From: a virus
Virus record (IMG/VR): IMGVR_UViG_3300045988_093262
Reading direction: 5' to 3' (one strand)
DNA length: 31,869 bases
In this document: one piece after another, positions 1-31,869 of the stretch
How the letters are laid out: every line of letters begins with the position of its first letter
How positions within the stretch are numbered: position 1 is the stretch's first letter
Notes under the pieces: generated by a model
Databases searched by the model: none
The model's input: the letters and a program-made list of their open reading frames with translations, nothing else
Told to the model about the DNA's origin: nothing
Made by a program: the position numbers and the translations under genes

Positions 1-141
1 ACCGACGGTGCCGGTGATGCCGGACGCGATTGAGCCAATCCTCCCAGATGCTTGGTCGTCCACTCCAATCTTGACCATGAGGTCCAGAAGATTCATCTAG
101 ACCAGCTCCAATCCAGCCGCCTTGATAACGTCGGCGGCAAT
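1..141. repeat. Exact duplicate of 31729-31869 (assembly overlap of a circular or circularly permuted genome; unit length 31,728 bp)
   Basis: Direct comparison: bases 1-141 are identical to 31729-31869. The copy lies inside the start of the tape measure gene, so a genuine terminal repeat is unlikely. Confidence 0.9.
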
Positions 142-710
142 CTCGTCACCACTTCTGGTGTCCTGAGGCTTTTGGTGCAGCATGTCCTTCAAATGCTGCG
201 TCGGGTACTTATGCTGCGGTGCGAGCCTTAGCGCCTCGGCCACGTACTCCCATCGCAAGGCCTCCTCGGCCCTCTCCTTCGCCCTAGCGGCAGCGTAGCA
301 AAGGAAAGGGCGCACACGCCGTGGTCCGGTGTATGCGCCCAAGGCGAGCCATAGTGCGTCTGGGTCGGTGGCCGCTACTCGAAAAAAGAGCCGAAGTCCT
401 CGTCCGTCAGAAGCTCCACGAGGTCGGCCATGAGCTTGGCAAGCGTCAGCCCGTCCGCGTACTCCTCGGGCGTCTTGCCGTCGAGGGCTGCGAGAATCTG
501 CATGATTTCTGGCTTGTGAGCCTTCACGAGCTTGGGGAGGCCCTTCTTCACGCACTCGGTGGCGTACTGGTAGCGGTCCACCCCGTCAGGACAACCCTTG
601 CCGCTGAAGAGGTTCTTAACCTCCTCGTCCTGGACGAGCGCGATGATGGGACCGGTGATGTCGGCGAGCACGTCCAAGCAGGCGTCGCCCTTGATGTCCG
701 AAAGCTTCAA
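97..710 (-). CDS. Tail assembly chaperone GT fusion made by programmed -1 frameshift; the T extension is encoded by 97-389
   Basis: The minus-strand heptamer TTTTTTC (plus 381-387) sits at the end of G. The -1 frame is open for about 95 more codons (RVAATDPDALWLALGAY...AAGLELV) and stops 2 nt before the tape measure start. This is the canonical G/GT position. Confidence 0.7.
375..710 (-). CDS. Tail assembly chaperone G (gpG-like)
   Basis: 111-aa ORF between the major tail protein and the tape measure gene. Ends ...DEDFGSFFE. A slippery U_UUU_UUC heptamer lies at its 3' end. Confidence 0.75.
   Translation of the reverse strand: MKLSDIKGDACLDVLADITGPIIALVQDEEVKNLFSGKGCPDGVDRYQYATECVKKGLPKLVKAHKPEIMQILAALDGKTPEEYADGLTLAKLMADLVELLTDEDFGSFFE
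381..387 (-). promoter_or_regulatory. -1 ribosomal frameshift slippery heptamer U UUU UUC
   Basis: Minus strand reads GGC TCT TTT TTC GAG TAG. The heptamer is of the XXXYYYZ type and lies immediately before the G stop codon. Confidence 0.65.
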
Positions 711-724
711 CTCTGTCTCTCCTT

Positions 725-1321
725 CTACTTCGAGGTCCCGGCGGTGCCTGCCTTGACGTAAATCTCAAAGGGCGGCGTGTCCTGCTTCTCCATGGAGTAG
801 TGGCCGGTGAACTCGAACTCGAACTGGCCCTTTGCCTTGTCGGAGGTGGTGAGCTGGAATCCGCCCGTGCTCAGGGCGTTCATGACGTGGATGGCGAGGA
901 AGCCGGCAGACTTTTCGGTGTTGATGTCGGAGTAGTCGCCCACGAACCACACATCCGCGAAGTCGTCGGCGGTGAGGTCGTTGCGCGGGACGACCTTGGT
1001 TGCGTCGGAGGAATCCTTGCTGCCGGCTCCAACGAGGGTCTTGGCGAGGTCGGCGGAGACGGTGACGAAGGTGCCGGAGAGCACGACCTCCCAGCTCTCC
1101 AACCTCTTCAGCTCCTTCATGTTCTTCGGGCAGTTGTCGATGTCCTCGCCGAAGTCCGTATACGAGGGGGTAGCGGTGAAGCTGATGCCGCCCGTGGTGG
1201 CTCCGAGGATGGAGGACTTGTCGAGGGTGGCGGTGCCAGGGGTGAAGCTGGAAGTGATGATGCCGGCGTTGAGCTGGAGCTGCTTGAAGGTGGTGGTCGG
1301 AATCTGAGTGAATGCTGCCAT
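725..1321 (-). CDS. Major tail protein
   Basis: 198 aa, rich in T, S and G, with a beta-rich composition. Lies directly upstream of the G/GT chaperones, as is typical for siphoviruses. Confidence 0.7.
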   Translation of the reverse strand: MAAFTQIPTTTFKQLQLNAGIITSSFTPGTATLDKSSILGATTGGISFTATPSYTDFGEDIDNCPKNMKELKRLESWEVVLSGTFVTVSADLAKTLVGAGSKDSSDATKVVPRNDLTADDFADVWFVGDYSDINTEKSAGFLAIHVMNALSTGGFQLTTSDKAKGQFEFEFTGHYSMEKQDTPPFEIYVKAGTAGTSK

Positions 1322-1331
1322 TTGAACCTCC

Positions 1332-1697
1332 CTAGAGGCCGATGAATTCGATGTCGATATTGAGGTGGCGGCGTCTCACGTTGCCGCCGTCCTCGGTGAC
1401 GGACTGGCAGAACGGGCTGCCCCTCTTGAGCCACATTCCCCCGCCGTCGTAGGGGAGCATGACGCCACCGAGTCCCAAGGCCTTGCCAATCTCGTCAGCC
1501 TTGGCGTTGGGGACGGCCTCCGAGGTGGTCCGGTACCAGACGTTGACTGTCTCGTTGACCTCTCCGCTGAGGATGTCCCCCGTAGCCCAGTCGTAGGTCA
1601 CATAGGGGAGCTTGGTGTCTGAGGTCACAGAGGAGGAGGCGTAGACGGGGAGGCCGAAGGACTCTAGCCAACTCTGGAATGCCTCGGCGCTAGTCAT
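1332..1697 (-). CDS. Tail terminator or tail completion protein
   Basis: 121-aa ORF between the head-tail joining genes and the major tail protein. Assignment is by position. Confidence 0.45.
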   Translation of the reverse strand: MTSAEAFQSWLESFGLPVYASSSVTSDTKLPYVTYDWATGDILSGEVNETVNVWYRTTSEAVPNAKADEIGKALGLGGVMLPYDGGGMWLKRGSPFCQSVTEDGGNVRRRHLNIDIEFIGL

Positions 1698-2010
1698 CCG
1701 GCACCTCCCATCGCTCGGCTTGGTACTGGACGAAGGCGAAGGACGCCCTCCCGGGGGTCTCGGTGGCCTCGCTGGTGACCCTTGCGACGAGGCCGTCAGA
1801 CTCTCGCCTGATGACCTCGTGGAAGCTGAGCTGGGCCTGCGTGGTCACGGTGAACGTGGCGGACGGCTCGGCCTTTTCTGCCACGGTGGAGACGGTCGCG
1901 GAGTCGCGGACGATTGCCGCCTCGAATGGCTTGGAGGGCTTCCAACTCGTAGTCTGCCCTCCCTGACCGTCAGGGGTGGAGGTCTTTTCCAGCCTGACGC
2001 ACTCTCCCAT
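1690..2010 (-). CDS. Head-tail joining or head closure protein
   Basis: The ORF 1690-2196 has an N-terminus that is out-of-frame overlap with the upstream gene. The internal Met (MGECVRLEK...) gives a protein of about 106 aa in the head-tail module. Confidence 0.4.
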   Translation of the reverse strand: MGECVRLEKTSTPDGQGGQTTSWKPSKPFEAAIVRDSATVSTVAEKAEPSATFTVTTQAQLSFHEVIRRESDGLVARVTSEATETPGRASFAFVQYQAERWEVPDD

Positions 2011-2027
2011 GAAGTCCTGCCAGAGCA

Positions 2028-2459
2028 CTAGAGCCGCCTCCACCTGTTGAGCTGGTCTCGGAAGTGCGCGCGCCACCCTGAGGACGCGTAGGAACCGCTC
2101 TGAGGGACGCTGACGCCCTCCTTGCTGTAGGAGTAGCCCCCGAAGCTCTCGGAGGCATAGGGGGCGTCCAGCGTCTTCTGGTTGGACCGGACCCACTCCT
2201 CAATCTCTTGGGACAGCGCGGTGACGGCGGGCGGGATGGCAAGCGCCCTGACCTCCCCCGCAAACTCCTCGTCCACCATGTCGGAGACGGGCCAGCAATG
2301 GAGGCCGTCGTTGAAGGTCGAGCCGACGACCCGGAGGTACTGGCCGTCCTTGAGGAACCCCTCGGGGAGGAGGAGCGCCCCGCCGGCGACCTTGAAGGTG
2401 CCGACGAGGCTGTCTCTCTCGAACCAGTTGTTCAGGGTGCGGAGAATCTCCTCGAGCAT
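2028..2459 (-). CDS. Head-tail connector or adaptor protein
   Basis: 143-aa ORF immediately downstream of the major capsid gene. Assignment is by position. Confidence 0.4.
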   Translation of the reverse strand: MLEEILRTLNNWFERDSLVGTFKVAGGALLLPEGFLKDGQYLRVVGSTFNDGLHCWPVSDMVDEEFAGEVRALAIPPAVTALSQEIEEWVRSNQKTLDAPYASESFGGYSYSKEGVSVPQSGSYASSGWRAHFRDQLNRWRRL

Positions 2460-2468
2460 GGGCTACTC

Positions 2469-3446
2469 CTAGGCCCCGGTCTTCGGGGTGACGACGATGC
2501 CCTTCAGGTGGCCGGCCTTCAGGGTGTTCTTCAGGGCCACGCCAGCCACAAGCTCGACCTCGCCCTTCTTCACAGCGCCCGGGGCGGTCAGGTCGGGCAT
2601 GTAGGAGTTGATGACGCCGGTGCCAACCGGGGACACGCCGCAGAAGCCGTCAAGGGCCACGTTGATGGCGTAGATGTCGGAGGTACCGGCCTTTGAGGCA
2701 GTGGCGGCGGTGTCGGCGATGACGTCCTTCGTGTTCATGCCGTCGAAGTAGTTGCCGGCGTCAATCAGGGGAATGCCGTTGTAGAGGTCCACGGTGCGGC
2801 CAAAGTCGTCCTTGGTGCGCTCGTAGTAGCCGCAGCGGCGGGCGATGCCACGGAGGCGGGCCAGCATCTTGCGGTTCATGAGCAGCATGGTCGGGGTGCC
2901 GTCCATGGTGGAGAGCCAAGCGTCGAGCTCGTCGAGGAAGGCGTTCTTGTTGGCGTCCATGAGGGCCGCGGTGGAAATGTCCACGGTGGAAGCGACCTCG
3001 GTGGAGGAATCCTTCACAAGCTCGGCGATGCCGTCGAACTTGTCGGTCGCCTTCTTCGCGTTCAGGACGAGGTTGTGGAACTCGTTCGCGGTGGCCTTAA
3101 TCTTCTGCTCGGCCTGGAACGCAAGCTCGTCCACGGCTCCGGAGGTGTTCTGGAGCACGCGGTCGACCTCGAAGGAGCCGCCCATGATGGCGAGCTGGAC
3201 GGTCTTCTCCTCGCGAACCGCGTCGCCAGAGGTGTACTCGGCGTTGATTTCGCGGGTGGCAGCGGTGGAGGGGGTCTTCAGCTGGATGTAGCCGTAGGAG
3301 AGGGTGGAGCCGCCAGTGCCGGGGGCGACTGCGTTGTCGAAAATCAGGTTGTCGAGCAGGTAGGAGGAGCGGCGGAAGGAGTCGATGACCTGCTGGTCTA
3401 CCTTGTCGGCCATGCCGACCTTCGCCTGCGCGAGAGTGATAGCCAT
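2469..3446 (-). CDS. Major capsid protein (HK97 fold)
   Basis: 325 aa. The N-terminus MAITLAQAKVG... and the composition are typical of HK97-like capsid proteins of Gram-positive phages. It follows the scaffold gene. Confidence 0.8.
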   Translation of the reverse strand: MAITLAQAKVGMADKVDQQVIDSFRRSSYLLDNLIFDNAVAPGTGGSTLSYGYIQLKTPSTAATREINAEYTSGDAVREEKTVQLAIMGGSFEVDRVLQNTSGAVDELAFQAEQKIKATANEFHNLVLNAKKATDKFDGIAELVKDSSTEVASTVDISTAALMDANKNAFLDELDAWLSTMDGTPTMLLMNRKMLARLRGIARRCGYYERTKDDFGRTVDLYNGIPLIDAGNYFDGMNTKDVIADTAATASKAGTSDIYAINVALDGFCGVSPVGTGVINSYMPDLTAPGAVKKGEVELVAGVALKNTLKAGHLKGIVVTPKTGA

Positions 3447-3468
3447 TCTCTAGTCCAATCTCTGGTGG

Positions 3469-4005
3469 TTAGTCGTACTTCTGGTGGAGGGCGGCGGCAA
3501 GGTTCTCAGGCTCGGGGTCGCTCGGGTCGGTCGCCGGTGGGGTGTCGACGCGTGCGGTCTTGGTCTTGACCGTCCCGATGAAGTCTGCCCACGTGTCGCG
3601 GATGCTCTCGGAGAGCTTGTCCGCGTCCTCGATTTCGCCGTCCTTGACGCTGACCTCGCTGAGGTCGGTAACGCGCATGATGGAGTCGATGCGGCGCGCG
3701 TCCACGCCCTGCTCAGCGAGAAGCTTGCGATAGAGCTGCGCCTTCTCGGCGTTGGCCTTCTCGGCGTCCACGGACTTCTTGAACTCCGCGAACTCTGCCC
3801 GCTCGGCGTCCAGCTTGCCCCGAAGCTCCTCAATCTCCTTCTTGCCGGCCTCTCCCGCCTTCTCCTCGGCGATGGAGGCGCGGTCGAGCGCGGCGTCCCT
3901 CTCGGCCTTGAGGGCGTCCACGGTGTCGCCGTGGGCCTTCACGATGGACTCGATTGCGTCCTGCTCGATTCCCAAATCCTTCAGCATCTTGATTGTCAGC
4001 GCCAT
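3469..4005 (-). CDS. Scaffolding protein
   Basis: An internal Met (MALTIKMLKDLG...) gives about 178 aa. The protein is highly charged, rich in E, K and A, and coiled-coil-like (EELRGKLDAERAEFAEFKK). It lies immediately upstream of the capsid gene. Confidence 0.7.
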   Translation of the reverse strand: MALTIKMLKDLGIEQDAIESIVKAHGDTVDALKAERDAALDRASIAEEKAGEAGKKEIEELRGKLDAERAEFAEFKKSVDAEKANAEKAQLYRKLLAEQGVDARRIDSIMRVTDLSEVSVKDGEIEDADKLSESIRDTWADFIGTVKTKTARVDTPPATDPSDPEPENLAAALHQKYD

Positions 4006-4094
4006 TGAATCCCTTTCACTCGGGTCTCTTGCCCCATTCCCTCGGGGCGGTCTGAGCGGGCGGTCCCTCGCCCGGTTCAGGCGGATTGTAGCAC

Positions 4095-4463
4095 CTATGC
4101 GGACTCCAAGCATCCCTTGAGTATGGCGCGGTACTCGTCCGCATGGTCGGCTGCGGCGGGTTTCAGGTACGGGTGCGGGTGCCTGCGGCTCGTCCCAAGC
4201 TCAACATACGGGCCGTATTCAACGTTCGTGCCGATGTAGACCGCGTTCTCCTCCGTGTCGATGGCGTTGGTGATTGAGTTCTTCAGGCGGCCCGTCCTCG
4301 TGGGGCAAATCGCCTTGGCGTTGCCCTCGGCCTGCTGCCCAATCATGACGAGGGCCTTTGCGATTGCCTTGTCCATGGCAGCTTGTATCTGCTCGACGTT
4401 GTTCTCCTGCACCTCTACCAAGGTTGACTTGTCCGAGGAGGTGAGGCCGCTGGTGCTATTCAT
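4095..4463 (-). CDS. HK97 gp10-like family protein
   Basis: The motifs PTRTGRLKNSI and VEYGPYVELGT ... HPYLKPA match the HK97 gp10-like family (PvdTGrLrnSi ... YapyvEfGT). Confidence 0.55.
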   Translation of the reverse strand: MNSTSGLTSSDKSTLVEVQENNVEQIQAAMDKAIAKALVMIGQQAEGNAKAICPTRTGRLKNSITNAIDTEENAVYIGTNVEYGPYVELGTSRRHPHPYLKPAAADHADEYRAILKGCLESA

Positions 4464-4665
4464 CCTGAGACTCCCACCTCGGGCAGGGCATCCCGTCATA
4501 GAGCACCCCGGCGGGCTTCCCGATTCCGTCAGAGCGTCTGTACGCGCCGCAATACGCCTTCTCCACCTCGTCGCCCCAGACGGGTTCCATGCCGGCGTGT
4601 CTGCACGTCTCGCAATACTTGGGGTTGGGCCTCTTGACGCCGAACGTCTGCGAAAGGTCGCTCAC
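4456..4665 (-). CDS. Small Cys-rich hypothetical protein (CxxC ... C ... C)
   Basis: 69-aa ORF directly downstream of the MuF-toxin gene. Contains CETC, YCG and CPRW. Confidence 0.4.
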   Translation of the reverse strand: MSDLSQTFGVKRPNPKYCETCRHAGMEPVWGDEVEKAYCGAYRRSDGIGKPAGVLYDGMPCPRWESQDE

Positions 4666-6617
4666 TTCTTTGCCTCCTGTTGAAAAAGGTCGTAGCCGTC
4701 CTCAGGGTGGAGTTCCATGTCGATGTAATACTTCCCACCCTGGTGCTCAATCTTAGTCACCTTGTAGGAGCCACCCCTCTGGAGGATGACCTCGAACTCG
4801 AGACCGAACCACTCTTGTCCGCTCTTGCCGTCCCACTCCAGTCCGTCGCAACCTCCATATGCGGAAAACGGCTCGGCATAGATGGCGTTGGAGCCTGCCG
4901 GGGCGTAGATGTTGATTATCACGGGCTTTCTGGCGAAGCCGTCTCCCTTCGCTGCGCTCGTGGACCAGAAGCCTCCAACCCTTCCGGAACTTCCGACAAG
5001 CTTTTGCAGCTCGTCGTCCGATAGGCTCGCGAATCCGCCGTCCTCGAGGCCGAAGAACGTGTCCATTGCGTCCGTGCCGGAACCGCGATTGAGCCACATG
5101 TCGTGCTCGTAGCTGCTCTTAGCGATGGCCTCCGTCATCTGTCGGATTTTCATCCCGTAGTGGCGAGAGTCGATGTTCACGTTTCCCGGACCCACGTAGT
5201 TCTCCCGGCCCCACCTGCCGTTCTTGAAGCCGTTCGTGGGCTGGTTCCACTCGTTGGAGTCACTGGTGTAACCGTAGAGGGAACGCTTCTGGTTGGTGGT
5301 CAGAGAGCGCCAAACCTCGCCGGCCTTTGGCCTAAGCTCTGAGTCGGCCTTCTTCTTGTCCTTGAACCACCATGCGGCGTCCTTCCTAGCCTTGGAGAAG
5401 GCGTCTGACGGCTCGGCCCTCGCGATGCCGATCGACTTCCCAAGCTTGTCAAGCTCGGCTTGGAGCCTGTCCACCTCGGAGAGCATGTCTTGGTAGCGCT
5501 TGCCGTACTTCAGGAACCTCTTGGCCTTCGGGCCGTTCGCCTTCTCCGCAAGCTTCTTGTCGTGCTCGAAGCTGTCGAAGGACCACACGAATGGCCAGAA
5601 GTCGTTCTCGTGCGCAGCCTTGAAGTCCATCGCCTTGGACCTGAGCGCGTCAAGCTCGGCGGCCTTCTGGTTGTAGCTGGAAACGGTGGTCTTCCGCTCC
5701 TTGCGCCCCTTCCACTCCTCGAAGCCCTTCCCCTTGAGCGACTTGTCGGCGGCATCGATGAGCGCCTTGGCCTCGGGCATGTCCGCGACCAGCGTGCAGC
5801 GGCAGTTGTAAACCTCCAGCCCCTGTCCGTGGGGGTCTCCCGGAAACGACAGGCCGGGAGCGAACTCGTCATCAATCGGAATCGACACGCCGTTTCTGGC
5901 TGCGTGCTCCGGTCGCGTCTTGGCGTCTCCCGTGGACAGCCACTTCTTCAGGATGACGATTCCAAGCTCCTTGGAGATTTTACGGTAGAAGTCGACCCTC
6001 CCGCCGTTCTCCGCTCCCGTGGTGGCCGTCCTCGCAACCCTGATTGCCGAACCCATGCTCATTCCCGTTGGACCTGCGATACGGTTGGCGATGCCGTCGA
6101 TTGACTCGCCTTGGAGAATCCCCTGAGTGATGGCTGAGCGGACGTGCCGGGAGTTCCAAGCGCTCGACTTGCCCTTCTTGACCTTCGGTGTCGGGTATAG
6201 CTGCGGGTTGTCCCTCATAAGCCGCTCGACGGTCGAGTGGTCGACCAGCTGGAAGCTCGTTCCCAGCCCGGTCCCGCTCTCGACCTCGTAGAGCGCTGCG
6301 TTTGCGTTGAGCGCGTAGACTTCCTCGTTGGACTTTGAGACAATCTTGGCCGCAATCTCCTCGCAAGCCTCCAAGTCGGCCCCGAGGGAGTCGGCCATGT
6401 CAGAAATCCACTGCTGTTTCGCCAGTTGCTCCCTGTTCCACTCCTTGAACTCCTCGGAGCTCAGCGACTTCTTGGCCTTTGCCAGTTCAGACTCGTACTC
6501 CGCTCCGGCCTCCTTGAGCTTGGCTTTCATTTCCGAGTAAGCCTTGGAGTAGGCCGCGTGAATCCTCTTCTCGACGGTTTTCAGCATCTTCTCGGTCTGC
6601 TCGTGCGCCTCGTCCAC
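4662..6617 (-). CDS. MuF/SPP1 gp7-family minor capsid protein fused to a C-terminal C3/VIP2-like mono-ADP-ribosyltransferase toxin domain (MuF polymorphic toxin)
   Basis: The Mu F domain motif is TRPEHAARNG...NCRCT. The C-terminus carries the R-S-E ART signatures: LYGYTSDSNEW (as in YTgSsYqeIN), an Arg, the STS motif FWSTSAA, and the ExE/ARTT motif LEFEVILQRGGSYKV (as in VIP2 EKEVLLDRGSKYKI). GTG start at 6617 with an AAGGGGG ribosome binding site. Confidence 0.85.
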   Translation of the reverse strand: MDEAHEQTEKMLKTVEKRIHAAYSKAYSEMKAKLKEAGAEYESELAKAKKSLSSEEFKEWNREQLAKQQWISDMADSLGADLEACEEIAAKIVSKSNEEVYALNANAALYEVESGTGLGTSFQLVDHSTVERLMRDNPQLYPTPKVKKGKSSAWNSRHVRSAITQGILQGESIDGIANRIAGPTGMSMGSAIRVARTATTGAENGGRVDFYRKISKELGIVILKKWLSTGDAKTRPEHAARNGVSIPIDDEFAPGLSFPGDPHGQGLEVYNCRCTLVADMPEAKALIDAADKSLKGKGFEEWKGRKERKTTVSSYNQKAAELDALRSKAMDFKAAHENDFWPFVWSFDSFEHDKKLAEKANGPKAKRFLKYGKRYQDMLSEVDRLQAELDKLGKSIGIARAEPSDAFSKARKDAAWWFKDKKKADSELRPKAGEVWRSLTTNQKRSLYGYTSDSNEWNQPTNGFKNGRWGRENYVGPGNVNIDSRHYGMKIRQMTEAIAKSSYEHDMWLNRGSGTDAMDTFFGLEDGGFASLSDDELQKLVGSSGRVGGFWSTSAAKGDGFARKPVIINIYAPAGSNAIYAEPFSAYGGCDGLEWDGKSGQEWFGLEFEVILQRGGSYKVTKIEHQGGKYYIDMELHPEDGYDLFQQEAKK

Positions 6618-6688
6618 AGGACCCCCTTATGGAATGAGGCCACCGCCCCTAGGGTGATGGCCTCTTGGCTTTGCTATTCGATTCTAGC

Positions 6689-8083
6689 CTATTCGGCAAC
6701 CGCTCCGAAGTCCACCTTGTCGCGCTCCTCCTCCGAGAGCCTGTCCAGAATCCCCTGCACCTCGGAAGGCTCGATGTTCGGCAGCTTCTTCAGGATGGTT
6801 TCATTGTCGAGCCACTGGGCCTCTTGGGCGACAATCTGCGCCTGCTCAAGCTGGTTGGAGATTCTCGTGCGGGTGAAGACCGGCGTGTCCTCGATTCCTA
6901 GCAGGGAGAGCACCCTCTGCACGAACTCCGACACCTGCCACTCGAAGTCAGCCGCGTTCTCGTCCAATGGCTGGTACGCCGCGTCGATATGGTCGTTAGT
7001 TGCTCCAGCCGCGACCGTGTGGACGTCGAGGCCGCCGAAGTCCTCGTAGATTCCGGCCCTGATGCCGTCGAGGTACTGCTGGCGTGCCTGATACGGGACC
7101 TCTTGGACGTAGGGATTCACCGCTCCTCCGTCCGTGGTGTCGGCCTCGACGATGTGCTGGAATATCAGCTTGTCGCGGAACTTGGCGAGGTCGGCGTCAC
7201 TCATGCCCCCGCGGTTCTCGACAATCCAGTAGATTTGCGCGCAATCGGCGAGGTCGTTCGCGAATCCTGAGCGGATGAGGTCGTAGGAGTCGATGGAGCG
7301 CTCCATGCCAATCAACGTGGACTGGTGGAGCTTGGAACCCCAGAGCGGGACGATTGGGAGGGTGCCGTAGTTCTCCTCGCCGACCAGCGCGTCCTCTCCG
7401 TTCGGGTAGGTGACGACGGTTTGGACGTAGGCCCGCTTCTCCTCGGAGGTGACGAGGGAGGCGTGACTCAGGTCCACGTTGTCGGCAACGAATCGGGTAT
7501 AACCGTCCTCCTCGTACAAGACGCACGTCATTGGACGGTTTGGGGCGATTCTCCAGAAGCGGACTCCCGCCCTCAGGGTTCCGTTGTGCTCGTCCCAGAG
7601 CGGCACGAACTCCGTGAGCGGGAAGTCGTATAGGTGCTCCCCGTTCCAGAAGCCGAAGCTCACGCCGTGGATTAAGGCGTTGTATGCGACGGTCTGGAGG
7701 TCGTGGCCGAAGTGGGGTCCCAGCGCCTTCTTGGTGCCCTCGTCGTCCTTGGAGAACGACACGCCCTTGCCCAGCGAGTATTGACAGCGCTGAGTGTTGA
7801 GCCGGTGGAAGAGGTTGCACGCAATCCTGCTGTTGCTCGCTGTGGGGTCCGCCACCTTCTCGCCGGATGCGGAGTAAATCCACCTCCGGACCTCGTTGAT
7901 GGTCACGTTCATCTGATGGTCGTAGAGGTCGGCCCTCTGGGCGGTCTGAACGGCGTCTGACGCCATGTGAAGCCTCACCGCATCGAGGCAGAACTGCGGC
8001 TTGTCTGACGCCTGCGCGAAGTCCTGATACGTCATCAGCCTTGCGCCGCTTTCCTTGATGTGACCAGTGGCCTTTTGGTTCAT
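6689..8083 (-). CDS. Portal protein (SPP1-type)
   Basis: 464 aa between the large terminase and MuF. Acidic C-terminus. Typical portal size and position. Confidence 0.75.
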   Translation of the reverse strand: MNQKATGHIKESGARLMTYQDFAQASDKPQFCLDAVRLHMASDAVQTAQRADLYDHQMNVTINEVRRWIYSASGEKVADPTASNSRIACNLFHRLNTQRCQYSLGKGVSFSKDDEGTKKALGPHFGHDLQTVAYNALIHGVSFGFWNGEHLYDFPLTEFVPLWDEHNGTLRAGVRFWRIAPNRPMTCVLYEEDGYTRFVADNVDLSHASLVTSEEKRAYVQTVVTYPNGEDALVGEENYGTLPIVPLWGSKLHQSTLIGMERSIDSYDLIRSGFANDLADCAQIYWIVENRGGMSDADLAKFRDKLIFQHIVEADTTDGGAVNPYVQEVPYQARQQYLDGIRAGIYEDFGGLDVHTVAAGATNDHIDAAYQPLDENAADFEWQVSEFVQRVLSLLGIEDTPVFTRTRISNQLEQAQIVAQEAQWLDNETILKKLPNIEPSEVQGILDRLSEEERDKVDFGAVAE

Positions 8084-9294
8084 TGGTAGGTCCTCCCGTC
8101 AAGAACGGATTTGTAGGGCTTTTCGCGATTGTAGACCCGCATGGTCTTGACGAAGTACCGCATGGCGTCCATGGCGTGGTCCGCCACCTTCACGGGCCTG
8201 TCCTCCTCGCCTCTGGAGTCCCAGACGTAACCTCCGAACTCCTCGGAGACTTCCTCGAGGTCGTCGGCAACCCTGATGGCCCCCGTCCTCATGGACCCCA
8301 TGGTCATTCGTATGCCGTCAAGAACCGCGTTGTCGGCTGGTGTGACTCTTGCGCCCCTACCCCTCAGCTCGGCGATGAACGAGGCAGCCGAGGGGTCGAC
8401 TATGAACCGCTCGGCCTTTGGCGCAAGCCTCATTACATCGTCGGCGTGCTCGGCGTCCGTGCGGTTCCTGCCCGTGTCTCGTCCCGAGTAGTAGTAGCAC
8501 CCCACGCAATGCCAGACGCCCTCGTGGTCGAGAACCCACCTAAGGGCTGCTGTGGCGTTGAGGGTGCCGTAGTCCACGCTGACCACTTCCCGCTCAGCCG
8601 CTCCGGTGTACCTAGGCTCAAGACACTTCTGCCAGTCCGGGTAGACCAGCCCCTCGGCTTGGGTCCAAAGCCCCTTGATGTATCGGTCGTAGCAGACGGT
8701 CCCGGCGTATTCCTCCTTGAGGGAGGCCACGAAGCCCTTGTCCAAGAAGGGGTTGTCGTCGATGGTGTACCTCTGGCGGTATATGTCGCCGTCCGAGTCG
8801 AGGAACCTCTTGAGCCAGTGTCTTGGGCCTGCCGGGTTGCACGCCGCGTGACACTCCGAGTAGGGGAATGACAGTCGGCTTTTAAGCATGTCGAAGACGT
8901 CCTCGGAGAGCGCGGCCAGCTCGTCGCAGTAGCAGAACTTCACTGCGGCTCCTTGGAGCTTGACCACCTGAGAGCGCTTCTCAGCTCCGAGGCAGTACAC
9001 GCGTTCGCCGAAAAGCTCGACCGTGTTCTCCGAACCCCTGATTTCCCCCACAAGCTCGTCCCCGAAGGTGTCCCTCATGGGTTGGAGCACGTTCCTCTCG
9101 ATGTTGCCCAACGACACGCCCAGAATCAGGTCGATGCCCTGAAGGCCAGAGAGGCCGATTACCCGGTCCGGTATCGTGAAGTTGCACGCAAGCCAAGACT
9201 TTCCGGAGCGCACTGCCCCCTCGCAGACGTTCCAACGGTGGTGGGCCTCCCGGACGTTCTCGGCCTGCTTTTGGCTAAGCTCCATCCTTGGCAC
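8080..9294 (-). CDS. terL: Terminase large subunit
   Basis: 404 aa. Walker A GAVRSGKS near the N-terminus and a nuclease-domain acidic residue pattern. Overlaps TerS by 20 nt. Confidence 0.85.
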   Translation of the reverse strand: MPRMELSQKQAENVREAHHRWNVCEGAVRSGKSWLACNFTIPDRVIGLSGLQGIDLILGVSLGNIERNVLQPMRDTFGDELVGEIRGSENTVELFGERVYCLGAEKRSQVVKLQGAAVKFCYCDELAALSEDVFDMLKSRLSFPYSECHAACNPAGPRHWLKRFLDSDGDIYRQRYTIDDNPFLDKGFVASLKEEYAGTVCYDRYIKGLWTQAEGLVYPDWQKCLEPRYTGAAEREVVSVDYGTLNATAALRWVLDHEGVWHCVGCYYYSGRDTGRNRTDAEHADDVMRLAPKAERFIVDPSAASFIAELRGRGARVTPADNAVLDGIRMTMGSMRTGAIRVADDLEEVSEEFGGYVWDSRGEEDRPVKVADHAMDAMRYFVKTMRVYNREKPYKSVLDGRTYQ

Positions 9295-9670
9295 CCTCAG
9301 CGGCGACTGTTACGGACTTCATAAGCTCCCTGACGGCATCCAGCGTCTTCTCGTCCTTCTCCGGGAGCCTCTGGCACCTTCCGTATTCCTGCGGGTAGGC
9401 CCTCTCCAGATACCATGCGGACGCCTGCCAACTCCCCTCTCTGGCGGCGTTGACGACGTTCTGGAGGTGGTATGCCTTGCGCATGGCCTTTGCCTTGGTG
9501 ACCTCCTCGGCCAGCTTCCTCTTGAGCGGGGTGTCTCCCGCCTTCATCCACCCGTACCAAGACGACCGGTGTATCCCGAGCGCGTCGCAGACGTCGGCGT
9601 CGTTGAGGCCGGTCTGCACCAGCCTCACGGCCTCCCTGATTAGCTCTTCGTCGAGCTTGCTTCTAGCCAA
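9275..9670 (-). CDS. terS: Terminase small subunit (HTH)
   Basis: 131 aa. The HTH GIHRSSWYGWMK is typical of TerS. TTG start with an AGGGAGGG ribosome binding site. Confidence 0.65.
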   Translation of the reverse strand: MARSKLDEELIREAVRLVQTGLNDADVCDALGIHRSSWYGWMKAGDTPLKRKLAEEVTKAKAMRKAYHLQNVVNAAREGSWQASAWYLERAYPQEYGRCQRLPEKDEKTLDAVRELMKSVTVAAEGAKDGA

Positions 9671-9680
9671 AGTCTTCCCT

Positions 9681-9716
9681 CCCTAAAAGAAAGGGAGGCA
9701 CAGCGTGATGCCTCCC
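9681..9716 (-). terminator. Rho-independent terminator between yhhQ and terS
   Basis: Minus strand reads GGGAGGCA-ucacgcug-UGCCUCCC, followed by UUUCUUUU. Confidence 0.6.
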
Positions 9717-9744
9717 AGTAAACGATCTTGATTGATTTTAGCAG

Positions 9745-10392
9745 CTAGGCGAGAGTCTTAGCCCACCCGATGACGCGCTTGGTGATGACGTTGAATATCA
9801 CGACCTCGGCGAGGACCTTGAAGAGGTAGGTCAGCACGATGTTCTCGATGTTGCTCATGAACGAATAGGAAGCTCCGTAGGCGATGGCCGTAAAGACCGC
9901 CGTGTCCACCACGTCGCCGAAGACGGTGGACAGGATGCACCGCTTGAACAGGGAGGTCTCTCCGTCCCTCACCTTAAGCACGGACATCACCTTGTCGTTC
10001 ACCCAAGTCCCGCACATGTAGGCGACCATGGAGGCGAGAACCATTAGGGGGGCCATGCTGAAGATTGTCGCGAACTCCCCCTGAATCTCGAACTGTGGGT
10101 CAGGCGGGAGGGACACGCAGGCGTTCAGGAGGAGGACAGAGCAAACGTTGCAAATCATCGCCCATCGACGCATCTTGAGGGACGTCCTGAACCCGTACAC
10201 CTCAACGCAAAGGTCGGAAATCACGTAGTCTACTACGATGGTTGAGATTCCCAGCGCGAGCGTCATTCCGAAGAAGTCAATGTTCTTGATTGTGCATAGG
10301 TTCGCCGTTATGAGGCCCGCGCTCGATATTGCGAAGAGAATTACCAGAAGCTCGTTTTTGGTTTTCGGCAGCTTGGACTTGATGAAACCCAT
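9745..10392 (-). CDS. yhhQ: YhhQ/Vut-family queuosine-precursor (preQ0/preQ1) transporter
   Basis: 215 aa with multiple transmembrane segments. Motifs TVFGDVVDTAVFTAIAY, ASMVAYMCGTW and LTYLFKVLAEVVIF align with E. coli YhhQ (TLFGNVSDTLAFFFIAF, ASFMAYALGQ, VDYCFKVLISIVFF). Confidence 0.8.
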   Translation of the reverse strand: MGFIKSKLPKTKNELLVILFAISSAGLITANLCTIKNIDFFGMTLALGISTIVVDYVISDLCVEVYGFRTSLKMRRWAMICNVCSVLLLNACVSLPPDPQFEIQGEFATIFSMAPLMVLASMVAYMCGTWVNDKVMSVLKVRDGETSLFKRCILSTVFGDVVDTAVFTAIAYGASYSFMSNIENIVLTYLFKVLAEVVIFNVITKRVIGWAKTLA

Positions 10393-10405
10393 CTGTTTCC
10401 TTCCG

Positions 10406-11200
10406 CTAGTTTTTTAGGGGGGCGGTCTCGAACCCCTCGTTCACGCTCCTCCATTTTACATACAGACGCTTCTGGATGTCCATATACCTCTCGTAGCTGT
10501 CTATGAACTGTTCGACATAATCCTCCTTGCACTTGGGCCTCGGGTACCTCCCGCCGTCCAGCCTCCGTCCGAACGACACGCAATGCCCCCAGCTGGAGGC
10601 GTCCGCATAGTCAAACGGGACCTTCTCGAGCACCTTGGTCCTCGCCATTCCGAGGCAGTGGATTCTCGTCCCATGAGACCGCGCGTACTTCAGGAACATC
10701 GCGTATTGCTCGTCCCTGATGTCCTCGTTGCGGAAACCCGTCACTGCCGCCACGTGGCCCGACATTTCCCGGCACATTGCCTTGAACTCCTCGACTCCTC
10801 GGTTCTTGTGCCAGACGGGGATTATCTTCTCTGGGACGCCGCTCTCGGAGCGGAGAATCTGCCTAAGCCTGAGAACGTTTTCGTAGCCGATTATGTTATC
10901 GACGTCCATTTCGAAGTAGCCGACCACGTTGGGCCTGTCGAACTCCATGATGAACCTTGCATACTCGTGGGTATAGCTCTCCCAGTCCACGTGGACGCCC
11001 TTCTGGAAGCTGTGCGCACCGCTGTCAATCATTATCAGCTCTGAGCTGTCCCTCACCCTCTCGGCGAAGCCCTTGGGCTTCTTCCGCAGGTAGAAGTAGC
11101 TCATGAGGTTCCAAAGCATCTTGATGTTGCGGCGCTCCATTTCGTCGAGCATGCCCTCGGCGTATCCGCTCACCTCGATTGCGCTAAGGAACAGCCTCAT
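10406..11200 (-). CDS. dpdA: TGT-superfamily DpdA-like 7-deazaguanine DNA transglycosylase
   Basis: About 264 aa from ATG 11200, with an ATGA overlap onto the upstream stop codon. It has a TGT-like IMIDSGAHSF (DSG catalytic-Asp motif) and a second acidic motif FDYADAS. It sits next to yhhQ. Confidence 0.55.
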   Translation of the reverse strand: MRLFLSAIEVSGYAEGMLDEMERRNIKMLWNLMSYFYLRKKPKGFAERVRDSSELIMIDSGAHSFQKGVHVDWESYTHEYARFIMEFDRPNVVGYFEMDVDNIIGYENVLRLRQILRSESGVPEKIIPVWHKNRGVEEFKAMCREMSGHVAAVTGFRNEDIRDEQYAMFLKYARSHGTRIHCLGMARTKVLEKVPFDYADASSWGHCVSFGRRLDGGRYPRPKCKEDYVEQFIDSYERYMDIQKRLYVKWRSVNEGFETAPLKN

Positions 11201-11742
11201 TCGCTGACCTTCTTGAAGTGGATTTTGCGGTCCACGCACCCGCACTTCGGACACTTGAGCATTTCGTGCTCAGGCTCGTCGTAGCTCTCTTCCGATAGGT
11301 CGGGGATGGAATCCCAGTCCATTTCCCCGCTCACGTCAAACCCGAAGTCCGTGGCGTCGAACTCGCCGGACAGTGCGTCCAGCTCGTATGTGAGGGCGTC
11401 CATGTCCCAGCCCGTCATCATGGTGGTCTGGTTGTCCGCGAGCGTCAGCATTCTGCGCTGTGCGTCGCTCAGGTCGTCAACGAACACGACCGGTACCGTG
11501 TCCATCCCAAGTTTCTCGGCAGCCGCAGCCCTGCCATGGCCCGCGACAATCTCGGGGATGCCGTCGTCATCGTGCCATGCCAGTATCGGGTTTCGGAATC
11601 CGAACTCCTCGATAGATTTGGCGATGGCCTCGACGTTGCGGTTGTCGTGCTTCTTCGCGTTCCCGTCATATGCCTTGAGGCTCGCAAGAGGAACCTGCTC
11701 GACCTTGACCTCAACCTTTCTGACTGTCAAATCTCTCTCCAA
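11197..11742 (-). CDS. ParB/Srx-like nuclease-domain protein with a C-terminal zinc ribbon; possible DpdB-like partner
   Basis: The ParB N-terminal domain is KAYDGNAKKHDNRNVEAIAKSIEEFGFRNPILAW...IVAGHGRAAAAEKLG. The zinc ribbon is CPKCGC. Translationally coupled to dpdA through an ATGA overlap. Confidence 0.6.
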   Translation of the reverse strand: MERDLTVRKVEVKVEQVPLASLKAYDGNAKKHDNRNVEAIAKSIEEFGFRNPILAWHDDDGIPEIVAGHGRAAAAEKLGMDTVPVVFVDDLSDAQRRMLTLADNQTTMMTGWDMDALTYELDALSGEFDATDFGFDVSGEMDWDSIPDLSEESYDEPEHEMLKCPKCGCVDRKIHFKKVSE

Positions 11743-11756
11743 TCTCCGGTCTTCGG

Positions 11757-12548
11757 CTAGGACTTCTTCAGGATTGAGACAATCGTTCCAATCCTTCTCT
11801 CGGCCTTGTCCAGAACGCGGTCGATTATCTCACGTCCTCGAATCTCTGAAAGCCACTCTTCGTTGACTCCACCGTAGAAGATTGCCGCCAAGGCCCCAGC
11901 CACGCAGGCGTTCGTGTCCGTGTCCCCTCCGAGGTTCACGGCGTTTAGCACGGCGTCATCGAAAGACTCCGAACTCTCGAGTGCCCAGAGCGCGGCGTCC
12001 ACCGTGTCCCAGCAGTAGCCGCCGGCAACCTCGGGGCACTTCGTTGGAAAGTCTGCCATTTCGCCGTATTCCATTCTTTCTGTGAAGTCATACAGGAAGC
12101 CGCAGGCACCCATGCTCTCCGGGCTTCCGTGCGTCGCTCCGAGAGACCTCATAGCCTCGCCCCTATAGACCGGGAGTATCGCCAACGGGACGCAGCGCAT
12201 GACGGCACCGTTTCCGGAGTCCAGACGGTGGCACTGAGGCTTGCCCGTGTCTATGGCCCTAGCGGTTGTCATTCCCACGTCAAATATTCCGTCGACCGTG
12301 TATTCCTCGTCGTGGAGCCAGCGGCGGAAGTAGGACATGACGTCCTCTAGGCTCCCGGTGTCCGCCCAACAATCAAGCTCGGCAAGAATCATTGAGGTAT
12401 CGTCGCTCCAAGTGCCGGCGGGCTTGTTGTGGGAGCCGTAGCCCGTCATCCCGTGGCACTCGAAGCTACCGCGGGGCCTGAACTCATAGGGCACCCCCAT
12501 CGCGTCGCCGATGGCCGCCCCGTAGACGCATTGTCTCAGAAATCCCAT
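11757..12548 (-). CDS. ADP-ribosylglycohydrolase (DraG/ARH family)
   Basis: Motifs GAAIGDAMGVPYEF, AGTWSDDTSM and NLGGDTDTNACVAGALAAI (the GGDTDT signature). A strong AAAGGAGAGG ribosome binding site lies upstream of ATG 12548. The ORF is open in frame up to 12632. Confidence 0.8.
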   Translation of the reverse strand: MGFLRQCVYGAAIGDAMGVPYEFRPRGSFECHGMTGYGSHNKPAGTWSDDTSMILAELDCWADTGSLEDVMSYFRRWLHDEEYTVDGIFDVGMTTARAIDTGKPQCHRLDSGNGAVMRCVPLAILPVYRGEAMRSLGATHGSPESMGACGFLYDFTERMEYGEMADFPTKCPEVAGGYCWDTVDAALWALESSESFDDAVLNAVNLGGDTDTNACVAGALAAIFYGGVNEEWLSEIRGREIIDRVLDKAERRIGTIVSILKKS

Positions 12549-12647
12549 TCCTAGCCCCTCTCCTTTCGCAGTTCGAACTTGATGAAGTCTTGGACGTACT
12601 CCAAAAGCGCCTCCATGCGCTCGGGCAACCACTCGAAGATGTTCTCG

Positions 12648-12890
12648 CTAACCATTCAAAACTTTCTCCGATTTCTCTCGACGGATGGCCACATCGACCA
12701 CTTTCAGCCCTACCAGATAGCACGCTGCGAGCTCCTTGTCCAACGCGCCTCCCAGAGAGCTTGCGAAGCCTGCGGACGACAGGTGCCCGTCCTCGTGCTC
12801 CCTGCTAACCATGTTCCCATCCAAGACGAACGAAACCCTCTCCTCTGTGCCGCTGTCTCCGTCCATGGCCGAAACGTCAATCAGGTACAT
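12648..12890 (-). CDS. Hypothetical protein
   Basis: 80-aa ORF on the coding strand with no overlapping competitor. Confidence 0.35.
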   Translation of the reverse strand: MYLIDVSAMDGDSGTEERVSFVLDGNMVSREHEDGHLSSAGFASSLGGALDKELAACYLVGLKVVDVAIRREKSEKVLNG

Positions 12891-13116
12891 TGCAAAGCCT
12901 CCAGTTCCTAGAGAACGCCTCTACGGTGTCGTATGGGCAGCAGCCACCATTCCAGCACGCAAACAGCCTGCCGTTCCCCATGTAGACGCTCAGGGGCATT
13001 ACCTGACCCCTTCTGAGGCCCATGCTCCCGTCACTCCCGATGAACTCGTAGACGGCCCTGTCGGACTTCCTCTGGGGCCTCGTGAGGAGCATTCTCAGGT
13101 TGAACCAGTAGTCCAT
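12877..13116 (-). CDS. Hypothetical protein with a Cys cluster (CWNGGCCPYD)
   Basis: 79-aa ORF on the coding strand. Confidence 0.35.
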   Translation of the reverse strand: MDYWFNLRMLLTRPQRKSDRAVYEFIGSDGSMGLRRGQVMPLSVYMGNGRLFACWNGGCCPYDTVEAFSRNWRLCNVPD

Positions 13117-13120
13117 TAAT

Positions 13121-13294
13121 CAACCTCCTCGTTCCTCTCGGGGTCGTAGTTGTGGAGCACCATTTCTGGGGACGACTTCACCGCATCCTCGACGTATCTC
13201 TTGGCCTCCTCCCGCTCTCCTCGTGCCAGTCGAAGAACTTGTAGACGTTCTCGTTGGTATACGGGTTAAAGCACTTGACCCTGATGGCTAGCAT
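13121..13294 (-). pseudogene. Small gene interrupted by a -1 frame change, either a sequencing error or a genuine frameshift
   Basis: ATG 13294 has a strong GGAGAGGAGAGG ribosome binding site and gives MLAIRVKCFNPYTNENVYKFFDWHEE, which then hits a stop. The -1 frame continues ...REEAKRYVEDAVKSSPEMVLHNYDPERNEEVD to a TAA at 13121. The switch falls in a gggaggagg run. Confidence 0.4.
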
Positions 13295-13311
13295 TGACCT
13301 CTCCTCTCCTG

Positions 13312-13369
13312 CCGGGGGCCTCTCCCCCTCGTTGGTTAATATCTTACCACAACTATTAAGCGATTACAA
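13312..13369 (-). promoter_or_regulatory. Conserved promoter cassette, copy 1
   Basis: Minus strand has -35 TTGTAA, 17 nt, then the extended -10 TGGTAAGAT. A hairpin GGGGGAGAGGCCCCC and a GGAGAGGAGAGG ribosome binding site follow. Confidence 0.55.
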
Positions 13370-13370
13370 C

Positions 13371-13402
13371 AAAAAAGCCCCCCGATTTTTCGGAGGGCTT
13401 TT
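13371..13402. terminator. Bidirectional rho-independent terminator
   Basis: Hairpin gccccccga-uuuuu-cggagggc with an A6 tract on one side and a T4 tract on the other. It lies downstream of ssb. Confidence 0.6.
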
Positions 13403-13518
13403 CGAGAAAGAAGGGATGCATGCCCGCATCGGCTGGATTGTATCACGAAATGGAAGGAGGCGCCCCGTAGGACGCCCCCAGTCCCGCAATTGCAGAACTC
13501 ACCTCGGTTCCTATTGTA

Positions 13519-13908
13519 CTAGAAGGGGATGTCCTCTTCAAACTCGTCTGAGTCGTCCTTGGCCGGCTTCTGCGGGGCGTTCTGCCTTGAGGCGTCCACG
13601 AACTCGCGGACCAGCAGCTCGACCTTGGAGCGGCGCTCGCCCTCCTTGCTCTCCCAGCTCCTTTGCGTCAGCTCGCCGTTGAGGACGATTCTGTCGCCCT
13701 TCTGCTTGCGGGCCAGAACCTCGGCGGCCTTGCCGAATGCCACGAAGTCGAAGAAGTTGGGGACGTCCTCCCAGTCCCCGCTCTGGCCCTTCCGGCGGGA
13801 GTTGTAGCAGATTGAGCCGTTGCACACCGGGGTGCCCGAGGTGGTGGCGCGAAGCTCGGGGTCCTTGGTGAGGTTGCCGCTGACCGTGTAGGTGTTGATT
13901 GAGAACAT
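13519..13908 (-). CDS. ssb: Single-stranded DNA-binding protein
   Basis: 129 aa with an OB-fold-like N-terminus. The acidic C-terminal tail ...DDSDEFEEDIPF is the SSB-Ct signature. Confidence 0.85.
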   Translation of the reverse strand: MFSINTYTVSGNLTKDPELRATTSGTPVCNGSICYNSRRKGQSGDWEDVPNFFDFVAFGKAAEVLARKQKGDRIVLNGELTQRSWESKEGERRSKVELLVREFVDASRQNAPQKPAKDDSDEFEEDIPF

Positions 13909-13930
13909 TCGCTTTCTCCTGTCTGTCGTA

Positions 13931-14006
13931 TGGTGCGCGGGGCGGGACTCGAACCCGCAGCCTGCTGCTTAGGAGGCAGCCGCTCTGTCCGTTGGGCTAC
14001 CCGCGC
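13931..14006 (-). tRNA. tRNA-Arg (anticodon CCU)
   Basis: 76 nt read on the minus strand. Acceptor stem GCGCGGG/CCCGCGC. Anticodon stem GCTGC/GCAGC with loop CUCCUAA, giving anticodon CCT. T arm GCGGG-TTCGAGT-CCCGC. Discriminator A followed by CCA. Confidence 0.8.
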
Positions 14007-14008
14007 GT

Positions 14009-14767
14009 CTAGATGTGCTTGCACCAGTTCCGAAGCACCATGAGGGCCACTTGGGCCTGAGCGTCCGTCAGGGTCTGTGTCTTGGCCGTGGTCCCCGACT
14101 TGCGCATGGTTGGCGTCTCGTATAGGGCCTCCAAGACCTCCCGGGTGCTCTTGTGCTTGGCGTCGCCGAAGGTCTTGGCGAGGTCGAGGAGGGTTGTCAT
14201 CTGGTCCTTGGTCGGTAGCGGGTCCCTCGGAGGCTCTTGGTCCTTCTTGATGCCGCCGTAGCGGTAAACCATGTCCCGCTTGCCCTCGTGGCTGATTGCC
14301 AGCCATACAATCTCACCGTTGGCGACGGTCATGTCCGTAACCTCGAAGCGGTCGAGGCACTGCCACTTGTTCGTCCGCTGGTTCTGGCTGAGCTTCTGGA
14401 GCTTGTCCGCCGGGACCCAAATGAAGGGTGCCGTGTATAGCTCACGACCGATTCCCCAAGCGAAGCCCGCCCGCTTCATGGCGTCGCTGGCCTCGCCCTT
14501 CTGCGCCTCCATGTTGGACTCCGTGCCGCAATTCTCCTTGGAGATTACCTTGCCGTCAAAGAGAATCGAAATCTTGCAGAAGAGGCTGCCCTTGACCTCT
14601 CGGTAGTCGCACCCCCAGCGCTCTGGTCCAACCGTCTCGTCGAGGAGCGCGTAGTCGGTTCGTGCGGTCTTGTAGAGCAGCAGGGAGGCACCCTTGGCCG
14701 AACACTGGGCCACTCGGGCCTCTACCTCGTTGGGCCTGAGGTCGCGGAAGAGGCCGGCCATTACCAC
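14009..14767 (-). CDS. Rad52-like single-strand annealing protein (Sak/Erf-like recombinase)
   Basis: The motif EASDAMKRAGFAWGIGRELY resembles the Rad52 SDAlKRA..FG..LG..LY signature. Adjacent to ssb. Confidence 0.55.
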   Translation of the reverse strand: MVMAGLFRDLRPNEVEARVAQCSAKGASLLLYKTARTDYALLDETVGPERWGCDYREVKGSLFCKISILFDGKVISKENCGTESNMEAQKGEASDAMKRAGFAWGIGRELYTAPFIWVPADKLQKLSQNQRTNKWQCLDRFEVTDMTVANGEIVWLAISHEGKRDMVYRYGGIKKDQEPPRDPLPTKDQMTTLLDLAKTFGDAKHKSTREVLEALYETPTMRKSGTTAKTQTLTDAQAQVALMVLRNWCKHI

Positions 14768-15027
14768 ACCTCTGCGTCGACCATGAGGTTCAGCTCGTTG
14801 AACGCGGCCATCATGCCGTGCTCACCCTCCTCGCAGCGGACCGTCACCACGGCGTCGTCCACTGGAAGACCCTCGTGGTCCTCGGCGTCGAGGAAGACGT
14901 CGTCGGAGGTCGCATACGCGATTGCCTCGGAATCCGCTTGGTAGCGCTTGACGAACCCAAGCTCGAACGGGCGGCGAAACTCCCCGTCCATGACGTGCCC
15001 CTTGATTGTGTACTGATACTTGCGCAT
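14761..15027 (-). CDS. Hypothetical protein
   Basis: An internal Met (MRKYQYTIKGHV...) follows promoter cassette copy 2. The region upstream within ORF 14761-15168 is out of frame. Confidence 0.4.
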   Translation of the reverse strand: MRKYQYTIKGHVMDGEFRRPFELGFVKRYQADSEAIAYATSDDVFLDAEDHEGLPVDDAVVTVRCEEGEHGMMAAFNELNLMVDAEVW

Positions 15028-15044
15028 TTCGAACTCCCTTCCTA

Positions 15045-15087
15045 CTTGGGTGCCCCTTGCCCCCTCGTTGGTTAACATGTTACCACA
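15045..15087 (-). promoter_or_regulatory. Conserved promoter cassette, copy 2
   Basis: TTCTCGG lies about 22 nt upstream of TGGTAACAT. A G-rich element GAGGGGGCAAGGGGCACCC and a GGAAGGGAG ribosome binding site follow, then ATG 15027. Confidence 0.5.
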
Positions 15088-15125
15088 CTTGGAGGCTTGG
15101 GGCACCGAGAAACTTTGGAATTTTC

Positions 15126-15344
15126 CTACTCCTCTTCCTCCTCCTCGGGGTAGGAGATGTCGTCGCACTCGAACCAGACGAAATCATTGACGTCCGTCTC
15201 GGTCGGGATTTCGTCGACGAACATGTCCTCGATTCGCGCGCATACCAACTGGCGCTGCTCCTCGGTGGCGTCGTCCATTCTCGCCTTGGCCACTCCCCAG
15301 AACTCGAAATCCTCTGGGTCAACATCGCGCTTGACAATCATTTC
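15126..15344 (-). CDS. Hypothetical acidic protein (C-terminus ...YPEEEEEE)
   Basis: An internal Met (MIVKRDVDPEDFEFW...) gives about 72 aa. Confidence 0.35.
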   Translation of the reverse strand, partial: EMIVKRDVDPEDFEFWGVAKARMDDATEEQRQLVCARIEDMFVDEIPTETDVNDFVWFECDDISYPEEEEEE

Positions 15345-15366
15345 CGTTCTCCTCTCTTTCCGAACT

Positions 15367-15600
15367 CTACTGGAAAAGGCCATGCTTCTGGTAGTCGCTG
15401 ACATATGCGAGCTTGACGCCAATCACCGCCGCTATGTCTCTGGTGGTAGGCTCCTCGAAGGTCCGGTAGCCCTTGCGCCTCAGCGCCTTGCTCGCCGCCC
15501 TCGTGATGCCCTTGGCCGTCGTCGCCCGGCTTGTGAAGTACGTGTGCGCAGAATCAAAGCTGTTCGGGCGAATGCTGACCTCGACGTAGTATGTATCCAT
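15367..15600 (-). CDS. Small DNA-binding (HTH-like) protein
   Basis: 77 aa. The segment TRDIAAVIGVKLAYVSDYQK is HTH-like. Confidence 0.35.
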   Translation of the reverse strand: MDTYYVEVSIRPNSFDSAHTYFTSRATTAKGITRAASKALRRKGYRTFEEPTTRDIAAVIGVKLAYVSDYQKHGLFQ

Positions 15601-15609
15601 TTTCCCCTC

Positions 15610-15909
15610 CTAGAGGCCGAGCATGACCTTGACAGCAGTCCACTTGAGGTCGGCCTCGGCGGCGGCAAAGTCGAACCTTGCGTTGATGTTCTTGTCGTAC
15701 TCCTCGCGCTTCTCCTCGGAGAGGGCGTCCCATTCCTCGTCGGTGAAGTCGGCATCGATGTGCGCATACAGGAACAGACCGCGAACGTTGTCTATGTCCC
15801 TGCTGGGCATGCTATCGTTGCTGCCGCTCCAAGAGAGGTGCTTCTCCAGCAGCATCTTGACGGCATCGTTGTGGGGCTGGTCCTCGTTCCTGTAGGTGAG
15901 CTTCTTCAT
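15610..15909 (-). CDS. Hypothetical protein
   Basis: 99-aa ORF immediately after promoter cassette copy 3. Confidence 0.45.
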   Translation of the reverse strand: MKKLTYRNEDQPHNDAVKMLLEKHLSWSGSNDSMPSRDIDNVRGLFLYAHIDADFTDEEWDALSEEKREEYDKNINARFDFAAAEADLKWTAVKVMLGL

Positions 15910-15926
15910 CTTGGTTCCCTTCTCTA

Positions 15927-15990
15927 CTTGGGGGGCCTCTCCCCCCTCGTTGGCTTATATATTACCACTACCGCGAGAAAAACAACCGAG
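15927..15990 (-). promoter_or_regulatory. Conserved promoter cassette, copy 3
   Basis: TTCTCGG, then TTGTTT, then TGGTAATAT. The hairpin GGGGGGAGAGGCCCCCC and an AGAAGGGAA ribosome binding site follow, then ATG 15909. Confidence 0.55.
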
Positions 15991-15996
15991 AAAGTC

Positions 15997-16025
15997 AAAA
16001 AAAGCCCCCCGATTTCTCGGAGGGC
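15997..16025 (-). terminator. Rho-independent terminator
   Basis: Hairpin GCCCUCCGAGAAAUCGGGGGGC followed by U7 on the minus strand. Confidence 0.6.
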
Positions 16026-16030
16026 CTGAG

Positions 16031-16078
16031 CTACTGGGGAACTACTGGGGAACTACTGGGGAACTACTGGGGAACTGG
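16031..16078. repeat. 11-bp tandem direct repeat (ctactggggaa), 4.4 copies
   Basis: Read directly: ctactggggaa appears four times, followed by ctgg. Confidence 0.9.
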
Positions 16079-16102
16079 TGACATTTCCATGTCACTAGTG
16101 AC
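16078..16102. repeat. Nested palindromes GTGACATTTCCATGTCAC and GTCACTAGTGAC
   Basis: Perfect inverted repeats read directly. They lie immediately downstream of the HNH gene stop codon. Confidence 0.85.
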
Positions 16103-16105
16103 TTT

Positions 16106-16531
16106 CTACTCCGCCCCCGTTCTCACCGGCTTCCAACCGTCCATTTCTAACGCCTCTTGGTACTTGCAAGGCTCTGGGGTCTCCAGATACTCCCAGTGTC
16201 CGCCCCTTGACGGCTCTCCGTCGTAGTAGCCGAACGTCTGGGGCCTGAGCGGCTTCCATCCCTCGTGCCAAGGCTGCTTGACGTACCGGAAGTGAAGCCT
16301 GCCCTGATGGGCCTTCCCATGACACCCCAAGGCGTTCCCAGACCCGCAGAGCATGAGCGTCGGCTTTGGGAGCCTCACCCCATTCACGTAGCGCTCGCCC
16401 GCGCTCCTCTTGACCACGTGGTGGCGGTTGAGCGGCCATCTGGCACCGCAGACGCAGCAGTAGGGGGTCTCGACGCTCGGCCCCTCCATGAGCGGCCACC
16501 AGATAGGGGCAAGGGTCGTGACCTTAGCCAT
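16106..16531 (-). CDS. HNH endonuclease
   Basis: CCVCGARW...NRHHVVKRSAGE...LCGSGNALGCHGKAH, a CxxC...HH...CxxH HNH-type zinc-binding nuclease motif. Confidence 0.7.
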   Translation of the reverse strand: MAKVTTLAPIWWPLMEGPSVETPYCCVCGARWPLNRHHVVKRSAGERYVNGVRLPKPTLMLCGSGNALGCHGKAHQGRLHFRYVKQPWHEGWKPLRPQTFGYYDGEPSRGGHWEYLETPEPCKYQEALEMDGWKPVRTGAE

Positions 16532-16946
16532 CCTCGCGCTCCTCCCTTACCAGCCTGCCAAGCCCCGTCGCCTTCTTGAGACAGTCGATAGCCTTCATGG
16601 CGTCCTTCTCTGGGTCCTCCTTGGACCACATGCGCCAGACGTATTTGAACGACGTCGCCCAGTACCAGAATTGAATCGGGGTGCGCTCGGCTATGCAAGC
16701 TTGGGACGAGGCGGCCTCGATAGCCCGGTCGCACGTGACGAAGCCGTCTCCCTCGTAGTGCTCTGGGACGCTCCCGAATGGGTTTTCCTGTCCAATCTTG
16801 CCACGGTAGCCAGCCAGCAGCAAATCCTTCTCGTAGCACCTGTCTTGTAGCCTCGCAACCATTCCGCGAAGCTCCTTGATGGTCCTCCGGGCCTTTCTCA
16901 GGTGCCTCGCCGCCACCCCGCGGCGCTCATCGTCGCTAACCTTCAT
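16524..16946 (-). CDS. DUF3310-family phage protein
   Basis: EHYEGDGFVTCDRAIEA...WATSFKYVWRMWSKEDPEKDAMKAIDCLKKA matches the DUF3310 pattern (hY..G.E....KY..R...K...DL.KA..YL). The N-terminal part of ORF 16524-16997 is uncertain. Confidence 0.5.
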   Translation of the reverse strand: MKVSDDERRGVAARHLRKARRTIKELRGMVARLQDRCYEKDLLLAGYRGKIGQENPFGSVPEHYEGDGFVTCDRAIEAASSQACIAERTPIQFWYWATSFKYVWRMWSKEDPEKDAMKAIDCLKKATGLGRLVREEREDG

Positions 16947-17217
16947 CCAAGCCCAGCTCCTTTCCGCAAAACGGGCAGAACCTCGGGACCGTCTCAATCT
17001 CGTCCCAATCGGTTATGTAGGTGCCATCATTTTCGAAGTGTGACACTTGGAACACGAGGCCGCACCGTGGGCACTGGACGGCATCAACGTAGTCGCAGTC
17101 GGCTATCGAGGTGACCTCGTTGAAGTCGACCGTCTTGCGAGGCTTCCACCTCTGGTGTGACGGGACCGCTCCGCACCTCGGGCAGTCAGCGCCCCTCGCG
17201 AACCTCCTAGCCCTCAT
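16936..17217 (-). CDS. Small zinc-ribbon protein with three CPxCG motifs
   Basis: An internal Met (MRARRFARGADCPRCG...CPRCG...CPFCG) defines the gene. The N-terminal 89 aa of ORF 16936-17484 are out-of-frame overlap. Confidence 0.45.
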   Translation of the reverse strand: MRARRFARGADCPRCGAVPSHQRWKPRKTVDFNEVTSIADCDYVDAVQCPRCGLVFQVSHFENDGTYITDWDEIETVPRFCPFCGKELGLDEG

Positions 17218-17566
17218 CGCAGACACCCGCCAGAGACTTGGCGCGGCAAACGAGGTCGCGGGCCATCGCTGCAACTCGACCGTCGCTTCCCACTTCGATT
17301 CCGCGACCCTCGGTGTAGTCCCTCGGGGTCTTCCGCGCGTCCTCCTCCAAGCTCTCCCAGCCATCGGGCATGGTGCATGAGCTGACGCATATGTCGATGC
17401 GCTCCCAGAATTCCACGAACCAGCACTTGAGCCTGATGCTGTAGAGGAAGCTGTAGACCTCCCTCGTCTCGCCCCTGTAGACAAGCTCCTTGGTGTCCAG
17501 CGGCACCACGCAGCCGTTGGCGTCTATGGGAGCTGGAATGCCCTCGGGCCAGACCCTAGTCTTCAT
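17207..17566 (-). CDS. Hypothetical protein
   Basis: 119-aa ORF on the coding strand. Confidence 0.4.
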   Translation of the reverse strand: MKTRVWPEGIPAPIDANGCVVPLDTKELVYRGETREVYSFLYSIRLKCWFVEFWERIDICVSSCTMPDGWESLEEDARKTPRDYTEGRGIEVGSDGRVAAMARDLVCRAKSLAGVCDEG

Positions 17567-17888
17567 CTTCTACCACCTCCGCGTAGCAGTGCGGGCAGAA
17601 CTCGTAACGCCCGCTAATCTCCTCGCACGTCTCTCCGCAATTTGAGCACTCCCAGACGTTTACGGTCCCGCCGCTTTCCGTCTGGTAGGAGTCCGTCTTC
17701 TCCATGGTGCATGTCGGTTGGTCCACCAGCTCGGCCAAGACCTCCCCGAAAGCCTCGGCCTTGAAGCCTCCACAAGCCGAACCGATTGCCTTGGCAACGG
17801 CGACGTCCAGCCACTCGTCTCTCTTGACCGACGCCCTCAGGGAGTCGGCAGCCCTGCGGCGCGCCTCGCACATGTCCCTCGGTTCCAT
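17556..17888 (-). CDS. Hypothetical protein with a C-terminal zinc ribbon (CSNCG...CPHC)
   Basis: 110-aa ORF. Confidence 0.4.
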   Translation of the reverse strand: MEPRDMCEARRRAADSLRASVKRDEWLDVAVAKAIGSACGGFKAEAFGEVLAELVDQPTCTMEKTDSYQTESGGTVNVWECSNCGETCEEISGRYEFCPHCYAEVVEDED

Positions 17889-18329
17889 CTACTCGACCCC
17901 CGTAGAGCCGTAGCCGTCAGTCCCTCTGTCGGACTCTCCAAGCTCATTGACCGTCCAGAAGTGCGCCTTGACGTACGGGACGATTACCAGCTGGCAAATC
18001 CTGTCGCCTGGATTGACCGTGAACGGCTCGGCTCCGAGGTTCAAGAGCTTGGCCCTGACTTCCCCTCTGTATCCAGAGTCGATGATGCCCGTGCCGTTCG
18101 CAAGGCAGATTCCGTGCTTGCAGCCGAGGCCGCTCCTCGGGAACTGGAAGCCCACGTGGCCGTGGGGAATCTCGACCCTGACGCCCGTCCCGACCCACTC
18201 GGATGTCCCTGGCTGGATGGTTAGCGGCCCGCTGATTGCGGCCCTCATGTCAGCACCCGCATCCCCCTCGTGGGCGTAGGCGGGGACGAACCCCTCCTCG
18301 CACACGACGTTCACAGGAACCTCAAGCAT
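17889..18329 (-). CDS. dut: dUTP diphosphatase (dUTPase)
   Basis: dUTPase motifs AYAHEGDAGADM, RSGLG, GIIDSGYRGE, GDRICQLV and RGTDGYGSTG. Start placed at the MLEVPV Met. Confidence 0.85.
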   Translation of the reverse strand: MLEVPVNVVCEEGFVPAYAHEGDAGADMRAAISGPLTIQPGTSEWVGTGVRVEIPHGHVGFQFPRSGLGCKHGICLANGTGIIDSGYRGEVRAKLLNLGAEPFTVNPGDRICQLVIVPYVKAHFWTVNELGESDRGTDGYGSTGVE

Positions 18330-18559
18330 CCGTTCTCCTCTCTCCTTACAAGATGGACGTCCACGCTGCGGAGGAACGTCCCGTTGTAGTCGCTCCACTC
18401 ATTTGACGACTCAAGGGCCGTCTGCCTATCTCGGTGCCTTCCGAGGCAGAGGCCGGCGAAGACGGGACACGTGAAGCTCTTAGCCACAACCTCGTTGTAG
18501 TCCTCGTATTCGCCGTATGAGTCGACCACCTGCCAGACTATCAATGGCCGCAGCTCCAT
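18311..18559 (-). CDS. Hypothetical protein
   Basis: An internal Met (MELRPLIVWQVVDSYGEYEDY...) defines the gene. The upstream part of ORF 18311-18769 is out-of-frame overlap. Confidence 0.35.
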   Translation of the reverse strand: MELRPLIVWQVVDSYGEYEDYNEVVAKSFTCPVFAGLCLGRHRDRQTALESSNEWSDYNGTFLRSVDVHLVRREENGCLRFL

Positions 18560-18837
18560 CCGTAACTCTTTGCGAGCAAAAGCAGCTCTCGGCGAAGGCG
18601 CTTGACGTCCTCCTTGACCTGACGGCTCGCCGCTCCGTCGACCTGCTCGTACTCTGGGGTCCTCGTGATGCTGCCGAGGTCTCCGCCCATGTTGTCGCGG
18701 TGGACGATGACCTGCTCGACAAGCGAGTCCATGAGCGCCTTGCAGAGGCCGGCCTGCGCGACCTGCCACTTGCGGACGTCCTCGCGACCATGACTTCCGA
18801 TTCCCAGCTCGTTCTCGTCCCGAACCCTCGTGCTCAT
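18541..18837 (-). CDS. Hypothetical protein
   Basis: 98-aa ORF. Confidence 0.35.
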   Translation of the reverse strand: MSTRVRDENELGIGSHGREDVRKWQVAQAGLCKALMDSLVEQVIVHRDNMGGDLGSITRTPEYEQVDGAASRQVKEDVKRLRRELLLLAKSYGWSCGH

Positions 18838-19370
18838 TGCATGTCTCCTCTCCTTGTGCTTTCCATCAGCTTACGGGCGTGATACACGACCGCGCACGGA
18901 GTCCTGTGAAGCCTCTTTGCTATGCTGGCAATTCCCAGAACCAGCGCCCTCTCGTCCTCCTCGCTCCAAGAGCCGGGGGCGCCGAGGCCCATCTTCCTTG
19001 CCCTCGTGCTGATGCCGCTCCATGTCCTTCCCGGGCATCCCCCGCGCCAACCCTCCCAGTGCGACCCATGAAGCGGGTAGTTGAGCGCGAGGAATGACAG
19101 CTCCTCAGGCTCCCACGCCCTGCCGGTCGGGCACCGCTTGACGCAGGCGACCCTAAGCTTCCCGGCCCGCTTGACGATTGACTGGCGCGTCCTCTCGGGG
19201 CACTCCCGAGGCCATCCGTCCCACGTGCTCCCTTCCGAGGGGTAGTGCTTGCGGATTGCCTCGTCCTCCCTCTTGGTCCACGGTCTGCCGGTCATCGGAT
19301 GCCCGCCAACCTCAGGCCGAGGCCAAGCAGCCAGCCAAGCAGGATGCACGTTATGACCGTCGTCAGACAC
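18834..19370 (-). CDS. Myb/SANT-like DNA-binding repeat protein
   Basis: Three tandem W-x18-19-W repeats, for example RPWTKREDEAIRKHY...W..ERTRQSIVKR and RAWEPEELSFLALNY...W...PGRTWSGI. The GTG at 19370 or the ATG at 19295 could be the start. Confidence 0.4.
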   Translation of the reverse strand: MSDDGHNVHPAWLAAWPRPEVGGHPMTGRPWTKREDEAIRKHYPSEGSTWDGWPRECPERTRQSIVKRAGKLRVACVKRCPTGRAWEPEELSFLALNYPLHGSHWEGWRGGCPGRTWSGISTRARKMGLGAPGSWSEEDERALVLGIASIAKRLHRTPCAVVYHARKLMESTRRGDMQ

Positions 19371-19563
19371 TCCTCGAACTTCTTCATCGCAGCACTCCTA
19401 CATCCCTTGGACCAACCAGCTGAGCAGCCACACGAACCCGAAGACCACCGTCACCAGAACCATGGGCATGAAAACCTCTCGCAGCTCGTAGCTGCGGACG
19501 AACTCCACGAGGCTGTCCTCGTCCATCATTTCAAACTCTCCTCTCACTCGGACCTACTCGGAC

Positions 19564-19731
19564 CTACTCGAACCAGTCGCGCGGCCTCATTCCAACCGCT
19601 GAGCAAAGGCCCCTGATTGCCTTTTCCGTCAGGTTCGGCTTCCTCTTGTTGTAGATGAAGGCCGTGACCGTGGACTCGCTGACGTGCGCGGCCTGAGCCG
19701 TCTCCCTGATGGTCAGGCCGCGCTCTCGCAT
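19564..19731 (-). CDS. Small XRE-like HTH protein (unannotated ORF, below the 60-aa track cutoff)
   Basis: MRERGLTIRETAQAAHVSESTVTAFIYNKRKPNLTEKAIRGLCSAVGMRPRDWFE has an XRE-like helix-turn-helix. The frame stays open upstream with no canonical start codon, so the start is uncertain. Confidence 0.35.
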   Translation of the reverse strand: MRERGLTIRETAQAAHVSESTVTAFIYNKRKPNLTEKAIRGLCSAVGMRPRDWFE

Positions 19732-19770
19732 CAGCTCGCGGTACCTCTTCCCGTCTATGAAATCACCCCC

Positions 19771-19971
19771 CTACTCGCTGAACCAGACTTCCCCGTTCTC
19801 CTCGACCGTGATAACGACGTCTTCGTAATAGACGTAGAAATCCATGTCCTCGTTCTCGTAGACGTTGCGGCGGATGCTGTGCGCCCTCGGGCCTCTTCCG
19901 ATGACAACGTAGGCGTGACGCTCGATGACGCGCTGGCCGTTGGTGTTGAAATCGCCCTTGAAGTAGAACAT
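19771..19971 (-). CDS. Hypothetical protein
   Basis: 66-aa ORF immediately after promoter cassette copy 4. Confidence 0.4.
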   Translation of the reverse strand: MFYFKGDFNTNGQRVIERHAYVVIGRGPRAHSIRRNVYENEDMDFYVYYEDVVITVEENGEVWFSE

Positions 19972-19990
19972 GGTCTTTCCCCTTCTCCTA

Positions 19991-20060
19991 CCGGGGGGCC
20001 TCCCCCCTCGTTGTCTAATATATTACTACTATCCAGTTCGAAGTAAACCGAGAATCTCAG
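19991..20060 (-). promoter_or_regulatory. Conserved promoter cassette, copy 4
   Basis: TTCTCGG, then TTTACT, then AGTAATATAT. The hairpin GGGGGGAGGCCCCCC and a GGAGAAGGGG ribosome binding site follow, then ATG 19971. Confidence 0.5.
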
Positions 20061-20842
20061 TTTTTTTGCTCGCGCCTGTCAACGCCACCCTTGACGCAAA
20101 CCTTGCAGCTCCCCTTGATGCGGGAGAAAAGCGCGTCAGCCGTCCTCTTGTTGGACTCTCCAGTAACCTTGGTCCACTCGGAGGGCTTGAGCTGCGAGGT
20201 GAACAGCGTCTGGAGGTGGTGGCTCCAGCGGTAGTCGACAATAAGGAAGTACACGGACGCGGACCACTCGGTGAGGGGCGTCTTGCCCACGTCGTCGATT
20301 ATCAGCACCTCGGCCCTCTGGTATCCGAGGGTCGGGTCCGTCCCTCCGTCGAAGCTCGCCTTGATGCGGTCGAACATCTGGGCTTCGGACACGAACAGAG
20401 GGTGCTCCCCCATGCCGGCGAGGGCCTTGGCGATGGCGCAGACCGAATAGGTCTTGCCGACTCCAACGGGTCCGTGAACCCACATCCACCCCGAACCCTC
20501 GGCCCTCTCCCAGTCCGGTTCCACGTCCCGGAACTCCTCGGGGAGGTTGTCCTTGGCCCAAGTCTCCGCACGCTCCTCCCGTGTGACTTCCCCTGATGCC
20601 TCTCTGAGGCTCTGAGGGACGCTCTGAGACGTTTCGCGGCTCCACTCGGTTGCCTCCTTCGGGGACATGGTTCCGAGGGCACAGAAGCGTCCAGACTCGC
20701 AGTGAGCCATGTACTCCTCGATGCCCTCGGCATCAGTGGGCGCGTAGGTCGGTGGGATTCCGTATGCCTTGGCCACCATCTCCAGAGTCTTCCCCCACTT
20801 CATGCGGCGCTTGTAGGCTTGTTCCGGTGTCTCCTGAATCAC
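20057..20842 (-). CDS. DnaC/IstB-like helicase-loader ATPase
   Basis: Walker A GPVGVGKTY, Walker B VLIIDDVG, and an AAA+ sensor region. Confidence 0.75.
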   Translation of the reverse strand: MIQETPEQAYKRRMKWGKTLEMVAKAYGIPPTYAPTDAEGIEEYMAHCESGRFCALGTMSPKEATEWSRETSQSVPQSLREASGEVTREERAETWAKDNLPEEFRDVEPDWERAEGSGWMWVHGPVGVGKTYSVCAIAKALAGMGEHPLFVSEAQMFDRIKASFDGGTDPTLGYQRAEVLIIDDVGKTPLTEWSASVYFLIVDYRWSHHLQTLFTSQLKPSEWTKVTGESNKRTADALFSRIKGSCKVCVKGGVDRREQKN

Positions 20843-20857
20843 TGTCTTATCCTCTCC

Positions 20858-21745
20858 CTAGAACGGGATGTCCTCGTCCCAGTCGGTGCACTTCTCGTCG
20901 ATGCTCTTCCTCCACTCGGCGTCCGCCTTGGCCTTCTCGGCCCTCTCCTTGGCCTTGGGGTCCTCGGGTGCGTTGAGGTAGCCCTCGAACTTGGAGCCGA
21001 AGAGGGTCACGGGCCTCAGGTACTTAGCCATGTCGGTCCCTCCCCACTCCTCGGACTTCTTCCGGATGACCTCCTTGCAGTCCTCGACGGTGAATCCCTC
21101 TCGTAGGCGGGCTAGGACGTGGCGCATTGTGGCCTTCGAGGTCGGGCGGTAGTGGGAACCAGTCTCATTGTTGAGGGCCTGGACAACCTCGGCCACCTTG
21201 CTGCCCTCCTCCTCGTTCCATGGCCTAGAGGGTGCCGGACGCTGTGCGGAAGCCTCCTTCCGCACTATATGTTTTTGGTTTTCCTCTGAGTTATTCATTT
21301 GTATTACTTTGGTATTGCTTACCTCATTTTCGGAAATGTCATTTTGGATTTTTGCCATCCCCATTTCTGATTTTTGAGAAATGGAGATACCCTCAGAGGG
21401 GGCATCGGTTGTGCAGCTTTGCGGAGCCTGGAAAAGCCCCTCGCCCTTCTCGGTGAGCGCATACCACTTGGTGCGGTCAAACGGGAGCTTGTTGTAATTG
21501 CCCGTGACGAGAAGCCCCTCCTCCTCTGCCCTTTTGAGAGCCGTGTTTATTACATTCGCGCTCATGAAAGGCATGAGGTCATGGAATGCCGCGACCGTGT
21601 TGTAGGTCCAGTAGCGGCCATCGTGGAAGTGCTTGCCGTTCGTCTTGTTCTTCTGAATCCAGTAGTTGATATTGCCGAGGAGGATTGAGACGTTCGTCCC
21701 GTACTTGGTGGCAACCTCCACGTCAAACGTCATGTACCTAAGCAT
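20858..21745 (-). CDS. Replisome organizer or replication initiator
   Basis: The N-terminus MLRYMTFDVEVATKYGTN...INYW (Phage_rep_org_N) and the C-terminal RPTSKATMRHVLARLREGFTVEDCKEVIRKKSEEWGGTDMAKYLRPVTLFGSKFEGYL match the phage replisome-organizer N-terminal domain and conserved phage C-terminal domain. The ORF track starts at a TTG at 21757, but the first ATG at 21745 (GGAGGG ribosome binding site) is more likely. The protein ends ...TDWDEDIPF. Confidence 0.7.
   Translation of the reverse strand: MLRYMTFDVEVATKYGTNVSILLGNINYWIQKNKTNGKHFHDGRYWTYNTVAAFHDLMPFMSANVINTALKRAEEEGLLVTGNYNKLPFDRTKWYALTEKGEGLFQAPQSCTTDAPSEGISISQKSEMGMAKIQNDISENEVSNTKVIQMNNSEENQKHIVRKEASAQRPAPSRPWNEEEGSKVAEVVQALNNETGSHYRPTSKATMRHVLARLREGFTVEDCKEVIRKKSEEWGGTDMAKYLRPVTLFGSKFEGYLNAPEDPKAKERAEKAKADAEWRKSIDEKCTDWDEDIPF
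21266..21390. repeat. AT-rich region with TTTTGG(A/T)TTTT repeats inside the replisome-organizer gene; candidate origin of replication
   Basis: The local GC content drops sharply. Repeats include gtttttggtttt, cattttggatttttgcc and tttctgatttttgag. Confidence 0.45.
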
Positions 21746-21757
21746 TTTGCCCTCCAA

Positions 21758-21795
21758 AAGAAAAAAGCCCCCGCGGGGTGATTAGGGCACCCGGC
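21758..21795 (-). terminator. Intrinsic terminator or attenuator immediately upstream of the replisome-organizer ribosome binding site
   Basis: Minus strand has a GC-rich stem GCCC..CACCCCGCGGGGGC followed by UUUUUUCUUUU. Confidence 0.5.
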
Positions 21796-21840
21796 AAAGG
21801 CTTTTCTCTGGATGGCGAGGCTCGGCCCCGCGTGGAAACT

Positions 21841-21869
21841 ATTCTATCGCGGCCCTAATCCGCTGTCAA
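21841..21869 (-). promoter_or_regulatory. Canonical sigma70-type promoter (TTGACA, 17 nt, TAGAAT), with an imperfect inverted repeat around the -10
   Basis: Minus strand has TTGACA at 21869-21864, a 17-nt spacer, and TAGAAT at 21846-21841. A second TATAAT lies just upstream at 21872-21877. The inverted repeat GGCCCCGCG (21824-21832) and CGCGGCCC (21848-21855) flanks the -10 and the +1 position. Confidence 0.6.
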
Positions 21870-21872
21870 CAA

Positions 21873-22130
21873 TTATAGACCATTCTTGTGGAAGTCAAAA
21901 GGGCTTTGGGTGGAATCCTCGACCCCGAGTAGCCATGCGGCCCCGAACTCGGGGAACGCTTCGCTGAGGCGGATGGCCTGCCATGCCGACAGTCTGTAGT
22001 CGCCCTTCTTGAGGTGTGACATGGTCGGGGCTGATATCGCGGTCTCCCTCTCCACCTCAGAGGGGGAATGGACTGTGAGGAACGCGGCAATCCGCGCGGA
22101 AACCAACCTTCTGTGCTCAATCTCGTTCAT
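21873..22130 (-). CDS. XRE/Cro-like HTH transcriptional regulator
   Basis: ETAISAPTMSHLKKGDYRLSAWQAIRLSEAF is an HTH. The gene lies immediately upstream of the promoter and its inverted repeat. Confidence 0.6.
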   Translation of the reverse strand: MNEIEHRRLVSARIAAFLTVHSPSEVERETAISAPTMSHLKKGDYRLSAWQAIRLSEAFPEFGAAWLLGVEDSTQSPFDFHKNGL

Positions 22131-22398
22131 CGCTCTTCTCCTCTCCCATCGGCCTAACCTTGTCCAGTGCGAGGAGCCATGCGGCTGACACGCCGTGACG
22201 CTCTTGGAGCACGAGGGCCATGTCCAGCGTCACGCGGTCGAAGCCGTTCAAGACCCCGTAAATCTTGGAGGACGAGCAGCCGAACGCCTCTGCCGCCTTC
22301 GTGACGCTCAGGCCGCGCTCCATGAGAACGGCCTCAAGACGCCTGCGAGAGACGCCCTGACGCCTCTCCTCGGCTGAGCACCTACCTATGCACGCCAT
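22117..22398 (-). CDS. XRE-family HTH protein
   Basis: An internal Met (MACIGRC...) defines the gene. The segment LSVTKAAEAFGCSSSKIYGVLNG is an HTH. Confidence 0.5.
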   Translation of the reverse strand: MACIGRCSAEERRQGVSRRRLEAVLMERGLSVTKAAEAFGCSSSKIYGVLNGFDRVTLDMALVLQERHGVSAAWLLALDKVRPMGEEKSDERD

Positions 22399-22400
22399 TG

Positions 22401-22562
22401 TCAGACCTCCTCGATGGTGAGCTGGTAGGTCTGGTCGAATCGGTAGGCGTCCACGGCCTCGGGATTGACGTACATGCGCAGCCAGCCGTCCCCGTCCACG
22501 GCCTCGAACTCCACGAAGACGCCCTTCGGCGTCCTCTTCATGCTCTCGATTCTCCAAGTCAT
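22401..22562 (-). CDS. Hypothetical small protein
   Basis: An internal Met (MTWRIESMKRTPKG...) defines the gene. Confidence 0.3.
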   Translation of the reverse strand: MTWRIESMKRTPKGVFVEFEAVDGDGWLRMYVNPEAVDAYRFDQTYQLTIEEV

Positions 22563-22576
22563 CGCTTCTCCTCTCC

Positions 22577-22984
22577 CTAGCAAATGCACTCGTGGATGCT
22601 TATGCTCAGCTTCTCGGGCGACCTCGTTCTCTTGAGCTTTGACACCGTCAGGCTCACAACCTGAGCGTCGTCCTCCCATGCCACCCCGTTGAGCGCGTCT
22701 AGGATGACCTTGGCAACGTTGTCTATGTCGGGCTTGTGTGTGTCCGGCTCGCTGAAGACGCTCTTGGGCGTCGACTTGGGAAGTTGCCTGTAGGTCAATA
22801 TGCTTACGGCAATCGGTCCTGAGAACGGCTCTCGTGGCTTCCTAGGGGCATTCATGTATGCCTCTCTGATTGCCGCCTCGTAGTCCCTCGTGGCCTTGGG
22901 GGTGTAGGCGTGGCCGCCCCTCGTGAACCTCGGGCGGCCCTTGCCCCTCACCTTGCCCCAGACGTCAAACGACACGCTAGACAT
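22577..22984 (-). CDS. rusA: RusA-like Holliday junction resolvase
   Basis: FDVWGKVRGKGRPRF...PDIDNVAKVILDALNGVAWEDDAQV matches the RusA family. Confidence 0.75.
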   Translation of the reverse strand: MSSVSFDVWGKVRGKGRPRFTRGGHAYTPKATRDYEAAIREAYMNAPRKPREPFSGPIAVSILTYRQLPKSTPKSVFSEPDTHKPDIDNVAKVILDALNGVAWEDDAQVVSLTVSKLKRTRSPEKLSISIHECIC

Positions 22985-23273
22985 TCCACCCCTCCATGTA
23001 CATTTCGGCTGCCCTCTCGTTGGCATCGCGCCTGACGTCAATGTGGCTCAGGCCGAAGAGTTTGGCTACGAACTCGGCAAACGCCCACGCCCTCGTGTCT
23101 TGGTCTTCCGCGCACCTCTTGAGCTTTTCGGCGGTGCTGTCGTTTCCCTTCGCGTGGAAGACGCGGCTCCCCTCCTCGAAAACCCTCTTGGAATAGAGTT
23201 CGTCGGCAATCGGCTCGATTGCGCTCTCGTAGGTCAGGGTCGCCGCCTGATACGGTTTCTTTGTGGGGTTCAT
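22977..23273 (-). CDS. Hypothetical protein (paralog A)
   Basis: 98 aa. ...TYESAIEPIADELYSKR... is similar to the adjacent gene. Confidence 0.4.
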   Translation of the reverse strand: MNPTKKPYQAATLTYESAIEPIADELYSKRVFEEGSRVFHAKGNDSTAEKLKRCAEDQDTRAWAFAEFVAKLFGLSHIDVRRDANERAAEMYMEGWNV

Positions 23274-23285
23274 TTTGAACGCTCC

Positions 23286-23582
23286 CTAGTTCTCTGGCAC
23301 CCCGTGGGGCGTGTCGTACTGCTCGTGCATGACCTCGTAGGCCCTGTCCACGACCTCCTCGTAGTCGGTGGCGTACAGGACGGACACGGCCTCTGCTATC
23401 GCCATGGCCTCGGTGAAGCGCCTGTCCGCGCACTCCCTGAGGTTGTCGGCCAGATGCGTCTGGCACATGTCGATTCTCTTGACAACCTCGCGTTCGGCCT
23501 CTCGCTTCCACCAGAGCTTGTCGGCAATCAGGGCGATTGCGTCTGCGTAGGTGGCGGTGCTGGTTCTCGTCTGCTCGCTCAT
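23286..23582 (-). CDS. Hypothetical protein (paralog B)
   Basis: 98 aa. ...TYADAIALIADKLWWKR... is similar to the adjacent gene. Confidence 0.4.
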   Translation of the reverse strand: MSEQTRTSTATYADAIALIADKLWWKREAEREVVKRIDMCQTHLADNLRECADRRFTEAMAIAEAVSVLYATDYEEVVDRAYEVMHEQYDTPHGVPEN

Positions 23583-23591
23583 TTCTTCCTC

Positions 23592-23765
23592 CTAAAGGGC
23601 GTTGGACTCGATGATGTATGAGAAGGCGTCCGGGTCGATGTCGTCGATGGTGGTGGCATCGGGGTTCTCCTCGCGGATGGCCTCCATGATGGCGTCGACG
23701 TCAAACTCACACTCCCAGCCGCTCAGGTAGTCCAGAACCTCGCCCTCGACCCTGCTGTACTCCAT
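23592..23765 (-). CDS. Hypothetical acidic protein
   Basis: An internal Met (MEYSRVEGEVLDYL...) follows promoter cassette copy 5. Confidence 0.35.
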   Translation of the reverse strand: MEYSRVEGEVLDYLSGWECEFDVDAIMEAIREENPDATTIDDIDPDAFSYIIESNAL

Positions 23766-23785
23766 TGTCTGCTCCTCTCGGTTTT

Positions 23786-23850
23786 GGGAGGCCCCTTGCT
23801 CCCCCCTTGTTGACTCATATATTACCACCGTTGTTATTTTTTAACAACCG
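23786..23850 (-). promoter_or_regulatory. Conserved promoter cassette, copy 5
   Basis: TTCTCGG, then TTGTTA, a 17-nt spacer, then TGGTAATAT. A hairpin GGGAG..CTCCC and a GAGAGGAG ribosome binding site follow, then ATG 23765. The palindrome GTTGTTATTTTTTAACAAC overlaps the -35 region. Confidence 0.55.
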
Positions 23851-23856
23851 AGAAGC

Positions 23857-23889
23857 ACAAAAAAGTGCGGACGTTTTGAGGCACGTCCG
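23857..23889 (-). terminator. Rho-independent terminator downstream of the lysis cassette
   Basis: A 7-bp perfect stem GCGGACG/CGTCCGC followed by ACUUUUUU on the minus strand. Confidence 0.65.
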
Positions 23890-23945
23890 CTGAGCCTTGC
23901 GCCGGAGAGGAGGAATACAGCGCTGGGGCTATTGTACCACTCCGG

Positions 23946-24830
23946 CTAGAAGACGCCGGCGTTGATTGCGCGCTGTACGGCGGTGGTGGTGTAGTCGCCC
24001 CAAGAGCCGTCAACCTCGCAGGCGTGGCGCTTGCCGTCGTCACCCCAGTACCAGTAGCAACCGACGTTGAGGAGGTGCTGCTGGATGGCGCAGGTGGCAT
24101 AGTATCCGAAGTCCTCGTCACAATTGCGCTGGTAGGTGCCGCAGACATACCTCAGGTACTTCATCAGCCAGAACTTGGTCTCTCCGCCAAACACGCCGTC
24201 GCAAATCAGGCGGACGCCGGTCTTGTGGCTCCTCAGGTAGAGGCCGGCCCTCTGGAGGCGCATTTGGACGTACTTCCAAGAGAGCGGACCCATGTAGTTG
24301 TCATACGCGAGGATGGTCTCGGCGGGGTCGAGGAAGCCGCCCTGCTCCTCGGGGGCCTCGGGGGAGCTTTCCTCGGAACCACCATCGGGGATTGCCGCGA
24401 ACATGACGTACTTCCAAGCTCTGGTGCGCCTCTGTACCTTGCCGCCGCCCACGTTGCCCTCGATGGTCTGGACGTATCCGCCGCAATTCGCCTCGCAGAT
24501 GCACGTATGGTCGAGGTCGTCGGGATTGGAGGTCCAAGAGAAGAGGAGGACGTCGCCGGGCTGTGCGTCCCGGACGTTGCCCCTCAGCCTGCCGGCCTTC
24601 TCCGCGGCCCTCCTGATGGCGGTGGTGGAGGCTGCGGGGAGACCAGCGCAGGACTGGCCGGCCTGAGCGAAGCACCAGCTGGTGAACATTGCGCAGTAAG
24701 GGACCCCGGTGCTCCCGAAGTAGGAGCCGTGGTCCTCGGCGTACCAGCGGCCATACTTGGTTCCCTGCTCGGGGTCGGCGAAGCGGTCGTATCCCAGCTC
24801 GCCGCGTGCCACGTCAAGAACGCTAGGCAT
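23946..24830 (-). CDS. Endolysin with a CHAP amidase/peptidase domain
   Basis: GVPYCAMFTSWCF...NVRDAQPGDVLLFSW...DHTCICEANCGGYVQTIEGN gives the CHAP Cys/His pattern. Start placed at MPSVLDV (24830) rather than at the ORF start 24914. Confidence 0.7.
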   Translation of the reverse strand: MPSVLDVARGELGYDRFADPEQGTKYGRWYAEDHGSYFGSTGVPYCAMFTSWCFAQAGQSCAGLPAASTTAIRRAAEKAGRLRGNVRDAQPGDVLLFSWTSNPDDLDHTCICEANCGGYVQTIEGNVGGGKVQRRTRAWKYVMFAAIPDGGSEESSPEAPEEQGGFLDPAETILAYDNYMGPLSWKYVQMRLQRAGLYLRSHKTGVRLICDGVFGGETKFWLMKYLRYVCGTYQRNCDEDFGYYATCAIQQHLLNVGCYWYWGDDGKRHACEVDGSWGDYTTTAVQRAINAGVF

Positions 24831-24921
24831 CCTCCACCTCCTCGGGGTCGAACGGGACAGCAACGTCCTCGGGGTCGCAGGTGTCCTGAGCCTCGACCTC
24901 CAAGCGCTCGTCATCGGTCAT
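24826..24921 (-). CDS. Possible 31-aa acidic ORF between the holin and the lysin
   Basis: MTDDERLEVEAQDTCDPEDVAVPFDPEEVEDA lies below the ORF-track cutoff. It overlaps the lysin ATG by 4 nt. Confidence 0.2.
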
Positions 24922-24923
24922 GT

Positions 24924-25292
24924 CTAGGCCTCCTTGGTCTTGGTGTTCTCGAAAATCTTGCCCAGCGGGCTGTCCTTCAGCTCGGGAGAGGCAGAGACGA
25001 CGTTCTCCCAGATGCTCGTGACCTCCATGAGGATGATTACGATGGAAATGCCCACAACGGTCACGCCGGACATGGCGTCCATGCCCTCGACGTGCTGGCA
25101 CACCACCTCGATGACGAAGGCCAGAAGCTCGATGCACAGCAGAAGCGCCTTGTGCCCAAGCCCCTCGCGCATCCTGTTCGAGGAGACTTCGCGCTTGATT
25201 ACCGCGGCGACGTAACCCGTCAGGACGTCGATCCCCATGCACGCCACCGCGCCCAGAAAGGCGTAGGCCATGCTCTCGGATACATGAATCAT
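24924..25292 (-). CDS. Holin (phage_holin_4_1/TcdE-like)
   Basis: An internal Met (MIHVSESMAYAFLGAV...) defines the gene. It has three to four transmembrane segments and a C-terminal LMEVTSIWENVVSASPELKDSPLGKIFE that matches the family. Confidence 0.7.
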   Translation of the reverse strand: MIHVSESMAYAFLGAVACMGIDVLTGYVAAVIKREVSSNRMREGLGHKALLLCIELLAFVIEVVCQHVEGMDAMSGVTVVGISIVIILMEVTSIWENVVSASPELKDSPLGKIFENTKTKEA

Positions 25293-25329
25293 GTTTTTCC
25301 CTTCTGCGCCGAACCCCACGCAAATGATA

Positions 25330-26004
25330 CTAGTTCGTTGGCATGGTCCACCAGTTGGACCAGCCCTGACGGTTGATGTTTCGTCTCCACTTGGGGTCGC
25401 CGGCTGTCGGAAACGCGAGCTGAAACTTCCAATCTGCATTTGCTTGCCCGTCCACCTCGCTCCAGAGCACTAGGCAGACGCCCCATTCAGACGGACTGCT
25501 GGCTGTGTCCGTGTTGTACATCCAGACACCGGGCGTCGCAGTGTTCAGGTCTGCCGAAATCCTGTCGCACACGAAGAGCATATTCGTCAGGTCCGCCTTG
25601 TCCGCGGACAGCAGCCCGTCCTCAACTCCAAGGCCGTAACCGACCTGCATGATGCCCCTTTGCGAGGTGGACCCGACAGGCAGGTTGTCGGCTGAGATTG
25701 TCCCCTCGATTGAGTCGGCTGGAGTGGCAACCTTGTCGCTCGTGGCTATCACGTCGACGCAGGTCATGAGCGGGCCGGCCTTCAGTACGATTACCCTATC
25801 CCCAACGCTGGCCGTCATGCACGACACGGTGGCCTTGACCTGCTGGATTGTCACGCCGTCGACAGCCACGTCAAGCGTGCCGTTCTCGTTCTTGGCCCTG
25901 ATGGTCCCGTAGAGCCACCAATAGTGGCTGCTCGGTTGGGCCTTGATGTCGGCGACCTCACCTGCCGCATACCTGAAGGCGTCCTCCAGATTTGCCATTA
26001 CCAC
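25330..26004 (-). CDS. Tail fibre or receptor-binding protein (putative)
   Basis: 224-aa ORF downstream of the Tal-like gene, the last structural gene before the lysis cassette. Assignment is by position. Confidence 0.4.
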   Translation of the reverse strand: MVMANLEDAFRYAAGEVADIKAQPSSHYWWLYGTIRAKNENGTLDVAVDGVTIQQVKATVSCMTASVGDRVIVLKAGPLMTCVDVIATSDKVATPADSIEGTISADNLPVGSTSQRGIMQVGYGLGVEDGLLSADKADLTNMLFVCDRISADLNTATPGVWMYNTDTASSPSEWGVCLVLWSEVDGQANADWKFQLAFPTAGDPKWRRNINRQGWSNWWTMPTN

Positions 26005-27071
26005 CGCTCCGTTCTCTTGAGTTCCGTCTTGGTCTTGGCAGCACCTCCGAGGGTGACGCTCTGGGTCCTCACTGTGAAGGCCCCGGAGATTCCCGCGCTC
26101 GGGTACTCCAAGCCAGCTATGTCCCCAGCCCTCAGGGTGGGGGCATACACGTGCTGAATCGTCACCCTGCGGATGACTGACCGCTGGTTTGCCAGAAGCT
26201 TCCTAGCCTTCGCGTCCGCTTCCTCTTGGGTCACTAGGTCGTTATAGCGGTACTTCGCAGACCTCTCCCAGCCGAGGTTTACGGTGCTCGTGGGGGACTC
26301 CGGGTCGTCGTCTCGGGCGCTGCCAATCACGGTCGTGTCCTGATTCGAGTACACGGCAAGCACGACGTTTGCCACGTCCGAGAGGTCCCTCTCGTTGGTA
26401 ACCTGCCTCAGGAAGCGGGCGTTCCTGCCCTCCTCGAACACGTAGGACGGCTGACGCTCCGAGGGGCTGTAGTACCTCCGGAGGAGGACCCTCCCGTACT
26501 CGTCCGTCCTCGCCTGGGAGAACCCGGCAAGCCCTAGAAGCTCGTTGACGGCCCCCAGCATGGTGTCGTTGTCGTCATTGGAGGAGCCGAGGCCGACCGC
26601 CCAGTCCTGCGAGAGTGTGTAGCCAGACTCGTCGGCGATTACCTCAAGGCCGGCGTCCTCCAGAATCATTCTTGCCACGTCGACGGCGTTTGACCCCTTG
26701 GCAATCCTCAGAGGCTCGGTGAAGCGGGCTGAGGCGACCTCGTAGAGCCTGCCATACATGTCTGCCTTGCCCTCGGAGTAGGCCCCGGACACGTCCGAGG
26801 ACGGCAGGGAGACCACGAAGGTCCCGAGGGGAACGCTCTCCCTAGTGCCGTCCTCGAATGTCGCGTCCAGATACGGCCTCACTAGGTCGTTGCCGAGGTC
26901 GAGCGGCCCGACATAGGAGAAGGAGCCGCTTTCGTAGCTCGTCGTGTCTACGTTGCGGGTGATGGACCCGCCGTCCTTGATGCCCTCGACGTTTCCCACC
27001 TCGTAGCCCGTCTCCCGCGAGACCCTTGCGAAGTGGTAGCCCGCTGTGAAGGGTCTTAGCCAATCAGCCAC
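25998..27071 (-). CDS. Tal-like baseplate hub protein (N-terminal structural domain only)
   Basis: 357-aa ORF in the Tal position, after TMP and Dit. The size is consistent with an N-terminal gp27-like domain. Confidence 0.45.
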   Translation of the reverse strand: MADWLRPFTAGYHFARVSRETGYEVGNVEGIKDGGSITRNVDTTSYESGSFSYVGPLDLGNDLVRPYLDATFEDGTRESVPLGTFVVSLPSSDVSGAYSEGKADMYGRLYEVASARFTEPLRIAKGSNAVDVARMILEDAGLEVIADESGYTLSQDWAVGLGSSNDDNDTMLGAVNELLGLAGFSQARTDEYGRVLLRRYYSPSERQPSYVFEEGRNARFLRQVTNERDLSDVANVVLAVYSNQDTTVIGSARDDDPESPTSTVNLGWERSAKYRYNDLVTQEEADAKARKLLANQRSVIRRVTIQHVYAPTLRAGDIAGLEYPSAGISGAFTVRTQSVTLGGAAKTKTELKRTERW

Positions 27072-29532
27072 GCGTCGGCTCCCTCCAAGCGACTCTCTGG
27101 AATTTCAGGCTCCACTCGTAGACCTCCTTGTTCTTTTCGCTGGCGCTCAGGGTCGCATAAGCCCTGAAAACCTGACCCCATCGGTAGCGAATCCAGATTA
27201 CCGGCTGTCTAACTATTCTCCTTGCGGCCTCGAACTCCCCCCTTGTGAGCGTGGCGAATGAGAACGTGCCGGATTGAGTCAGGTTGTCCAGCGGGTAGGC
27301 CACTGGGAGGCCCCCGGTCTCTCCACCGTCAGCGAAGAACATGACCTCGGCGTCGTAGGAGATTGAGCGGTTCTCACTGAGGTTGCGTGTGAAGACCTCG
27401 CACTGTCCAGCGTCGTCCCCCCAGTTGACGACGAGCGCATCCGCCTCGATTAGGCACTCGACCTCGTTTGTTCCCGTCACACCGTAGTCCGTGTAAGAGG
27501 TGGCGCGGTACCTGAAGGAAGTCCCGAGGGGCGGGAGCCTGTCTACGATTACCGAGTTGTCTCCCGCAGAGGATGCGAGCAGCGTCTCGTTGCCGTCCCC
27601 GTCAAATCTCATGAGCGACACATAGGACGTTGCGGGCGCTCCCTCCTCGGTGCCGAACCTCACTGTGACGTGCGCGGCAAGGTCGTCGTCGTGGTACCAG
27701 CTCAGAATCGGTGCGGCGGGAGCCGTCCACCTGGTCTTGAAGGTGCGGGTCGCTGTCGCGGAGAAGGAGGAGCCGGCAGTGACGGTGAGCCTCAGGGAGT
27801 AGGTCGTGCCGTTTGCGAGCTGGTAGTCCCTCACGCCAATGCTTGCCGACCTTGCGGTCGAGGCAGGCTTGGTGGAATACAGGACCTCGCCGCTCGAGCT
27901 CAGAAGCTCCAAGAGCTGGCTCTGGATGCCCGTCGAGTCGTCTGCGCCCCACGTGACGCCCAGCGGAAGGCGGTCGATAGTCTCGCCCTCGGTCGCGGGG
28001 CTGGTGATTGAGGCGTTCGGTGCTGCGAACACCTCAAAGGTCGAATAGCTGGACCACTCTCCCCAGCCATCATAGAGGCCGTGGGTCCTGACCCTAACCT
28101 TATAAATGCCAGCGGATAGCTTCTTGATTGTGTAGGTGGTGACGGAACCCTTGACGTCGGAGTAATACTCAACTCCGTCCGGGGCGACCGCCCCTATCTG
28201 CGCCTGAGTCTGGGCGGAGCCGTCGGGGTGGTTGGGATTCCAACCGAACGGCGCGCTTCCCCCAACGAGATAGCGGCTTGAAAGCCCCGTGATGGTCGGA
28301 GCCAGTGGCTTTGCGACCGTGGTGATGGAGTTGGAAACGGCCCACTCGGAGGTCAGATTTCCCTTCTTGGCGCGGACCCTGAAGGTGTTGCTGCCCGCCG
28401 AGGTTGCCACGGTGGCGGGAAGGCAGGTGACCGTTGTGGAGCTGCCCCAGTCGCCCGTGGTCTTTCTCTGAATCTCGTATGAGTCGGCGTACTTGGGCTT
28501 TCCGGCGGCGTCGATGGTGGCCGTGGTCTCCGATGCCGCCGATGCCGTCACACCAGACGGTGCGCTCGGGGTCGTGTATACGGTTCCGGCGGTCGCTGCC
28601 TCCGAGGTGCCAGACGGGTTCTTGCCCCTCACCTGATATGCGTAGGCATGGCCCGCGGTTGTGGAGACATCAGACCAGCTGGTGCCGTCGGTGTCGCCGC
28701 TGTAGACTGAGACCCAAGAGCCGCCGTCCGTCTGCCTCTCGACAGACACGCCGGTCCAGCAGTTGTCAGCGTTGCTGCCCCTCACCCAAGAAACGGTCTG
28801 TGAAGTGTCGGACACACGGATGACGGAAGCGCTCTTGGGGGCCGTCGGGGTCGTGTAGACTGTGCCGCAGACGGCGTTTCCGGACTCTCCGGTCGGGTTG
28901 TAGGAGCGGACCATGTACTCGTACTTGTGGCCCGCAGCAGTGGTCTCGTCTGTGTACCCAACCTTGTCCCAGCTGAGTTGCGCAATGCTAACCCAAGAGC
29001 CGCCGTCAACGCTCCGGTAGACGTTCAATCCCGTCCATGGATAGGCGTCATTCGAACCGGTGTAGTTTGCCGCCCAAGCAAGCGTCATGGAAGAGTCGGA
29101 GTTCCTGACGACCGAGGGGCTGAGCGGGGCCTTCGGGTACTCGTAGTCACGGGCGGGAATGGTGATGTTGACGCCGGCTCGACTGCCCGTCACGTAGTCA
29201 GAGCGCGAGGAACCCGGAGAGCTGAACCAGTGCTGGATGTAGATTGAGCGGTCGCGTCCGTAGAAGCGCGTCCACCAGTCGTTGGCACTGGAGTTGGCCA
29301 CAGTCTGCCCGTAGCCCAAGGCGCTAGGGTAGACGTTCGCCATGTTCGTGAAGTTGGAGCCGTCTTCCGTGTACTCAAGAACGGACTTGCCGTAGTTGAT
29401 GACCGCCTGACCAGACTGGGAGCGACCGGTCAGGTAGACGTAAACCTTGTCCGCCGCTACGCTGGTCGAGTAGTCGAGGATGGCTCTGAAGTTGTATTCA
29501 TTCGTGACCCAAGGGCCGTATACGGTAGCCAC
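27064..29532 (-). CDS. Large tail protein with three fibronectin type III repeats; probable evolved distal tail protein (Dit-like)
   Basis: 822 aa immediately after the tape measure gene. Three repeats of about 90 aa fit the FN3 pattern, for example PSVVRNSDSSMTLAW...YEYMVRSYN and PKSASVIRVSDTSQTVSW...YAYQVRGKN. Confidence 0.5.
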   Translation of the reverse strand: MATVYGPWVTNEYNFRAILDYSTSVAADKVYVYLTGRSQSGQAVINYGKSVLEYTEDGSNFTNMANVYPSALGYGQTVANSSANDWWTRFYGRDRSIYIQHWFSSPGSSRSDYVTGSRAGVNITIPARDYEYPKAPLSPSVVRNSDSSMTLAWAANYTGSNDAYPWTGLNVYRSVDGGSWVSIAQLSWDKVGYTDETTAAGHKYEYMVRSYNPTGESGNAVCGTVYTTPTAPKSASVIRVSDTSQTVSWVRGSNADNCWTGVSVERQTDGGSWVSVYSGDTDGTSWSDVSTTAGHAYAYQVRGKNPSGTSEAATAGTVYTTPSAPSGVTASAASETTATIDAAGKPKYADSYEIQRKTTGDWGSSTTVTCLPATVATSAGSNTFRVRAKKGNLTSEWAVSNSITTVAKPLAPTITGLSSRYLVGGSAPFGWNPNHPDGSAQTQAQIGAVAPDGVEYYSDVKGSVTTYTIKKLSAGIYKVRVRTHGLYDGWGEWSSYSTFEVFAAPNASITSPATEGETIDRLPLGVTWGADDSTGIQSQLLELLSSSGEVLYSTKPASTARSASIGVRDYQLANGTTYSLRLTVTAGSSFSATATRTFKTRWTAPAAPILSWYHDDDLAAHVTVRFGTEEGAPATSYVSLMRFDGDGNETLLASSAGDNSVIVDRLPPLGTSFRYRATSYTDYGVTGTNEVECLIEADALVVNWGDDAGQCEVFTRNLSENRSISYDAEVMFFADGGETGGLPVAYPLDNLTQSGTFSFATLTRGEFEAARRIVRQPVIWIRYRWGQVFRAYATLSASEKNKEVYEWSLKFQRVAWREPTRG

Positions 29533-29541
29533 AAGACCCCC

Positions 29542-31824
29542 TTAGACGCTTGCCGCACGCCTGATTTGGCGCGCGAACTCCTGCACGGCCTCTGCCATGT
29601 CCCCGTCGGTGGAGACGCTGAGGCCGTCTACGTAGAGATTGTAGGTGACCCCTCCAGAGGCTTCCATAGCCGCGCTCTTGTAGGCGCTGGTGTCGTAGTC
29701 CATCGGGGAGACTGTTGCGCTCAGGACAGGCTCTCCGAAAGCGTCGGCCAGCTGTCCGGCCATCGAGGAGACGTAGCCCATGACAGGCTCGAAGCCGCTG
29801 CGAAGGCCCGTGTCGAGGGACTGCATGACCGCAAGGCCGTTCTTGACGAGCAGCTTGCGGTCGTAGGGTAGAGGACCCTTGTGCTGGACAATCCAGTCGC
29901 CGATTCCGCCGACGAAGCTCTTCACGTCTTCGAACTTCTGCTTGAGGCCACTCAGGAAACCACTGATGATGGAGGAGCCGGCGTTCCATAGCAGTCTGCC
30001 GACGTTGCCGATTGCTCTGAGGATGTTTCCGGGCAGGTTTCGCACGAACCTGAGGACACCCTCGATGCCGTTGGAAACGCCCGTCTTGATGTTCTCCCAA
30101 GCACCTACGATGAAGGAGGCGACGCCCGTCCACGTGTTGTGCCAAATCGTCTTAATGTTAAACAGGACGCTCTTGATGGTGTTGGAGACGAAGCTGATGG
30201 CTCCAGAGACGGCACCCTTGATGGAGTTCCAGACCGTTTCGGCGATTCCGAGGATGCCGTTCCAGACGCCGGACCAGTCTCCGTTGACGGCAGCGAGTAC
30301 CACGGAAATAACCTGCTGAATCACGGACATGACGGTCTGGATGACCGAGGAGATTACCCCGAAGACGGTCTCGGTTACGCTCTGGATTACCGGGAAGACG
30401 GCATTCCAGATTTCCTGAATGAGCGGGAGGGCCGTGGAAACGGTCTCGACGATGGAGGTTATTGCGGGCATGGCGGCCTCAAGGATTGACCCTGCTAGGC
30501 TGACAACGTCCCCGACAATCTGCACGATGAGCGGGACGGCGGCTTGGATGAGGTCGTTGACAGACTGCCAGACGGGGAGGAAGGCGTCGAGCGCGGGTTG
30601 CAGAACGTCAGTGATTGAGGACCCCGTGCCGCTGAACGCCTCGGAGAGCGCCTGCATCACAACGGAAGCCGTGTCGATTGCTGGTTGCAGGTACTCGGAG
30701 AACGTGCCGGACAGGCTGGAGGCCGCCTCGATGATTGAGTCAAGCATCTGGACAACCGGGTTGTCCTCGCCAAGCGACGCCCTGAGGGATTCCATTGCGG
30801 TCGTTCCGATGGTGCCCATTGCCTCGGAGAAAACAGGGCCAATTCCGGTGAGCATCGATGGAAGCTCACCGATGAGGGTGCCGACAATCTCGCCAACTCT
30901 GGGAACGATGTTGGACGCGGCTATAACAGCCGAGTCAACAAGCTGCCCGGTGAGGGCCGATATGTCTGCCGTGTCGCTTCCGAGTCCGACCAGCCAGTTG
31001 TCCCACGCCGCCTTCATGGATGAGACGGAACCCTCGATGGTGGTGGAAGCCTCTCGGGCCGTGGTGCCGCCAATCTGCATGCTTTCTTGCATGACGTGTA
31101 TGGCCGCTACGATGTTGTCGAAGCTCATGGACGAGGAGTCGACCGTGACTCCCAGCTTCTGCTGGACGTCAGTCATCTCGGAGGCGTCAGCAATCAGCCG
31201 CTGCATCTCCTGCTGCGTGCCGCCGTAGCCAAGCTTCAAGTTGTCAAGCATCGTATAGTTCTGCTTGGCGAAGCCCTGATATGCGTTCTGAATGTCTCCG
31301 ATGGCGGTTCCGAAGGTGTTGGCGTTGTCGGACATATCCGTCATTGCAATGTCTGCATAATCGGCAGCCTTCACCGTGTCTCCTCCGAGGGAGGAAATCA
31401 GGGCCGCGGAGAAGCTGGTTACTTGCTCCATGTAGGCGTTGGCAGACAGACCAGCCGTCTTGTAGGCGTTCTGGGCGTTTGCGAGGACCTTGTTCTGGGA
31501 GTCCTCCAGCGTCTGCCATTTGTCGCCAATCTCTGCCGTGCTCTGGCCGGTGAGGGCGGCGTATTCCTCGACGCTCTTGCCCATGTTGCCGAAGAGCTTC
31601 TGAATGCCGCCGACATTCTGCTCGTAGGAGGAATAGGCGTCGAGGGCCTGCTTGGCTATGACTCCGGTGGCACCAACGGCAGCCGAACCGACAGCCGCGA
31701 AGGCAGCGGCTCCAACCTTGGCGATTCCACCGACGGTGCCGGTGATGCCGGACGCGATTGAGCCAATCCTCCCAGATGCTTGGTCGTCCACTCCAATCTT
31801 GACCATGAGGTCCAGAAGATTCAT
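29542..31824 (-). CDS. Tape measure protein
   Basis: 760 aa. Low-complexity A/G/S/T-rich N-terminus and a long helical body. Follows G/GT across the window junction. Its start codon is duplicated at window position 96. Confidence 0.85.
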   Translation of the reverse strand: MNLLDLMVKIGVDDQASGRIGSIASGITGTVGGIAKVGAAAFAAVGSAAVGATGVIAKQALDAYSSYEQNVGGIQKLFGNMGKSVEEYAALTGQSTAEIGDKWQTLEDSQNKVLANAQNAYKTAGLSANAYMEQVTSFSAALISSLGGDTVKAADYADIAMTDMSDNANTFGTAIGDIQNAYQGFAKQNYTMLDNLKLGYGGTQQEMQRLIADASEMTDVQQKLGVTVDSSSMSFDNIVAAIHVMQESMQIGGTTAREASTTIEGSVSSMKAAWDNWLVGLGSDTADISALTGQLVDSAVIAASNIVPRVGEIVGTLIGELPSMLTGIGPVFSEAMGTIGTTAMESLRASLGEDNPVVQMLDSIIEAASSLSGTFSEYLQPAIDTASVVMQALSEAFSGTGSSITDVLQPALDAFLPVWQSVNDLIQAAVPLIVQIVGDVVSLAGSILEAAMPAITSIVETVSTALPLIQEIWNAVFPVIQSVTETVFGVISSVIQTVMSVIQQVISVVLAAVNGDWSGVWNGILGIAETVWNSIKGAVSGAISFVSNTIKSVLFNIKTIWHNTWTGVASFIVGAWENIKTGVSNGIEGVLRFVRNLPGNILRAIGNVGRLLWNAGSSIISGFLSGLKQKFEDVKSFVGGIGDWIVQHKGPLPYDRKLLVKNGLAVMQSLDTGLRSGFEPVMGYVSSMAGQLADAFGEPVLSATVSPMDYDTSAYKSAAMEASGGVTYNLYVDGLSVSTDGDMAEAVQEFARQIRRAASV

Positions 31825-31869
31825 CTAGACCAGCTCCAATCCAGCCGCCTTGATAACGTCGGCGGCAAT

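Follow-up and report, generated by a model that had tools for sequence, protein, structure and literature searches.

INTRODUCTION

Phage T4 Alt is a head-packaged, arginine-specific mono-ADP-ribosyltransferase that is injected with the phage DNA. Tri1, the bifunctional immunity partner of the T6SS effector Tre1 of Serratia proteamaculans (PDB 6dre/6drh), joins enzymatic reversal with occlusion of the active site by its N-terminal extension. In Listeria monocytogenes, Lmo0066 and Lmo0067 have been deposited as an “ART-ARH type toxin effector-immunity protein pair” (PDB 8za7); a literature search for Lmo0066 or a Listeria ART-ARH pair returned nothing relevant.

The architecture of a MuF head protein carrying an ADP-ribosyltransferase is already described in the literature (PMC5576092, PMC9503650, PMC11699363). 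The database name “ADP-ribosyltransferase domain and MuF-like fusion protein” is also in use. MuF polymorphic toxins were described in 2017 (Jamet et al., BMC Biol, PMC5576092): they are reported there only from temperate phages and prophages, 14% of the 191 are ADP-ribosyltransferases, and the EFV toxin from the Enterococcus faecalis V583 prophage was shown to be such an enzyme. The hypothesis that MuF toxins are injected was set out in the same work. The SPP1 gp7-type module binds the portal and brings the protein into the capsid in low copy number (few copies per virion: PMC5576092), and MuF-fused ADP-ribosyltransferases of the Alt/VIP2 type have been predicted to be head-packaged (PMC9503650).

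Alexei et al. (2024, PMC11699363) studied the homologous toxin Bxa, which comes from a prophage of Bacteroides stercoris. Bxa modifies arginine and is toxic to bacteria, toxicity being abolished by the E820A mutation, and it is neutralised by two proteins, the hydrolase BAH and the binding protein Bsi; RS09440, the product of the small ORF directly downstream of bxa, did not neutralise it. According to the published account, Bxa is set free when cells lyse and then acts on epithelial cells; injection is not the role proposed for it (PMC11699363).

Here we analyse a stretch of viral DNA of 31,869 nucleotides (IMG/VR record IMGVR_UViG_3300045988_093262; “the window”), which holds a complete 31.7-kb phage genome with a gene of this kind, MuF-ART, and two further genes that we read as its candidate immunity genes.

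RESULTS

The MuF-ART protein and its two domains

The MuF-ART gene lies on the minus strand at exactly the coordinates given in the preliminary description (Table 1), and encodes 651 residues from a GTG start preceded by AAGGGGG. All of the motifs quoted earlier were found: TRPEHAARNG at residue 234, NCRCT at 271, LYGYTSDSNEW at 447, FWSTSAA at 550 and EFEVILQRGGSYKV at 607. The full-length architecture is conserved, with 17 homologue clusters at 75–92% identity and 98–100% query coverage, 639–660 residues long and in 14 cases exactly 651. PHROG matches carry the names “minor head protein”, “head morphogenesis” and “Bxa ADP-ribosyl transferase”.

Table 1. Features of the MuF-ART locus, by position in the window.
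Feature	Coordinates	Strand	Evidence
HK97 gp10-like protein	4095–4463	minus	PF04883, phrog_5, sequence, gene call
69-aa four-cysteine ORF, candidate non-enzymatic immunity or regulator protein	4456–4665	minus	sequence, conservation, linkage
MuF-ART gene, minor head protein with ADP-ribosyltransferase toxin domain	4662–6617	minus	ORF list, Pfam PF04233 and PF03496, PHROGs, RBS
C-terminal R-S-E mono-ADP-ribosyltransferase domain, residues 420–651	4665–5360	minus	PF03496, PDB profile, AF2, Foldseek, Bxa-type identity
Codons of Glu607-Phe608-Glu609, ExE of the ARTT loop	4791–4799	minus	invariance, Bxa-type alignment
Codons of Ser552-Thr553-Ser554, STS motif (FWSTSAA)	4956–4964	minus	invariance, alignment to C3 toxins
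Codon of Arg511 (MWLNRG), NAD-binding Arg of the R-S-E triad	5085–5087	minus	family alignment, C3stau2 profile alignment
Phage_Mu_F/SPP1 gp7 domain, residues 158–276, with TRPEHAARNG and NCRCT	5790–6146	minus	PF04233, TIGR01641, motif positions
SPP1 gp6-type portal protein, directly upstream of MuF-ART	6689–8083	minus	PF05133 (E = 3e-24), phrog_64
Terminator-like hairpin and T-run, between the ARH-ParB-DpdA-YhhQ unit and TerS	9693–9716	minus	consensus scan, pattern match only
ADP-ribosylglycohydrolase (ARH), candidate enzymatic immunity or eraser	11757–12548	minus	PF03747, PDB, NCBIfam, motifs

At the N-terminal end, PF04233 matches with 50.8 bits against a cut-off of 29.6 (E = 3.4e-13), and TIGR01641 (phageSPP1_gp7) with E = 2.9e-9 and 37.2 bits, slightly below its cut-off of 39.65. 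The MuF domain that had been assigned to the N-terminal two thirds of the protein is thus present, but its extent was overstated: the Pfam match covers residues 158–276, the head-morphogenesis PHROG profiles cover approximately 8–281, and residues ≈290–420 gave no significant family assignment.

The C-terminal domain is equally clear. PF03496 (ADPrib_exo_Tox) matches residues 436–629 with 56 bits against 23.4 (E = 4.2e-15), so that both Pfam matches lie above their curated cut-offs and far beyond chance. A PDB profile search with this domain gave Lmo0066 (E = 6e-16) and C3stau2 (8e-13), followed by C3lim, C3larvin, Certhrax, BECa, CdtA and VIP2. The AlphaFold (AF2) model has a pLDDT of 93.5 and a pTM of 0.91, and Foldseek matched it to C3bot, Plx2A, C3larvin, VIP2 and CDTa at probability 1.0 and E ≈ 1e-12, with TM-scores (normalised to the query) of 0.58–0.69; Listeria Lmo0066 is also among the matches (E = 9.5e-13). 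The fold so matched is that of the ADP-ribosyltransferases, an N-terminal helical region with a beta-sandwich core. These significant profile matches and a modelled fold like that of C3 and VIP2 bear out the earlier description, and the observation of a MuF protein with a C3/VIP2-like toxin domain is confirmed. A further fold match (E = 2e-7) was to an Aeromonas phage protein annotated as “RNA polymerase ADP-ribosylase”.

The toxin domain is also related to the Bxa group: it matches phrog_16625 (Bxa ADP-ribosyl transferase) with E = 6e-25 and is 36% identical to the 869-residue Bxa-type protein of Bacteroides phage Versailles (E = 2e-37).

Catalytic residues

The R-S-E hallmarks claimed for the domain are all intact, by motif position and in an alignment of 27 homologues (31–93% identity). 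The arginine that had been left unspecified is R511 in MWLNRG; the profile alignment places it opposite the Arg of C3stau2, and it is kept in 23 of the 27 homologues, the remaining four having Ser or Thr. F550 and S552 are invariant, and S552-T553-S554 aligns to SST of C3stau2 and to STS/STT of the C3 toxins. Both glutamates of the ExE, E607 and E609, are also invariant; they align to the QxE of C3stau2, and E609 aligns with residue 820 of the Bxa-type protein. The near identity to VIP2 and iota toxin first ascribed to the ARTT loop was not supported: a search of the segment against the PDB gave chance-level matches, the best ADP-ribosyltransferase being CdtA at E = 1.3. What is shared is the pattern ExE-[VI]-[IL]-L-x-R-G, aligned to QqEVLLPRG of C3stau2.

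From sequence and model, we infer that the domain has the activity of an R-S-E mono-ADP-ribosyltransferase and belongs to the C3/VIP2/Bxa group. Specificity for arginine is supported indirectly by the ExE form, by the Tri1/DraG-type hydrolase partner described below and by analogy to the homologue Bxa, and would be the expected activity.

Genome and probable host

The gene order is TerS, TerL, SPP1 portal, MuF-ART, gp10-like, scaffold and major capsid protein. All credible genes of the genome are on one strand; an HTH repressor-like gene is present, and no integrase or recombinase was recognised among all its large ORFs. The biology of this phage may therefore differ from the published temperate-phage model for MuF toxins.

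Megablast of 25 kb of the window against the INPHARED phages gave no match. The major capsid protein shares 50% identity with those of Clostridium perfringens siphoviruses and 64.5% with its counterpart on a phage contig from human faeces, and the genome encodes a CHAP-domain endolysin; on this basis the host of the phage, a probable siphovirus, is probably one of the gut Clostridia. The nearest phage relatives are from human faecal samples. GTDB genomes scanned with full MuF-ART as a single query showed no close relative; relatives were retrieved with a narrower 10-sequence alignment, and come from gut, rumen and termite-gut bacteria; their hosts differ widely. More distant relatives are integrated as prophages in bacterial chromosomes, for example in C. 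asparagiforme DSM 15981.

The ADP-ribosylglycohydrolase

Neither the ARH gene nor the four-cysteine (4-Cys) ORF figured in the preliminary description of the toxin gene. ARH has 263 residues if translation begins at M29, the likely start within the longest ORF (11757–12632), and is encoded approximately 5 kb upstream of the toxin gene on the same strand. PF03747 matches it with E = 1.4e-41, and the motifs GDAMGVPYEF, WSDDTS and GGDTDT are intact. Its best PDB matches are Lmo0067 (8e-32), Tri1 (9e-28) and DraG, and its best NCBIfam matches are the Tri1 ADP-ribosylarginine hydrolase (NF041672) and DraG. The score against NF041672 is 107.6 bits, far under the equivalog cut-off of 490; ARH is therefore not a Tri1 orthologue, but a member of the same ARH superfamily. 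Lmo0066 and Lmo0067, the best PDB matches of the toxin domain and of ARH, are two chains of one structure.

The hairpin and T-run between the ARH unit and TerS (Table 1) suggest that the hydrolase belongs to a transcription unit of its own, upstream of the late operon with the toxin gene.

The four-cysteine ORF

The GTG start of the 4-Cys ORF overlaps the MuF-ART stop codon (GTGA) and has a strong RBS, GGAGG, 7 nt upstream; its end overlaps the start of the gp10-like gene (ATGAATAG), so that the late operon is tightly packed from MuF-ART through the 4-Cys ORF to gp10. The family has ≈358 clusters at 50% identity, with C18, C21, C39, K50, P51 and C61 invariant in 30 sequences. The family profile has no PDB match at E ≤ 10, none that is meaningful in Pfam, and none in NCBIfam or PHROGs. 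The AlphaFold model, built with 47 homologues, is unreliable (pLDDT 46.3, pTM 0.21).

Two other identities were rejected. The ORF is not a plain head-module gene: it is missing where the same portal/MuF/gp10/scaffold module occurs without this toxin domain. Nor is it recognisable as Bsi or RS09440, since the small ORFs of the Bxa-type locus do not resemble it; the comparison was with phage Versailles rather than with the B. stercoris sequences.

Linkage of the three genes

In a survey of 46 prophage loci, the 4-Cys ORF directly follows the toxin gene in 38 of the 45 that could be evaluated for it, and ARH is present in 35 of the 39 evaluable for the hydrolase, leaving four loci with adequate flanks and no ARH. 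The linkage spans Clostridia, spirochaetes and Desulfovibrio. The distance between the two partner genes varies: they are separated in the present phage, adjacent in Treponema, and fused into one protein, with the 4-Cys domain N-terminal to ARH, in seven Desulfovibrio loci; two database representatives also have the two domains in one protein. Related phages whose MuF protein is without this toxin domain have neither the 4-Cys ORF nor ARH. Relatives of the MuF N-terminus (40–51% identity; loci L054–L056 among them) carry other C-termini, namely PF15542 (Ntox50), PF07737 (ATLF), PF06167, PF21814 and PF15887, or no extension at all.

We read the three genes as a toxin and two candidate immunity genes. 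For the 4-Cys protein, binding to and blocking of the toxin enzyme is the most likely role, and the argument for it is one of gene linkage and fusion, since the model is unreliable and there is no homology to Bsi-type ORFs or to known families. Adjacency by itself is no proof of immunity, because RS09440, though directly downstream of bxa, failed to neutralise Bxa. For ARH, its distance of ≈5 kb from the toxin gene in the present phage and the four loci that lack it speak against an immunity role.

DISCUSSION

Proposed mechanism and alternatives

The locus is best explained, and probably so, as a MuF polymorphic toxin that has two protective genes and is delivered by the capsid into the next host. 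The MuF/gp7 part (residues ≈1–290) would serve as the head-morphogenesis module, joined by a linker (≈290–420) to a C-terminal enzyme (420–651) that would use NAD+ to ADP-ribosylate arginine residues of target proteins. The enzyme would be toxic to the producing cell, and for this reason the phage would carry both a 4-Cys blocker of the enzyme and a hydrolase removing the modification. The hydrolase is probably made before the toxin, because its transcription unit lies upstream. When the phage next infects a cell, MuF-ART would most likely leave the capsid with the DNA and modify host proteins, as T4 Alt does. The interpretation first offered for this gene is thus supported overall, with packaging and injection suggested by the MuF/gp7 homology and the gene position.

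The homology to Bxa (phrog_16625, 36% identity) raises the question of whether the protein is instead an exotoxin or fitness factor released at lysis and acting outside the phage's own host, for example on epithelial proteins of the animal gut, with ARH and the 4-Cys protein protecting the producer until lysis. Bxa is reported to act on epithelial cells after its release (PMC11699363), and the gut, rumen and termite-gut origin of the relatives, like the faecal origin of the nearest phages, would suit such a role. Virion delivery, however, more easily explains a fusion to a portal-associated head protein that is conserved across very different hosts; Ntox50 and other toxin-type C-termini occur on the same MuF scaffold, and most MuF toxin domains are enzymes, nucleases included, with substrates in the cytoplasm (PMC5576092). 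We therefore consider release at lysis unlikely. A use of the virions as weapons between bacteria, giving a lethal dose to those without the immunity genes while carriers of the phage are protected (model b of Jamet et al.), is less likely again. The polymorphic-toxin features of the gene set (C-terminal toxins that can be exchanged, and downstream ORFs to match), the killing of E. coli by Bxa expression (PMC11699363) and the chromosomal prophages among the relatives, such as that of C. asparagiforme, all fit it. Against it, neither an integrase nor a lysogeny module was recognised in the complete genome, the present phage has no evident resident population that is immune, a virion is expected to hold just a few copies of MuF (as for SPP1 gp7, PMC5576092), and a phage that killed its host on entry would not replicate.

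Enzymes with the ADP-ribosyltransferase fold that modify DNA are known. NADases with this fold also exist (Tne5 papers), and the replacement of the catalytic Arg by Ser or Thr in four family members would be in keeping with a domain that is a NAD glycohydrolase, that modifies DNA, RNA or a small molecule, or that is a catalytically dead structural appendage. In MuF-ART itself, R511, the STS and the ExE are kept, both glutamates are invariant, and the linked hydrolase is of the Tri1/DraG type, whose members act on protein ADP-ribosyl-arginine; moreover, Bxa modifies arginine (PMC11699363), and a dead domain would need no conserved immunity genes. Such functions are accordingly very improbable, and modification of protein arginine remains our preferred reading.

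A bolder version of that reading, which we offer tentatively and regard as somewhat doubtful, is that the 4-Cys protein founds an undescribed partner family specific to this ADP-ribosyltransferase clade, that together with the hydrolase it amounts to a Tri1-like bifunctional immunity split in two (blocker and eraser), and that in this phage, apparently without an integrase, injected toxin and early hydrolase would first write and then erase arginine ADP-ribosylation on host proteins in a timed pulse, unlike a lysogeny-linked toxin-immunity pair.

None of these findings will surprise specialists in phage toxins or ADP-ribosylation. The fusion is one more example in a family that is well described computationally and has few experimentally studied members (EFV, Bxa, Apk2). 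With its small complete genome, full catalytic set and both candidate antidotes, the phage has the potential to be a compact model for a question that goes back to 2017, namely whether MuF toxins really are packaged and injected, and to what effect on entry. The conserved three-gene linkage and the natural fusions give the unannotated 4-Cys family a testable function, and, with no integrase found, the rule that MuF toxins occur only in temperate phages is called into question.

Comparison with known systems

MuF-ART shares with the MuF polymorphic toxins an N-terminal PF04233 domain, a place in the packaging/head module beside the portal gene, a C-terminal toxin domain found also in other toxin systems, alternative toxins on related N-termini, and a small ORF of fewer than 150 residues directly downstream (here the 69-residue candidate immunity protein). 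Unlike those toxins, it sits in a complete genome without a recognisable integrase; the 4-Cys family and the hydrolase partner are additions to the system as described in 2017 (PMC5576092).

The layout in Bxa is also the same: a MuF N-terminus, a middle region and a C-terminal ADP-ribosyltransferase (arginine-specific in Bxa), E609 being the equivalent of Bxa E820, together with an ARH-family hydrolase in the same phage and a small protein as the likely second immunity factor. The details differ. The N-terminus is like that of Bxa-type proteins only at the NCRC motif, and the STS is complete in MuF-ART whereas the Bxa-type protein has S-C-G. The hydrolase is 26% identical to that of Versailles, and its gene lies ≈5 kb upstream of MuF-ART on the same strand, whereas the Bxa-type hydrolase gene is a convergent neighbour of the toxin gene. 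The window has no homologue of the Bsi-type small ORFs that flank the hydrolase gene of Versailles; conversely, the 4-Cys ORF is absent from Bacteroidales (Bxa-type) loci, its profile finding nothing in L038, L042 and L053.

Alt of T4 is alike in concept, but is not a MuF fusion, and we know of no hydrolase or small-protein partner described for it. Lmo0066/Lmo0067 is the best solved-structure match for both the toxin domain and ARH; the deposited Lmo0066 chain, unlike MuF-ART, has 180 residues, and is therefore not MuF-fused. Tri1 of the Tre1/Tri1 pair matches the phage ARH, and the Desulfovibrio 4-Cys-ARH fusion has the same layout as the N-terminal extension and hydrolase of Tri1. The likeness is one of layout, as the 4-Cys domain has no sequence similarity to the Tri1 extension, the alignment beginning at model position 64. 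Tre1 is delivered by a T6SS, whereas the delivery vehicle of MuF-ART would be the phage capsid.

The toxin domain of the MuF protein

MuF-ART, a 651-residue protein in which a Phage_Mu_F head domain is joined to a C-terminal ADP-ribosyltransferase toxin domain (residues 420–651), is encoded by the longest ORF of its region, and its GTG start is preceded by AAGGGGG. The ORF list bears out the placement in the preliminary description and puts the gene (651 aa) on the minus strand, and every motif quoted there is found in the protein: TRPEHAARNG at residue 234, NCRCT at 271, LYGYTSDSNEW at 447, FWSTSAA at 550 and the ARTT segment EFEVILQRGGSYKV at 607. Its homologues include 17 clusters (75–92% identity, query coverage 98–100%), with lengths of 639–660 aa and exactly 651 aa in 14 of them. 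Both domains expected from the preliminary description are recognized by Pfam well above the curated cut-offs: PF04233 (Phage_Mu_F) at residues 158–276 (E = 3.4e-13, 50.8 bits against 29.6) and PF03496 (ADPrib_exo_Tox) at residues 436–629 (E = 4.2e-15, 56 bits against 23.4). In PHROGs, the N-terminus belongs to head-morphogenesis and minor-head-protein families, and residues 405–636 match phrog_16625, “Bxa ADP-ribosyl transferase” (E = 6e-25).

The toxin domain was aligned with 26 homologous C-terminal domains (31–93% identity). Invariant positions in the 27 sequences include Y450, T451, F550, S552, E607 and E609; R511, the arginine of MWLNRG, is found in 23 of the 27 and replaced by serine or threonine in four divergent members. 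These four (alignment A2, rows 20–22 and 24) read WLQSGQ or WVQTAQ, lack the approximately 25-residue insert before the ExE motif, keep ExE itself, and possibly represent a subfamily that differs in how it binds NAD or in its chemistry.

Against solved structures, the toxin-domain profile matched Lmo0066 (8za7_B, E = 6e-16), C3stau2 (E = 8e-13), C3lim (E = 8e-11) and C3larvin (E = 4e-10), followed by Certhrax, BECa, C3bot, Plx2A, CdtA and VIP2 (E = 1.5e-9 to 9.4e-6); the R, SST and QxE of C3stau2 align with the R, S-T and ExE columns of the family. The AlphaFold2 model of the domain (mean pLDDT 93.5, pTM 0.91) returned 141 Foldseek matches in the PDB at E ≤ 0.001, and all 50 of the 50 matches listed are ADP-ribosyltransferase toxins, with 8za7_B, C3bot, Plx2A, C3larvin, VIP2 and CDTa at the top (probability 1.0). 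The two points on which the assignment could have failed, a profile match and an ADP-ribosyltransferase fold, are thus both found. One detail has to be given up: the ARTT segment alone has no significant toxin match in the PDB, so its described near-identity to VIP2 and iota toxin reduces to a short common pattern. Overall, MuF-ART is almost certainly an active-type R-S-E ADP-ribosyltransferase fused to MuF.

Two probable partner genes track the toxin domain

Two genes absent from the preliminary description appear to be partners of the toxin. In the sequence GTGA, the GTG start of a 69-aa ORF and the TGA stop of the toxin gene overlap; GGAGG lies 7 nt upstream. Searches of Pfam, PHROGs, NCBIfam and the PDB found no match to the product of this ORF, and its AlphaFold model alone is unreliable (pLDDT 46); across 30 homologues (mean column identity 35%), C18, C21, C39, K50, P51 and C61 are invariant (Cx2C...C...KP...C). 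When 1.84 billion representative proteins were searched exhaustively, 358 proved to be members of this four-cysteine family at E ≤ 0.001. Among the best 150 of these, 141 of the 148 newly returned proteins are at most 110 aa long. Fusions with the hydrolase described below, 382–385 aa in length, make up two further representatives (P0337 and P0380).

The second gene encodes an ADP-ribosylglycohydrolase for which the top matches among solved structures are Lmo0067 (8za7_A, E = 8e-32), Tri1 (6dre/6drh, E = 9e-28) and DraG. In NCBIfam, “ADP-ribosylarginine hydrolase Tri1” and DraG score highest, each short of its equivalog cut-off. The enzyme has intact GDAMGVPYEF, WSDDTS and GGDTDT motifs, the glutamate of PYEF being E22 of the 263-aa protein, and the alignment retains the glutamate matching the catalytic E15 (PMC11699363) of BAH, the hydrolase that accompanies the Bacteroides stercoris prophage MuF toxin Bxa. 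Toxin domain and hydrolase are each closest to one chain of a single solved complex, 8za7, entitled [quoted passage not shown]. The hydrolase likely counters the toxin enzymatically, as its antidote or eraser.

Searching one genome per GTDB species with the toxin-domain alignment gave 46 loci, from Clostridia (Lachnospiraceae, Oscillospiraceae, [Clostridium] asparagiforme DSM 15981), Treponema and other spirochaetes, Desulfovibrio and Bacteroidales, in which partners were sought with locally built HMMs. The prophage of C. asparagiforme DSM 15981 lies at about 5.67 Mb. In 38 of the 45 loci with enough downstream sequence, the toxin gene is immediately followed by the four-cysteine ORF, and 35 of the 39 evaluable loci have a hydrolase. 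Their arrangement differs between groups. Most MuF-bearing Clostridia loci have the hydrolase 3.8–4.8 kb upstream of the toxin gene, before the terminase genes, as does the window (about 5 kb); in spirochaetes, toxin gene, four-cysteine ORF and hydrolase are adjacent in this order; in seven Desulfovibrio-type loci, one protein of about 387 aa carries the four-cysteine domain (about 16–71) N-terminal to the hydrolase (about 79–373), the fusions in Desulfovibrio prophages including L026:7039–8202, L031:10659–11819 and L036:10651–11838; and in the Bxa-type loci of Bacteroidales (L038, L042 and phage Versailles) the hydrolase is convergent and the four-cysteine ORF is missing. The spirochaete toxin-domain proteins (L013, L025, L030, L034, L037 and other Treponema/spirochaete loci, some on truncated contigs) have no MuF-profile match; either a divergent MuF or some other domain may stand at their N-terminus.

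As a control, we considered three related phages that share the portal–MuF–gp10–scaffold module and whose MuF proteins differ at the C-terminus: one is unextended, one has an extension of unknown type and one ends in Ntox50. Both partner genes are absent from all three, so they track the toxin domain and not the head module, which is the behaviour expected of toxin–immunity cassettes; the Ntox50 phage has a different small ORF downstream.

Genome organization and host

The two ends of the window are an exact direct repeat of 141 nt, and its source contig is named k141_. The repeat probably stems from the assembly of a circular contig with an overlap of k = 141, in which case the window represents a complete, circular phage genome of about 31,728 bp. 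Every credible gene is encoded on the minus strand.

Features of the window
Feature	Position	Strand	Remarks
Terminal direct repeat	1–141, 31729–31869		141 nt
Promoter-like element, five copies	13305–13352, 15041–15088, 15923–15970, 19984–20031, 23783–23830	−	
HTH repressor-like gene	22117–22557		
tRNA-Arg	13931–14006	−	anticodon CCT
ADP-ribosylglycohydrolase	11757–12548	−	263 aa (likely true start; longest ORF 11757–12632); PF03747, E = 1.4e-41
DNA-modification module (likely)	9745–11742	−	next three genes
ParB_N-domain protein	11197–11742	−	
DpdA-like queuine tRNA-ribosyltransferase homologue	10406–11254	−	phrog_887, E = 5e-33
Vut_1/YhhQ-type transporter	9745–10392	−	PF02592, E = 1e-30
Terminator-like hairpin	9693–9716		
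TerS	9275–9670	−	
TerL	8080–9294	−	
SPP1 gp6-type portal	6689–8083	−	
MuF-ART	4662–6617	−	651 aa
Four-cysteine ORF	4456–4665	−	69 aa
HK97 gp10-like	4095–4463	−	
Scaffold	3469–4113	−	
Major capsid protein	2469–3446	−	then connector genes, major tail protein

MuF-ART occupies the canonical position of gp7 in SPP1. The HK97 gp10-like gene (tail-completion/Neck1-type) lies between the MuF and scaffold genes instead of among the connector genes, a placement kept across the phage group (L002, L005, L006 and L054–L056, the last three being related phages whose MuF lacks this toxin domain). The DNA-modification module is likely of the 7-deazaguanine type; L006 and L056 have ParB_N and PF20691 (TAGT) at its position. 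The tRNA gene stands between Rad52-like and SSB genes.

INPHARED holds no near-identical phage. For the capsid protein, identity is 64.5% to its counterpart on a phage contig from human faeces and about 50% to those of Clostridium perfringens siphoviruses; the endolysin has a CHAP domain. The host probably belongs to the gut Clostridia. A search of the complete genome for an integrase, a recombinase or a divergent lysogeny module gave none; the HTH repressor-like gene is present.

A proposed mechanism and its alternatives

We propose a mechanism that we hold, as a whole, to be reasonably probable. The MuF/gp7 part would bring the protein into the procapsid via the portal; an SPP1 capsid contains 1–2 copies of gp7, complexed with the portal (cited in PMC5576092). 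The toxin would be ejected along with the DNA, as hypothesized by Jamet et al. (PMC5576092) and Iyer et al. (PMC9503650), and would ADP-ribosylate arginine. Three features suggest this target: the motif has the ExE form, the partner hydrolase is of the Tri1/DraG type, and the homologous toxin Bxa was shown to be specific for arginine (PMC11699363). The hydrolase would undo the modification, as BAH does for Bxa, and the four-cysteine protein would be a binding inhibitor, functionally like the Bxa-binding protein Bsi or the N-terminal extension of Tri1.

The timing of expression is suggested by sequence patterns. A conserved element in five copies, GTGGTAATATATTA...CAACGAGGGGGG(loop)CCCCCC, precedes a GGAG-type RBS and an ATG in every case. 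It resembles an extended −10-like promoter specific to the phage, combined with a hairpin in the 5′ leader, and would head five early or middle transcription units. One copy lies upstream of the hydrolase unit and none before TerS and the late operon, and the terminator-like hairpin separates the hydrolase–ParB–DpdA–YhhQ unit from that operon, so the hydrolase may be made before the toxin. That the whole amounts to a split Tri1-like blocker-plus-eraser immunity system, giving a timed pulse of arginine ADP-ribosylation, we suggest only tentatively.

Other readings can be envisaged. Release at lysis and action on animal cells, the role published for Bxa (PMC11699363), is favoured by homology to Bxa and by relatives from gut, rumen and termite gut; we consider it unlikely. 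Use as a virion-delivered weapon against other bacteria, which is weakened by the absence of lysogeny genes, seems more doubtful still. That the domain is dead, or not a protein-arginine transferase, is contradicted by the invariant catalytic residues and the conserved antidote genes, and is very improbable.

Comparison with known systems

The MuF–ADP-ribosyltransferase fusion is of an established kind. MuF toxins were defined by Jamet et al. (2017), who found 14% of 191 to be ADP-ribosyltransferases, with EFV of E. faecalis V583 shown to be active (PMC5576092); Iyer et al. (2022) described many Alt/VIP2-family members fused to MuF and probably head-packaged (PMC9503650); and Alexei et al. (2024) characterized Bxa along with two immunity proteins (PMC11699363). 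Precomputed Pfam annotations pair PF03496 with PF04233 in dozens of homologue clusters, and BFVD holds phage proteins already named “ADP-ribosyltransferase domain and MuF-like fusion protein”, as well as an 871-aa “minor capsid protein” 46% identical to the toxin domain (query-normalized TM-score 0.94). A MuF toxin in a complete genome without a recognizable integrase is modestly new: since such toxins have been reported only from temperate phages (PMC5576092), this phage would be an exception if truly non-temperate.

The Bxa-type 869-aa protein of Bacteroides phage Versailles has a toxin domain 36% identical to that of the window (E = 2e-37), and the catalytic E820 of Bxa aligns with E609, whereas the N-termini are essentially unrelated; on sequence comparison, homologous toxin domains on unrelated N-termini represent the polymorphic-toxin pattern of domain exchange. 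Unlike the Bxa locus, the window, a Gram-positive-type phage, has the four-cysteine ORF in place of Bsi-type proteins, a distant, same-strand hydrolase gene and a complete STS motif. The Desulfovibrio four-cysteine–hydrolase fusion has the layout of Tri1 but is unlike it in sequence. Also modestly new is the four-cysteine family itself, as a conserved and sometimes fused partner of this toxin–hydrolase clade.

Follow-up and report, generated by a model that had tools for sequence, protein, structure and literature searches.

A phage ADP-ribosylhydrolase gene from an uncultivated lineage: a probable antidote to the predicted arginine ADP-ribosyltransferase fused to a minor head protein of the same phage

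Described transferase-hydrolase pairs and the locus in the window

Bxa, a MuF-fused ADP-ribosyltransferase (ART) of the Bacteroides stercoris prophage PhiBxa, acts on arginine. It is neutralised by the ADP-ribosylhydrolase (ARH) BAH, which is encoded next to it and works enzymatically, and also by the binder Bsi; the pairing of an ART with an ARH is thus not new (Alexei et al. 2024, PMC11699363). More generally, MuF polymorphic toxins carry a variable toxin domain C-terminal to their MuF domain, are encoded in the packaging module by the portal gene, and are found in temperate phages and prophages (Jamet et al. 2017). [quoted passage not shown] DraT and DraG serve the reversible arginine ADP-ribosylation of dinitrogenase reductase. 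Alt of phage T4 is a capsid-packaged ART that is presumably injected along with the DNA and modifies host proteins on arginine (also cited in PMC5576092 and PMC9503650). Finally, the phage protein AdfN, an orphan NADAR antitoxin against DarTG1, removes ADP-ribose catalytically without binding the transferase (PMC11825919).

The stretch of DNA analysed here, hereafter the window, is the 31,869-nucleotide IMG/VR virus record IMGVR_UViG_3300045988_093262. Its phage lineage is uncultivated; for positions 9000 to 14000, megablast found no match among 50,697 phage records, and scanning species-representative genomes with the ARH protein revealed no locus and no prophage copy. All genes of the window lie on one strand. 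The longest contig with an identical ARH measures 32,655 bp, so about 0.8 kb of the genome may be missing from the window. Three features carry the comparison with the described systems:

Positions 11757 to 12548, minus strand: ARH, an ADP-ribosyl(arginine)hydrolase-family gene (PF03747, AlphaFold2, Foldseek, conserved residues, dN/dS); predicted antidote or eraser for the phage ART.
Positions 4662 to 6617, minus strand: MuF (SPP1 gp7-like) minor head protein with a C-terminal ART (MuF-ART), 651 aa; presumed packaged and injected toxin (Pfam, PHROG).
Positions 4662 to 5354, minus strand: ART domain, residues 422 to 651, with an R-S-ExE signature (R511 in WLNRG, S552 in FWSTS, E607-F-E609).

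As in Bxa, the presumed toxin of the window is a MuF minor head protein with a C-terminal ART of predicted arginine type. PF04233 matches residues 158 to 276 (3.4e-13) and PF03496 residues 436 to 629 (4.2e-15), and PHROG 16625, "Bxa ADP-ribosyl transferase", matches at 6e-25. The gene directly follows the portal gene and its C-terminal domain is swapped in the sister L051 family, which gives it the layout of a MuF polymorphic toxin. An ExE motif is typical of arginine-type ARTs, and QxE of their DNA- or Asn-targeting relatives. The ExE-type toxin domain that a sequence-only reading of the window had predicted was recovered with all of its elements, i.e., R511, S552-T-S, and E607-x-E609, as well as with the match to PHROG 16625. 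A3, an alignment of five ART sequences that replaced the eight-sequence alignment A2, which was too divergent for pattern scanning, shows no variation at the R, the S, or either of the two E residues. The matches of the ART domain among PDB sequences were few and weak, namely C3-like toxins and Lmo0066 (8za7_B, E=0.0026).

Bacteroides phage Versailles has the same locus type as Bxa. Its ART domain is 37% identical to that of the window, and its ARH, which falls in a different subclade, is 26% identical to the window ARH; the catalytic Glu is shared, as Versailles E15 aligns with window E22. Like BAH, the window ARH is separately encoded and compact (~260 aa) and lacks a toxin-binding extension, and both loci come from a gut-phage setting. 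However, BAH adjoins bxa, whereas 5.1 kb lie between the window ARH and the toxin gene downstream of it, and the ARH shares a different unit with DNA-modification genes. The host of PhiBxa belongs to the Bacteroidota, whereas that of the window phage is probably Collinsella or another of the Coriobacteriia, and PhiBxa is a prophage, whereas the scan of the window's ORFs brought up no recognisable integrase or repressor module. [quoted passage not shown] The window ARH is predicted to reverse arginine modification as Tri1 does, yet Tre1 is delivered by the T6SS and the window toxin presumably by the phage capsid, and the two window genes are not adjacent, unlike those of Tre1 and Tri1. Both chains of the Lmo0066/Lmo0067 pair match their counterparts in the window, although that pair is encoded on a bacterial chromosome and is not a phage head fusion, and Lmo0067 is larger (332 aa). 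A literature search returned no paper on Lmo0067 and found lmo0066 only in genome surveys, the likeness being one of sequence and structure. With DraT/DraG the window shares the ARH fold, the binuclear-metal residues, and the logic of writer and eraser; however, its writer is a C2/C3/VIP2-type ART (PF03496) and not a DraT, it has no nitrogenase or PII context, and its setting is one of conflict or effector delivery as opposed to metabolic regulation. Alt resembles the window MuF-ART in its head packaging, presumed for the latter, but is not a MuF fusion; to our knowledge, T4 encodes no ARH-family eraser. AdfN is likewise a phage-encoded remover of ADP-ribose, but its NADAR fold is unrelated to that of ARHs, its substrate is ADP-ribosylated DNA guanine, and it has no cognate phage ART.

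The ARH gene and its predicted product

The ARH ORF on the minus strand extends from an ATG at 12548 to a stop codon at 11757 to 11759 and encodes 263 aa. It is preceded by a ribosome-binding site:

Positions 12560 to 12565, minus strand: AAGGAG ribosome-binding site, 11 nt 5' of the ARH ATG (read from the sequence).

This site and the N termini of the homologues, which begin at the same MGFLRQ as the window protein, support ATG 12548 as the start codon; the shared MGFLRQ start also makes an upstream GTG at 12632 unlikely. Comparison with three relatives gave dN/dS values of 0.14 to 0.23. The gene is real, intact, and under purifying selection, and a chance match is excluded.

The motifs GDAMG, TWSDDT, and GGDTDTNA, by which the gene had been assigned to the ADP-ribosylglycohydrolases, are located at residues 14 to 18, 46 to 51, and 207 to 214, respectively, and the profile search supported this assignment with an E value of 9e-42 for PF03747 (144 bits against a cut-off of 26.2). 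PHROG 6572, "ADP-ribosylglycohydrolase", matches at 8e-42, and 1011 homologues were obtained with E values of at most 1e-10. The dimetal-binding residues withstood closer alignment: E22, S48-D49-D50, and D209-x-D211-T212 are all present and near-invariant in homologues, and D90, N113, R118, and T139-H140 are also present in the window ARH. Specifically, T46, D49, D50, N113, R118, T139, H140, D209, D211, and T212 are kept in 122 of 123 aligned homologues, and in the same 122 sequences position 48 is S or T. The lone exception at T46 is a single divergent sequence that also has A at D90, and one further sequence has gaps at D15 and E22. The metal and catalytic residues align with those of Lmo0067, Tri1, and TTHA, and we take them to correspond to the DraG residues under DraG numbering.

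The AlphaFold2 model of the ARH reached a mean pLDDT of 90.2 and a pTM of 0.91 and features 13 helices; according to this model, the protein has the all-α fold of ARHs. Foldseek returned a probability of 1.00 for Tri1, Lmo0067, TTHA, DraG, and MJ1187, with TMq values of 0.75 to 0.84. The best structural match was Tri1 (6dre; 1.9e-15, TMq 0.83) and the third-best was Lmo0067 (8za7_A; 3.9e-14), whereas the DraG structures matched at 2e-11 to 6e-10 with a TMq of approximately 0.8. Among PDB sequences, Lmo0067 ranked first (5.7e-32) and Tri1 second (8.7e-28), and ARH3 (serine type) and ARH1 gave much weaker matches. The resemblance to the Tre1/Tri1 pair that had been suggested from the sequence is therefore borne out by both kinds of search, which have Tri1 and Lmo0067 as top neighbours. 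Judged by its sequence, the protein is a compact relative of the immunity-type ARHs.

More specific labels fitted less well. The designation "DraG-like" from the sequence-only reading holds for the fold and the metal residues, but is imprecise, as the DraG equivalog model TIGR02662 gave 74.1 bits against a cut-off of 337; this score, the PF03496-type writer in place of a DraT, and the phage context led us to reject a label as DraG orthologue. The Tri1 model NF041672 was the best NCBIfam match, and a label as Tri1 orthologue was rejected as well, given a score of 107.6 bits against an equivalog cut-off of 490 and the missing N-terminal extension that is said to occlude the toxin. Specificity for arginine is suggested by the nearest relatives (Tri1, DraG, and BAH-type enzymes) and by the ExE motif of the linked ART.

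The ARH unit and its linkage to ART genes

The ARH had been placed in an operon with DNA-modification genes, and this arrangement was confirmed in that the gene is tightly packed with three others between two hairpins:

Positions 13456 to 13479, minus strand: terminator-like hairpin after the SSB gene, upstream boundary of the ARH unit; 10-bp stem with 8 GC pairs, then a T-rich tail.
Positions 11197 to 11742, minus strand: ParB_N-domain protein, immediately downstream of the ARH (PF02195, 4e-8; PHROG 620, 3.5e-43; PADLOC MTase_II N-terminal region, 7e-29).
Positions 10406 to 11254, minus strand: DpdA-like protein of the tRNA-guanine-transglycosylase family, candidate for DNA 7-deazaguanine modification (PHROG 887 "queuine tRNA-ribosyltransferase", 4.8e-33).
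Positions 9745 to 10392, minus strand: Vut_1/queuosine-precursor transporter (PF02592, 1.2e-30; TIGR00697, 2.5e-27).
Positions 9693 to 9716, minus strand: terminator-like hairpin between the transporter and small-terminase genes, downstream boundary of the ARH unit; 9-bp stem, then TTTCTTTT.

Between the ARH, ParB_N, DpdA-like, and Vut_1 genes there are a gap of 14 nt, an overlap, and a gap of 13 nt, in this order; the DpdA-like protein gave no match to Pfam or NCBIfam. The upstream hairpin has a dG of -27.9 kcal/mol (z=-4.5; none of 200 shuffles folded as well) and is conserved in L002 and L004. For the downstream hairpin (dG -17.1 kcal/mol, z=-2.1), the stem is kept and the loop is changed in L001 and L002. 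Overall, promoter and terminator counts in the window showed no excess over shuffled expectation, and only these two intergenic hairpins, both checked by folding and conservation, were retained. Judging from gene order and the two hairpins, the ARH belongs to a unit that lies upstream of the late head genes. In the window, 5,140 bp and six genes separate the ARH from the downstream MuF-ART gene, cassette adjacency is absent, and a terminator-like hairpin lies between the two units; the ARH and MuF-ART genes are probably in different transcription units.

In viral contigs chosen only for an ART domain, an ARH was found within 10 kb of the ART in 8 of 10 informative ART clusters, whereas neither gene was present in any of 40 informative terminase-matched control loci (Fisher p=8e-8), these lineage counts being crude since clusters are not phylogenetically independent and detection relied on home-built HMMs. 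The ARH lies 200 to 455 nt downstream of the head-protein-ART gene in L014, L017, L083/L066 (where the ART carrier is minor-capsid-protein-2), L092, and L147, and approximately 1.1 kb downstream in L124. In the window lineage, the L051 family, L036, L060, L116, and L128, it precedes the terminase gene and lies 3.4 to 8.6 kb upstream of the ART. The pairing thus comes in two layouts, with an ARH cassette right after the toxin gene or with the ARH several kilobases upstream, before the terminase gene. Within the stretch examined, no ARH was detected near the ART in L152/L155, L103, the L051-family members L097 and L110, and Microbacterium phage IAmGroot. For detection, viral contigs were scanned with an alignment, a single-protein scan of them having found one locus, and stop-to-stop six-frame HMM searches and GC3 were used, as longest-ORF calls masked ARHs in high-GC loci by opposite-strand ORFs.

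The linkage of a separately encoded ART and ARH, first noticed in the window alone, recurs in many phage lineages. With it, the toxin-antidote logic of MuF-ART and ARH would reach beyond Bacteroidota prophages, to a phage lineage that probably infects Collinsella and to many uncultivated gut phages. For annotation, phage genes labelled "ADP-ribosylglycohydrolase" are best read together with the C terminus of the minor head protein.

Proposed role of the ARH and alternative readings

We consider it probable that the ARH is active and belongs, as a compact binuclear-metal ADP-ribosylhydrolase, to the arginine-type branch of Tri1, Lmo0067, and DraG, and that its main role is that of an antidote to the phage's own MuF-fused arginine ART. 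The MuF-ART would be made late, built into the head by the portal, and injected with the DNA, and would then ADP-ribosylate arginines of host proteins. The ARH and its ParB, DpdA-like, and transporter neighbours would be transcribed as a separate unit located ahead of the packaging and head genes, so that the ARH would accumulate before new toxin does. By hydrolysing the N-glycosidic bond between arginine and ADP-ribose, it would erase the marks of the incoming toxin and keep new, unpackaged toxin from poisoning the cell in which virions are being built. Since the ARH lacks the N-terminal plug of Tri1, neutralisation would be purely catalytic, as it is for BAH. The products of the phage ART would accordingly form the substrate of the ARH, the ART would be packaged and the ARH excluded from virions, and the timing of expression would follow the order of the units. 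The window ARH reveals no new mechanism.

A possible reading, which we hold only tentatively, regards the ARH as the erasing half of a timed write/erase cycle and at the same time as orphan immunity against the ARTs of sibling phages. At the onset of infection, the injected MuF-ART would mark arginines of the host, and the ARH from the pre-late unit would strip these marks, allowing late expression and assembly to proceed; as erasure is catalytic and independent of which enzyme wrote the mark, the ARH might also act as orphan immunity at the level of the population. Such a combination would explain both the position of the ARH outside the swappable toxin cassette and its survival of ART loss.

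It is rather unlikely that the ARH mainly removes ADP-ribose written by ARTs other than the phage's own, with AdfN as the model. The writers in question would be either the injected ARTs of competing or superinfecting MuF-ART phages or ART-based host systems (defence or toxin-antitoxin), and the co-resident ART would be incidental or one of several sources of substrate. Such an orphan eraser fits those relatives in which the ARH occurs without an ART. In the L051-family members L073, L074, L080, L076, and L087, the ART domain has been replaced or deleted, the MuF portions being 93 to 95% identical up to the swap point, and these phages keep intact ARHs with conserved catalytic residues, which intermingle with the ARHs of ART-bearing siblings; in L073, the last 243 aa of the ART-less MuF matched neither Pfam nor PHROG and are not assignable to a divergent-ART class. 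The ART-less phage lineages L012, L035, and L040 carry the ARH at the same pre-terminase position, by ParB-DUF4417 and terminase genes. Stand-alone ARHs on host chromosomes, 45 to 48% identical to the window ARH, adjoin type I-E cas genes, the gene of a Macro-domain protein, toxin-antitoxin genes, and restriction genes, in line with Iyer et al., who proposed that host ARG systems act against viral ARTs (PMC9503650), and a precedent exists in counter-defence by an orphan ADPr-hydrolase (PMC11825919). The location of the ARH outside the toxin cassette points in the same direction, as does its divergence, which is the fastest among the genes compared between close relatives. On the other hand, ARHs are strongly enriched near head-packaged ARTs, with direct adjacency in at least five lineages, and in the window's own lineage both genes are present at each of the five loci whose flanking sequence is long enough. 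The analysis identified no host ART defence system, and in PADLOC none of the ARH, MuF-ART, DpdA-like protein, and 69-aa ORF (described below) matched a defence system. Moreover, catalytic erasure is blind to the writer, and the orphan and antidote roles are therefore not mutually exclusive. The persistence of the ARH without an ART in some relatives thus weakens an exclusive partnership of the two, and an additional role as an orphan eraser is possible. The ARHs kept in ART-swapped siblings constitute a natural experiment that sets self-immunity against orphan immunity in phage-phage competition.

It appears very unlikely that the enzyme hydrolyses O-acetyl-ADP-ribose, an ADPr-derived immune signal, or some other soluble ADPr derivative instead of protein-linked ADP-ribose. 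Some ARH-family members, i.e., ARH3 and bacterial homologues, do act on O-acetyl-ADP-ribose (PMC9503650), and stand-alone ARH homologues without an ART exist. However, the nearest neighbours of the window ARH in sequence and structure are protein-Arg-ADPr hydrolases and immunity proteins, not ARH3, its linkage is with ARTs and not with sirtuins or TIR/Thoeris genes, and phage ARGs prefer macromolecular conjugates according to Iyer et al. (PMC9503650).

A function alongside ParB, the DpdA-like protein, and the transporter, e.g., as an N-glycosidase in 7-deazaguanine supply or in de-ADP-ribosylating DNA bases, would suit the close spacing between the ARH, DpdA-like, and Vut_1 genes in the hairpin-bracketed unit, but was rejected as highly improbable because neither DpdA nor Vut co-varies with the ARH (among 90 ARH-bearing loci, homologues of both occur only in the closest relatives L001 to L003, and L004 keeps the ARH with a different TGT-like gene and no transporter), a literature search gave no paper linking DpdA with an ARH, and the window ART has the arginine-type ExE motif and not QxE.

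The locus resembles that of Bxa in one further respect, a small ORF behind the toxin gene:

Positions 4456 to 4665, minus strand: 69-aa ORF overlapping the MuF-ART stop codon; candidate for a small immunity protein without enzymatic activity, resembling Bsi solely in its position.

The window ORF has no detectable similarity to anything in Pfam, PHROG, or PADLOC. Its homologues, always located directly after the ART gene, are 94 to 97% identical in L001 to L003 and 38 to 40% identical in the L051 family. In L076, the homologue is fused to the ART-deleted MuF, which argues against a strict tie of this ORF to the ART.

Integrity and affiliation of the ARH

The ADP-ribosylglycohydrolase (ARH) gene of the window and the motif ahead of its start codon are located as follows:

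12560-12565, minus strand, AAGGAG sequence preceding the ATG
11757-12548, minus strand, ARH gene (ATG start, 263 aa)

The sequence-only reading had described an ARH with three signature motifs, which was confirmed by the motifs themselves, profile matching, conservation, dN/dS, and AlphaFold2. Specifically, GDAMG occupies residues 14 to 18, TWSDDT residues 46 to 51, and GGDTDTNA residues 207 to 214; the profile search proposed in that reading, against Pfam PF03747, returned a match (E = 9e-42), PHROG 6572 was matched at 8e-42, and 1011 database proteins matched the ARH at E ≤ 1e-10. In an alignment of 123 ARH homologues drawn from the fetched loci, 122 keep T46, D49, D50, N113, R118, T139, H140, D209, D211, and T212 and carry either S or T at residue 48. 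The single divergent homologue deviates at T46 and D90, and one other sequence has gaps at D15/E22. Values of dN/dS between 0.14 and 0.23 against three relatives indicate purifying selection, and the AlphaFold2 model, built from a 22-sequence alignment, reached a pLDDT of 90.2 and a pTM of 0.91. Amino acid identity to the ARHs of the nearest relatives L001, L002, and L003 is 81 to 83% (neighbours, 78 to 100%), making the ARH the most diverged of the 15 protein segments compared, save the MuF-ART linker in L002 and L003. The window clade carries a C-terminal extension of approximately 20 residues (LDKAERRIG..., residues 239 to 262, window 11757-11831), which is predicted to lie within a long, confident helix and is missing in host and phage homologues at 44 to 48% identity.

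The best solved relatives by sequence are Lmo0067 (8za7_A, 5.7e-32) and Tri1 (6dre, 8.7e-28), followed by Thermus TTHA (2cwc) and DraG (2woe), while ARH3 is matched at only 1e-5, across the C-terminal motif. Structural comparison of the model gave the ranking Tri1 (1.9e-15, TMq 0.83), 8za7_A (3.9e-14), TTHA, and DraG, with weaker matches to ARH3 (about 1e-7) and ARH1 (about 3e-4). The PDB titles of 6dre and 8za7 read "ADP-ribosyltransferase toxin/immunity pair" and "ART-ARH type toxin effector-immunity protein pair", respectively. Orthology to Tri1 (108 bits against an equivalog cut-off of 490) and to DraG (74 against 337) was rejected, and Tri1 possesses an N-terminal extension of about 70 residues that the window ARH does not share. 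Scores so far below both cut-offs argue for a compact protein that is related to the arginine-type and immunity-type ARHs but orthologous to neither Tri1 nor DraG.

The head-protein-fused ART and its linkage to ARH genes

The presumed partner is a minor head protein fused to a C-terminal ADP-ribosyltransferase (ART):

4662-6617, minus strand, MuF-ART gene (651 aa), directly downstream of the portal gene

The protein combines a Phage_Mu_F domain (residues 158 to 276) with an ADPrib_exo_Tox domain (residues 436 to 629), and its signature, R511 (WLNRG), S552-T-S (FWSTS), and E607-F-E609, is invariant in relatives. In ExE-type ARTs of this class, the residue modified is generally arginine. MuF-ART matches PHROG 16625, "Bxa ADP-ribosyl transferase", at 6e-25, and Lmo0066 is among its few PDB sequence matches; the 8za7 pair thus joins a toxin chain, Lmo0066, that matches the window ART to an immunity chain that is the best match of the window ARH. 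A conserved 69-aa ORF with no detectable family (window 4456-4665) follows the MuF-ART gene; its homologue in L076 (18209-19738) is fused in frame to an ART-deleted MuF, which makes a dedicated role in ART inhibition doubtful.

MuF polymorphic toxins were defined by Jamet et al. (2017), in whose text the terms "glycohydrolase" and "DraG" occur nowhere. Bxa, the MuF-ART of a B. stercoris prophage, is toxic to bacteria and promiscuously ADP-ribosylates arginine, a target demonstrated directly; it is neutralised by the adjoining ARH, BAH, whose action is purely enzymatic (activity is lost in E15A, and BAH does not co-purify with the toxin), and also by the small protein Bsi, which binds the active site (Alexei et al. 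2024, PMC11699363). The hypothesis of the sequence-only reading, that the ARH is a candidate reversal partner of a packaged arginine ART, therefore essentially extends this published model to a new phage. Iyer et al. (2022, PMC9503650) remarked on the rarity of ARG domains among phages and described an ART-ARG pair from Aeromonas phages.

Among cultured phages, the sole strong match to the window ART domain is Bacteroides phage Versailles (ON453897.1), whose Bxa-like MuF-ART (L250:6057-8666, 869 aa) is labelled only "hypothetical protein". Right after it, convergent and between small ORFs, lies an annotated ADP-ribosylglycohydrolase (L250:9023-9796) with 26% identity to the window ARH, its E15 aligning with window E22. 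The annotated fusion of MuF and ART in Microbacterium phage IAmGroot (L251:3608-6207) has only a 125-aa hypothetical protein after it, and inspection of the initial 11.8 kb of this genome found no ARH; the ART lineage presumably relies on another kind of immunity, or none.

Linkage was examined from both directions. An alignment-based IMG/VR scan yielded 80 ARH loci with ±10 kb flanks, in which ARTs were sought with home-built HMMs and tblastn; many contain a head-protein-ART fusion. The L014 and L017 lineages show the order TerL-portal-MuF-ART-(small ORF)-ARH-scaffold-capsid, with 265 to 455 nt from the toxin gene to the ARH start, and in L083/L066 the ART is borne by another head protein, Phage_min_cap2, with the ARH within 201 nt after it. 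ARHs located ahead of the terminase gene, 3.4 to 8.6 kb upstream, occur in the window lineage, the L051 family, L036, and L060. In the unbiased direction, starting from ART clusters at 75% identity with informative flanks, 8 of 10 clusters had an ARH, adding the lineages L092, L116/L118, L128, and L124/L147; none was found near the ART in the L152/L155 cluster or L103. As a control, 79 genome loci were picked on a related terminase alone: neither an ARH nor this ART type occurred in any of the 40 with adequate flanks, and the only occurrences, of one gene or the other, were in two Collinsella contigs, each ending on the relevant side (ART-selected versus control, crude lineage-level Fisher test, p = 8e-8). 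This lineage linkage, the Tri1 and Lmo0067 neighbours, and the Bxa/BAH precedent support the ARH as reversal partner, and it probably serves as a self-antidote, or eraser, of the phage's own ART.

ARHs without an ART

In relatives belonging to the L051 family, the sister group of the window clade in a neighbour-joining ARH tree, the N-terminal part of MuF is 93 to 95% identical up to a breakpoint. Past it, a domain of about 243 aa takes the place of the ART in L073 (18784-19515), L074, and L080, and in L076 (18209-19738) and L087 (18764-19927) the ART is deleted. The replacement has no Pfam or PHROG match and is possibly a new toxin domain. The exchange is classic polymorphic-toxin swapping with the distant ARH gene kept: the ARHs of these relatives are intact and interleave with those of ART-bearing siblings at 82 to 97% identity. 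Across the tree, ART-linked clades are dispersed among ART-less ones. The high-GC phage lineages L012, L035, and L040 carry the ARH just ahead of the terminase gene, beside a ParB-like gene (fused to DUF4417 in L012 and L040, the two run against Pfam), and a head-ART was absent from the 10 kb inspected. Homologues on host chromosomes are solitary genes (apparent host contigs L043-L050, e.g., L048:12526-14701; L010:7836-8981; L005:8888-9937), near type I-E cas genes (Cas6e, Cse1), a Macro-domain protein with toxin-antitoxin and restriction genes, or a YhcG/DUF1016 nuclease-like gene; they could be erasers of phage-injected ARTs, as host ARG systems against viral ARTs have been proposed (Iyer et al. 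2022, PMC9503650).

Retention in ART-swapped siblings, ART-less phages, and host chromosomes indicates that an ARH is valuable even without a cis-encoded ART. This fits an orphan eraser, with a precedent in phage AdfN (PMC11825919), a role we consider unlikely to be the primary one here; self-antidote and orphan functions are compatible, because catalytic erasure is independent of the enzyme that wrote the mark. A part in small-molecule ADPr metabolism is very improbable.

Genomic setting of the ARH unit

The window represents approximately an entire phage genome of about 32 kb (GC 60.6%), with every gene on the minus strand and, read along that strand, the order tail and lysis, early/replication block (RusA, DnaD-like, DnaC-like, dUTPase, Rad52-like, SSB), ARH region, TerS, TerL, portal, MuF-ART, scaffold, and capsid. 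No near relative was found among 50,697 deposited phage genomes. The nearest terminases in genomes come from uncultured Collinsella MAGs (56 to 57%) and an Eggerthellaceae MAG (55%), and Collinsella and Enorma chromosomes encode ARH homologues at 44 to 48% identity; together these make Coriobacteriia of the gut the likely host. MuF toxins have been reported only from temperate phages and prophages (Jamet et al. 2017); neither an integrase nor an evident lysogeny module could be recognised in window 1-31869, and species-representative genomes yielded no prophage copy.

Whereas BAH is encoded adjacent to its toxin, the window ARH stands outside the toxin cassette, with 5,140 bp between it and the start of the downstream MuF-ART gene; the case is probably one of MuF-ART with enzymatic ARH immunity, an already known kind, in a split gene layout. 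Two terminator-like hairpins flank a unit of about 3.7 kb comprising small ORFs, ARH, ParB, DpdA-like, and transporter genes:

13479-13456, minus strand, GC-rich hairpin and T tract after the SSB gene (dG = -27.9 kcal/mol, z = -4.5)
9716-9693, minus strand, GC-rich hairpin and T tract between the transporter and TerS genes (dG = -17.1 kcal/mol, z = -2.1)

Their stems are conserved, with changed loops, in L001, L002, and L004, which suggests that the ARH would be made from a unit preceding the late head genes, antidote before toxin. What is suggested here beyond published work is limited to the ARHs kept in ART-swapped siblings and a possible timed write/erase cycle.

Downstream of the ARH follow ParB_N (14-nt gap), a DpdA-like transglycosylase (overlapping; PHROG 887, 5e-33), and the queuosine-precursor transporter Vut_1 (13-nt gap). 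The location in one operon with DNA-modification genes thus holds as close packing with DpdA-like and Vut_1, but a functional tie is disfavoured: these two genes form a variable cassette (window 9745-11254), missing in every other ARH lineage, with shorter gene calls in L002/L003 (L002:11350-12356) and a different TGT-like protein (PF20691) without a transporter in L004 (11408-12172). This argues against a link between ARH and DNA modification, and a role as accessory to the latter is very unlikely. In the window ORFs scanned, no genes for preQ0 biosynthesis were noticed, suggesting that the phage may rely on an imported or host-made 7-deazaguanine precursor. The ParB_N protein (window 11197-11742) matches the N-terminal region of "DNA methyltransferase" models from phage and defence collections (PHROG 498; PADLOC MTase_II), but a methyltransferase domain is lacking; in L012 and L040, the corresponding place beside the ARH is taken by ParB-DUF4417 proteins.

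What the first reader, a model, noticed from the sequence alone, without database searches (positions are those of the whole stretch)
13312..23850. Five copies of a conserved ~60-bp promoter and 5'-leader cassette sit in front of early and middle gene starts
The cassette occurs at 13312-13369, 15045-15087, 15927-15990, 19991-20060 and 23786-23850. Each copy is 20-40 nt upstream of an ATG and has the same architecture, read here on the minus strand. TTCTCGG lies about 21-23 nt before an extended -10 of the form GTGGTAAnATATnA. Next comes CAACGAGGGGGG(AGAG)GCCCCCC, in which G5-6 and C5-6 form a hairpin. Finally there is (A/C)AGTAGGAGAAGGG, which contains the ribosome binding site. The transcript would begin at the G/C hairpin. 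This looks like a phage-specific promoter class, or start-associated sequence, whose 5' stem-loop could stabilise the mRNA or bind a regulator. Three copies lie directly downstream of intrinsic terminators.
Basis: seen in the sequence. Interest (0 to 1): 0.65.

Follow-up and report, generated by a model that had tools for sequence, protein, structure and literature searches.

The report
Repeated phage promoter-plus-leader expression cassette
A small gut phage starts each of five predicted transcription units with the same roughly 90-base module (a host-type promoter, a G/C hairpin at the start of the mRNA and a strong ribosome-binding site); the module is real and conserved, but it is a kind of regulatory cassette already known from other phages.

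Summary
A covariance model finds exactly five copies in the window, all on the coding (minus) strand and each ending at an ATG. The window is a complete circular 31.7-kb siphovirus-like genome.

Each copy contains:
- an extended -10 (GTGGTAAnAT);
- CAAC(G/A)A at the predicted start site;
- a G-run/C-run hairpin;
- a purine-rich Shine-Dalgarno region.

Four of the five copies also carry TTCTCGG 21-23 nt upstream of the -10 hexamer.

Seven human-gut relatives keep orthologous copies. Distant phage clades with about 50% protein identity keep the same architecture at syntenic positions, some with a canonical TTGACA -35. Stem changes are concerted (GGGGGG/CCCCCC versus GGAGGG/CCCTCC).

The best reading is a host sigma-A-type promoter fused to a 5' leader whose terminal hairpin and strong SD favour stable, well-translated mRNA. 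It is not a phage-specific polymerase class. The cassettes also act as recombination points: one relative has a hybrid of copies C and D and lacks the three genes between them.

The closest known analogue is the PeSL cassette of T4-type phages. No transcript data exist, and the hairpin's role is inferred. Two terminators that are not followed by a cassette leave an antitermination role open.

The parts
23763..23854 (-). Cassette A. Elements: TTCTCGG 23848-23854; -35-like TTGTTA; extended -10 GTGGTAATAT 23819-23828; CAACAA 23807-23812; hairpin arms 23798-23805 and 23786-23792; SD GAGAGGAG; ATG 23763-23765 of a 57-aa gene. It is the first cassette after the lysis genes.
   Evidence: (66.2 bits)
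23867..23890 (-). Intrinsic terminator closing the tail/lysis block, immediately upstream of cassette A.
   Evidence: z = -3.2
19969..20054 (-). Cassette B. Elements: GAGATTCTCGG 20048-20054; -35-like TTTACT (16-nt spacer); GTAGTAATAT 20020-20029 (no TG); CAACGA 20008-20013; G6/C6 hairpin 19994-20007; SD GGAGAAGGGG; ATG 19969-19971. It lies directly after the DnaC-like gene and has no terminator upstream.
   Evidence: (66.2 bits)
15907..15992 (-). Cassette C. Elements: TTCTCGG 15986-15992; GTGGTAATAT 15959-15968; CAACGA 15947-15952; G6-AGAGG-C6 hairpin 15930-15946; ATG 15907-15909 of a 99-aa gene.
   Evidence: (74.8 bits)
16002..16027 (-). Intrinsic terminator upstream of cassette C. It is nearly identical to the terminator upstream of cassette E (GCCCTCCGAnAAATCGGGGGGCTTTTTT), so the repeat unit of C and E extends to about 110 nt.
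15025..15111 (-). Cassette D. Elements: TTCTCGG 15105-15111; GTGGTAACAT 15077-15086; CAACGA 15065-15070; hairpin GGGGGC/GCACCC with one G-A mismatch 15048-15064; ATG 15025-15027. It heads the operon with the Rad52-like gene, tRNA-Arg and SSB, and has no terminator upstream.
   Evidence: (73.4 bits)
13292..13369 (-). Cassette E. Elements: -35-like TTGTAA 13364-13369; 17-nt spacer; GTGGTAAGAT 13341-13350; CAACGA 13329-13334; G5/C5 hairpin 13314-13328; ATG 13292-13294. It has no TTCTCGG. It heads the unit that runs towards the packaging and structural genes.
   Evidence: (65.3 bits)
13372..13403 (-). Intrinsic terminator upstream of cassette E.
   Evidence: -22.3 kcal/mol, z = -4.6
15126..15909 (-). 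Three-gene module (99, 77 and 71 aa) bounded by cassettes C and D. It is absent from relative OUQC01000396, which has a hybrid of the C promoter and the D leader. The 77-aa gene alone is absent from L032 and L034.
9693..9716 (-). Coding-strand terminator 22 nt before the TTG start of the terS-like gene, with no cassette or promoter after it. It bears on the antitermination rival.
21762..21869 (-). The only canonical -35/-10 promoter in the genome (TTGACA-17-TAGAAT, 21869-21841). It is followed by a structured leader of about 80 nt ending in a strong terminator just before the replication gene's RBS. It is not a cassette.
   Evidence: -42.6 kcal/mol, z = -4.6

Best explanation
Each copy is a composite expression cassette read by the host's housekeeping RNA polymerase.

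At the DNA level it consists of:
- an A/T-rich tract;
- a conserved A(A/G)ATT(C/G)TCG element at about -44 to -36;
- a weak or variable -35;
- a Gram-positive-style extended -10 (TG-n-TAAnAT).

Together these should direct initiation at the first A of the invariant CAAC(G/A)A, 7-8 nt after the hexamer.

The resulting mRNA begins with about 5 nt, then a 5-8-bp G/C hairpin, then an unpaired purine-rich Shine-Dalgarno region and the ATG. The hairpin near the 5' end, together with strong ribosome binding, most likely protects the transcript from 5'-end-dependent decay (RppH, RNase J, RNase E) while keeping the SD open. Every predicted transcription unit would then get the same strong and durable expression signal.

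Because the copies share a 12-25-nt identical core, they also serve as substrates for homologous recombination, which shuffles gene modules and swaps cassette halves.

What is shown: the repeat itself, its orientation, its position, its conservation, the concerted stem changes and the recombinant junctions. What is inferred: promoter activity, the start site and the stabilising role of the hairpin.
For: Copy number and placement
- There are exactly five copies, all on the coding strand, and each ends at an ATG preceded by an SD. They occupy five of the roughly seven sizeable intergenic gaps of a complete genome. Completeness rests on a 141-nt exact terminal repeat.
- Three copies directly follow verified terminators.

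Promoter features
- In orthologous copies from seven relatives, the block from the -10 to CAACGAGG is invariant. Only position 4 of TAAnAT varies, which is the least critical -10 position.
- Distant clades have TGTGnTATAnT with TTGACA at 17-18 nt. CAAC always starts 5-6 nt after the hexamer.
- No phage RNA polymerase or sigma gene was found.

Hairpin
- Every one of 29 leaders folds into a hairpin starting 4-9 nt (mostly 6-8) from the predicted 5' end, and the SD is left unpaired in almost all of them.
- The stem of cassette B is GGGGGG/CCCCCC in the window but GGAGGG/CCCTCC in five relatives. G6/C6 becomes G5/C5 in copy C.
- On the model-fitted alignment, 5 of 6 pairs show double changes. The covariation score is 0.188, against 0.074 for shuffles (0 of 500 as high) and 0.005-0.06 for slid controls.
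- Loop length varies from 3 to 11 nt and loop sequence varies too, which fits a structural role.

Deep conservation
- Cassettes sit at syntenic positions (before the Rad52-SSB operon, after the DnaC-like gene) in phages with only about 50% protein identity.

Recombination
- Relative OUQC01000396 has a C/D hybrid cassette and has lost three genes.
- L044 carries a C-like promoter half on a B leader.

Background
- 5'-terminal stem-loops and strong SDs stabilise bacterial mRNA, according to primary studies listed in the review PMC3997798 (I read only passages and the reference list). The same review says B. subtilis RppH needs at least two unpaired 5' nt (prefers three or more) and a G at position 2. 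The predicted 5' end is AACGA.
Against: - There are no transcript data, so the promoter and start site rest on consensus geometry only.
- The generic -35/-10 scan does not call these sites, because the -35 boxes are weak.
- Folding energies of single leaders are not better than dinucleotide shuffles (z = -0.4 to -2.2), because any C-run in a G-rich leader will pair.
- The covariation counts come from an alignment fitted to the structure and from related sequences.
- About 5 unpaired nt at the 5' end may be too many for classical 5'-hairpin protection (from my own recollection of the E. coli ompA work).
- A few orthologues have a weak or broken stem: L034 copy C, L011 copy 2 and L028 copy 8.
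- Strict conservation of CAAC(G/A)A and of ATTCTCG is not explained by a pure stabiliser model.
Confidence: 0.6

Rival explanations
1. The transcribed CAAC(G/A)A plus hairpin is a recognition signal for a trans-acting factor, not a passive stabiliser. One version is a processive antitermination signal, like lambda nut, HK022 put or a LoaP leader, that makes polymerase starting at a cassette resistant to terminators. Another version is a site for a translational or stability regulator that coordinates all operons.
For: - CAAC(G/A)A is near-invariant across clades, although a single-stranded 5' tail would need no specific sequence.
- Two strong coding-strand terminators are not followed by any promoter. 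One is at 9716-9693, 22 nt before the terS-like start, and is conserved in a relative. The other ends the leader in front of the replication gene. Expression of late and replication genes therefore needs read-through.
- The linear motif followed by a short hairpin with a purine-rich loop resembles the boxA/boxB layout (from my own knowledge).
Against: - Loop sequence and length differ among the five paralogues and among clades, which is unlike boxB-type protein sites.
- Three terminators are immediately followed by a new cassette. That would be pointless if cassette-born transcription ignored terminators.
- No N-like, Q-like or other antiterminator was detected.
- No Rfam family matches the cassettes.
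- No window protein is shared specifically with the distant loci that carry cassettes.
Confidence: 0.15
2. The conserved elements are DNA operators. The G-run/C-run inverted repeat just downstream of the start, and/or the ATTCTCG element upstream, bind a phage HTH protein (for example 22117-22398 or 19564-19731) or a host regulator that switches all five units on or off together.
For: - An inverted repeat overlaps the region from about +6 to +25, and there is a conserved element abutting the -35 at a class-II-activator-like position.
- The phage encodes two small HTH proteins and a D5-like regulator.
- Cassette E, which heads the late-directed unit, is the only copy lacking TTCTCGG.
Against: - The spacing of the repeat arms varies from 3 to 11 nt, and the arm sequences change in a compensatory way. 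This fits a folded single strand, not a dimer binding fixed half-sites.
- ATTCTCG is conserved in clades that share no identifiable regulator with the window phage, which points to a host reader such as the polymerase itself.
Confidence: 0.08
3. The repeats are mainly recombination or mobility elements (module boundary sequences, or a MITE-like insertion) with no dedicated role in expression.
For: A hybrid C/D cassette with loss of the intervening genes, and a promoter-half swap in L044.
Against: - Orientation is strict and each copy is placed precisely in front of an SD-ATG.
- Promoter-critical positions are invariant.
- Positions are syntenic at about 50% protein identity.
- Most synteny breakpoints among relatives are not at cassettes.
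- There are no target-site duplications or terminal inverted repeats.
Confidence: 0.05
4. A phage-specific promoter class read by a phage-encoded sigma factor or RNA polymerase.
For: Very high conservation of a block of about 25 nt spanning the start site, reminiscent of T7-type promoters.
Against: - The genome is complete and small, and no RNAP or sigma domain was found in 40 scanned ORFs. The only large ORFs lie in the tail/lysis block and showed no polymerase or sigma domain.
- The conserved block is a textbook extended -10, and relatives add TTGACA at 17 nt.
Confidence: 0.03

Closest known systems
PeSL (promoter-early stem-loop) regulatory cassettes of T4-type myoviruses (Arbiol et al. 2010, PMC2839356; Comeau et al. 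2014, PMC4122927)
   Same: [quoted passage not shown]
- One cassette per small gene in variable regions. The distant clade L019/L028 looks exactly like this.
- Indels between close relatives have their end points in the cassettes.
   Different: - There is no sequence homology. The host phage is a small siphovirus-like phage of a high-GC, probably Gram-positive, gut bacterium.
- The stem-loop lies downstream of the predicted start and has no U-tract. Separate canonical terminators do the terminating in three copies, whereas in PeSLs the stem-loop is the terminator or attenuator.
- The window phage has only five copies, one per transcription unit.
- It has additional conserved ATTCTCG and CAAC(G/A)A elements.
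- Most breakpoints among relatives are not at cassettes.
Extended -10 (TGn / TRTGn) sigma-70/sigma-A promoters of Gram-positive bacteria
   Same: - TG one base upstream of a TAnnnT hexamer.
- A weak or dispensable -35.
- A purine start 7-8 nt downstream.
- Relatives show TGTGnTATAnT, with or without TTGACA at 17-18 nt.
   Different: There is a conserved element at -44 to -36 and a conserved initial transcribed sequence, neither of which is part of the generic promoter definition. Activity is untested.
5'-terminal stem-loop and strong-SD mRNA stabilisers (E. coli ompA and papA, B. subtilis aprE leaders; primary studies listed in the review PMC3997798)
   Same: [quoted passage not shown] The layout matches the aprE-type leader.
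   Different: About 5 unpaired nt are predicted at the 5' end, and the stem is only 5-8 bp. No half-life data exist. The same leader is reused for every operon of a phage.
Start-associated sequences and extended SAS of cluster K mycobacteriophages (Pope et al. 2011, PMC3203893)
   Same: A phage-lineage-specific repeat in one orientation in front of many gene starts. The ESAS adds an imperfect inverted repeat with a variable spacer (4-13 bp) upstream of the RBS. The function of SAS/ESAS is still unknown.
   Different: - The SAS is a 13-bp motif (GGGATAGGAGCCC) that is itself the RBS, 3-7 bp from the start codon, with no promoter attached.
- Here the invariant core is the -10 and start region 35-60 nt upstream, and the SD region is only loosely conserved.
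Lambda nut (boxA-boxB) and HK022 put antitermination signals
   Same: A short linear motif plus a small hairpin transcribed close to phage promoters, in a genome that has terminators needing read-through.
   Different: The loop is not conserved, no N-like protein is present, there is no two-stem put architecture, and terminators are immediately followed by new cassettes. The resemblance comes from my own knowledge and was not tested.

Membership tests
PeSL cassettes (T4-type phages) | [quoted passage not shown] | tested here: inconclusive
   The extended -10 is excellent. The -35 is weak in the window clade (TTGTTA, TTTACT, TTGTAA, or none) and canonical in clade L019. A or T tracts lie upstream in most copies. 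Activity was not measured.
PeSL cassettes (T4-type phages) | Stem-loop, often polyG/polyC, that acts as a terminator or attenuator of upstream transcription | tested here: not met
   A polyG/polyC stem-loop is present, but it lies downstream of the predicted start and has no U-tract (CCCCCCAAGUAG). Separate canonical terminators lie upstream of three copies.
PeSL cassettes (T4-type phages) | SD and start codon of the downstream gene at the 3' end of the cassette | tested here: met
   All five copies do this.
PeSL cassettes (T4-type phages) | Insertions, deletions or replacements between close relatives have end points inside the cassettes | tested here: met
   The C/D hybrid with loss of three genes in OUQC01000396, and the promoter-half swap in L044. 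Most other breakpoints are elsewhere.
PeSL cassettes (T4-type phages) | Resident in T4-type myovirus genomes, concentrated in hyperplastic regions | tested here: not met
   The window is a 31.7-kb genome with an SPP1-type portal, a MuF protein, a CHAP lysin and a Phg_2220_C/DnaC-like replication module.
Extended -10 sigma-70/sigma-A promoter | TG at -15/-14 followed by a TAnnnT hexamer with A at position 2 and T at position 6 | tested here: met
   GTGGTAAnAT in four copies and GTAGTAATAT in copy B. Only hexamer position 4 varies among orthologues.
Extended -10 sigma-70/sigma-A promoter | Transcription initiates 6-8 nt downstream of the hexamer with host holoenzyme | not testable with these tools
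   This needs 5'-end mapping or in vitro transcription. The geometry places the start at the A of CAAC.
5'-terminal stem-loop mRNA stabiliser | [quoted passage not shown] | tested here: inconclusive
   The hairpin starts 4-9 nt (mostly 6-8) from the predicted start in all 29 leaders. The start itself is only predicted, and about 5 unpaired nt is borderline.
5'-terminal stem-loop mRNA stabiliser | Removing the hairpin shortens mRNA half-life | not testable with these tools
   A rifampicin chase with stem-disrupting and compensatory mutants is required.
Cluster K SAS/ESAS | A 13-bp conserved motif that contains the SD, 3-7 bp from the start codon | tested here: not met
   The SD region is purine-rich but variable among the five copies. 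The invariant core lies 35-60 nt upstream of the ATG (PMC3203893).
Intrinsic terminator (for the G/C hairpin itself) | GC-rich stem followed by a U-tract | tested here: not met
   The sequences after the stem are AAGUAG, GGUAGG, GGCAGG and AAAACC. The terminator scan does not call them on either strand.
Any curated RNA family (Rfam 15) | Covariance-model match | tested here: not met
   No hit overlaps a cassette at E <= 1.
Lambda nut / HK022 put-type antitermination signal | Conserved loop or two-stem RNA that renders RNAP terminator-resistant | not tested
   The loops are not conserved among the copies.

The most novel reading that the evidence does not exclude
The transcribed CAAC(G/A)A plus G/C hairpin is a cis-acting RNA signal that loads a host elongation factor (for example a NusG paralogue) or directly modifies RNA polymerase. 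Only transcription born at a cassette would then read through the two conserved terminators that have no promoter after them: the one in front of the terS/late genes at 9716-9693, and the one in front of the replication gene. This would be a put- or LoaP-like processive antitermination system shared by a whole group of gut and rumen phages of high-GC Gram-positive hosts. The conserved ATTCTCG element would be a second, still unknown, polymerase contact.
Probability: 0.1. Interest if true: 0.7.

Novelty: new member of a known kind. Interest (0 to 1): 0.35.

Why it matters
- It gives a ready-made, compact promoter, 5'-UTR and RBS module for a group of uncultured human-gut and rumen phages whose hosts are probably high-GC Gram-positive anaerobes. 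Eggerthellaceae is hinted at but not shown. These bacteria have few genetic parts available.
- It extends the idea of a 'mobile regulatory cassette', known from T4-type phages of Gram-negative bacteria, to small siphovirus-like phages. The junctions of two recombinants are visible here.
- It defines two short conserved elements, ATTCTCG at -44 to -36 and CAAC(G/A)A at +1, whose readers are unknown. They could reveal a feature of transcription initiation in these hosts.
- It is not a new principle of gene regulation.

Tried and rejected
Searches that found nothing or little
- Megablast of 13-24 kb against 50,697 phage records gave no match. A portal tblastn gave only distant hits below 52% identity, to uncultured faecal phages and to phages of Flavonifractor, Butyrivibrio and Clostridium, so no cultured relative exists.
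- The cassette pattern has no hit in 185,579 species genomes, so it is not a host repeat or a common prophage element.
- A locus search with the DnaC-like protein failed.
- Relaxed DNA patterns mostly gave false hits: L002-L004 and L036.

Host identification (inconclusive)
- One Rad52-like hit lies on a phage-like contig binned with an Eggerthellaceae MAG, and another on a contig binned as Succinivibrio.
- Related lysins occur in temperate phage contigs of 64-68% GC from unnamed MAGs.
- The published E. lenta phage KL11 has a 44-kb genome, which does not match this 31.7-kb phage. PMBT5 appeared only as a search hit and was not compared.

Structure tests
- Thermodynamic tests of single leaders are not significant.
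- A strand test comparing G-U with A-C mismatches on the model-fitted alignment was uninformative because of register errors.
- The MAFFT alignment alone recovers only 3 stem pairs.

Search for a cognate factor
- Phylogenetic profiling for a phage-encoded factor gave no candidate.

Ideas considered and dropped
- The hairpin as a terminator: rejected, because there is no U-tract.
- A G-quadruplex: there are too few G-runs.
- CAACGA as a sigma-dependent pause element like the -10-like sequence of lambda PR' (recalled from memory): the critical final T is never present (AACGAG, AACGAC, AACAAG and so on).
- TTCTCG as the -35 itself: the 22-24-nt spacing is too long. In several copies a -35-like hexamer sits directly after it at 16-17 nt.

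Full report
**What the window is**

The window has 60.6% G+C, and every credible gene lies on the minus strand. Its first and last 141 nt are identical, and a relative's contig reads across the junction. The window is therefore a complete, circularly assembled genome of 31,728 unique bases.

Pfam and PHROG scans identify the following genes:
- structural and lysis genes: large tail-region ORFs without informative domain hits, a holin and a CHAP lysin;
- RusA and small HTH proteins;
- a Phg_2220_C plus DnaC-like replication pair;
- dUTPase and an HNH endonuclease;
- a Rad52-like recombinase, tRNA-Arg and SSB;
- an ADP-ribosylglycohydrolase, a ParB-like protein, a queuine-tRNA-ribosyltransferase-like protein and a YhhQ-like transporter;
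- the large terminase subunit, an SPP1-type portal, a MuF-ADP-ribosyltransferase fusion and a capsid protein.

No RNA polymerase or sigma factor was detected in the 40 ORFs scanned. No cultured phage is close.

Yes. The five copies read as described. Motif counts far exceed shuffled expectation:
- CAACGAGGGGG with at most 1 mismatch: 8 against 1.27;
- TGGTAANAT: 4 against 0.13;
- the two-part pattern: 3 against 0.00.

A covariance model built from the copies and their orthologues finds exactly five matches in the window (E <= 6e-11) and nothing else up to E = 1. All matches, here and in 33 other loci, are on the coding strand.

Exact element coordinates are given.
- TTCTCGG is present in four copies, not five.
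- Copy B has GTAG instead of GTGG.
- The stems of copies A and D are imperfect.
- The three upstream terminators are confirmed. Those of C and E are themselves near-identical, so their repeat unit is about 110 nt.

**Anatomy and geometry**

- The hexamer is TAAnAT, with TG one base upstream.
- CAAC begins 6 nt after the hexamer in this clade and 5-6 nt after it in distant clades. The canonical +1 therefore falls on the first A of CAAC.
- TTCTCGG ends 21-23 nt before the hexamer. Across 36 distinct cassettes from several clades, a TTCTCG-like element ends 22-24 nt before the hexamer in 23 of them.
- TTCTCGG is not the -35. It abuts a weak -35-like hexamer: TTGTTA at 17 nt in A, TTTACT at 16 nt in B, and TTGACC at 17 nt in an L018 copy. 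It therefore occupies about -44 to -36.
- Copy E replaces it with the terminator's T-tract followed by TTGTAA-17-TAAGAT.
- On the coding strand TTCTCGG occurs only in the four cassettes.

**Relatives**

Pattern and protein searches recovered seven human-gut relatives at about 80-92% DNA identity. They come from OUQC01000396 (which is the same contig as IMGVR 3300045988_118999), three ERZ assemblies and two Logan contigs. L032 carries all five orthologous cassettes.

In orthologous alignments the block from the -10 to CAACGAGG is invariant, apart from hexamer position 4. ATTCTCG and the -35 region vary moderately.

More distant phages, mostly from IMG/VR metagenome contigs (L008-L012, L017-L019, L026-L028), share about 50% identity in the Rad52-like and portal proteins. 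They have the same architecture: an A-tract, (A/G)ATT(C/G)TCG or TTGACA, TGTGnTATAnT, CAAC(G/A)A or a variant, a G-rich hairpin, and GAAGGGAGCACGAnATG.

Their cassettes sit at syntenic places: before the Rad52-SSB operon, after the DnaC-like gene, and 0.7-1.2 kb upstream of the portal gene, in the same cassette-bounded block as the portal and MuF genes. In L019/L028 nearly every small ORF has its own copy.

Some relatives (L013, L015) keep the GTGCTATAnT promoter without the hairpin. The promoter part therefore looks host-generic, while the hairpin leader is a lineage add-on.

**The hairpin**

- All 29 leaders examined fold into a hairpin beginning 4-9 nt (mostly 6-8) from the predicted 5' end, and the SD is left open in almost all of them.
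- Concerted changes occur. Cassette B is GGGGGG/CCCCCC in the window and GGAGGG/CCCTCC in five relatives, with loop insertions. Cassette C changes from G6/C6 to G5/C5. Cassette D goes from a G-A mismatch to a perfect stem in L034.
- On the model-fitted alignment, 5 of 6 pairs have double changes. The covariation score of 0.188 exceeds all 500 shuffles (mean 0.074) and all slid controls.

Caveats:
- That alignment is fitted to the structure and its sequences are related.
- The plain MAFFT alignment supports only three pairs.
- Folding energies of single leaders are not better than dinucleotide shuffles.
- Three orthologues have weak stems.

Loop length (3-11 nt) and loop sequence vary. This argues against a fixed protein-binding loop and against a DNA operator with fixed half-site spacing.

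**Recombination**

- In OUQC01000396 the promoter half of cassette C is joined to the leader half of cassette D, with the crossover inside the shared CCAACGAGGGGG. The three genes between the cassettes are absent.
- The identical stretch is only 12 nt, so I judge an assembly chimera unlikely, assuming assembler k-mers longer than that.
- L032 and L034 lack only the 77-aa gene.
- L044 has a C-like promoter half on a B leader.
- Most other synteny breaks are not at cassettes, so this is an occasional role and not a dominant one.

**Mechanism**

The best-supported reading is a host sigma-A extended -10 promoter fused to a standard leader. The hairpin near the 5' end and the strong SD would give stable, well-translated mRNA. 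Primary studies listed in the review PMC3997798 report both as mRNA stabilisers. The review also says B. subtilis RppH prefers three or more unpaired nt with G at position 2, whereas the predicted end here is AACGA.

Promoter function is inferred with good confidence. The stabiliser role is inferred with moderate confidence.

The main rival is that the leader is a recognition signal, possibly for processive antitermination. Two strong terminators have no promoter after them: one is 22 nt before the terS-like start, and the other is in front of the replication gene. Against this rival, three terminators are immediately followed by new cassettes, the loops are not conserved, and no antiterminator or shared phage factor was found.

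**Comparison with known systems**

The closest analogue is the PeSL cassette of T4-type phages. PeSLs combine a sigma-70 promoter, an A/T tract, a polyG/polyC stem-loop and an SD-ATG, and they mediate modular shuffling (PMC2839356, PMC4122927).

This cassette works like a PeSL in layout and in recombination. It fails membership on two counts: the stem-loop is transcribed at the 5' end and is not a terminator, and the phage is unrelated.

It is not a cluster K SAS (PMC3203893). No Rfam family matches it.

**Verdict**

This is a real, selected and evolutionarily old regulatory cassette. It is a new example of a known kind and is of moderate interest. The unexplained points are the readers of ATTCTCG and CAAC(G/A)A, and how the two terminators without a following promoter are passed.

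Noticed in passing
window 1-141 and 31729-31869: There is an exact 141-nt terminal direct repeat, and a relative's contig (L033) reads across the junction. The window is therefore a complete, circularly assembled phage genome of 31,728 unique bases.
   Followed up: yes
window 21762-21869 (-): This is the only canonical promoter in the genome (TTGACA-17-TAGAAT). It is followed by a highly structured leader or small RNA of about 80 nt (-42.6 kcal/mol, z = -4.6) that ends in a strong terminator immediately before the RBS of the Phg_2220_C replication gene. There is a weak Rfam ctRNA_p42d hit (E = 0.07). It looks like an attenuator or a replication-control RNA.
   Followed up: partly
window 9693-9716 (-): A strong intrinsic terminator (GGGAGGCA...UGCCUCCC followed by UUUCUUUU) lies 22 nt before the TTG start of the terS-like gene, with no promoter after it. 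It is conserved in relative OUQC01000396. Late genes therefore appear to need terminator read-through.
   Followed up: partly
window 9745-11254 (-), riboswitch-like element 10400-10442: A queuine-tRNA-ribosyltransferase/DpdA-like gene (phrog_887, E = 5e-33) sits next to a YhhQ/Vut_1-type transporter. The transporter is preceded by a preQ1-I riboswitch-like element (26.4 bits, below the gathering threshold of 39; local E = 8e-4) and a promoter-like TGGACA-18-TAAAAT. This may be a 7-deazaguanine (DNA modification) module with its own riboswitch. The module is missing from relative L035.
   Followed up: partly
window about 16036-16100 (-): Directly after the HNH endonuclease gene (16106-16531) there is an inverted repeat, GTGACAT-N4-ATGTCAC. 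It is followed by about 4.5 tandem copies of an 11-nt unit (TTCCCCAGTAG), which is one helical turn per unit. The repeats are conserved in relatives. They could be iterons or a packaging or protein-binding site.
   Followed up: no
window 13931-14006 (-): A tRNA-Arg (anticodon CCU) lies between the Rad52-like and SSB genes, inside the operon driven by cassette D.
   Followed up: no
window 4662-6617 (-) and 11757-12632 (-): The phage has a MuF-like head protein fused to an ADP-ribosyltransferase toxin domain. Elsewhere it encodes an ADP-ribosylglycohydrolase. This is a possible writer/eraser pair.
   Followed up: no
L019 15000-20500 and L028 (IMGVR_UViG_3300037453_000373, a 95.5-kb contig): A distant relative carries at least ten cassettes in about 6 kb, one in front of almost every small ORF. 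All share a conserved 11-nt loop (GAAACGAAGUA) and the RBS block GAAGGGAGAACGACATG. This is a PeSL-like array.
   Followed up: partly
L042 and L043 (Logan contigs), L039: Lysins 64-76% identical to the window's CHAP lysin occur in temperate phages of 64-68% GC (one carries a serine recombinase). These phages have no such cassettes. This hints at a host GC content above that of the phage.
   Followed up: no

What the first reader, a model, noticed from the sequence alone, without database searches (positions are those of the whole stretch)
21758..21880. A canonical TTGACA-17-TAGAAT promoter with an operator-like inverted repeat, followed about 70 nt later by a terminator, sits just before the replication genes
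Immediately after the Cro-like HTH gene there is a near-consensus sigma70 promoter, rare in this roughly 60% GC genome. An imperfect inverted repeat GGCCCCGCG/CGCGGCCC brackets its -10 and +1 positions. About 70 nt downstream there is a GC-rich hairpin followed by U6CU4, just ahead of the replisome-organizer ribosome binding site. This could be a short terminated leader, an sRNA, or a tR1-like attenuator that needs antitermination to express the replication genes. The inverted repeat is a candidate operator for the adjacent HTH proteins. A second TATAAT lies in tandem just upstream.
Basis: seen in the sequence. Interest (0 to 1): 0.55.

Follow-up and report, generated by a model that had tools for sequence, protein, structure and literature searches.

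The report
Kissing-loop switch before phage replication genes
Just upstream of a gut phage's replication genes, a strong promoter and a terminator each carry a small RNA hairpin whose 7-base loops are exact complements and have changed together at least eight times in related phages. This points to an RNA-RNA "lock and key" that controls replication gene expression and differs from phage to phage.

Summary
TTGACA-17-TAGAAT (21869-21841) is the only 11/12 sigma-70 match in the window (0.04 expected). A long GC-rich hairpin followed by U6CU4 (21808-21756) ends 4 nt before the replication-organizer RBS. Both are conserved in 16 distinct leaders from about 27 related gut-phage contigs.

The promoter spacer encodes a mini-hairpin, "A" (GCGG-AUUAGGG-CCGC). 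Its 7-nt loop is the exact complement of the terminator loop (CCCUAAU). Across relatives there are 9 A-loop and 8 T-loop variants. 108 of 109 cells stay Watson-Crick paired, 6 of 7 pairs show changes on both sides, and none shows a one-sided change. The flanking stems are nearly invariant.

No neighbouring HTH protein or Rep DNA-binding domain varies with loop type.

Best reading: a sense-strand kissing-loop attenuation module. The nested promoter makes a ~73-nt terminated RNA that displays the terminator loop. Only transcripts reading through from the early operon carry hairpin A. Loop pairing, in cis and in trans, is inferred to set read-through into rep in a type-specific way, like an immunity or incompatibility group. 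It resembles P4 CI, P1 c4 and pT181 control but belongs to none of them. The direction of regulation is untested.

The parts
21873..22130 (-). Stop TAA at 21875-21873.
   Evidence: ORF list. Only weak HTH similarity (HTH_26/HTH_37, E about 0.2). Conserved at 66-94% in relatives.
21872..21877 (-). Conserved TATAAT immediately upstream of the -35. Either the -10 of a possible second promoter (P1) whose start would fall at the base of hairpin A, or an A/T-rich UP-like element.
   Evidence: Sequence. Retained in all 16 leaders even where the upstream coding sequence differs. No conserved -35 partner.
21864..21869 (-). P2 -35 hexamer TTGACA.
   Evidence: 98% pairwise identity among relatives.
21849..21863 (-). 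Hairpin A inside the P2 spacer: stem GCGG/CCGC, 7-nt loop AUUAGGG (21859-21853). Present only in RNA that starts upstream of P2.
   Evidence: (I7). Stem 98% paired, with one GC->UG compensated change. The loop has 9 variants.
21841..21846 (-). P2 -10 hexamer TAGAAT. Predicted start about 21834/21833.
   Evidence: Variants TAGAAT, TAAGAT, TATAAT, TAAAAT and TAACAT keep T1, A2, A5 and T6.
21815..21831 (-). Stem-loop SL1 (GCGGGGC-CGA-GCCUCGC) at the 5' end of the P2 transcript.
   Evidence: Fold. 97.9% paired in 16 leaders, with only one-sided G-C/G-U changes.
21767..21801 (-). Terminator hairpin T core: lower stem GCCUUUGC/GCGGGGGC, upper stem GGGUG/CACCC, 7-nt loop CCCUAAU (21787-21781). An A-tract (21808-21802) can extend the stem onto the U-tract.
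   Evidence: core -19.5 kcal/mol. 4 stem pairs have changes on both sides. Several G.U pairs would be A.C on the other strand.
21756..21766 (-). U-tract U6CU4 of the intrinsic terminator.
   Evidence: Sequence. Conserved.
20858..21755 (-). RBS GGAGG (21755-21751) and replication organizer gene (ATG 21745).
   Evidence: Phg_2220_C 5.7e-28; phrog_428 replication initiation 1e-46.
20057..20842 (-). DnaC/IstB-like helicase loader, next gene of the replication module.
   Evidence: PF01695 2.9e-15; phrog_50 4e-31.
21822..21853 (-). CGCGG) bracketing the -10 and +1 positions.
   Evidence: Present and 94% conserved, but with no covariation. A DNA operator role is not excluded.

Best explanation
This is an RNA-level control module for the phage replication genes, built from two hairpins with complementary loops on the same strand.

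Shown:
- A near-consensus promoter (P2) and a strong intrinsic terminator (T) about 75 nt downstream are conserved directly upstream of rep.
- The P2 spacer encodes hairpin A, whose 6-7-nt loop is always the Watson-Crick complement of the T loop.
- The two loops are the most variable part of the leader and change together, while their stems stay fixed.

Inferred:
- P2 transcripts start after A and stop at T. This gives an abundant ~73-nt RNA (SL1 plus T) that displays the T loop.
- Transcripts that read through from the early operon, or start at the upstream TATAAT, carry hairpin A.
- The A loop pairs with the T loop as a kissing complex. In cis this happens on the nascent long transcript, where predicted folding forms the A:T-loop helix as soon as the T loop is made and could slow terminator nucleation.
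- In trans, the short RNA occupies A on long transcripts and cancels that cis effect. The short RNA thus acts as a type-specific negative regulator of read-through into rep and dnaC-like, like an immunity or incompatibility determinant. That would explain the many loop 'specificities'.

The existence of a selected RNA-RNA pairing is well supported. The direction of its effect on termination is a guess.
For: Promoter: unique 11/12 match with 0.04 expected. The critical -35 and -10 positions are invariant in 16 leaders.

Terminator: z = -3.5. The stem covaries (4 pairs changed on both sides) and uses G.U pairs specific to the sense strand.

Loop-loop pairing: a 9-bp perfect inverted repeat in the window (I7). 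In alignment A2, 99.1% of cells are paired and 6/7 pairs are changed on both sides, with 0 one-sided changes. 0/500 shuffles reach the covariation score, and slid controls give 30-59% paired. In one lineage both loops lost one base together (GUAGGG/CCCUAC).

Negative control: 29 unrelated terminators matching the same stem pattern have no complement of their loop upstream, whereas 4/4 new family members do.

Variability: the loops are the most variable segments (62-63% pairwise identity, 9 and 8 variants) between stems at 91-98%.

Proteins: no residue pattern in HTH93, the 85-aa protein, HTH55 or the Rep N-domain follows loop type. Rep is 93% identical between type 1 and type 2 phages, and one leader type occurs with two different Rep N-domains.

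Operon context: there is no T-run of 5 or more between the early promoter and hairpin A, so early transcripts reach it.

Folding: nascent-transcript folds of 4 loop types all form the A:T-loop helix before the terminator's 3' arm exists.

Copies: A and T are the only consistent copies of the loop sequence.

Precedents:
- P4 CI RNA pairs with same-strand seqA/seqC to terminate transcription before replication genes, and the short form of Gifsy-1 IsrK acts on its own read-through form (PMC4825925).
- pT181 attenuation starts from a kissing hairpin (PMC3753616).
- sRNA terminator loops can drive regulation (PMC11979758).
Against: - There are no expression data. Promoter activity, the short RNA and termination efficiency are all predicted.
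- All loop changes are strictly Watson-Crick, with no G.U intermediates. A DNA-level inverted repeat would give the same pattern.
- The hairpin A stem is only 3-4 bp, with a single compensated change.
- A kissing complex is sterically compatible with a fully formed terminator hairpin, and the T hairpin is far more stable than the alternative helix. An effect on termination is therefore not obvious from thermodynamics.
- If P2 is constitutive, the short RNA would be present before early transcripts arrive, so the timing logic needs another input, perhaps repression of P2.
- One relative (L006) carries an uncompensated U.C mismatch.
- No integrase or clear lysogeny module was found, so an 'immunity' role lacks a lifestyle context.
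Confidence: 0.55

Rival explanations
1. Cis-only RNA element. The A:T-loop pairing is an intramolecular tertiary contact in the long early transcript, serving stability, processing or antitermination. It has no trans-acting role for the P2 product, and the loop diversity is neutral compensatory drift.
For: A and T always lie 69-73 nt apart on the same strand. Nascent-transcript folds form the helix. No third target was found.
Against: It does not explain why a near-consensus promoter is placed so that its transcripts exclude A yet end at T. The loops are far more variable than the surrounding leader while the stems are fixed, which is the pattern of specificity determinants rather than drift.
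Confidence: 0.2
2. DNA-level sites. The two 9-bp inverted copies are binding sites for a phage or host DNA-binding protein, for example a repressor that loops DNA over P2 or a replication factor. T is simply the early-operon terminator or attenuator.
For: Site A lies in the promoter spacer, a classic operator position. HTH genes are adjacent. Loop changes are strictly Watson-Crick. CGG-N7-CCG is itself a small palindrome.
Against: None of the four nearby DNA-binding proteins varies with the site sequence. The variable 7-mers sit exactly in the loops of two conserved hairpins, one of them a terminator. The sites are asymmetric, inverted and 72 bp apart. G.U pairs mark the stems as sense-strand RNA structures.
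Confidence: 0.1
3. P2 is controlled by an operator formed by the CCGCG...CGCGG repeat, and T is a tR1-like terminator overcome by a protein antiterminator. The loop complementarity is incidental.
For: The repeat is 94% conserved and brackets the -10 and +1 positions. Two HTH-type genes lie just upstream.
Against: The repeat shows no covariation and its arms are accounted for by hairpin A and SL1. No antiterminator homolog was found in the ORFs scanned. The loop covariation cannot be incidental. The operator part could still coexist with the RNA mechanism.
Confidence: 0.1
4. Invertible or recombining DNA segment flanked by short inverted repeats (a promoter switch).
For: Inverted repeats flank a segment containing the -10 region. 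Recombination would homogenize the repeats.
Against: The segment is only 63 bp. No recombinase gene was found. All of about 27 assembled contigs show the same orientation.
Confidence: 0.01

Closest known systems
Satellite phage P4 immunity (CI RNA with seqA/seqC)
   Same: The regulator and its target sequences are encoded on the same strand in the leader of the operon that carries the replication genes. RNA-RNA pairing governs premature transcription termination, and specificity differs between related elements (mechanism as summarized in PMC4825925).
   Different: CI is cut out of the leader by processing, whereas here the short RNA would have its own promoter and intrinsic terminator. P4 has two targets flanking CI, whereas here there is one target, placed inside the regulator's promoter spacer. 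There is no sequence or Rfam similarity.
P1/P7 c4 antisense RNA (own knowledge: Citron & Schuster 1990)
   Same: A same-transcript 'antisense' RNA whose loops pair with upstream or downstream target sequences. Compensatory loop and target differences create heteroimmune types.
   Different: c4 targets overlap the RBS of icd and act on translation and polarity. Here the target is not at an RBS, only a single loop pair is involved, and there is no match to Rfam C4.
Countertranscript-driven attenuation of rep in pT181/pIP501/pAMbeta1 plasmids
   Same: A leader with an intrinsic terminator sits directly before the replication initiator gene. The small RNA initiates binding through a kissing hairpin (PMC3753616). 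Loop sequence contributes to specificity and incompatibility.
   Different: Plasmid countertranscripts come from the opposite strand and are fully complementary to the leader. Here the regulator is sense-strand and complementarity is confined to 7 nt. No classical preemptor/antiterminator helix was demonstrated.
Gifsy-1 IsrK short and read-through isoforms (PMC4825925)
   Same: A prophage promoter gives a short terminated RNA and a read-through mRNA, and the short form acts in trans on the long form.
   Different: IsrK activates translation of a downstream ORF. Both isoforms start at the same promoter. There is no covarying loop pair.
ColE1 RNA I/RNA II kissing loops (own knowledge: 7-nt fully complementary loops; Lee & Crothers 1998)
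   Same: 7-nt hairpin loops closed by G-C pairs that are fully complementary. Loop sequence defines the incompatibility group. The system controls replication.
   Different: The ColE1 RNAs are antisense-encoded with three loop pairs, and they control primer maturation rather than termination before a rep gene.
Lambda tR1 / N-nut and HK022 put antitermination
   Same: A terminator lies between the cro-like early genes and the replication genes.
   Different: tR1 is Rho-dependent and overcome by N at nut. No N, Q or nut-like element was found here. The hypervariable loops argue against an RNAP-binding put-like RNA.

Membership tests
Sigma-70 (sigma-A) type promoter | -35 TTGACA, 16-18-nt spacer and -10 TATAAT with conserved T1, A2 and T6 | tested here: met
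   11/12 match, unique in the window with 0.04 expected. Critical positions invariant in 16 leaders. Activity itself is not testable here.
Intrinsic (Rho-independent) terminator | Stable GC-rich hairpin immediately followed by a U-tract | tested here: met
   Core stem -19.5 kcal/mol followed by U6CU4. Stem covariation and sense-strand G.U pairs.
Kissing-loop (loop-loop) RNA pair | Two hairpins whose loops are Watson-Crick complementary, maintained by compensatory change | tested here: met
   99.1% of cells paired, 6/7 pairs changed on both sides, 0/500 shuffles reach the score. Physical pairing is not testable here.
Plasmid countertranscript attenuation (pT181/pIP501 type) | Regulator RNA transcribed from the opposite strand of the rep leader | tested here: not met
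   No plus-strand promoter was called in the region. Complementarity is between two sense-strand elements and limited to 7-9 nt.
Plasmid countertranscript attenuation (pT181/pIP501 type) | Mutually exclusive antiterminator and terminator folds of the leader | tested here: inconclusive
   The A:T-loop helix forms in truncated transcripts but does not sequester the lower terminator stem.
Rfam ctRNA_p42d (RF00489) | Score at or above the gathering threshold (50 bits) | tested here: not met
   28.2 bits. The alignment needs a 58-nt insertion and matches only the terminator base and U-tract.
Rfam C4 antisense RNA, sok, and all other Rfam families | Covariance-model match | tested here: not met
   Only a tRNA reaches gathering score in the window, and nothing does in 4 relatives. 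There is no C4 hit even at E<=10.
P4 CI-type immunity | Regulator and target on the same strand upstream of the replication genes | tested here: met
   A and T both lie on the sense strand, 72 nt apart, directly before rep.
P4 CI-type immunity | Two target sequences (seqA, seqC) flanking the regulator, and a regulator released by RNase P/PNPase processing | tested here: not met
   Only one complementary partner exists in the window and relatives. The regulator has its own promoter and terminator. Processing is not testable here.
Lambda N/nut or Q-type antitermination | Phage-encoded antiterminator protein plus a nut/qut site | tested here: not met
   No antiterminator family appeared among about 30 ORFs scanned with Pfam/PHROGs. 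Small ORFs of unknown function remain.

The most novel reading that the evidence does not exclude
A previously undescribed class of phage RNA regulator. A promoter nested in a leader splits it into a target (a hairpin inside the promoter spacer, present only in read-through RNA) and a regulator (the terminated leader itself, displaying its terminator loop). The two are joined by a 7-nt kissing interaction that sets replication-gene expression. Nature has diversified it into at least 8 mutually orthogonal specificities, which would act as RNA-based immunity or incompatibility groups among co-circulating gut phages.
Probability: 0.4. Interest if true: 0.85.

Novelty: new variant of a known kind. 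Interest (0 to 1): 0.72.

Why it matters
RNA-based immunity and replication control is known from a few Gram-negative elements (P4, P1/P7, N15) and from plasmids. It has hardly been described for phages of gut Clostridia.

Here the sequence data alone provide a natural 'mutagenesis series'. There are eight or nine matched loop pairs on an otherwise constant scaffold, so the hypothesis can be tested directly with swaps and compensatory mutants.

If the short RNA acts in trans, it would define RNA-encoded exclusion or incompatibility groups. These would shape co-infection and recombination among abundant human-gut phages.

It would also offer a compact set of orthogonal kissing-loop transcription regulators for synthetic biology. 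Engineered pT181 derivatives reached a 7x7 orthogonal set (PMC3753616).

It is also a caution for annotation: a hairpin in a promoter spacer can be an RNA element of the read-through transcript rather than an operator.

Tried and rejected
- Rfam: only a tRNA reaches gathering score in the window, and nothing does in 4 relatives. In E-value mode the best hit is ctRNA_p42d at 28 bits against a 50-bit threshold. It was rejected after reading the alignment, which has a 58-nt insertion. The Thr_leader, sok and Scr3202 hits are noise.
- Cultured-phage DNA search: no relatives of the region.
- GTDB genome scans (protein patterns and the terminator pattern): no family member, so no prophage or host assignment.
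- Promoter-spacer pattern scan of IMG/VR: 11 unrelated chance matches, none with a complementary terminator loop.
- A third copy or trans target of the loop sequence in the window and in all loci: only sporadic chance 7-mers.
- Covariance model of the leader searched against 70 more distant rep loci and the window: no further homologs.
- Protein-operator hypothesis: column-by-column comparison of HTH93, the 85-aa protein, HTH55, the 92-aa protein and Rep against loop type. No recognition-helix covariation.
- Leader peptide: no ATG/GTG with an RBS on the sense strand of the leader. The 51-aa plus-strand ORF is antisense and is taken as spurious.
- Invertible-switch idea: rejected on size, the absence of a recombinase and the uniform orientation.
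- Phage-plasmid idea: TerL has no close plasmid relatives.
- Generalization to other rep leaders: three unrelated examples with complementary loops were found. Their available relatives show no loop variation, so this remains a lead only.

Full report
**Observation.** The genes in this part of the window run on the minus strand. Reading that strand, the 85-aa ORF (22130-21873) ends in a TAA that lies inside a TATAAT (21877-21872). The features that follow are:
- TTGACA (21869-21864), a 17-nt spacer and TAGAAT (21846-21841).
- A small stem-loop, SL1 (21831-21815).
- A long hairpin (core 21801-21767, extendable by A-U pairs from 21808).
- U6CU4 (21766-21756), GGAGG (21755-21751), and the ATG of the replication organizer (21745).

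The organizer matches Phg_2220_C at 5.7e-28 and phrog_428 at 1e-46. It is followed by a DnaC/IstB-like loader.

The promoter is the only match of 11/12 or better in the 31.9-kb window. A first-order Markov model gives 0.04 such sites per window.

The simple terminator scan missed the hairpin because of a bulge. Folding gives -46.8 kcal/mol for the 97-nt leader (z = -3.5, 0/200 shuffles as stable).

A repeat search found a perfect 9-bp inverted repeat, GATTAGGGC (21860-21852) and GCCCTAATC (21788-21780) (I7).
- The first copy lies inside the promoter spacer. It is the 7-nt loop plus closing pair of a mini-hairpin, GCGG-AUUAGGG-CCGC ('A').
- The second copy is the 7-nt loop plus closing pair of the terminator hairpin, GGGUG-CCCUAAU-CACCC ('T').

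**Relatives.** Cultured-phage records contain nothing similar at the DNA level. The Rep protein has hundreds of homologs in Logan/ENA gut assemblies on 28-35-kb contigs.

I fetched about 27 related contigs by twelve protein look-ups and by pattern scans. They give 16 distinct leader sequences (alignment A2). All keep the same order: TATAAT, TTGAC[A/C], hairpin A, a -10 of the form TAnnAT, SL1, T with a U-tract, RBS, ATG.

The A/T loop pairs observed are:
- AUUAGGG/CCCUAAU
- GUUAGGG/CCCUAAC
- GUUGGGG/CCCCAAC
- GUUUGGG/CCCCAAC (one U.C mismatch, seen in a single contig)
- GUAGGG/CCCUAC (both loops one base shorter)
- GUAGGAG/CUCCUAC
- GUAGCGG/CCGCUAC
- GUAGCGU/ACGCUAC
- GUGAGGU/ACCUCAC

**Statistics.** On A2, the loop-loop 'helix' gives the following:
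- 99.1% of cells are paired.
- 6 of 7 pairs have changes on both sides, and none has a one-sided change.
- 0/500 column shuffles reach the covariation score.
- Sliding the partner by 1-3 columns drops pairing to 30-59%.

The terminator stem also covaries (4 pairs changed on both sides). It uses several G.U pairs that would be A.C on the other strand, so it is a sense-strand RNA structure.

The two loops are the most variable segments of the leader (62-63% pairwise identity, 9 and 8 variants). They are flanked by stems at 91-98% identity.

A built-in negative control supports this. The same terminator-stem pattern matched 29 unrelated terminators in metagenomes and genomes, and none has the complement of its loop within 110 nt upstream. 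All 4 new family members have it.

A and T are the only consistent copies of the loop sequence in the window and in the loci, and they lie 69-73 nt apart.

**RNA or protein site?** If the 9-mers were binding sites for a protein whose specificity changes, some nearby DNA-binding protein should vary with them. It does not.
- The HTH regions of the 93-aa protein, the 85-aa protein and the downstream 55-aa HTH protein are nearly invariant across loop types.
- The Rep N-terminal domain is almost identical across six types.
- Rep is 93% identical between the window (type AUUAGGG) and L004 (type GUGAGGU).
- One leader type occurs with two unrelated Rep N-domains (L028 versus L059).

The variable 7-mers also sit exactly in the loops of two conserved hairpins. 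I therefore conclude that selection acts on an RNA-RNA, loop-loop pairing.

One caveat remains. All changes are strictly Watson-Crick, which a DNA-level inverted repeat would also produce.

The CCGCG...CGCGG repeat is 94% conserved but shows no covariation. Where it varies, it breaks. The one change in the shared arm (L012) is compensated inside hairpin A as GC->UG. The repeat is best read as the 3' arm of A plus the 5' arm of SL1. A DNA operator role cannot be excluded.

**Context.**
- Upstream, after the lysin gene, lie a conserved terminator (23890-23867) and a conserved weak promoter, TTGTTA-17-TAATAT (23847-23819). This promoter starts a tightly packed early operon that contains small ORFs, RusA, the 93-aa HTH protein and the 85-aa ORF.
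- No T-run of 5 or more occurs between that promoter and hairpin A. Early transcripts should therefore carry A and then meet T.
- Transcripts from P2 start after A, at about 21834.
- No integrase or antiterminator homolog was found in about 30 ORFs scanned.
- The closest cultured relatives by TerL are phages of Butyrivibrio, Flavonifractor and Faecalibacterium at 44-50% identity. One family contig comes from a human-gut assembly.
- The host is therefore probably a high-GC gut clostridial bacterium, for which the TTGACA/TATAAT consensus is appropriate.

**Mechanism (inference).** P2 plus T should yield an abundant ~73-nt RNA (SL1 plus T) that presents the T loop on a long stem. This is the classic geometry of antisense regulators.

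Long transcripts carry A. Minimum-energy folds of nascent long transcripts truncated just after the T loop form the A:T-loop helix in all four loop types tested. The helix is 7-9 bp, with a duplex energy of -7.4 to -9.7 kcal/mol.

I propose two linked effects:
- The cis pairing delays nucleation of the terminator and allows read-through into rep.
- The short RNA, by occupying A in trans, restores termination.

This would give dosage-dependent, type-specific repression of replication genes. The extreme diversification of the loops on a constant scaffold is what one expects of determinants that must avoid cross-talk between co-infecting relatives, as in immunity or incompatibility groups.

There are weak points. 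A kissing complex is compatible with a fully formed terminator, and T is much more stable than the alternative helix. The sign of the effect is therefore uncertain. A constitutive P2 would also produce the repressor from time zero, so P2 itself may be regulated. Candidates for that are the conserved CCGCG/CGCGG repeat, or occlusion of P2 by read-through transcription.

**Comparison with known systems.**
- Functionally closest is P4 immunity. CI RNA pairs with same-strand seqA/seqC and causes termination before the replication genes (as summarized in PMC4825925).
- P1/P7 c4 is also close (own knowledge).
- Plasmid rep attenuation initiates through a kissing hairpin, as in pT181 (PMC3753616).
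- Gifsy-1 IsrK has a short terminated form that acts on its own read-through form (PMC4825925).
- sRNA terminator loops have been shown to drive regulation (PMC11979758).

The element is a member of none of these families:
- Nothing in the region reaches an Rfam gathering score.
- The regulator is not encoded antisense.
- Complementarity is confined to the loops.
- There is one target rather than two.
- That target sits inside the regulator's own promoter spacer.

A covariance model of the leader finds no homologs in 70 more distant rep loci.

**Verdict.** The real finding is a strongly covarying promoter-hairpin/terminator-loop pair. I rate it a new variant of a known kind (RNA-mediated attenuation or immunity), with a 0.4 chance that it is a distinct, trans-acting, type-specific regulator class.

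Noticed in passing
window 23819-23890 (minus strand): A late-operon terminator (23890-23867, GCGGACGUGCC..ACGUCCGC plus U6) is followed by a conserved weak promoter TTGTTA-17-TAATAT (23847-23819). The promoter overlaps a palindrome, GTTGTTAAAAAATAACAAC (23848-23830). In relatives the palindrome changes sequence but stays palindromic (e.g. TTATTAAAAAATAATAA). It is a candidate operator for the HTH proteins and the likely start of the early operon that reads into hairpin A.
   Followed up: partly
L101 about 985-1090 (= L142-L144); L130 about 860-925 (= L145-L153); L098 about 940-1040: Three unrelated phage groups with Phg_2220_C-type rep genes also have two hairpins with complementary 7-nt loops just upstream of rep: CUGUGCC/GGCACAG, CUUGCUC/GAGCAAG (a variant GGGCAAG keeps a G.U pair) and GGUCAAG/CUUGACC. 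The relatives found show no loop variation, so selection could not be tested. This is a possible sign that the design is more general.
   Followed up: partly
L006:2869-2990: The only leader with an uncompensated loop: A loop GUUUGGG against T loop CCCCAAC, a central U.C mismatch. Relatives L045 and L049 have the matched GUUGGGG. It could be an escape mutant or an assembly error.
   Followed up: no
L028:3001-3921 versus L059:3001-3891, L045: The N-terminal (DNA-binding) domain of Rep is swapped between phages that share the same leader type, while the C-terminal Phg_2220_C domain and DnaC-like gene stay conserved. A mosaic breakpoint lies right at the end of the leader.
   Followed up: partly
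window 13931-14006 (minus strand): A phage-encoded tRNA-Arg (anticodon CCT) lies between the Erf-like and SSB genes.
   Followed up: no
window 4662-6617 and 11757-12632 (minus strand): A Mu-F-like head morphogenesis protein is fused to an ADP-ribosyltransferase exoenzyme domain (PF03496, 4e-15). A separate ADP-ribosylglycohydrolase (PF03747, 1e-41) lies in the same genome, so this may be a virion-delivered toxin with its antidote or reversal enzyme.
   Followed up: no
window 15157-16029 (plus strand): The only long ORF on the opposite strand (290 aa) has no Pfam or PHROG match. A minus-strand terminator-like hairpin lies at 16027-16002. Whether this is a real gene is unresolved.
   Followed up: partly
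window 21872-21877 (minus strand): The upstream TATAAT is retained in all relatives, even where it no longer contains the stop codon of the preceding gene. If it is a -10 box, its transcripts would start at the base of hairpin A. No conserved -35 accompanies it.
   Followed up: partly
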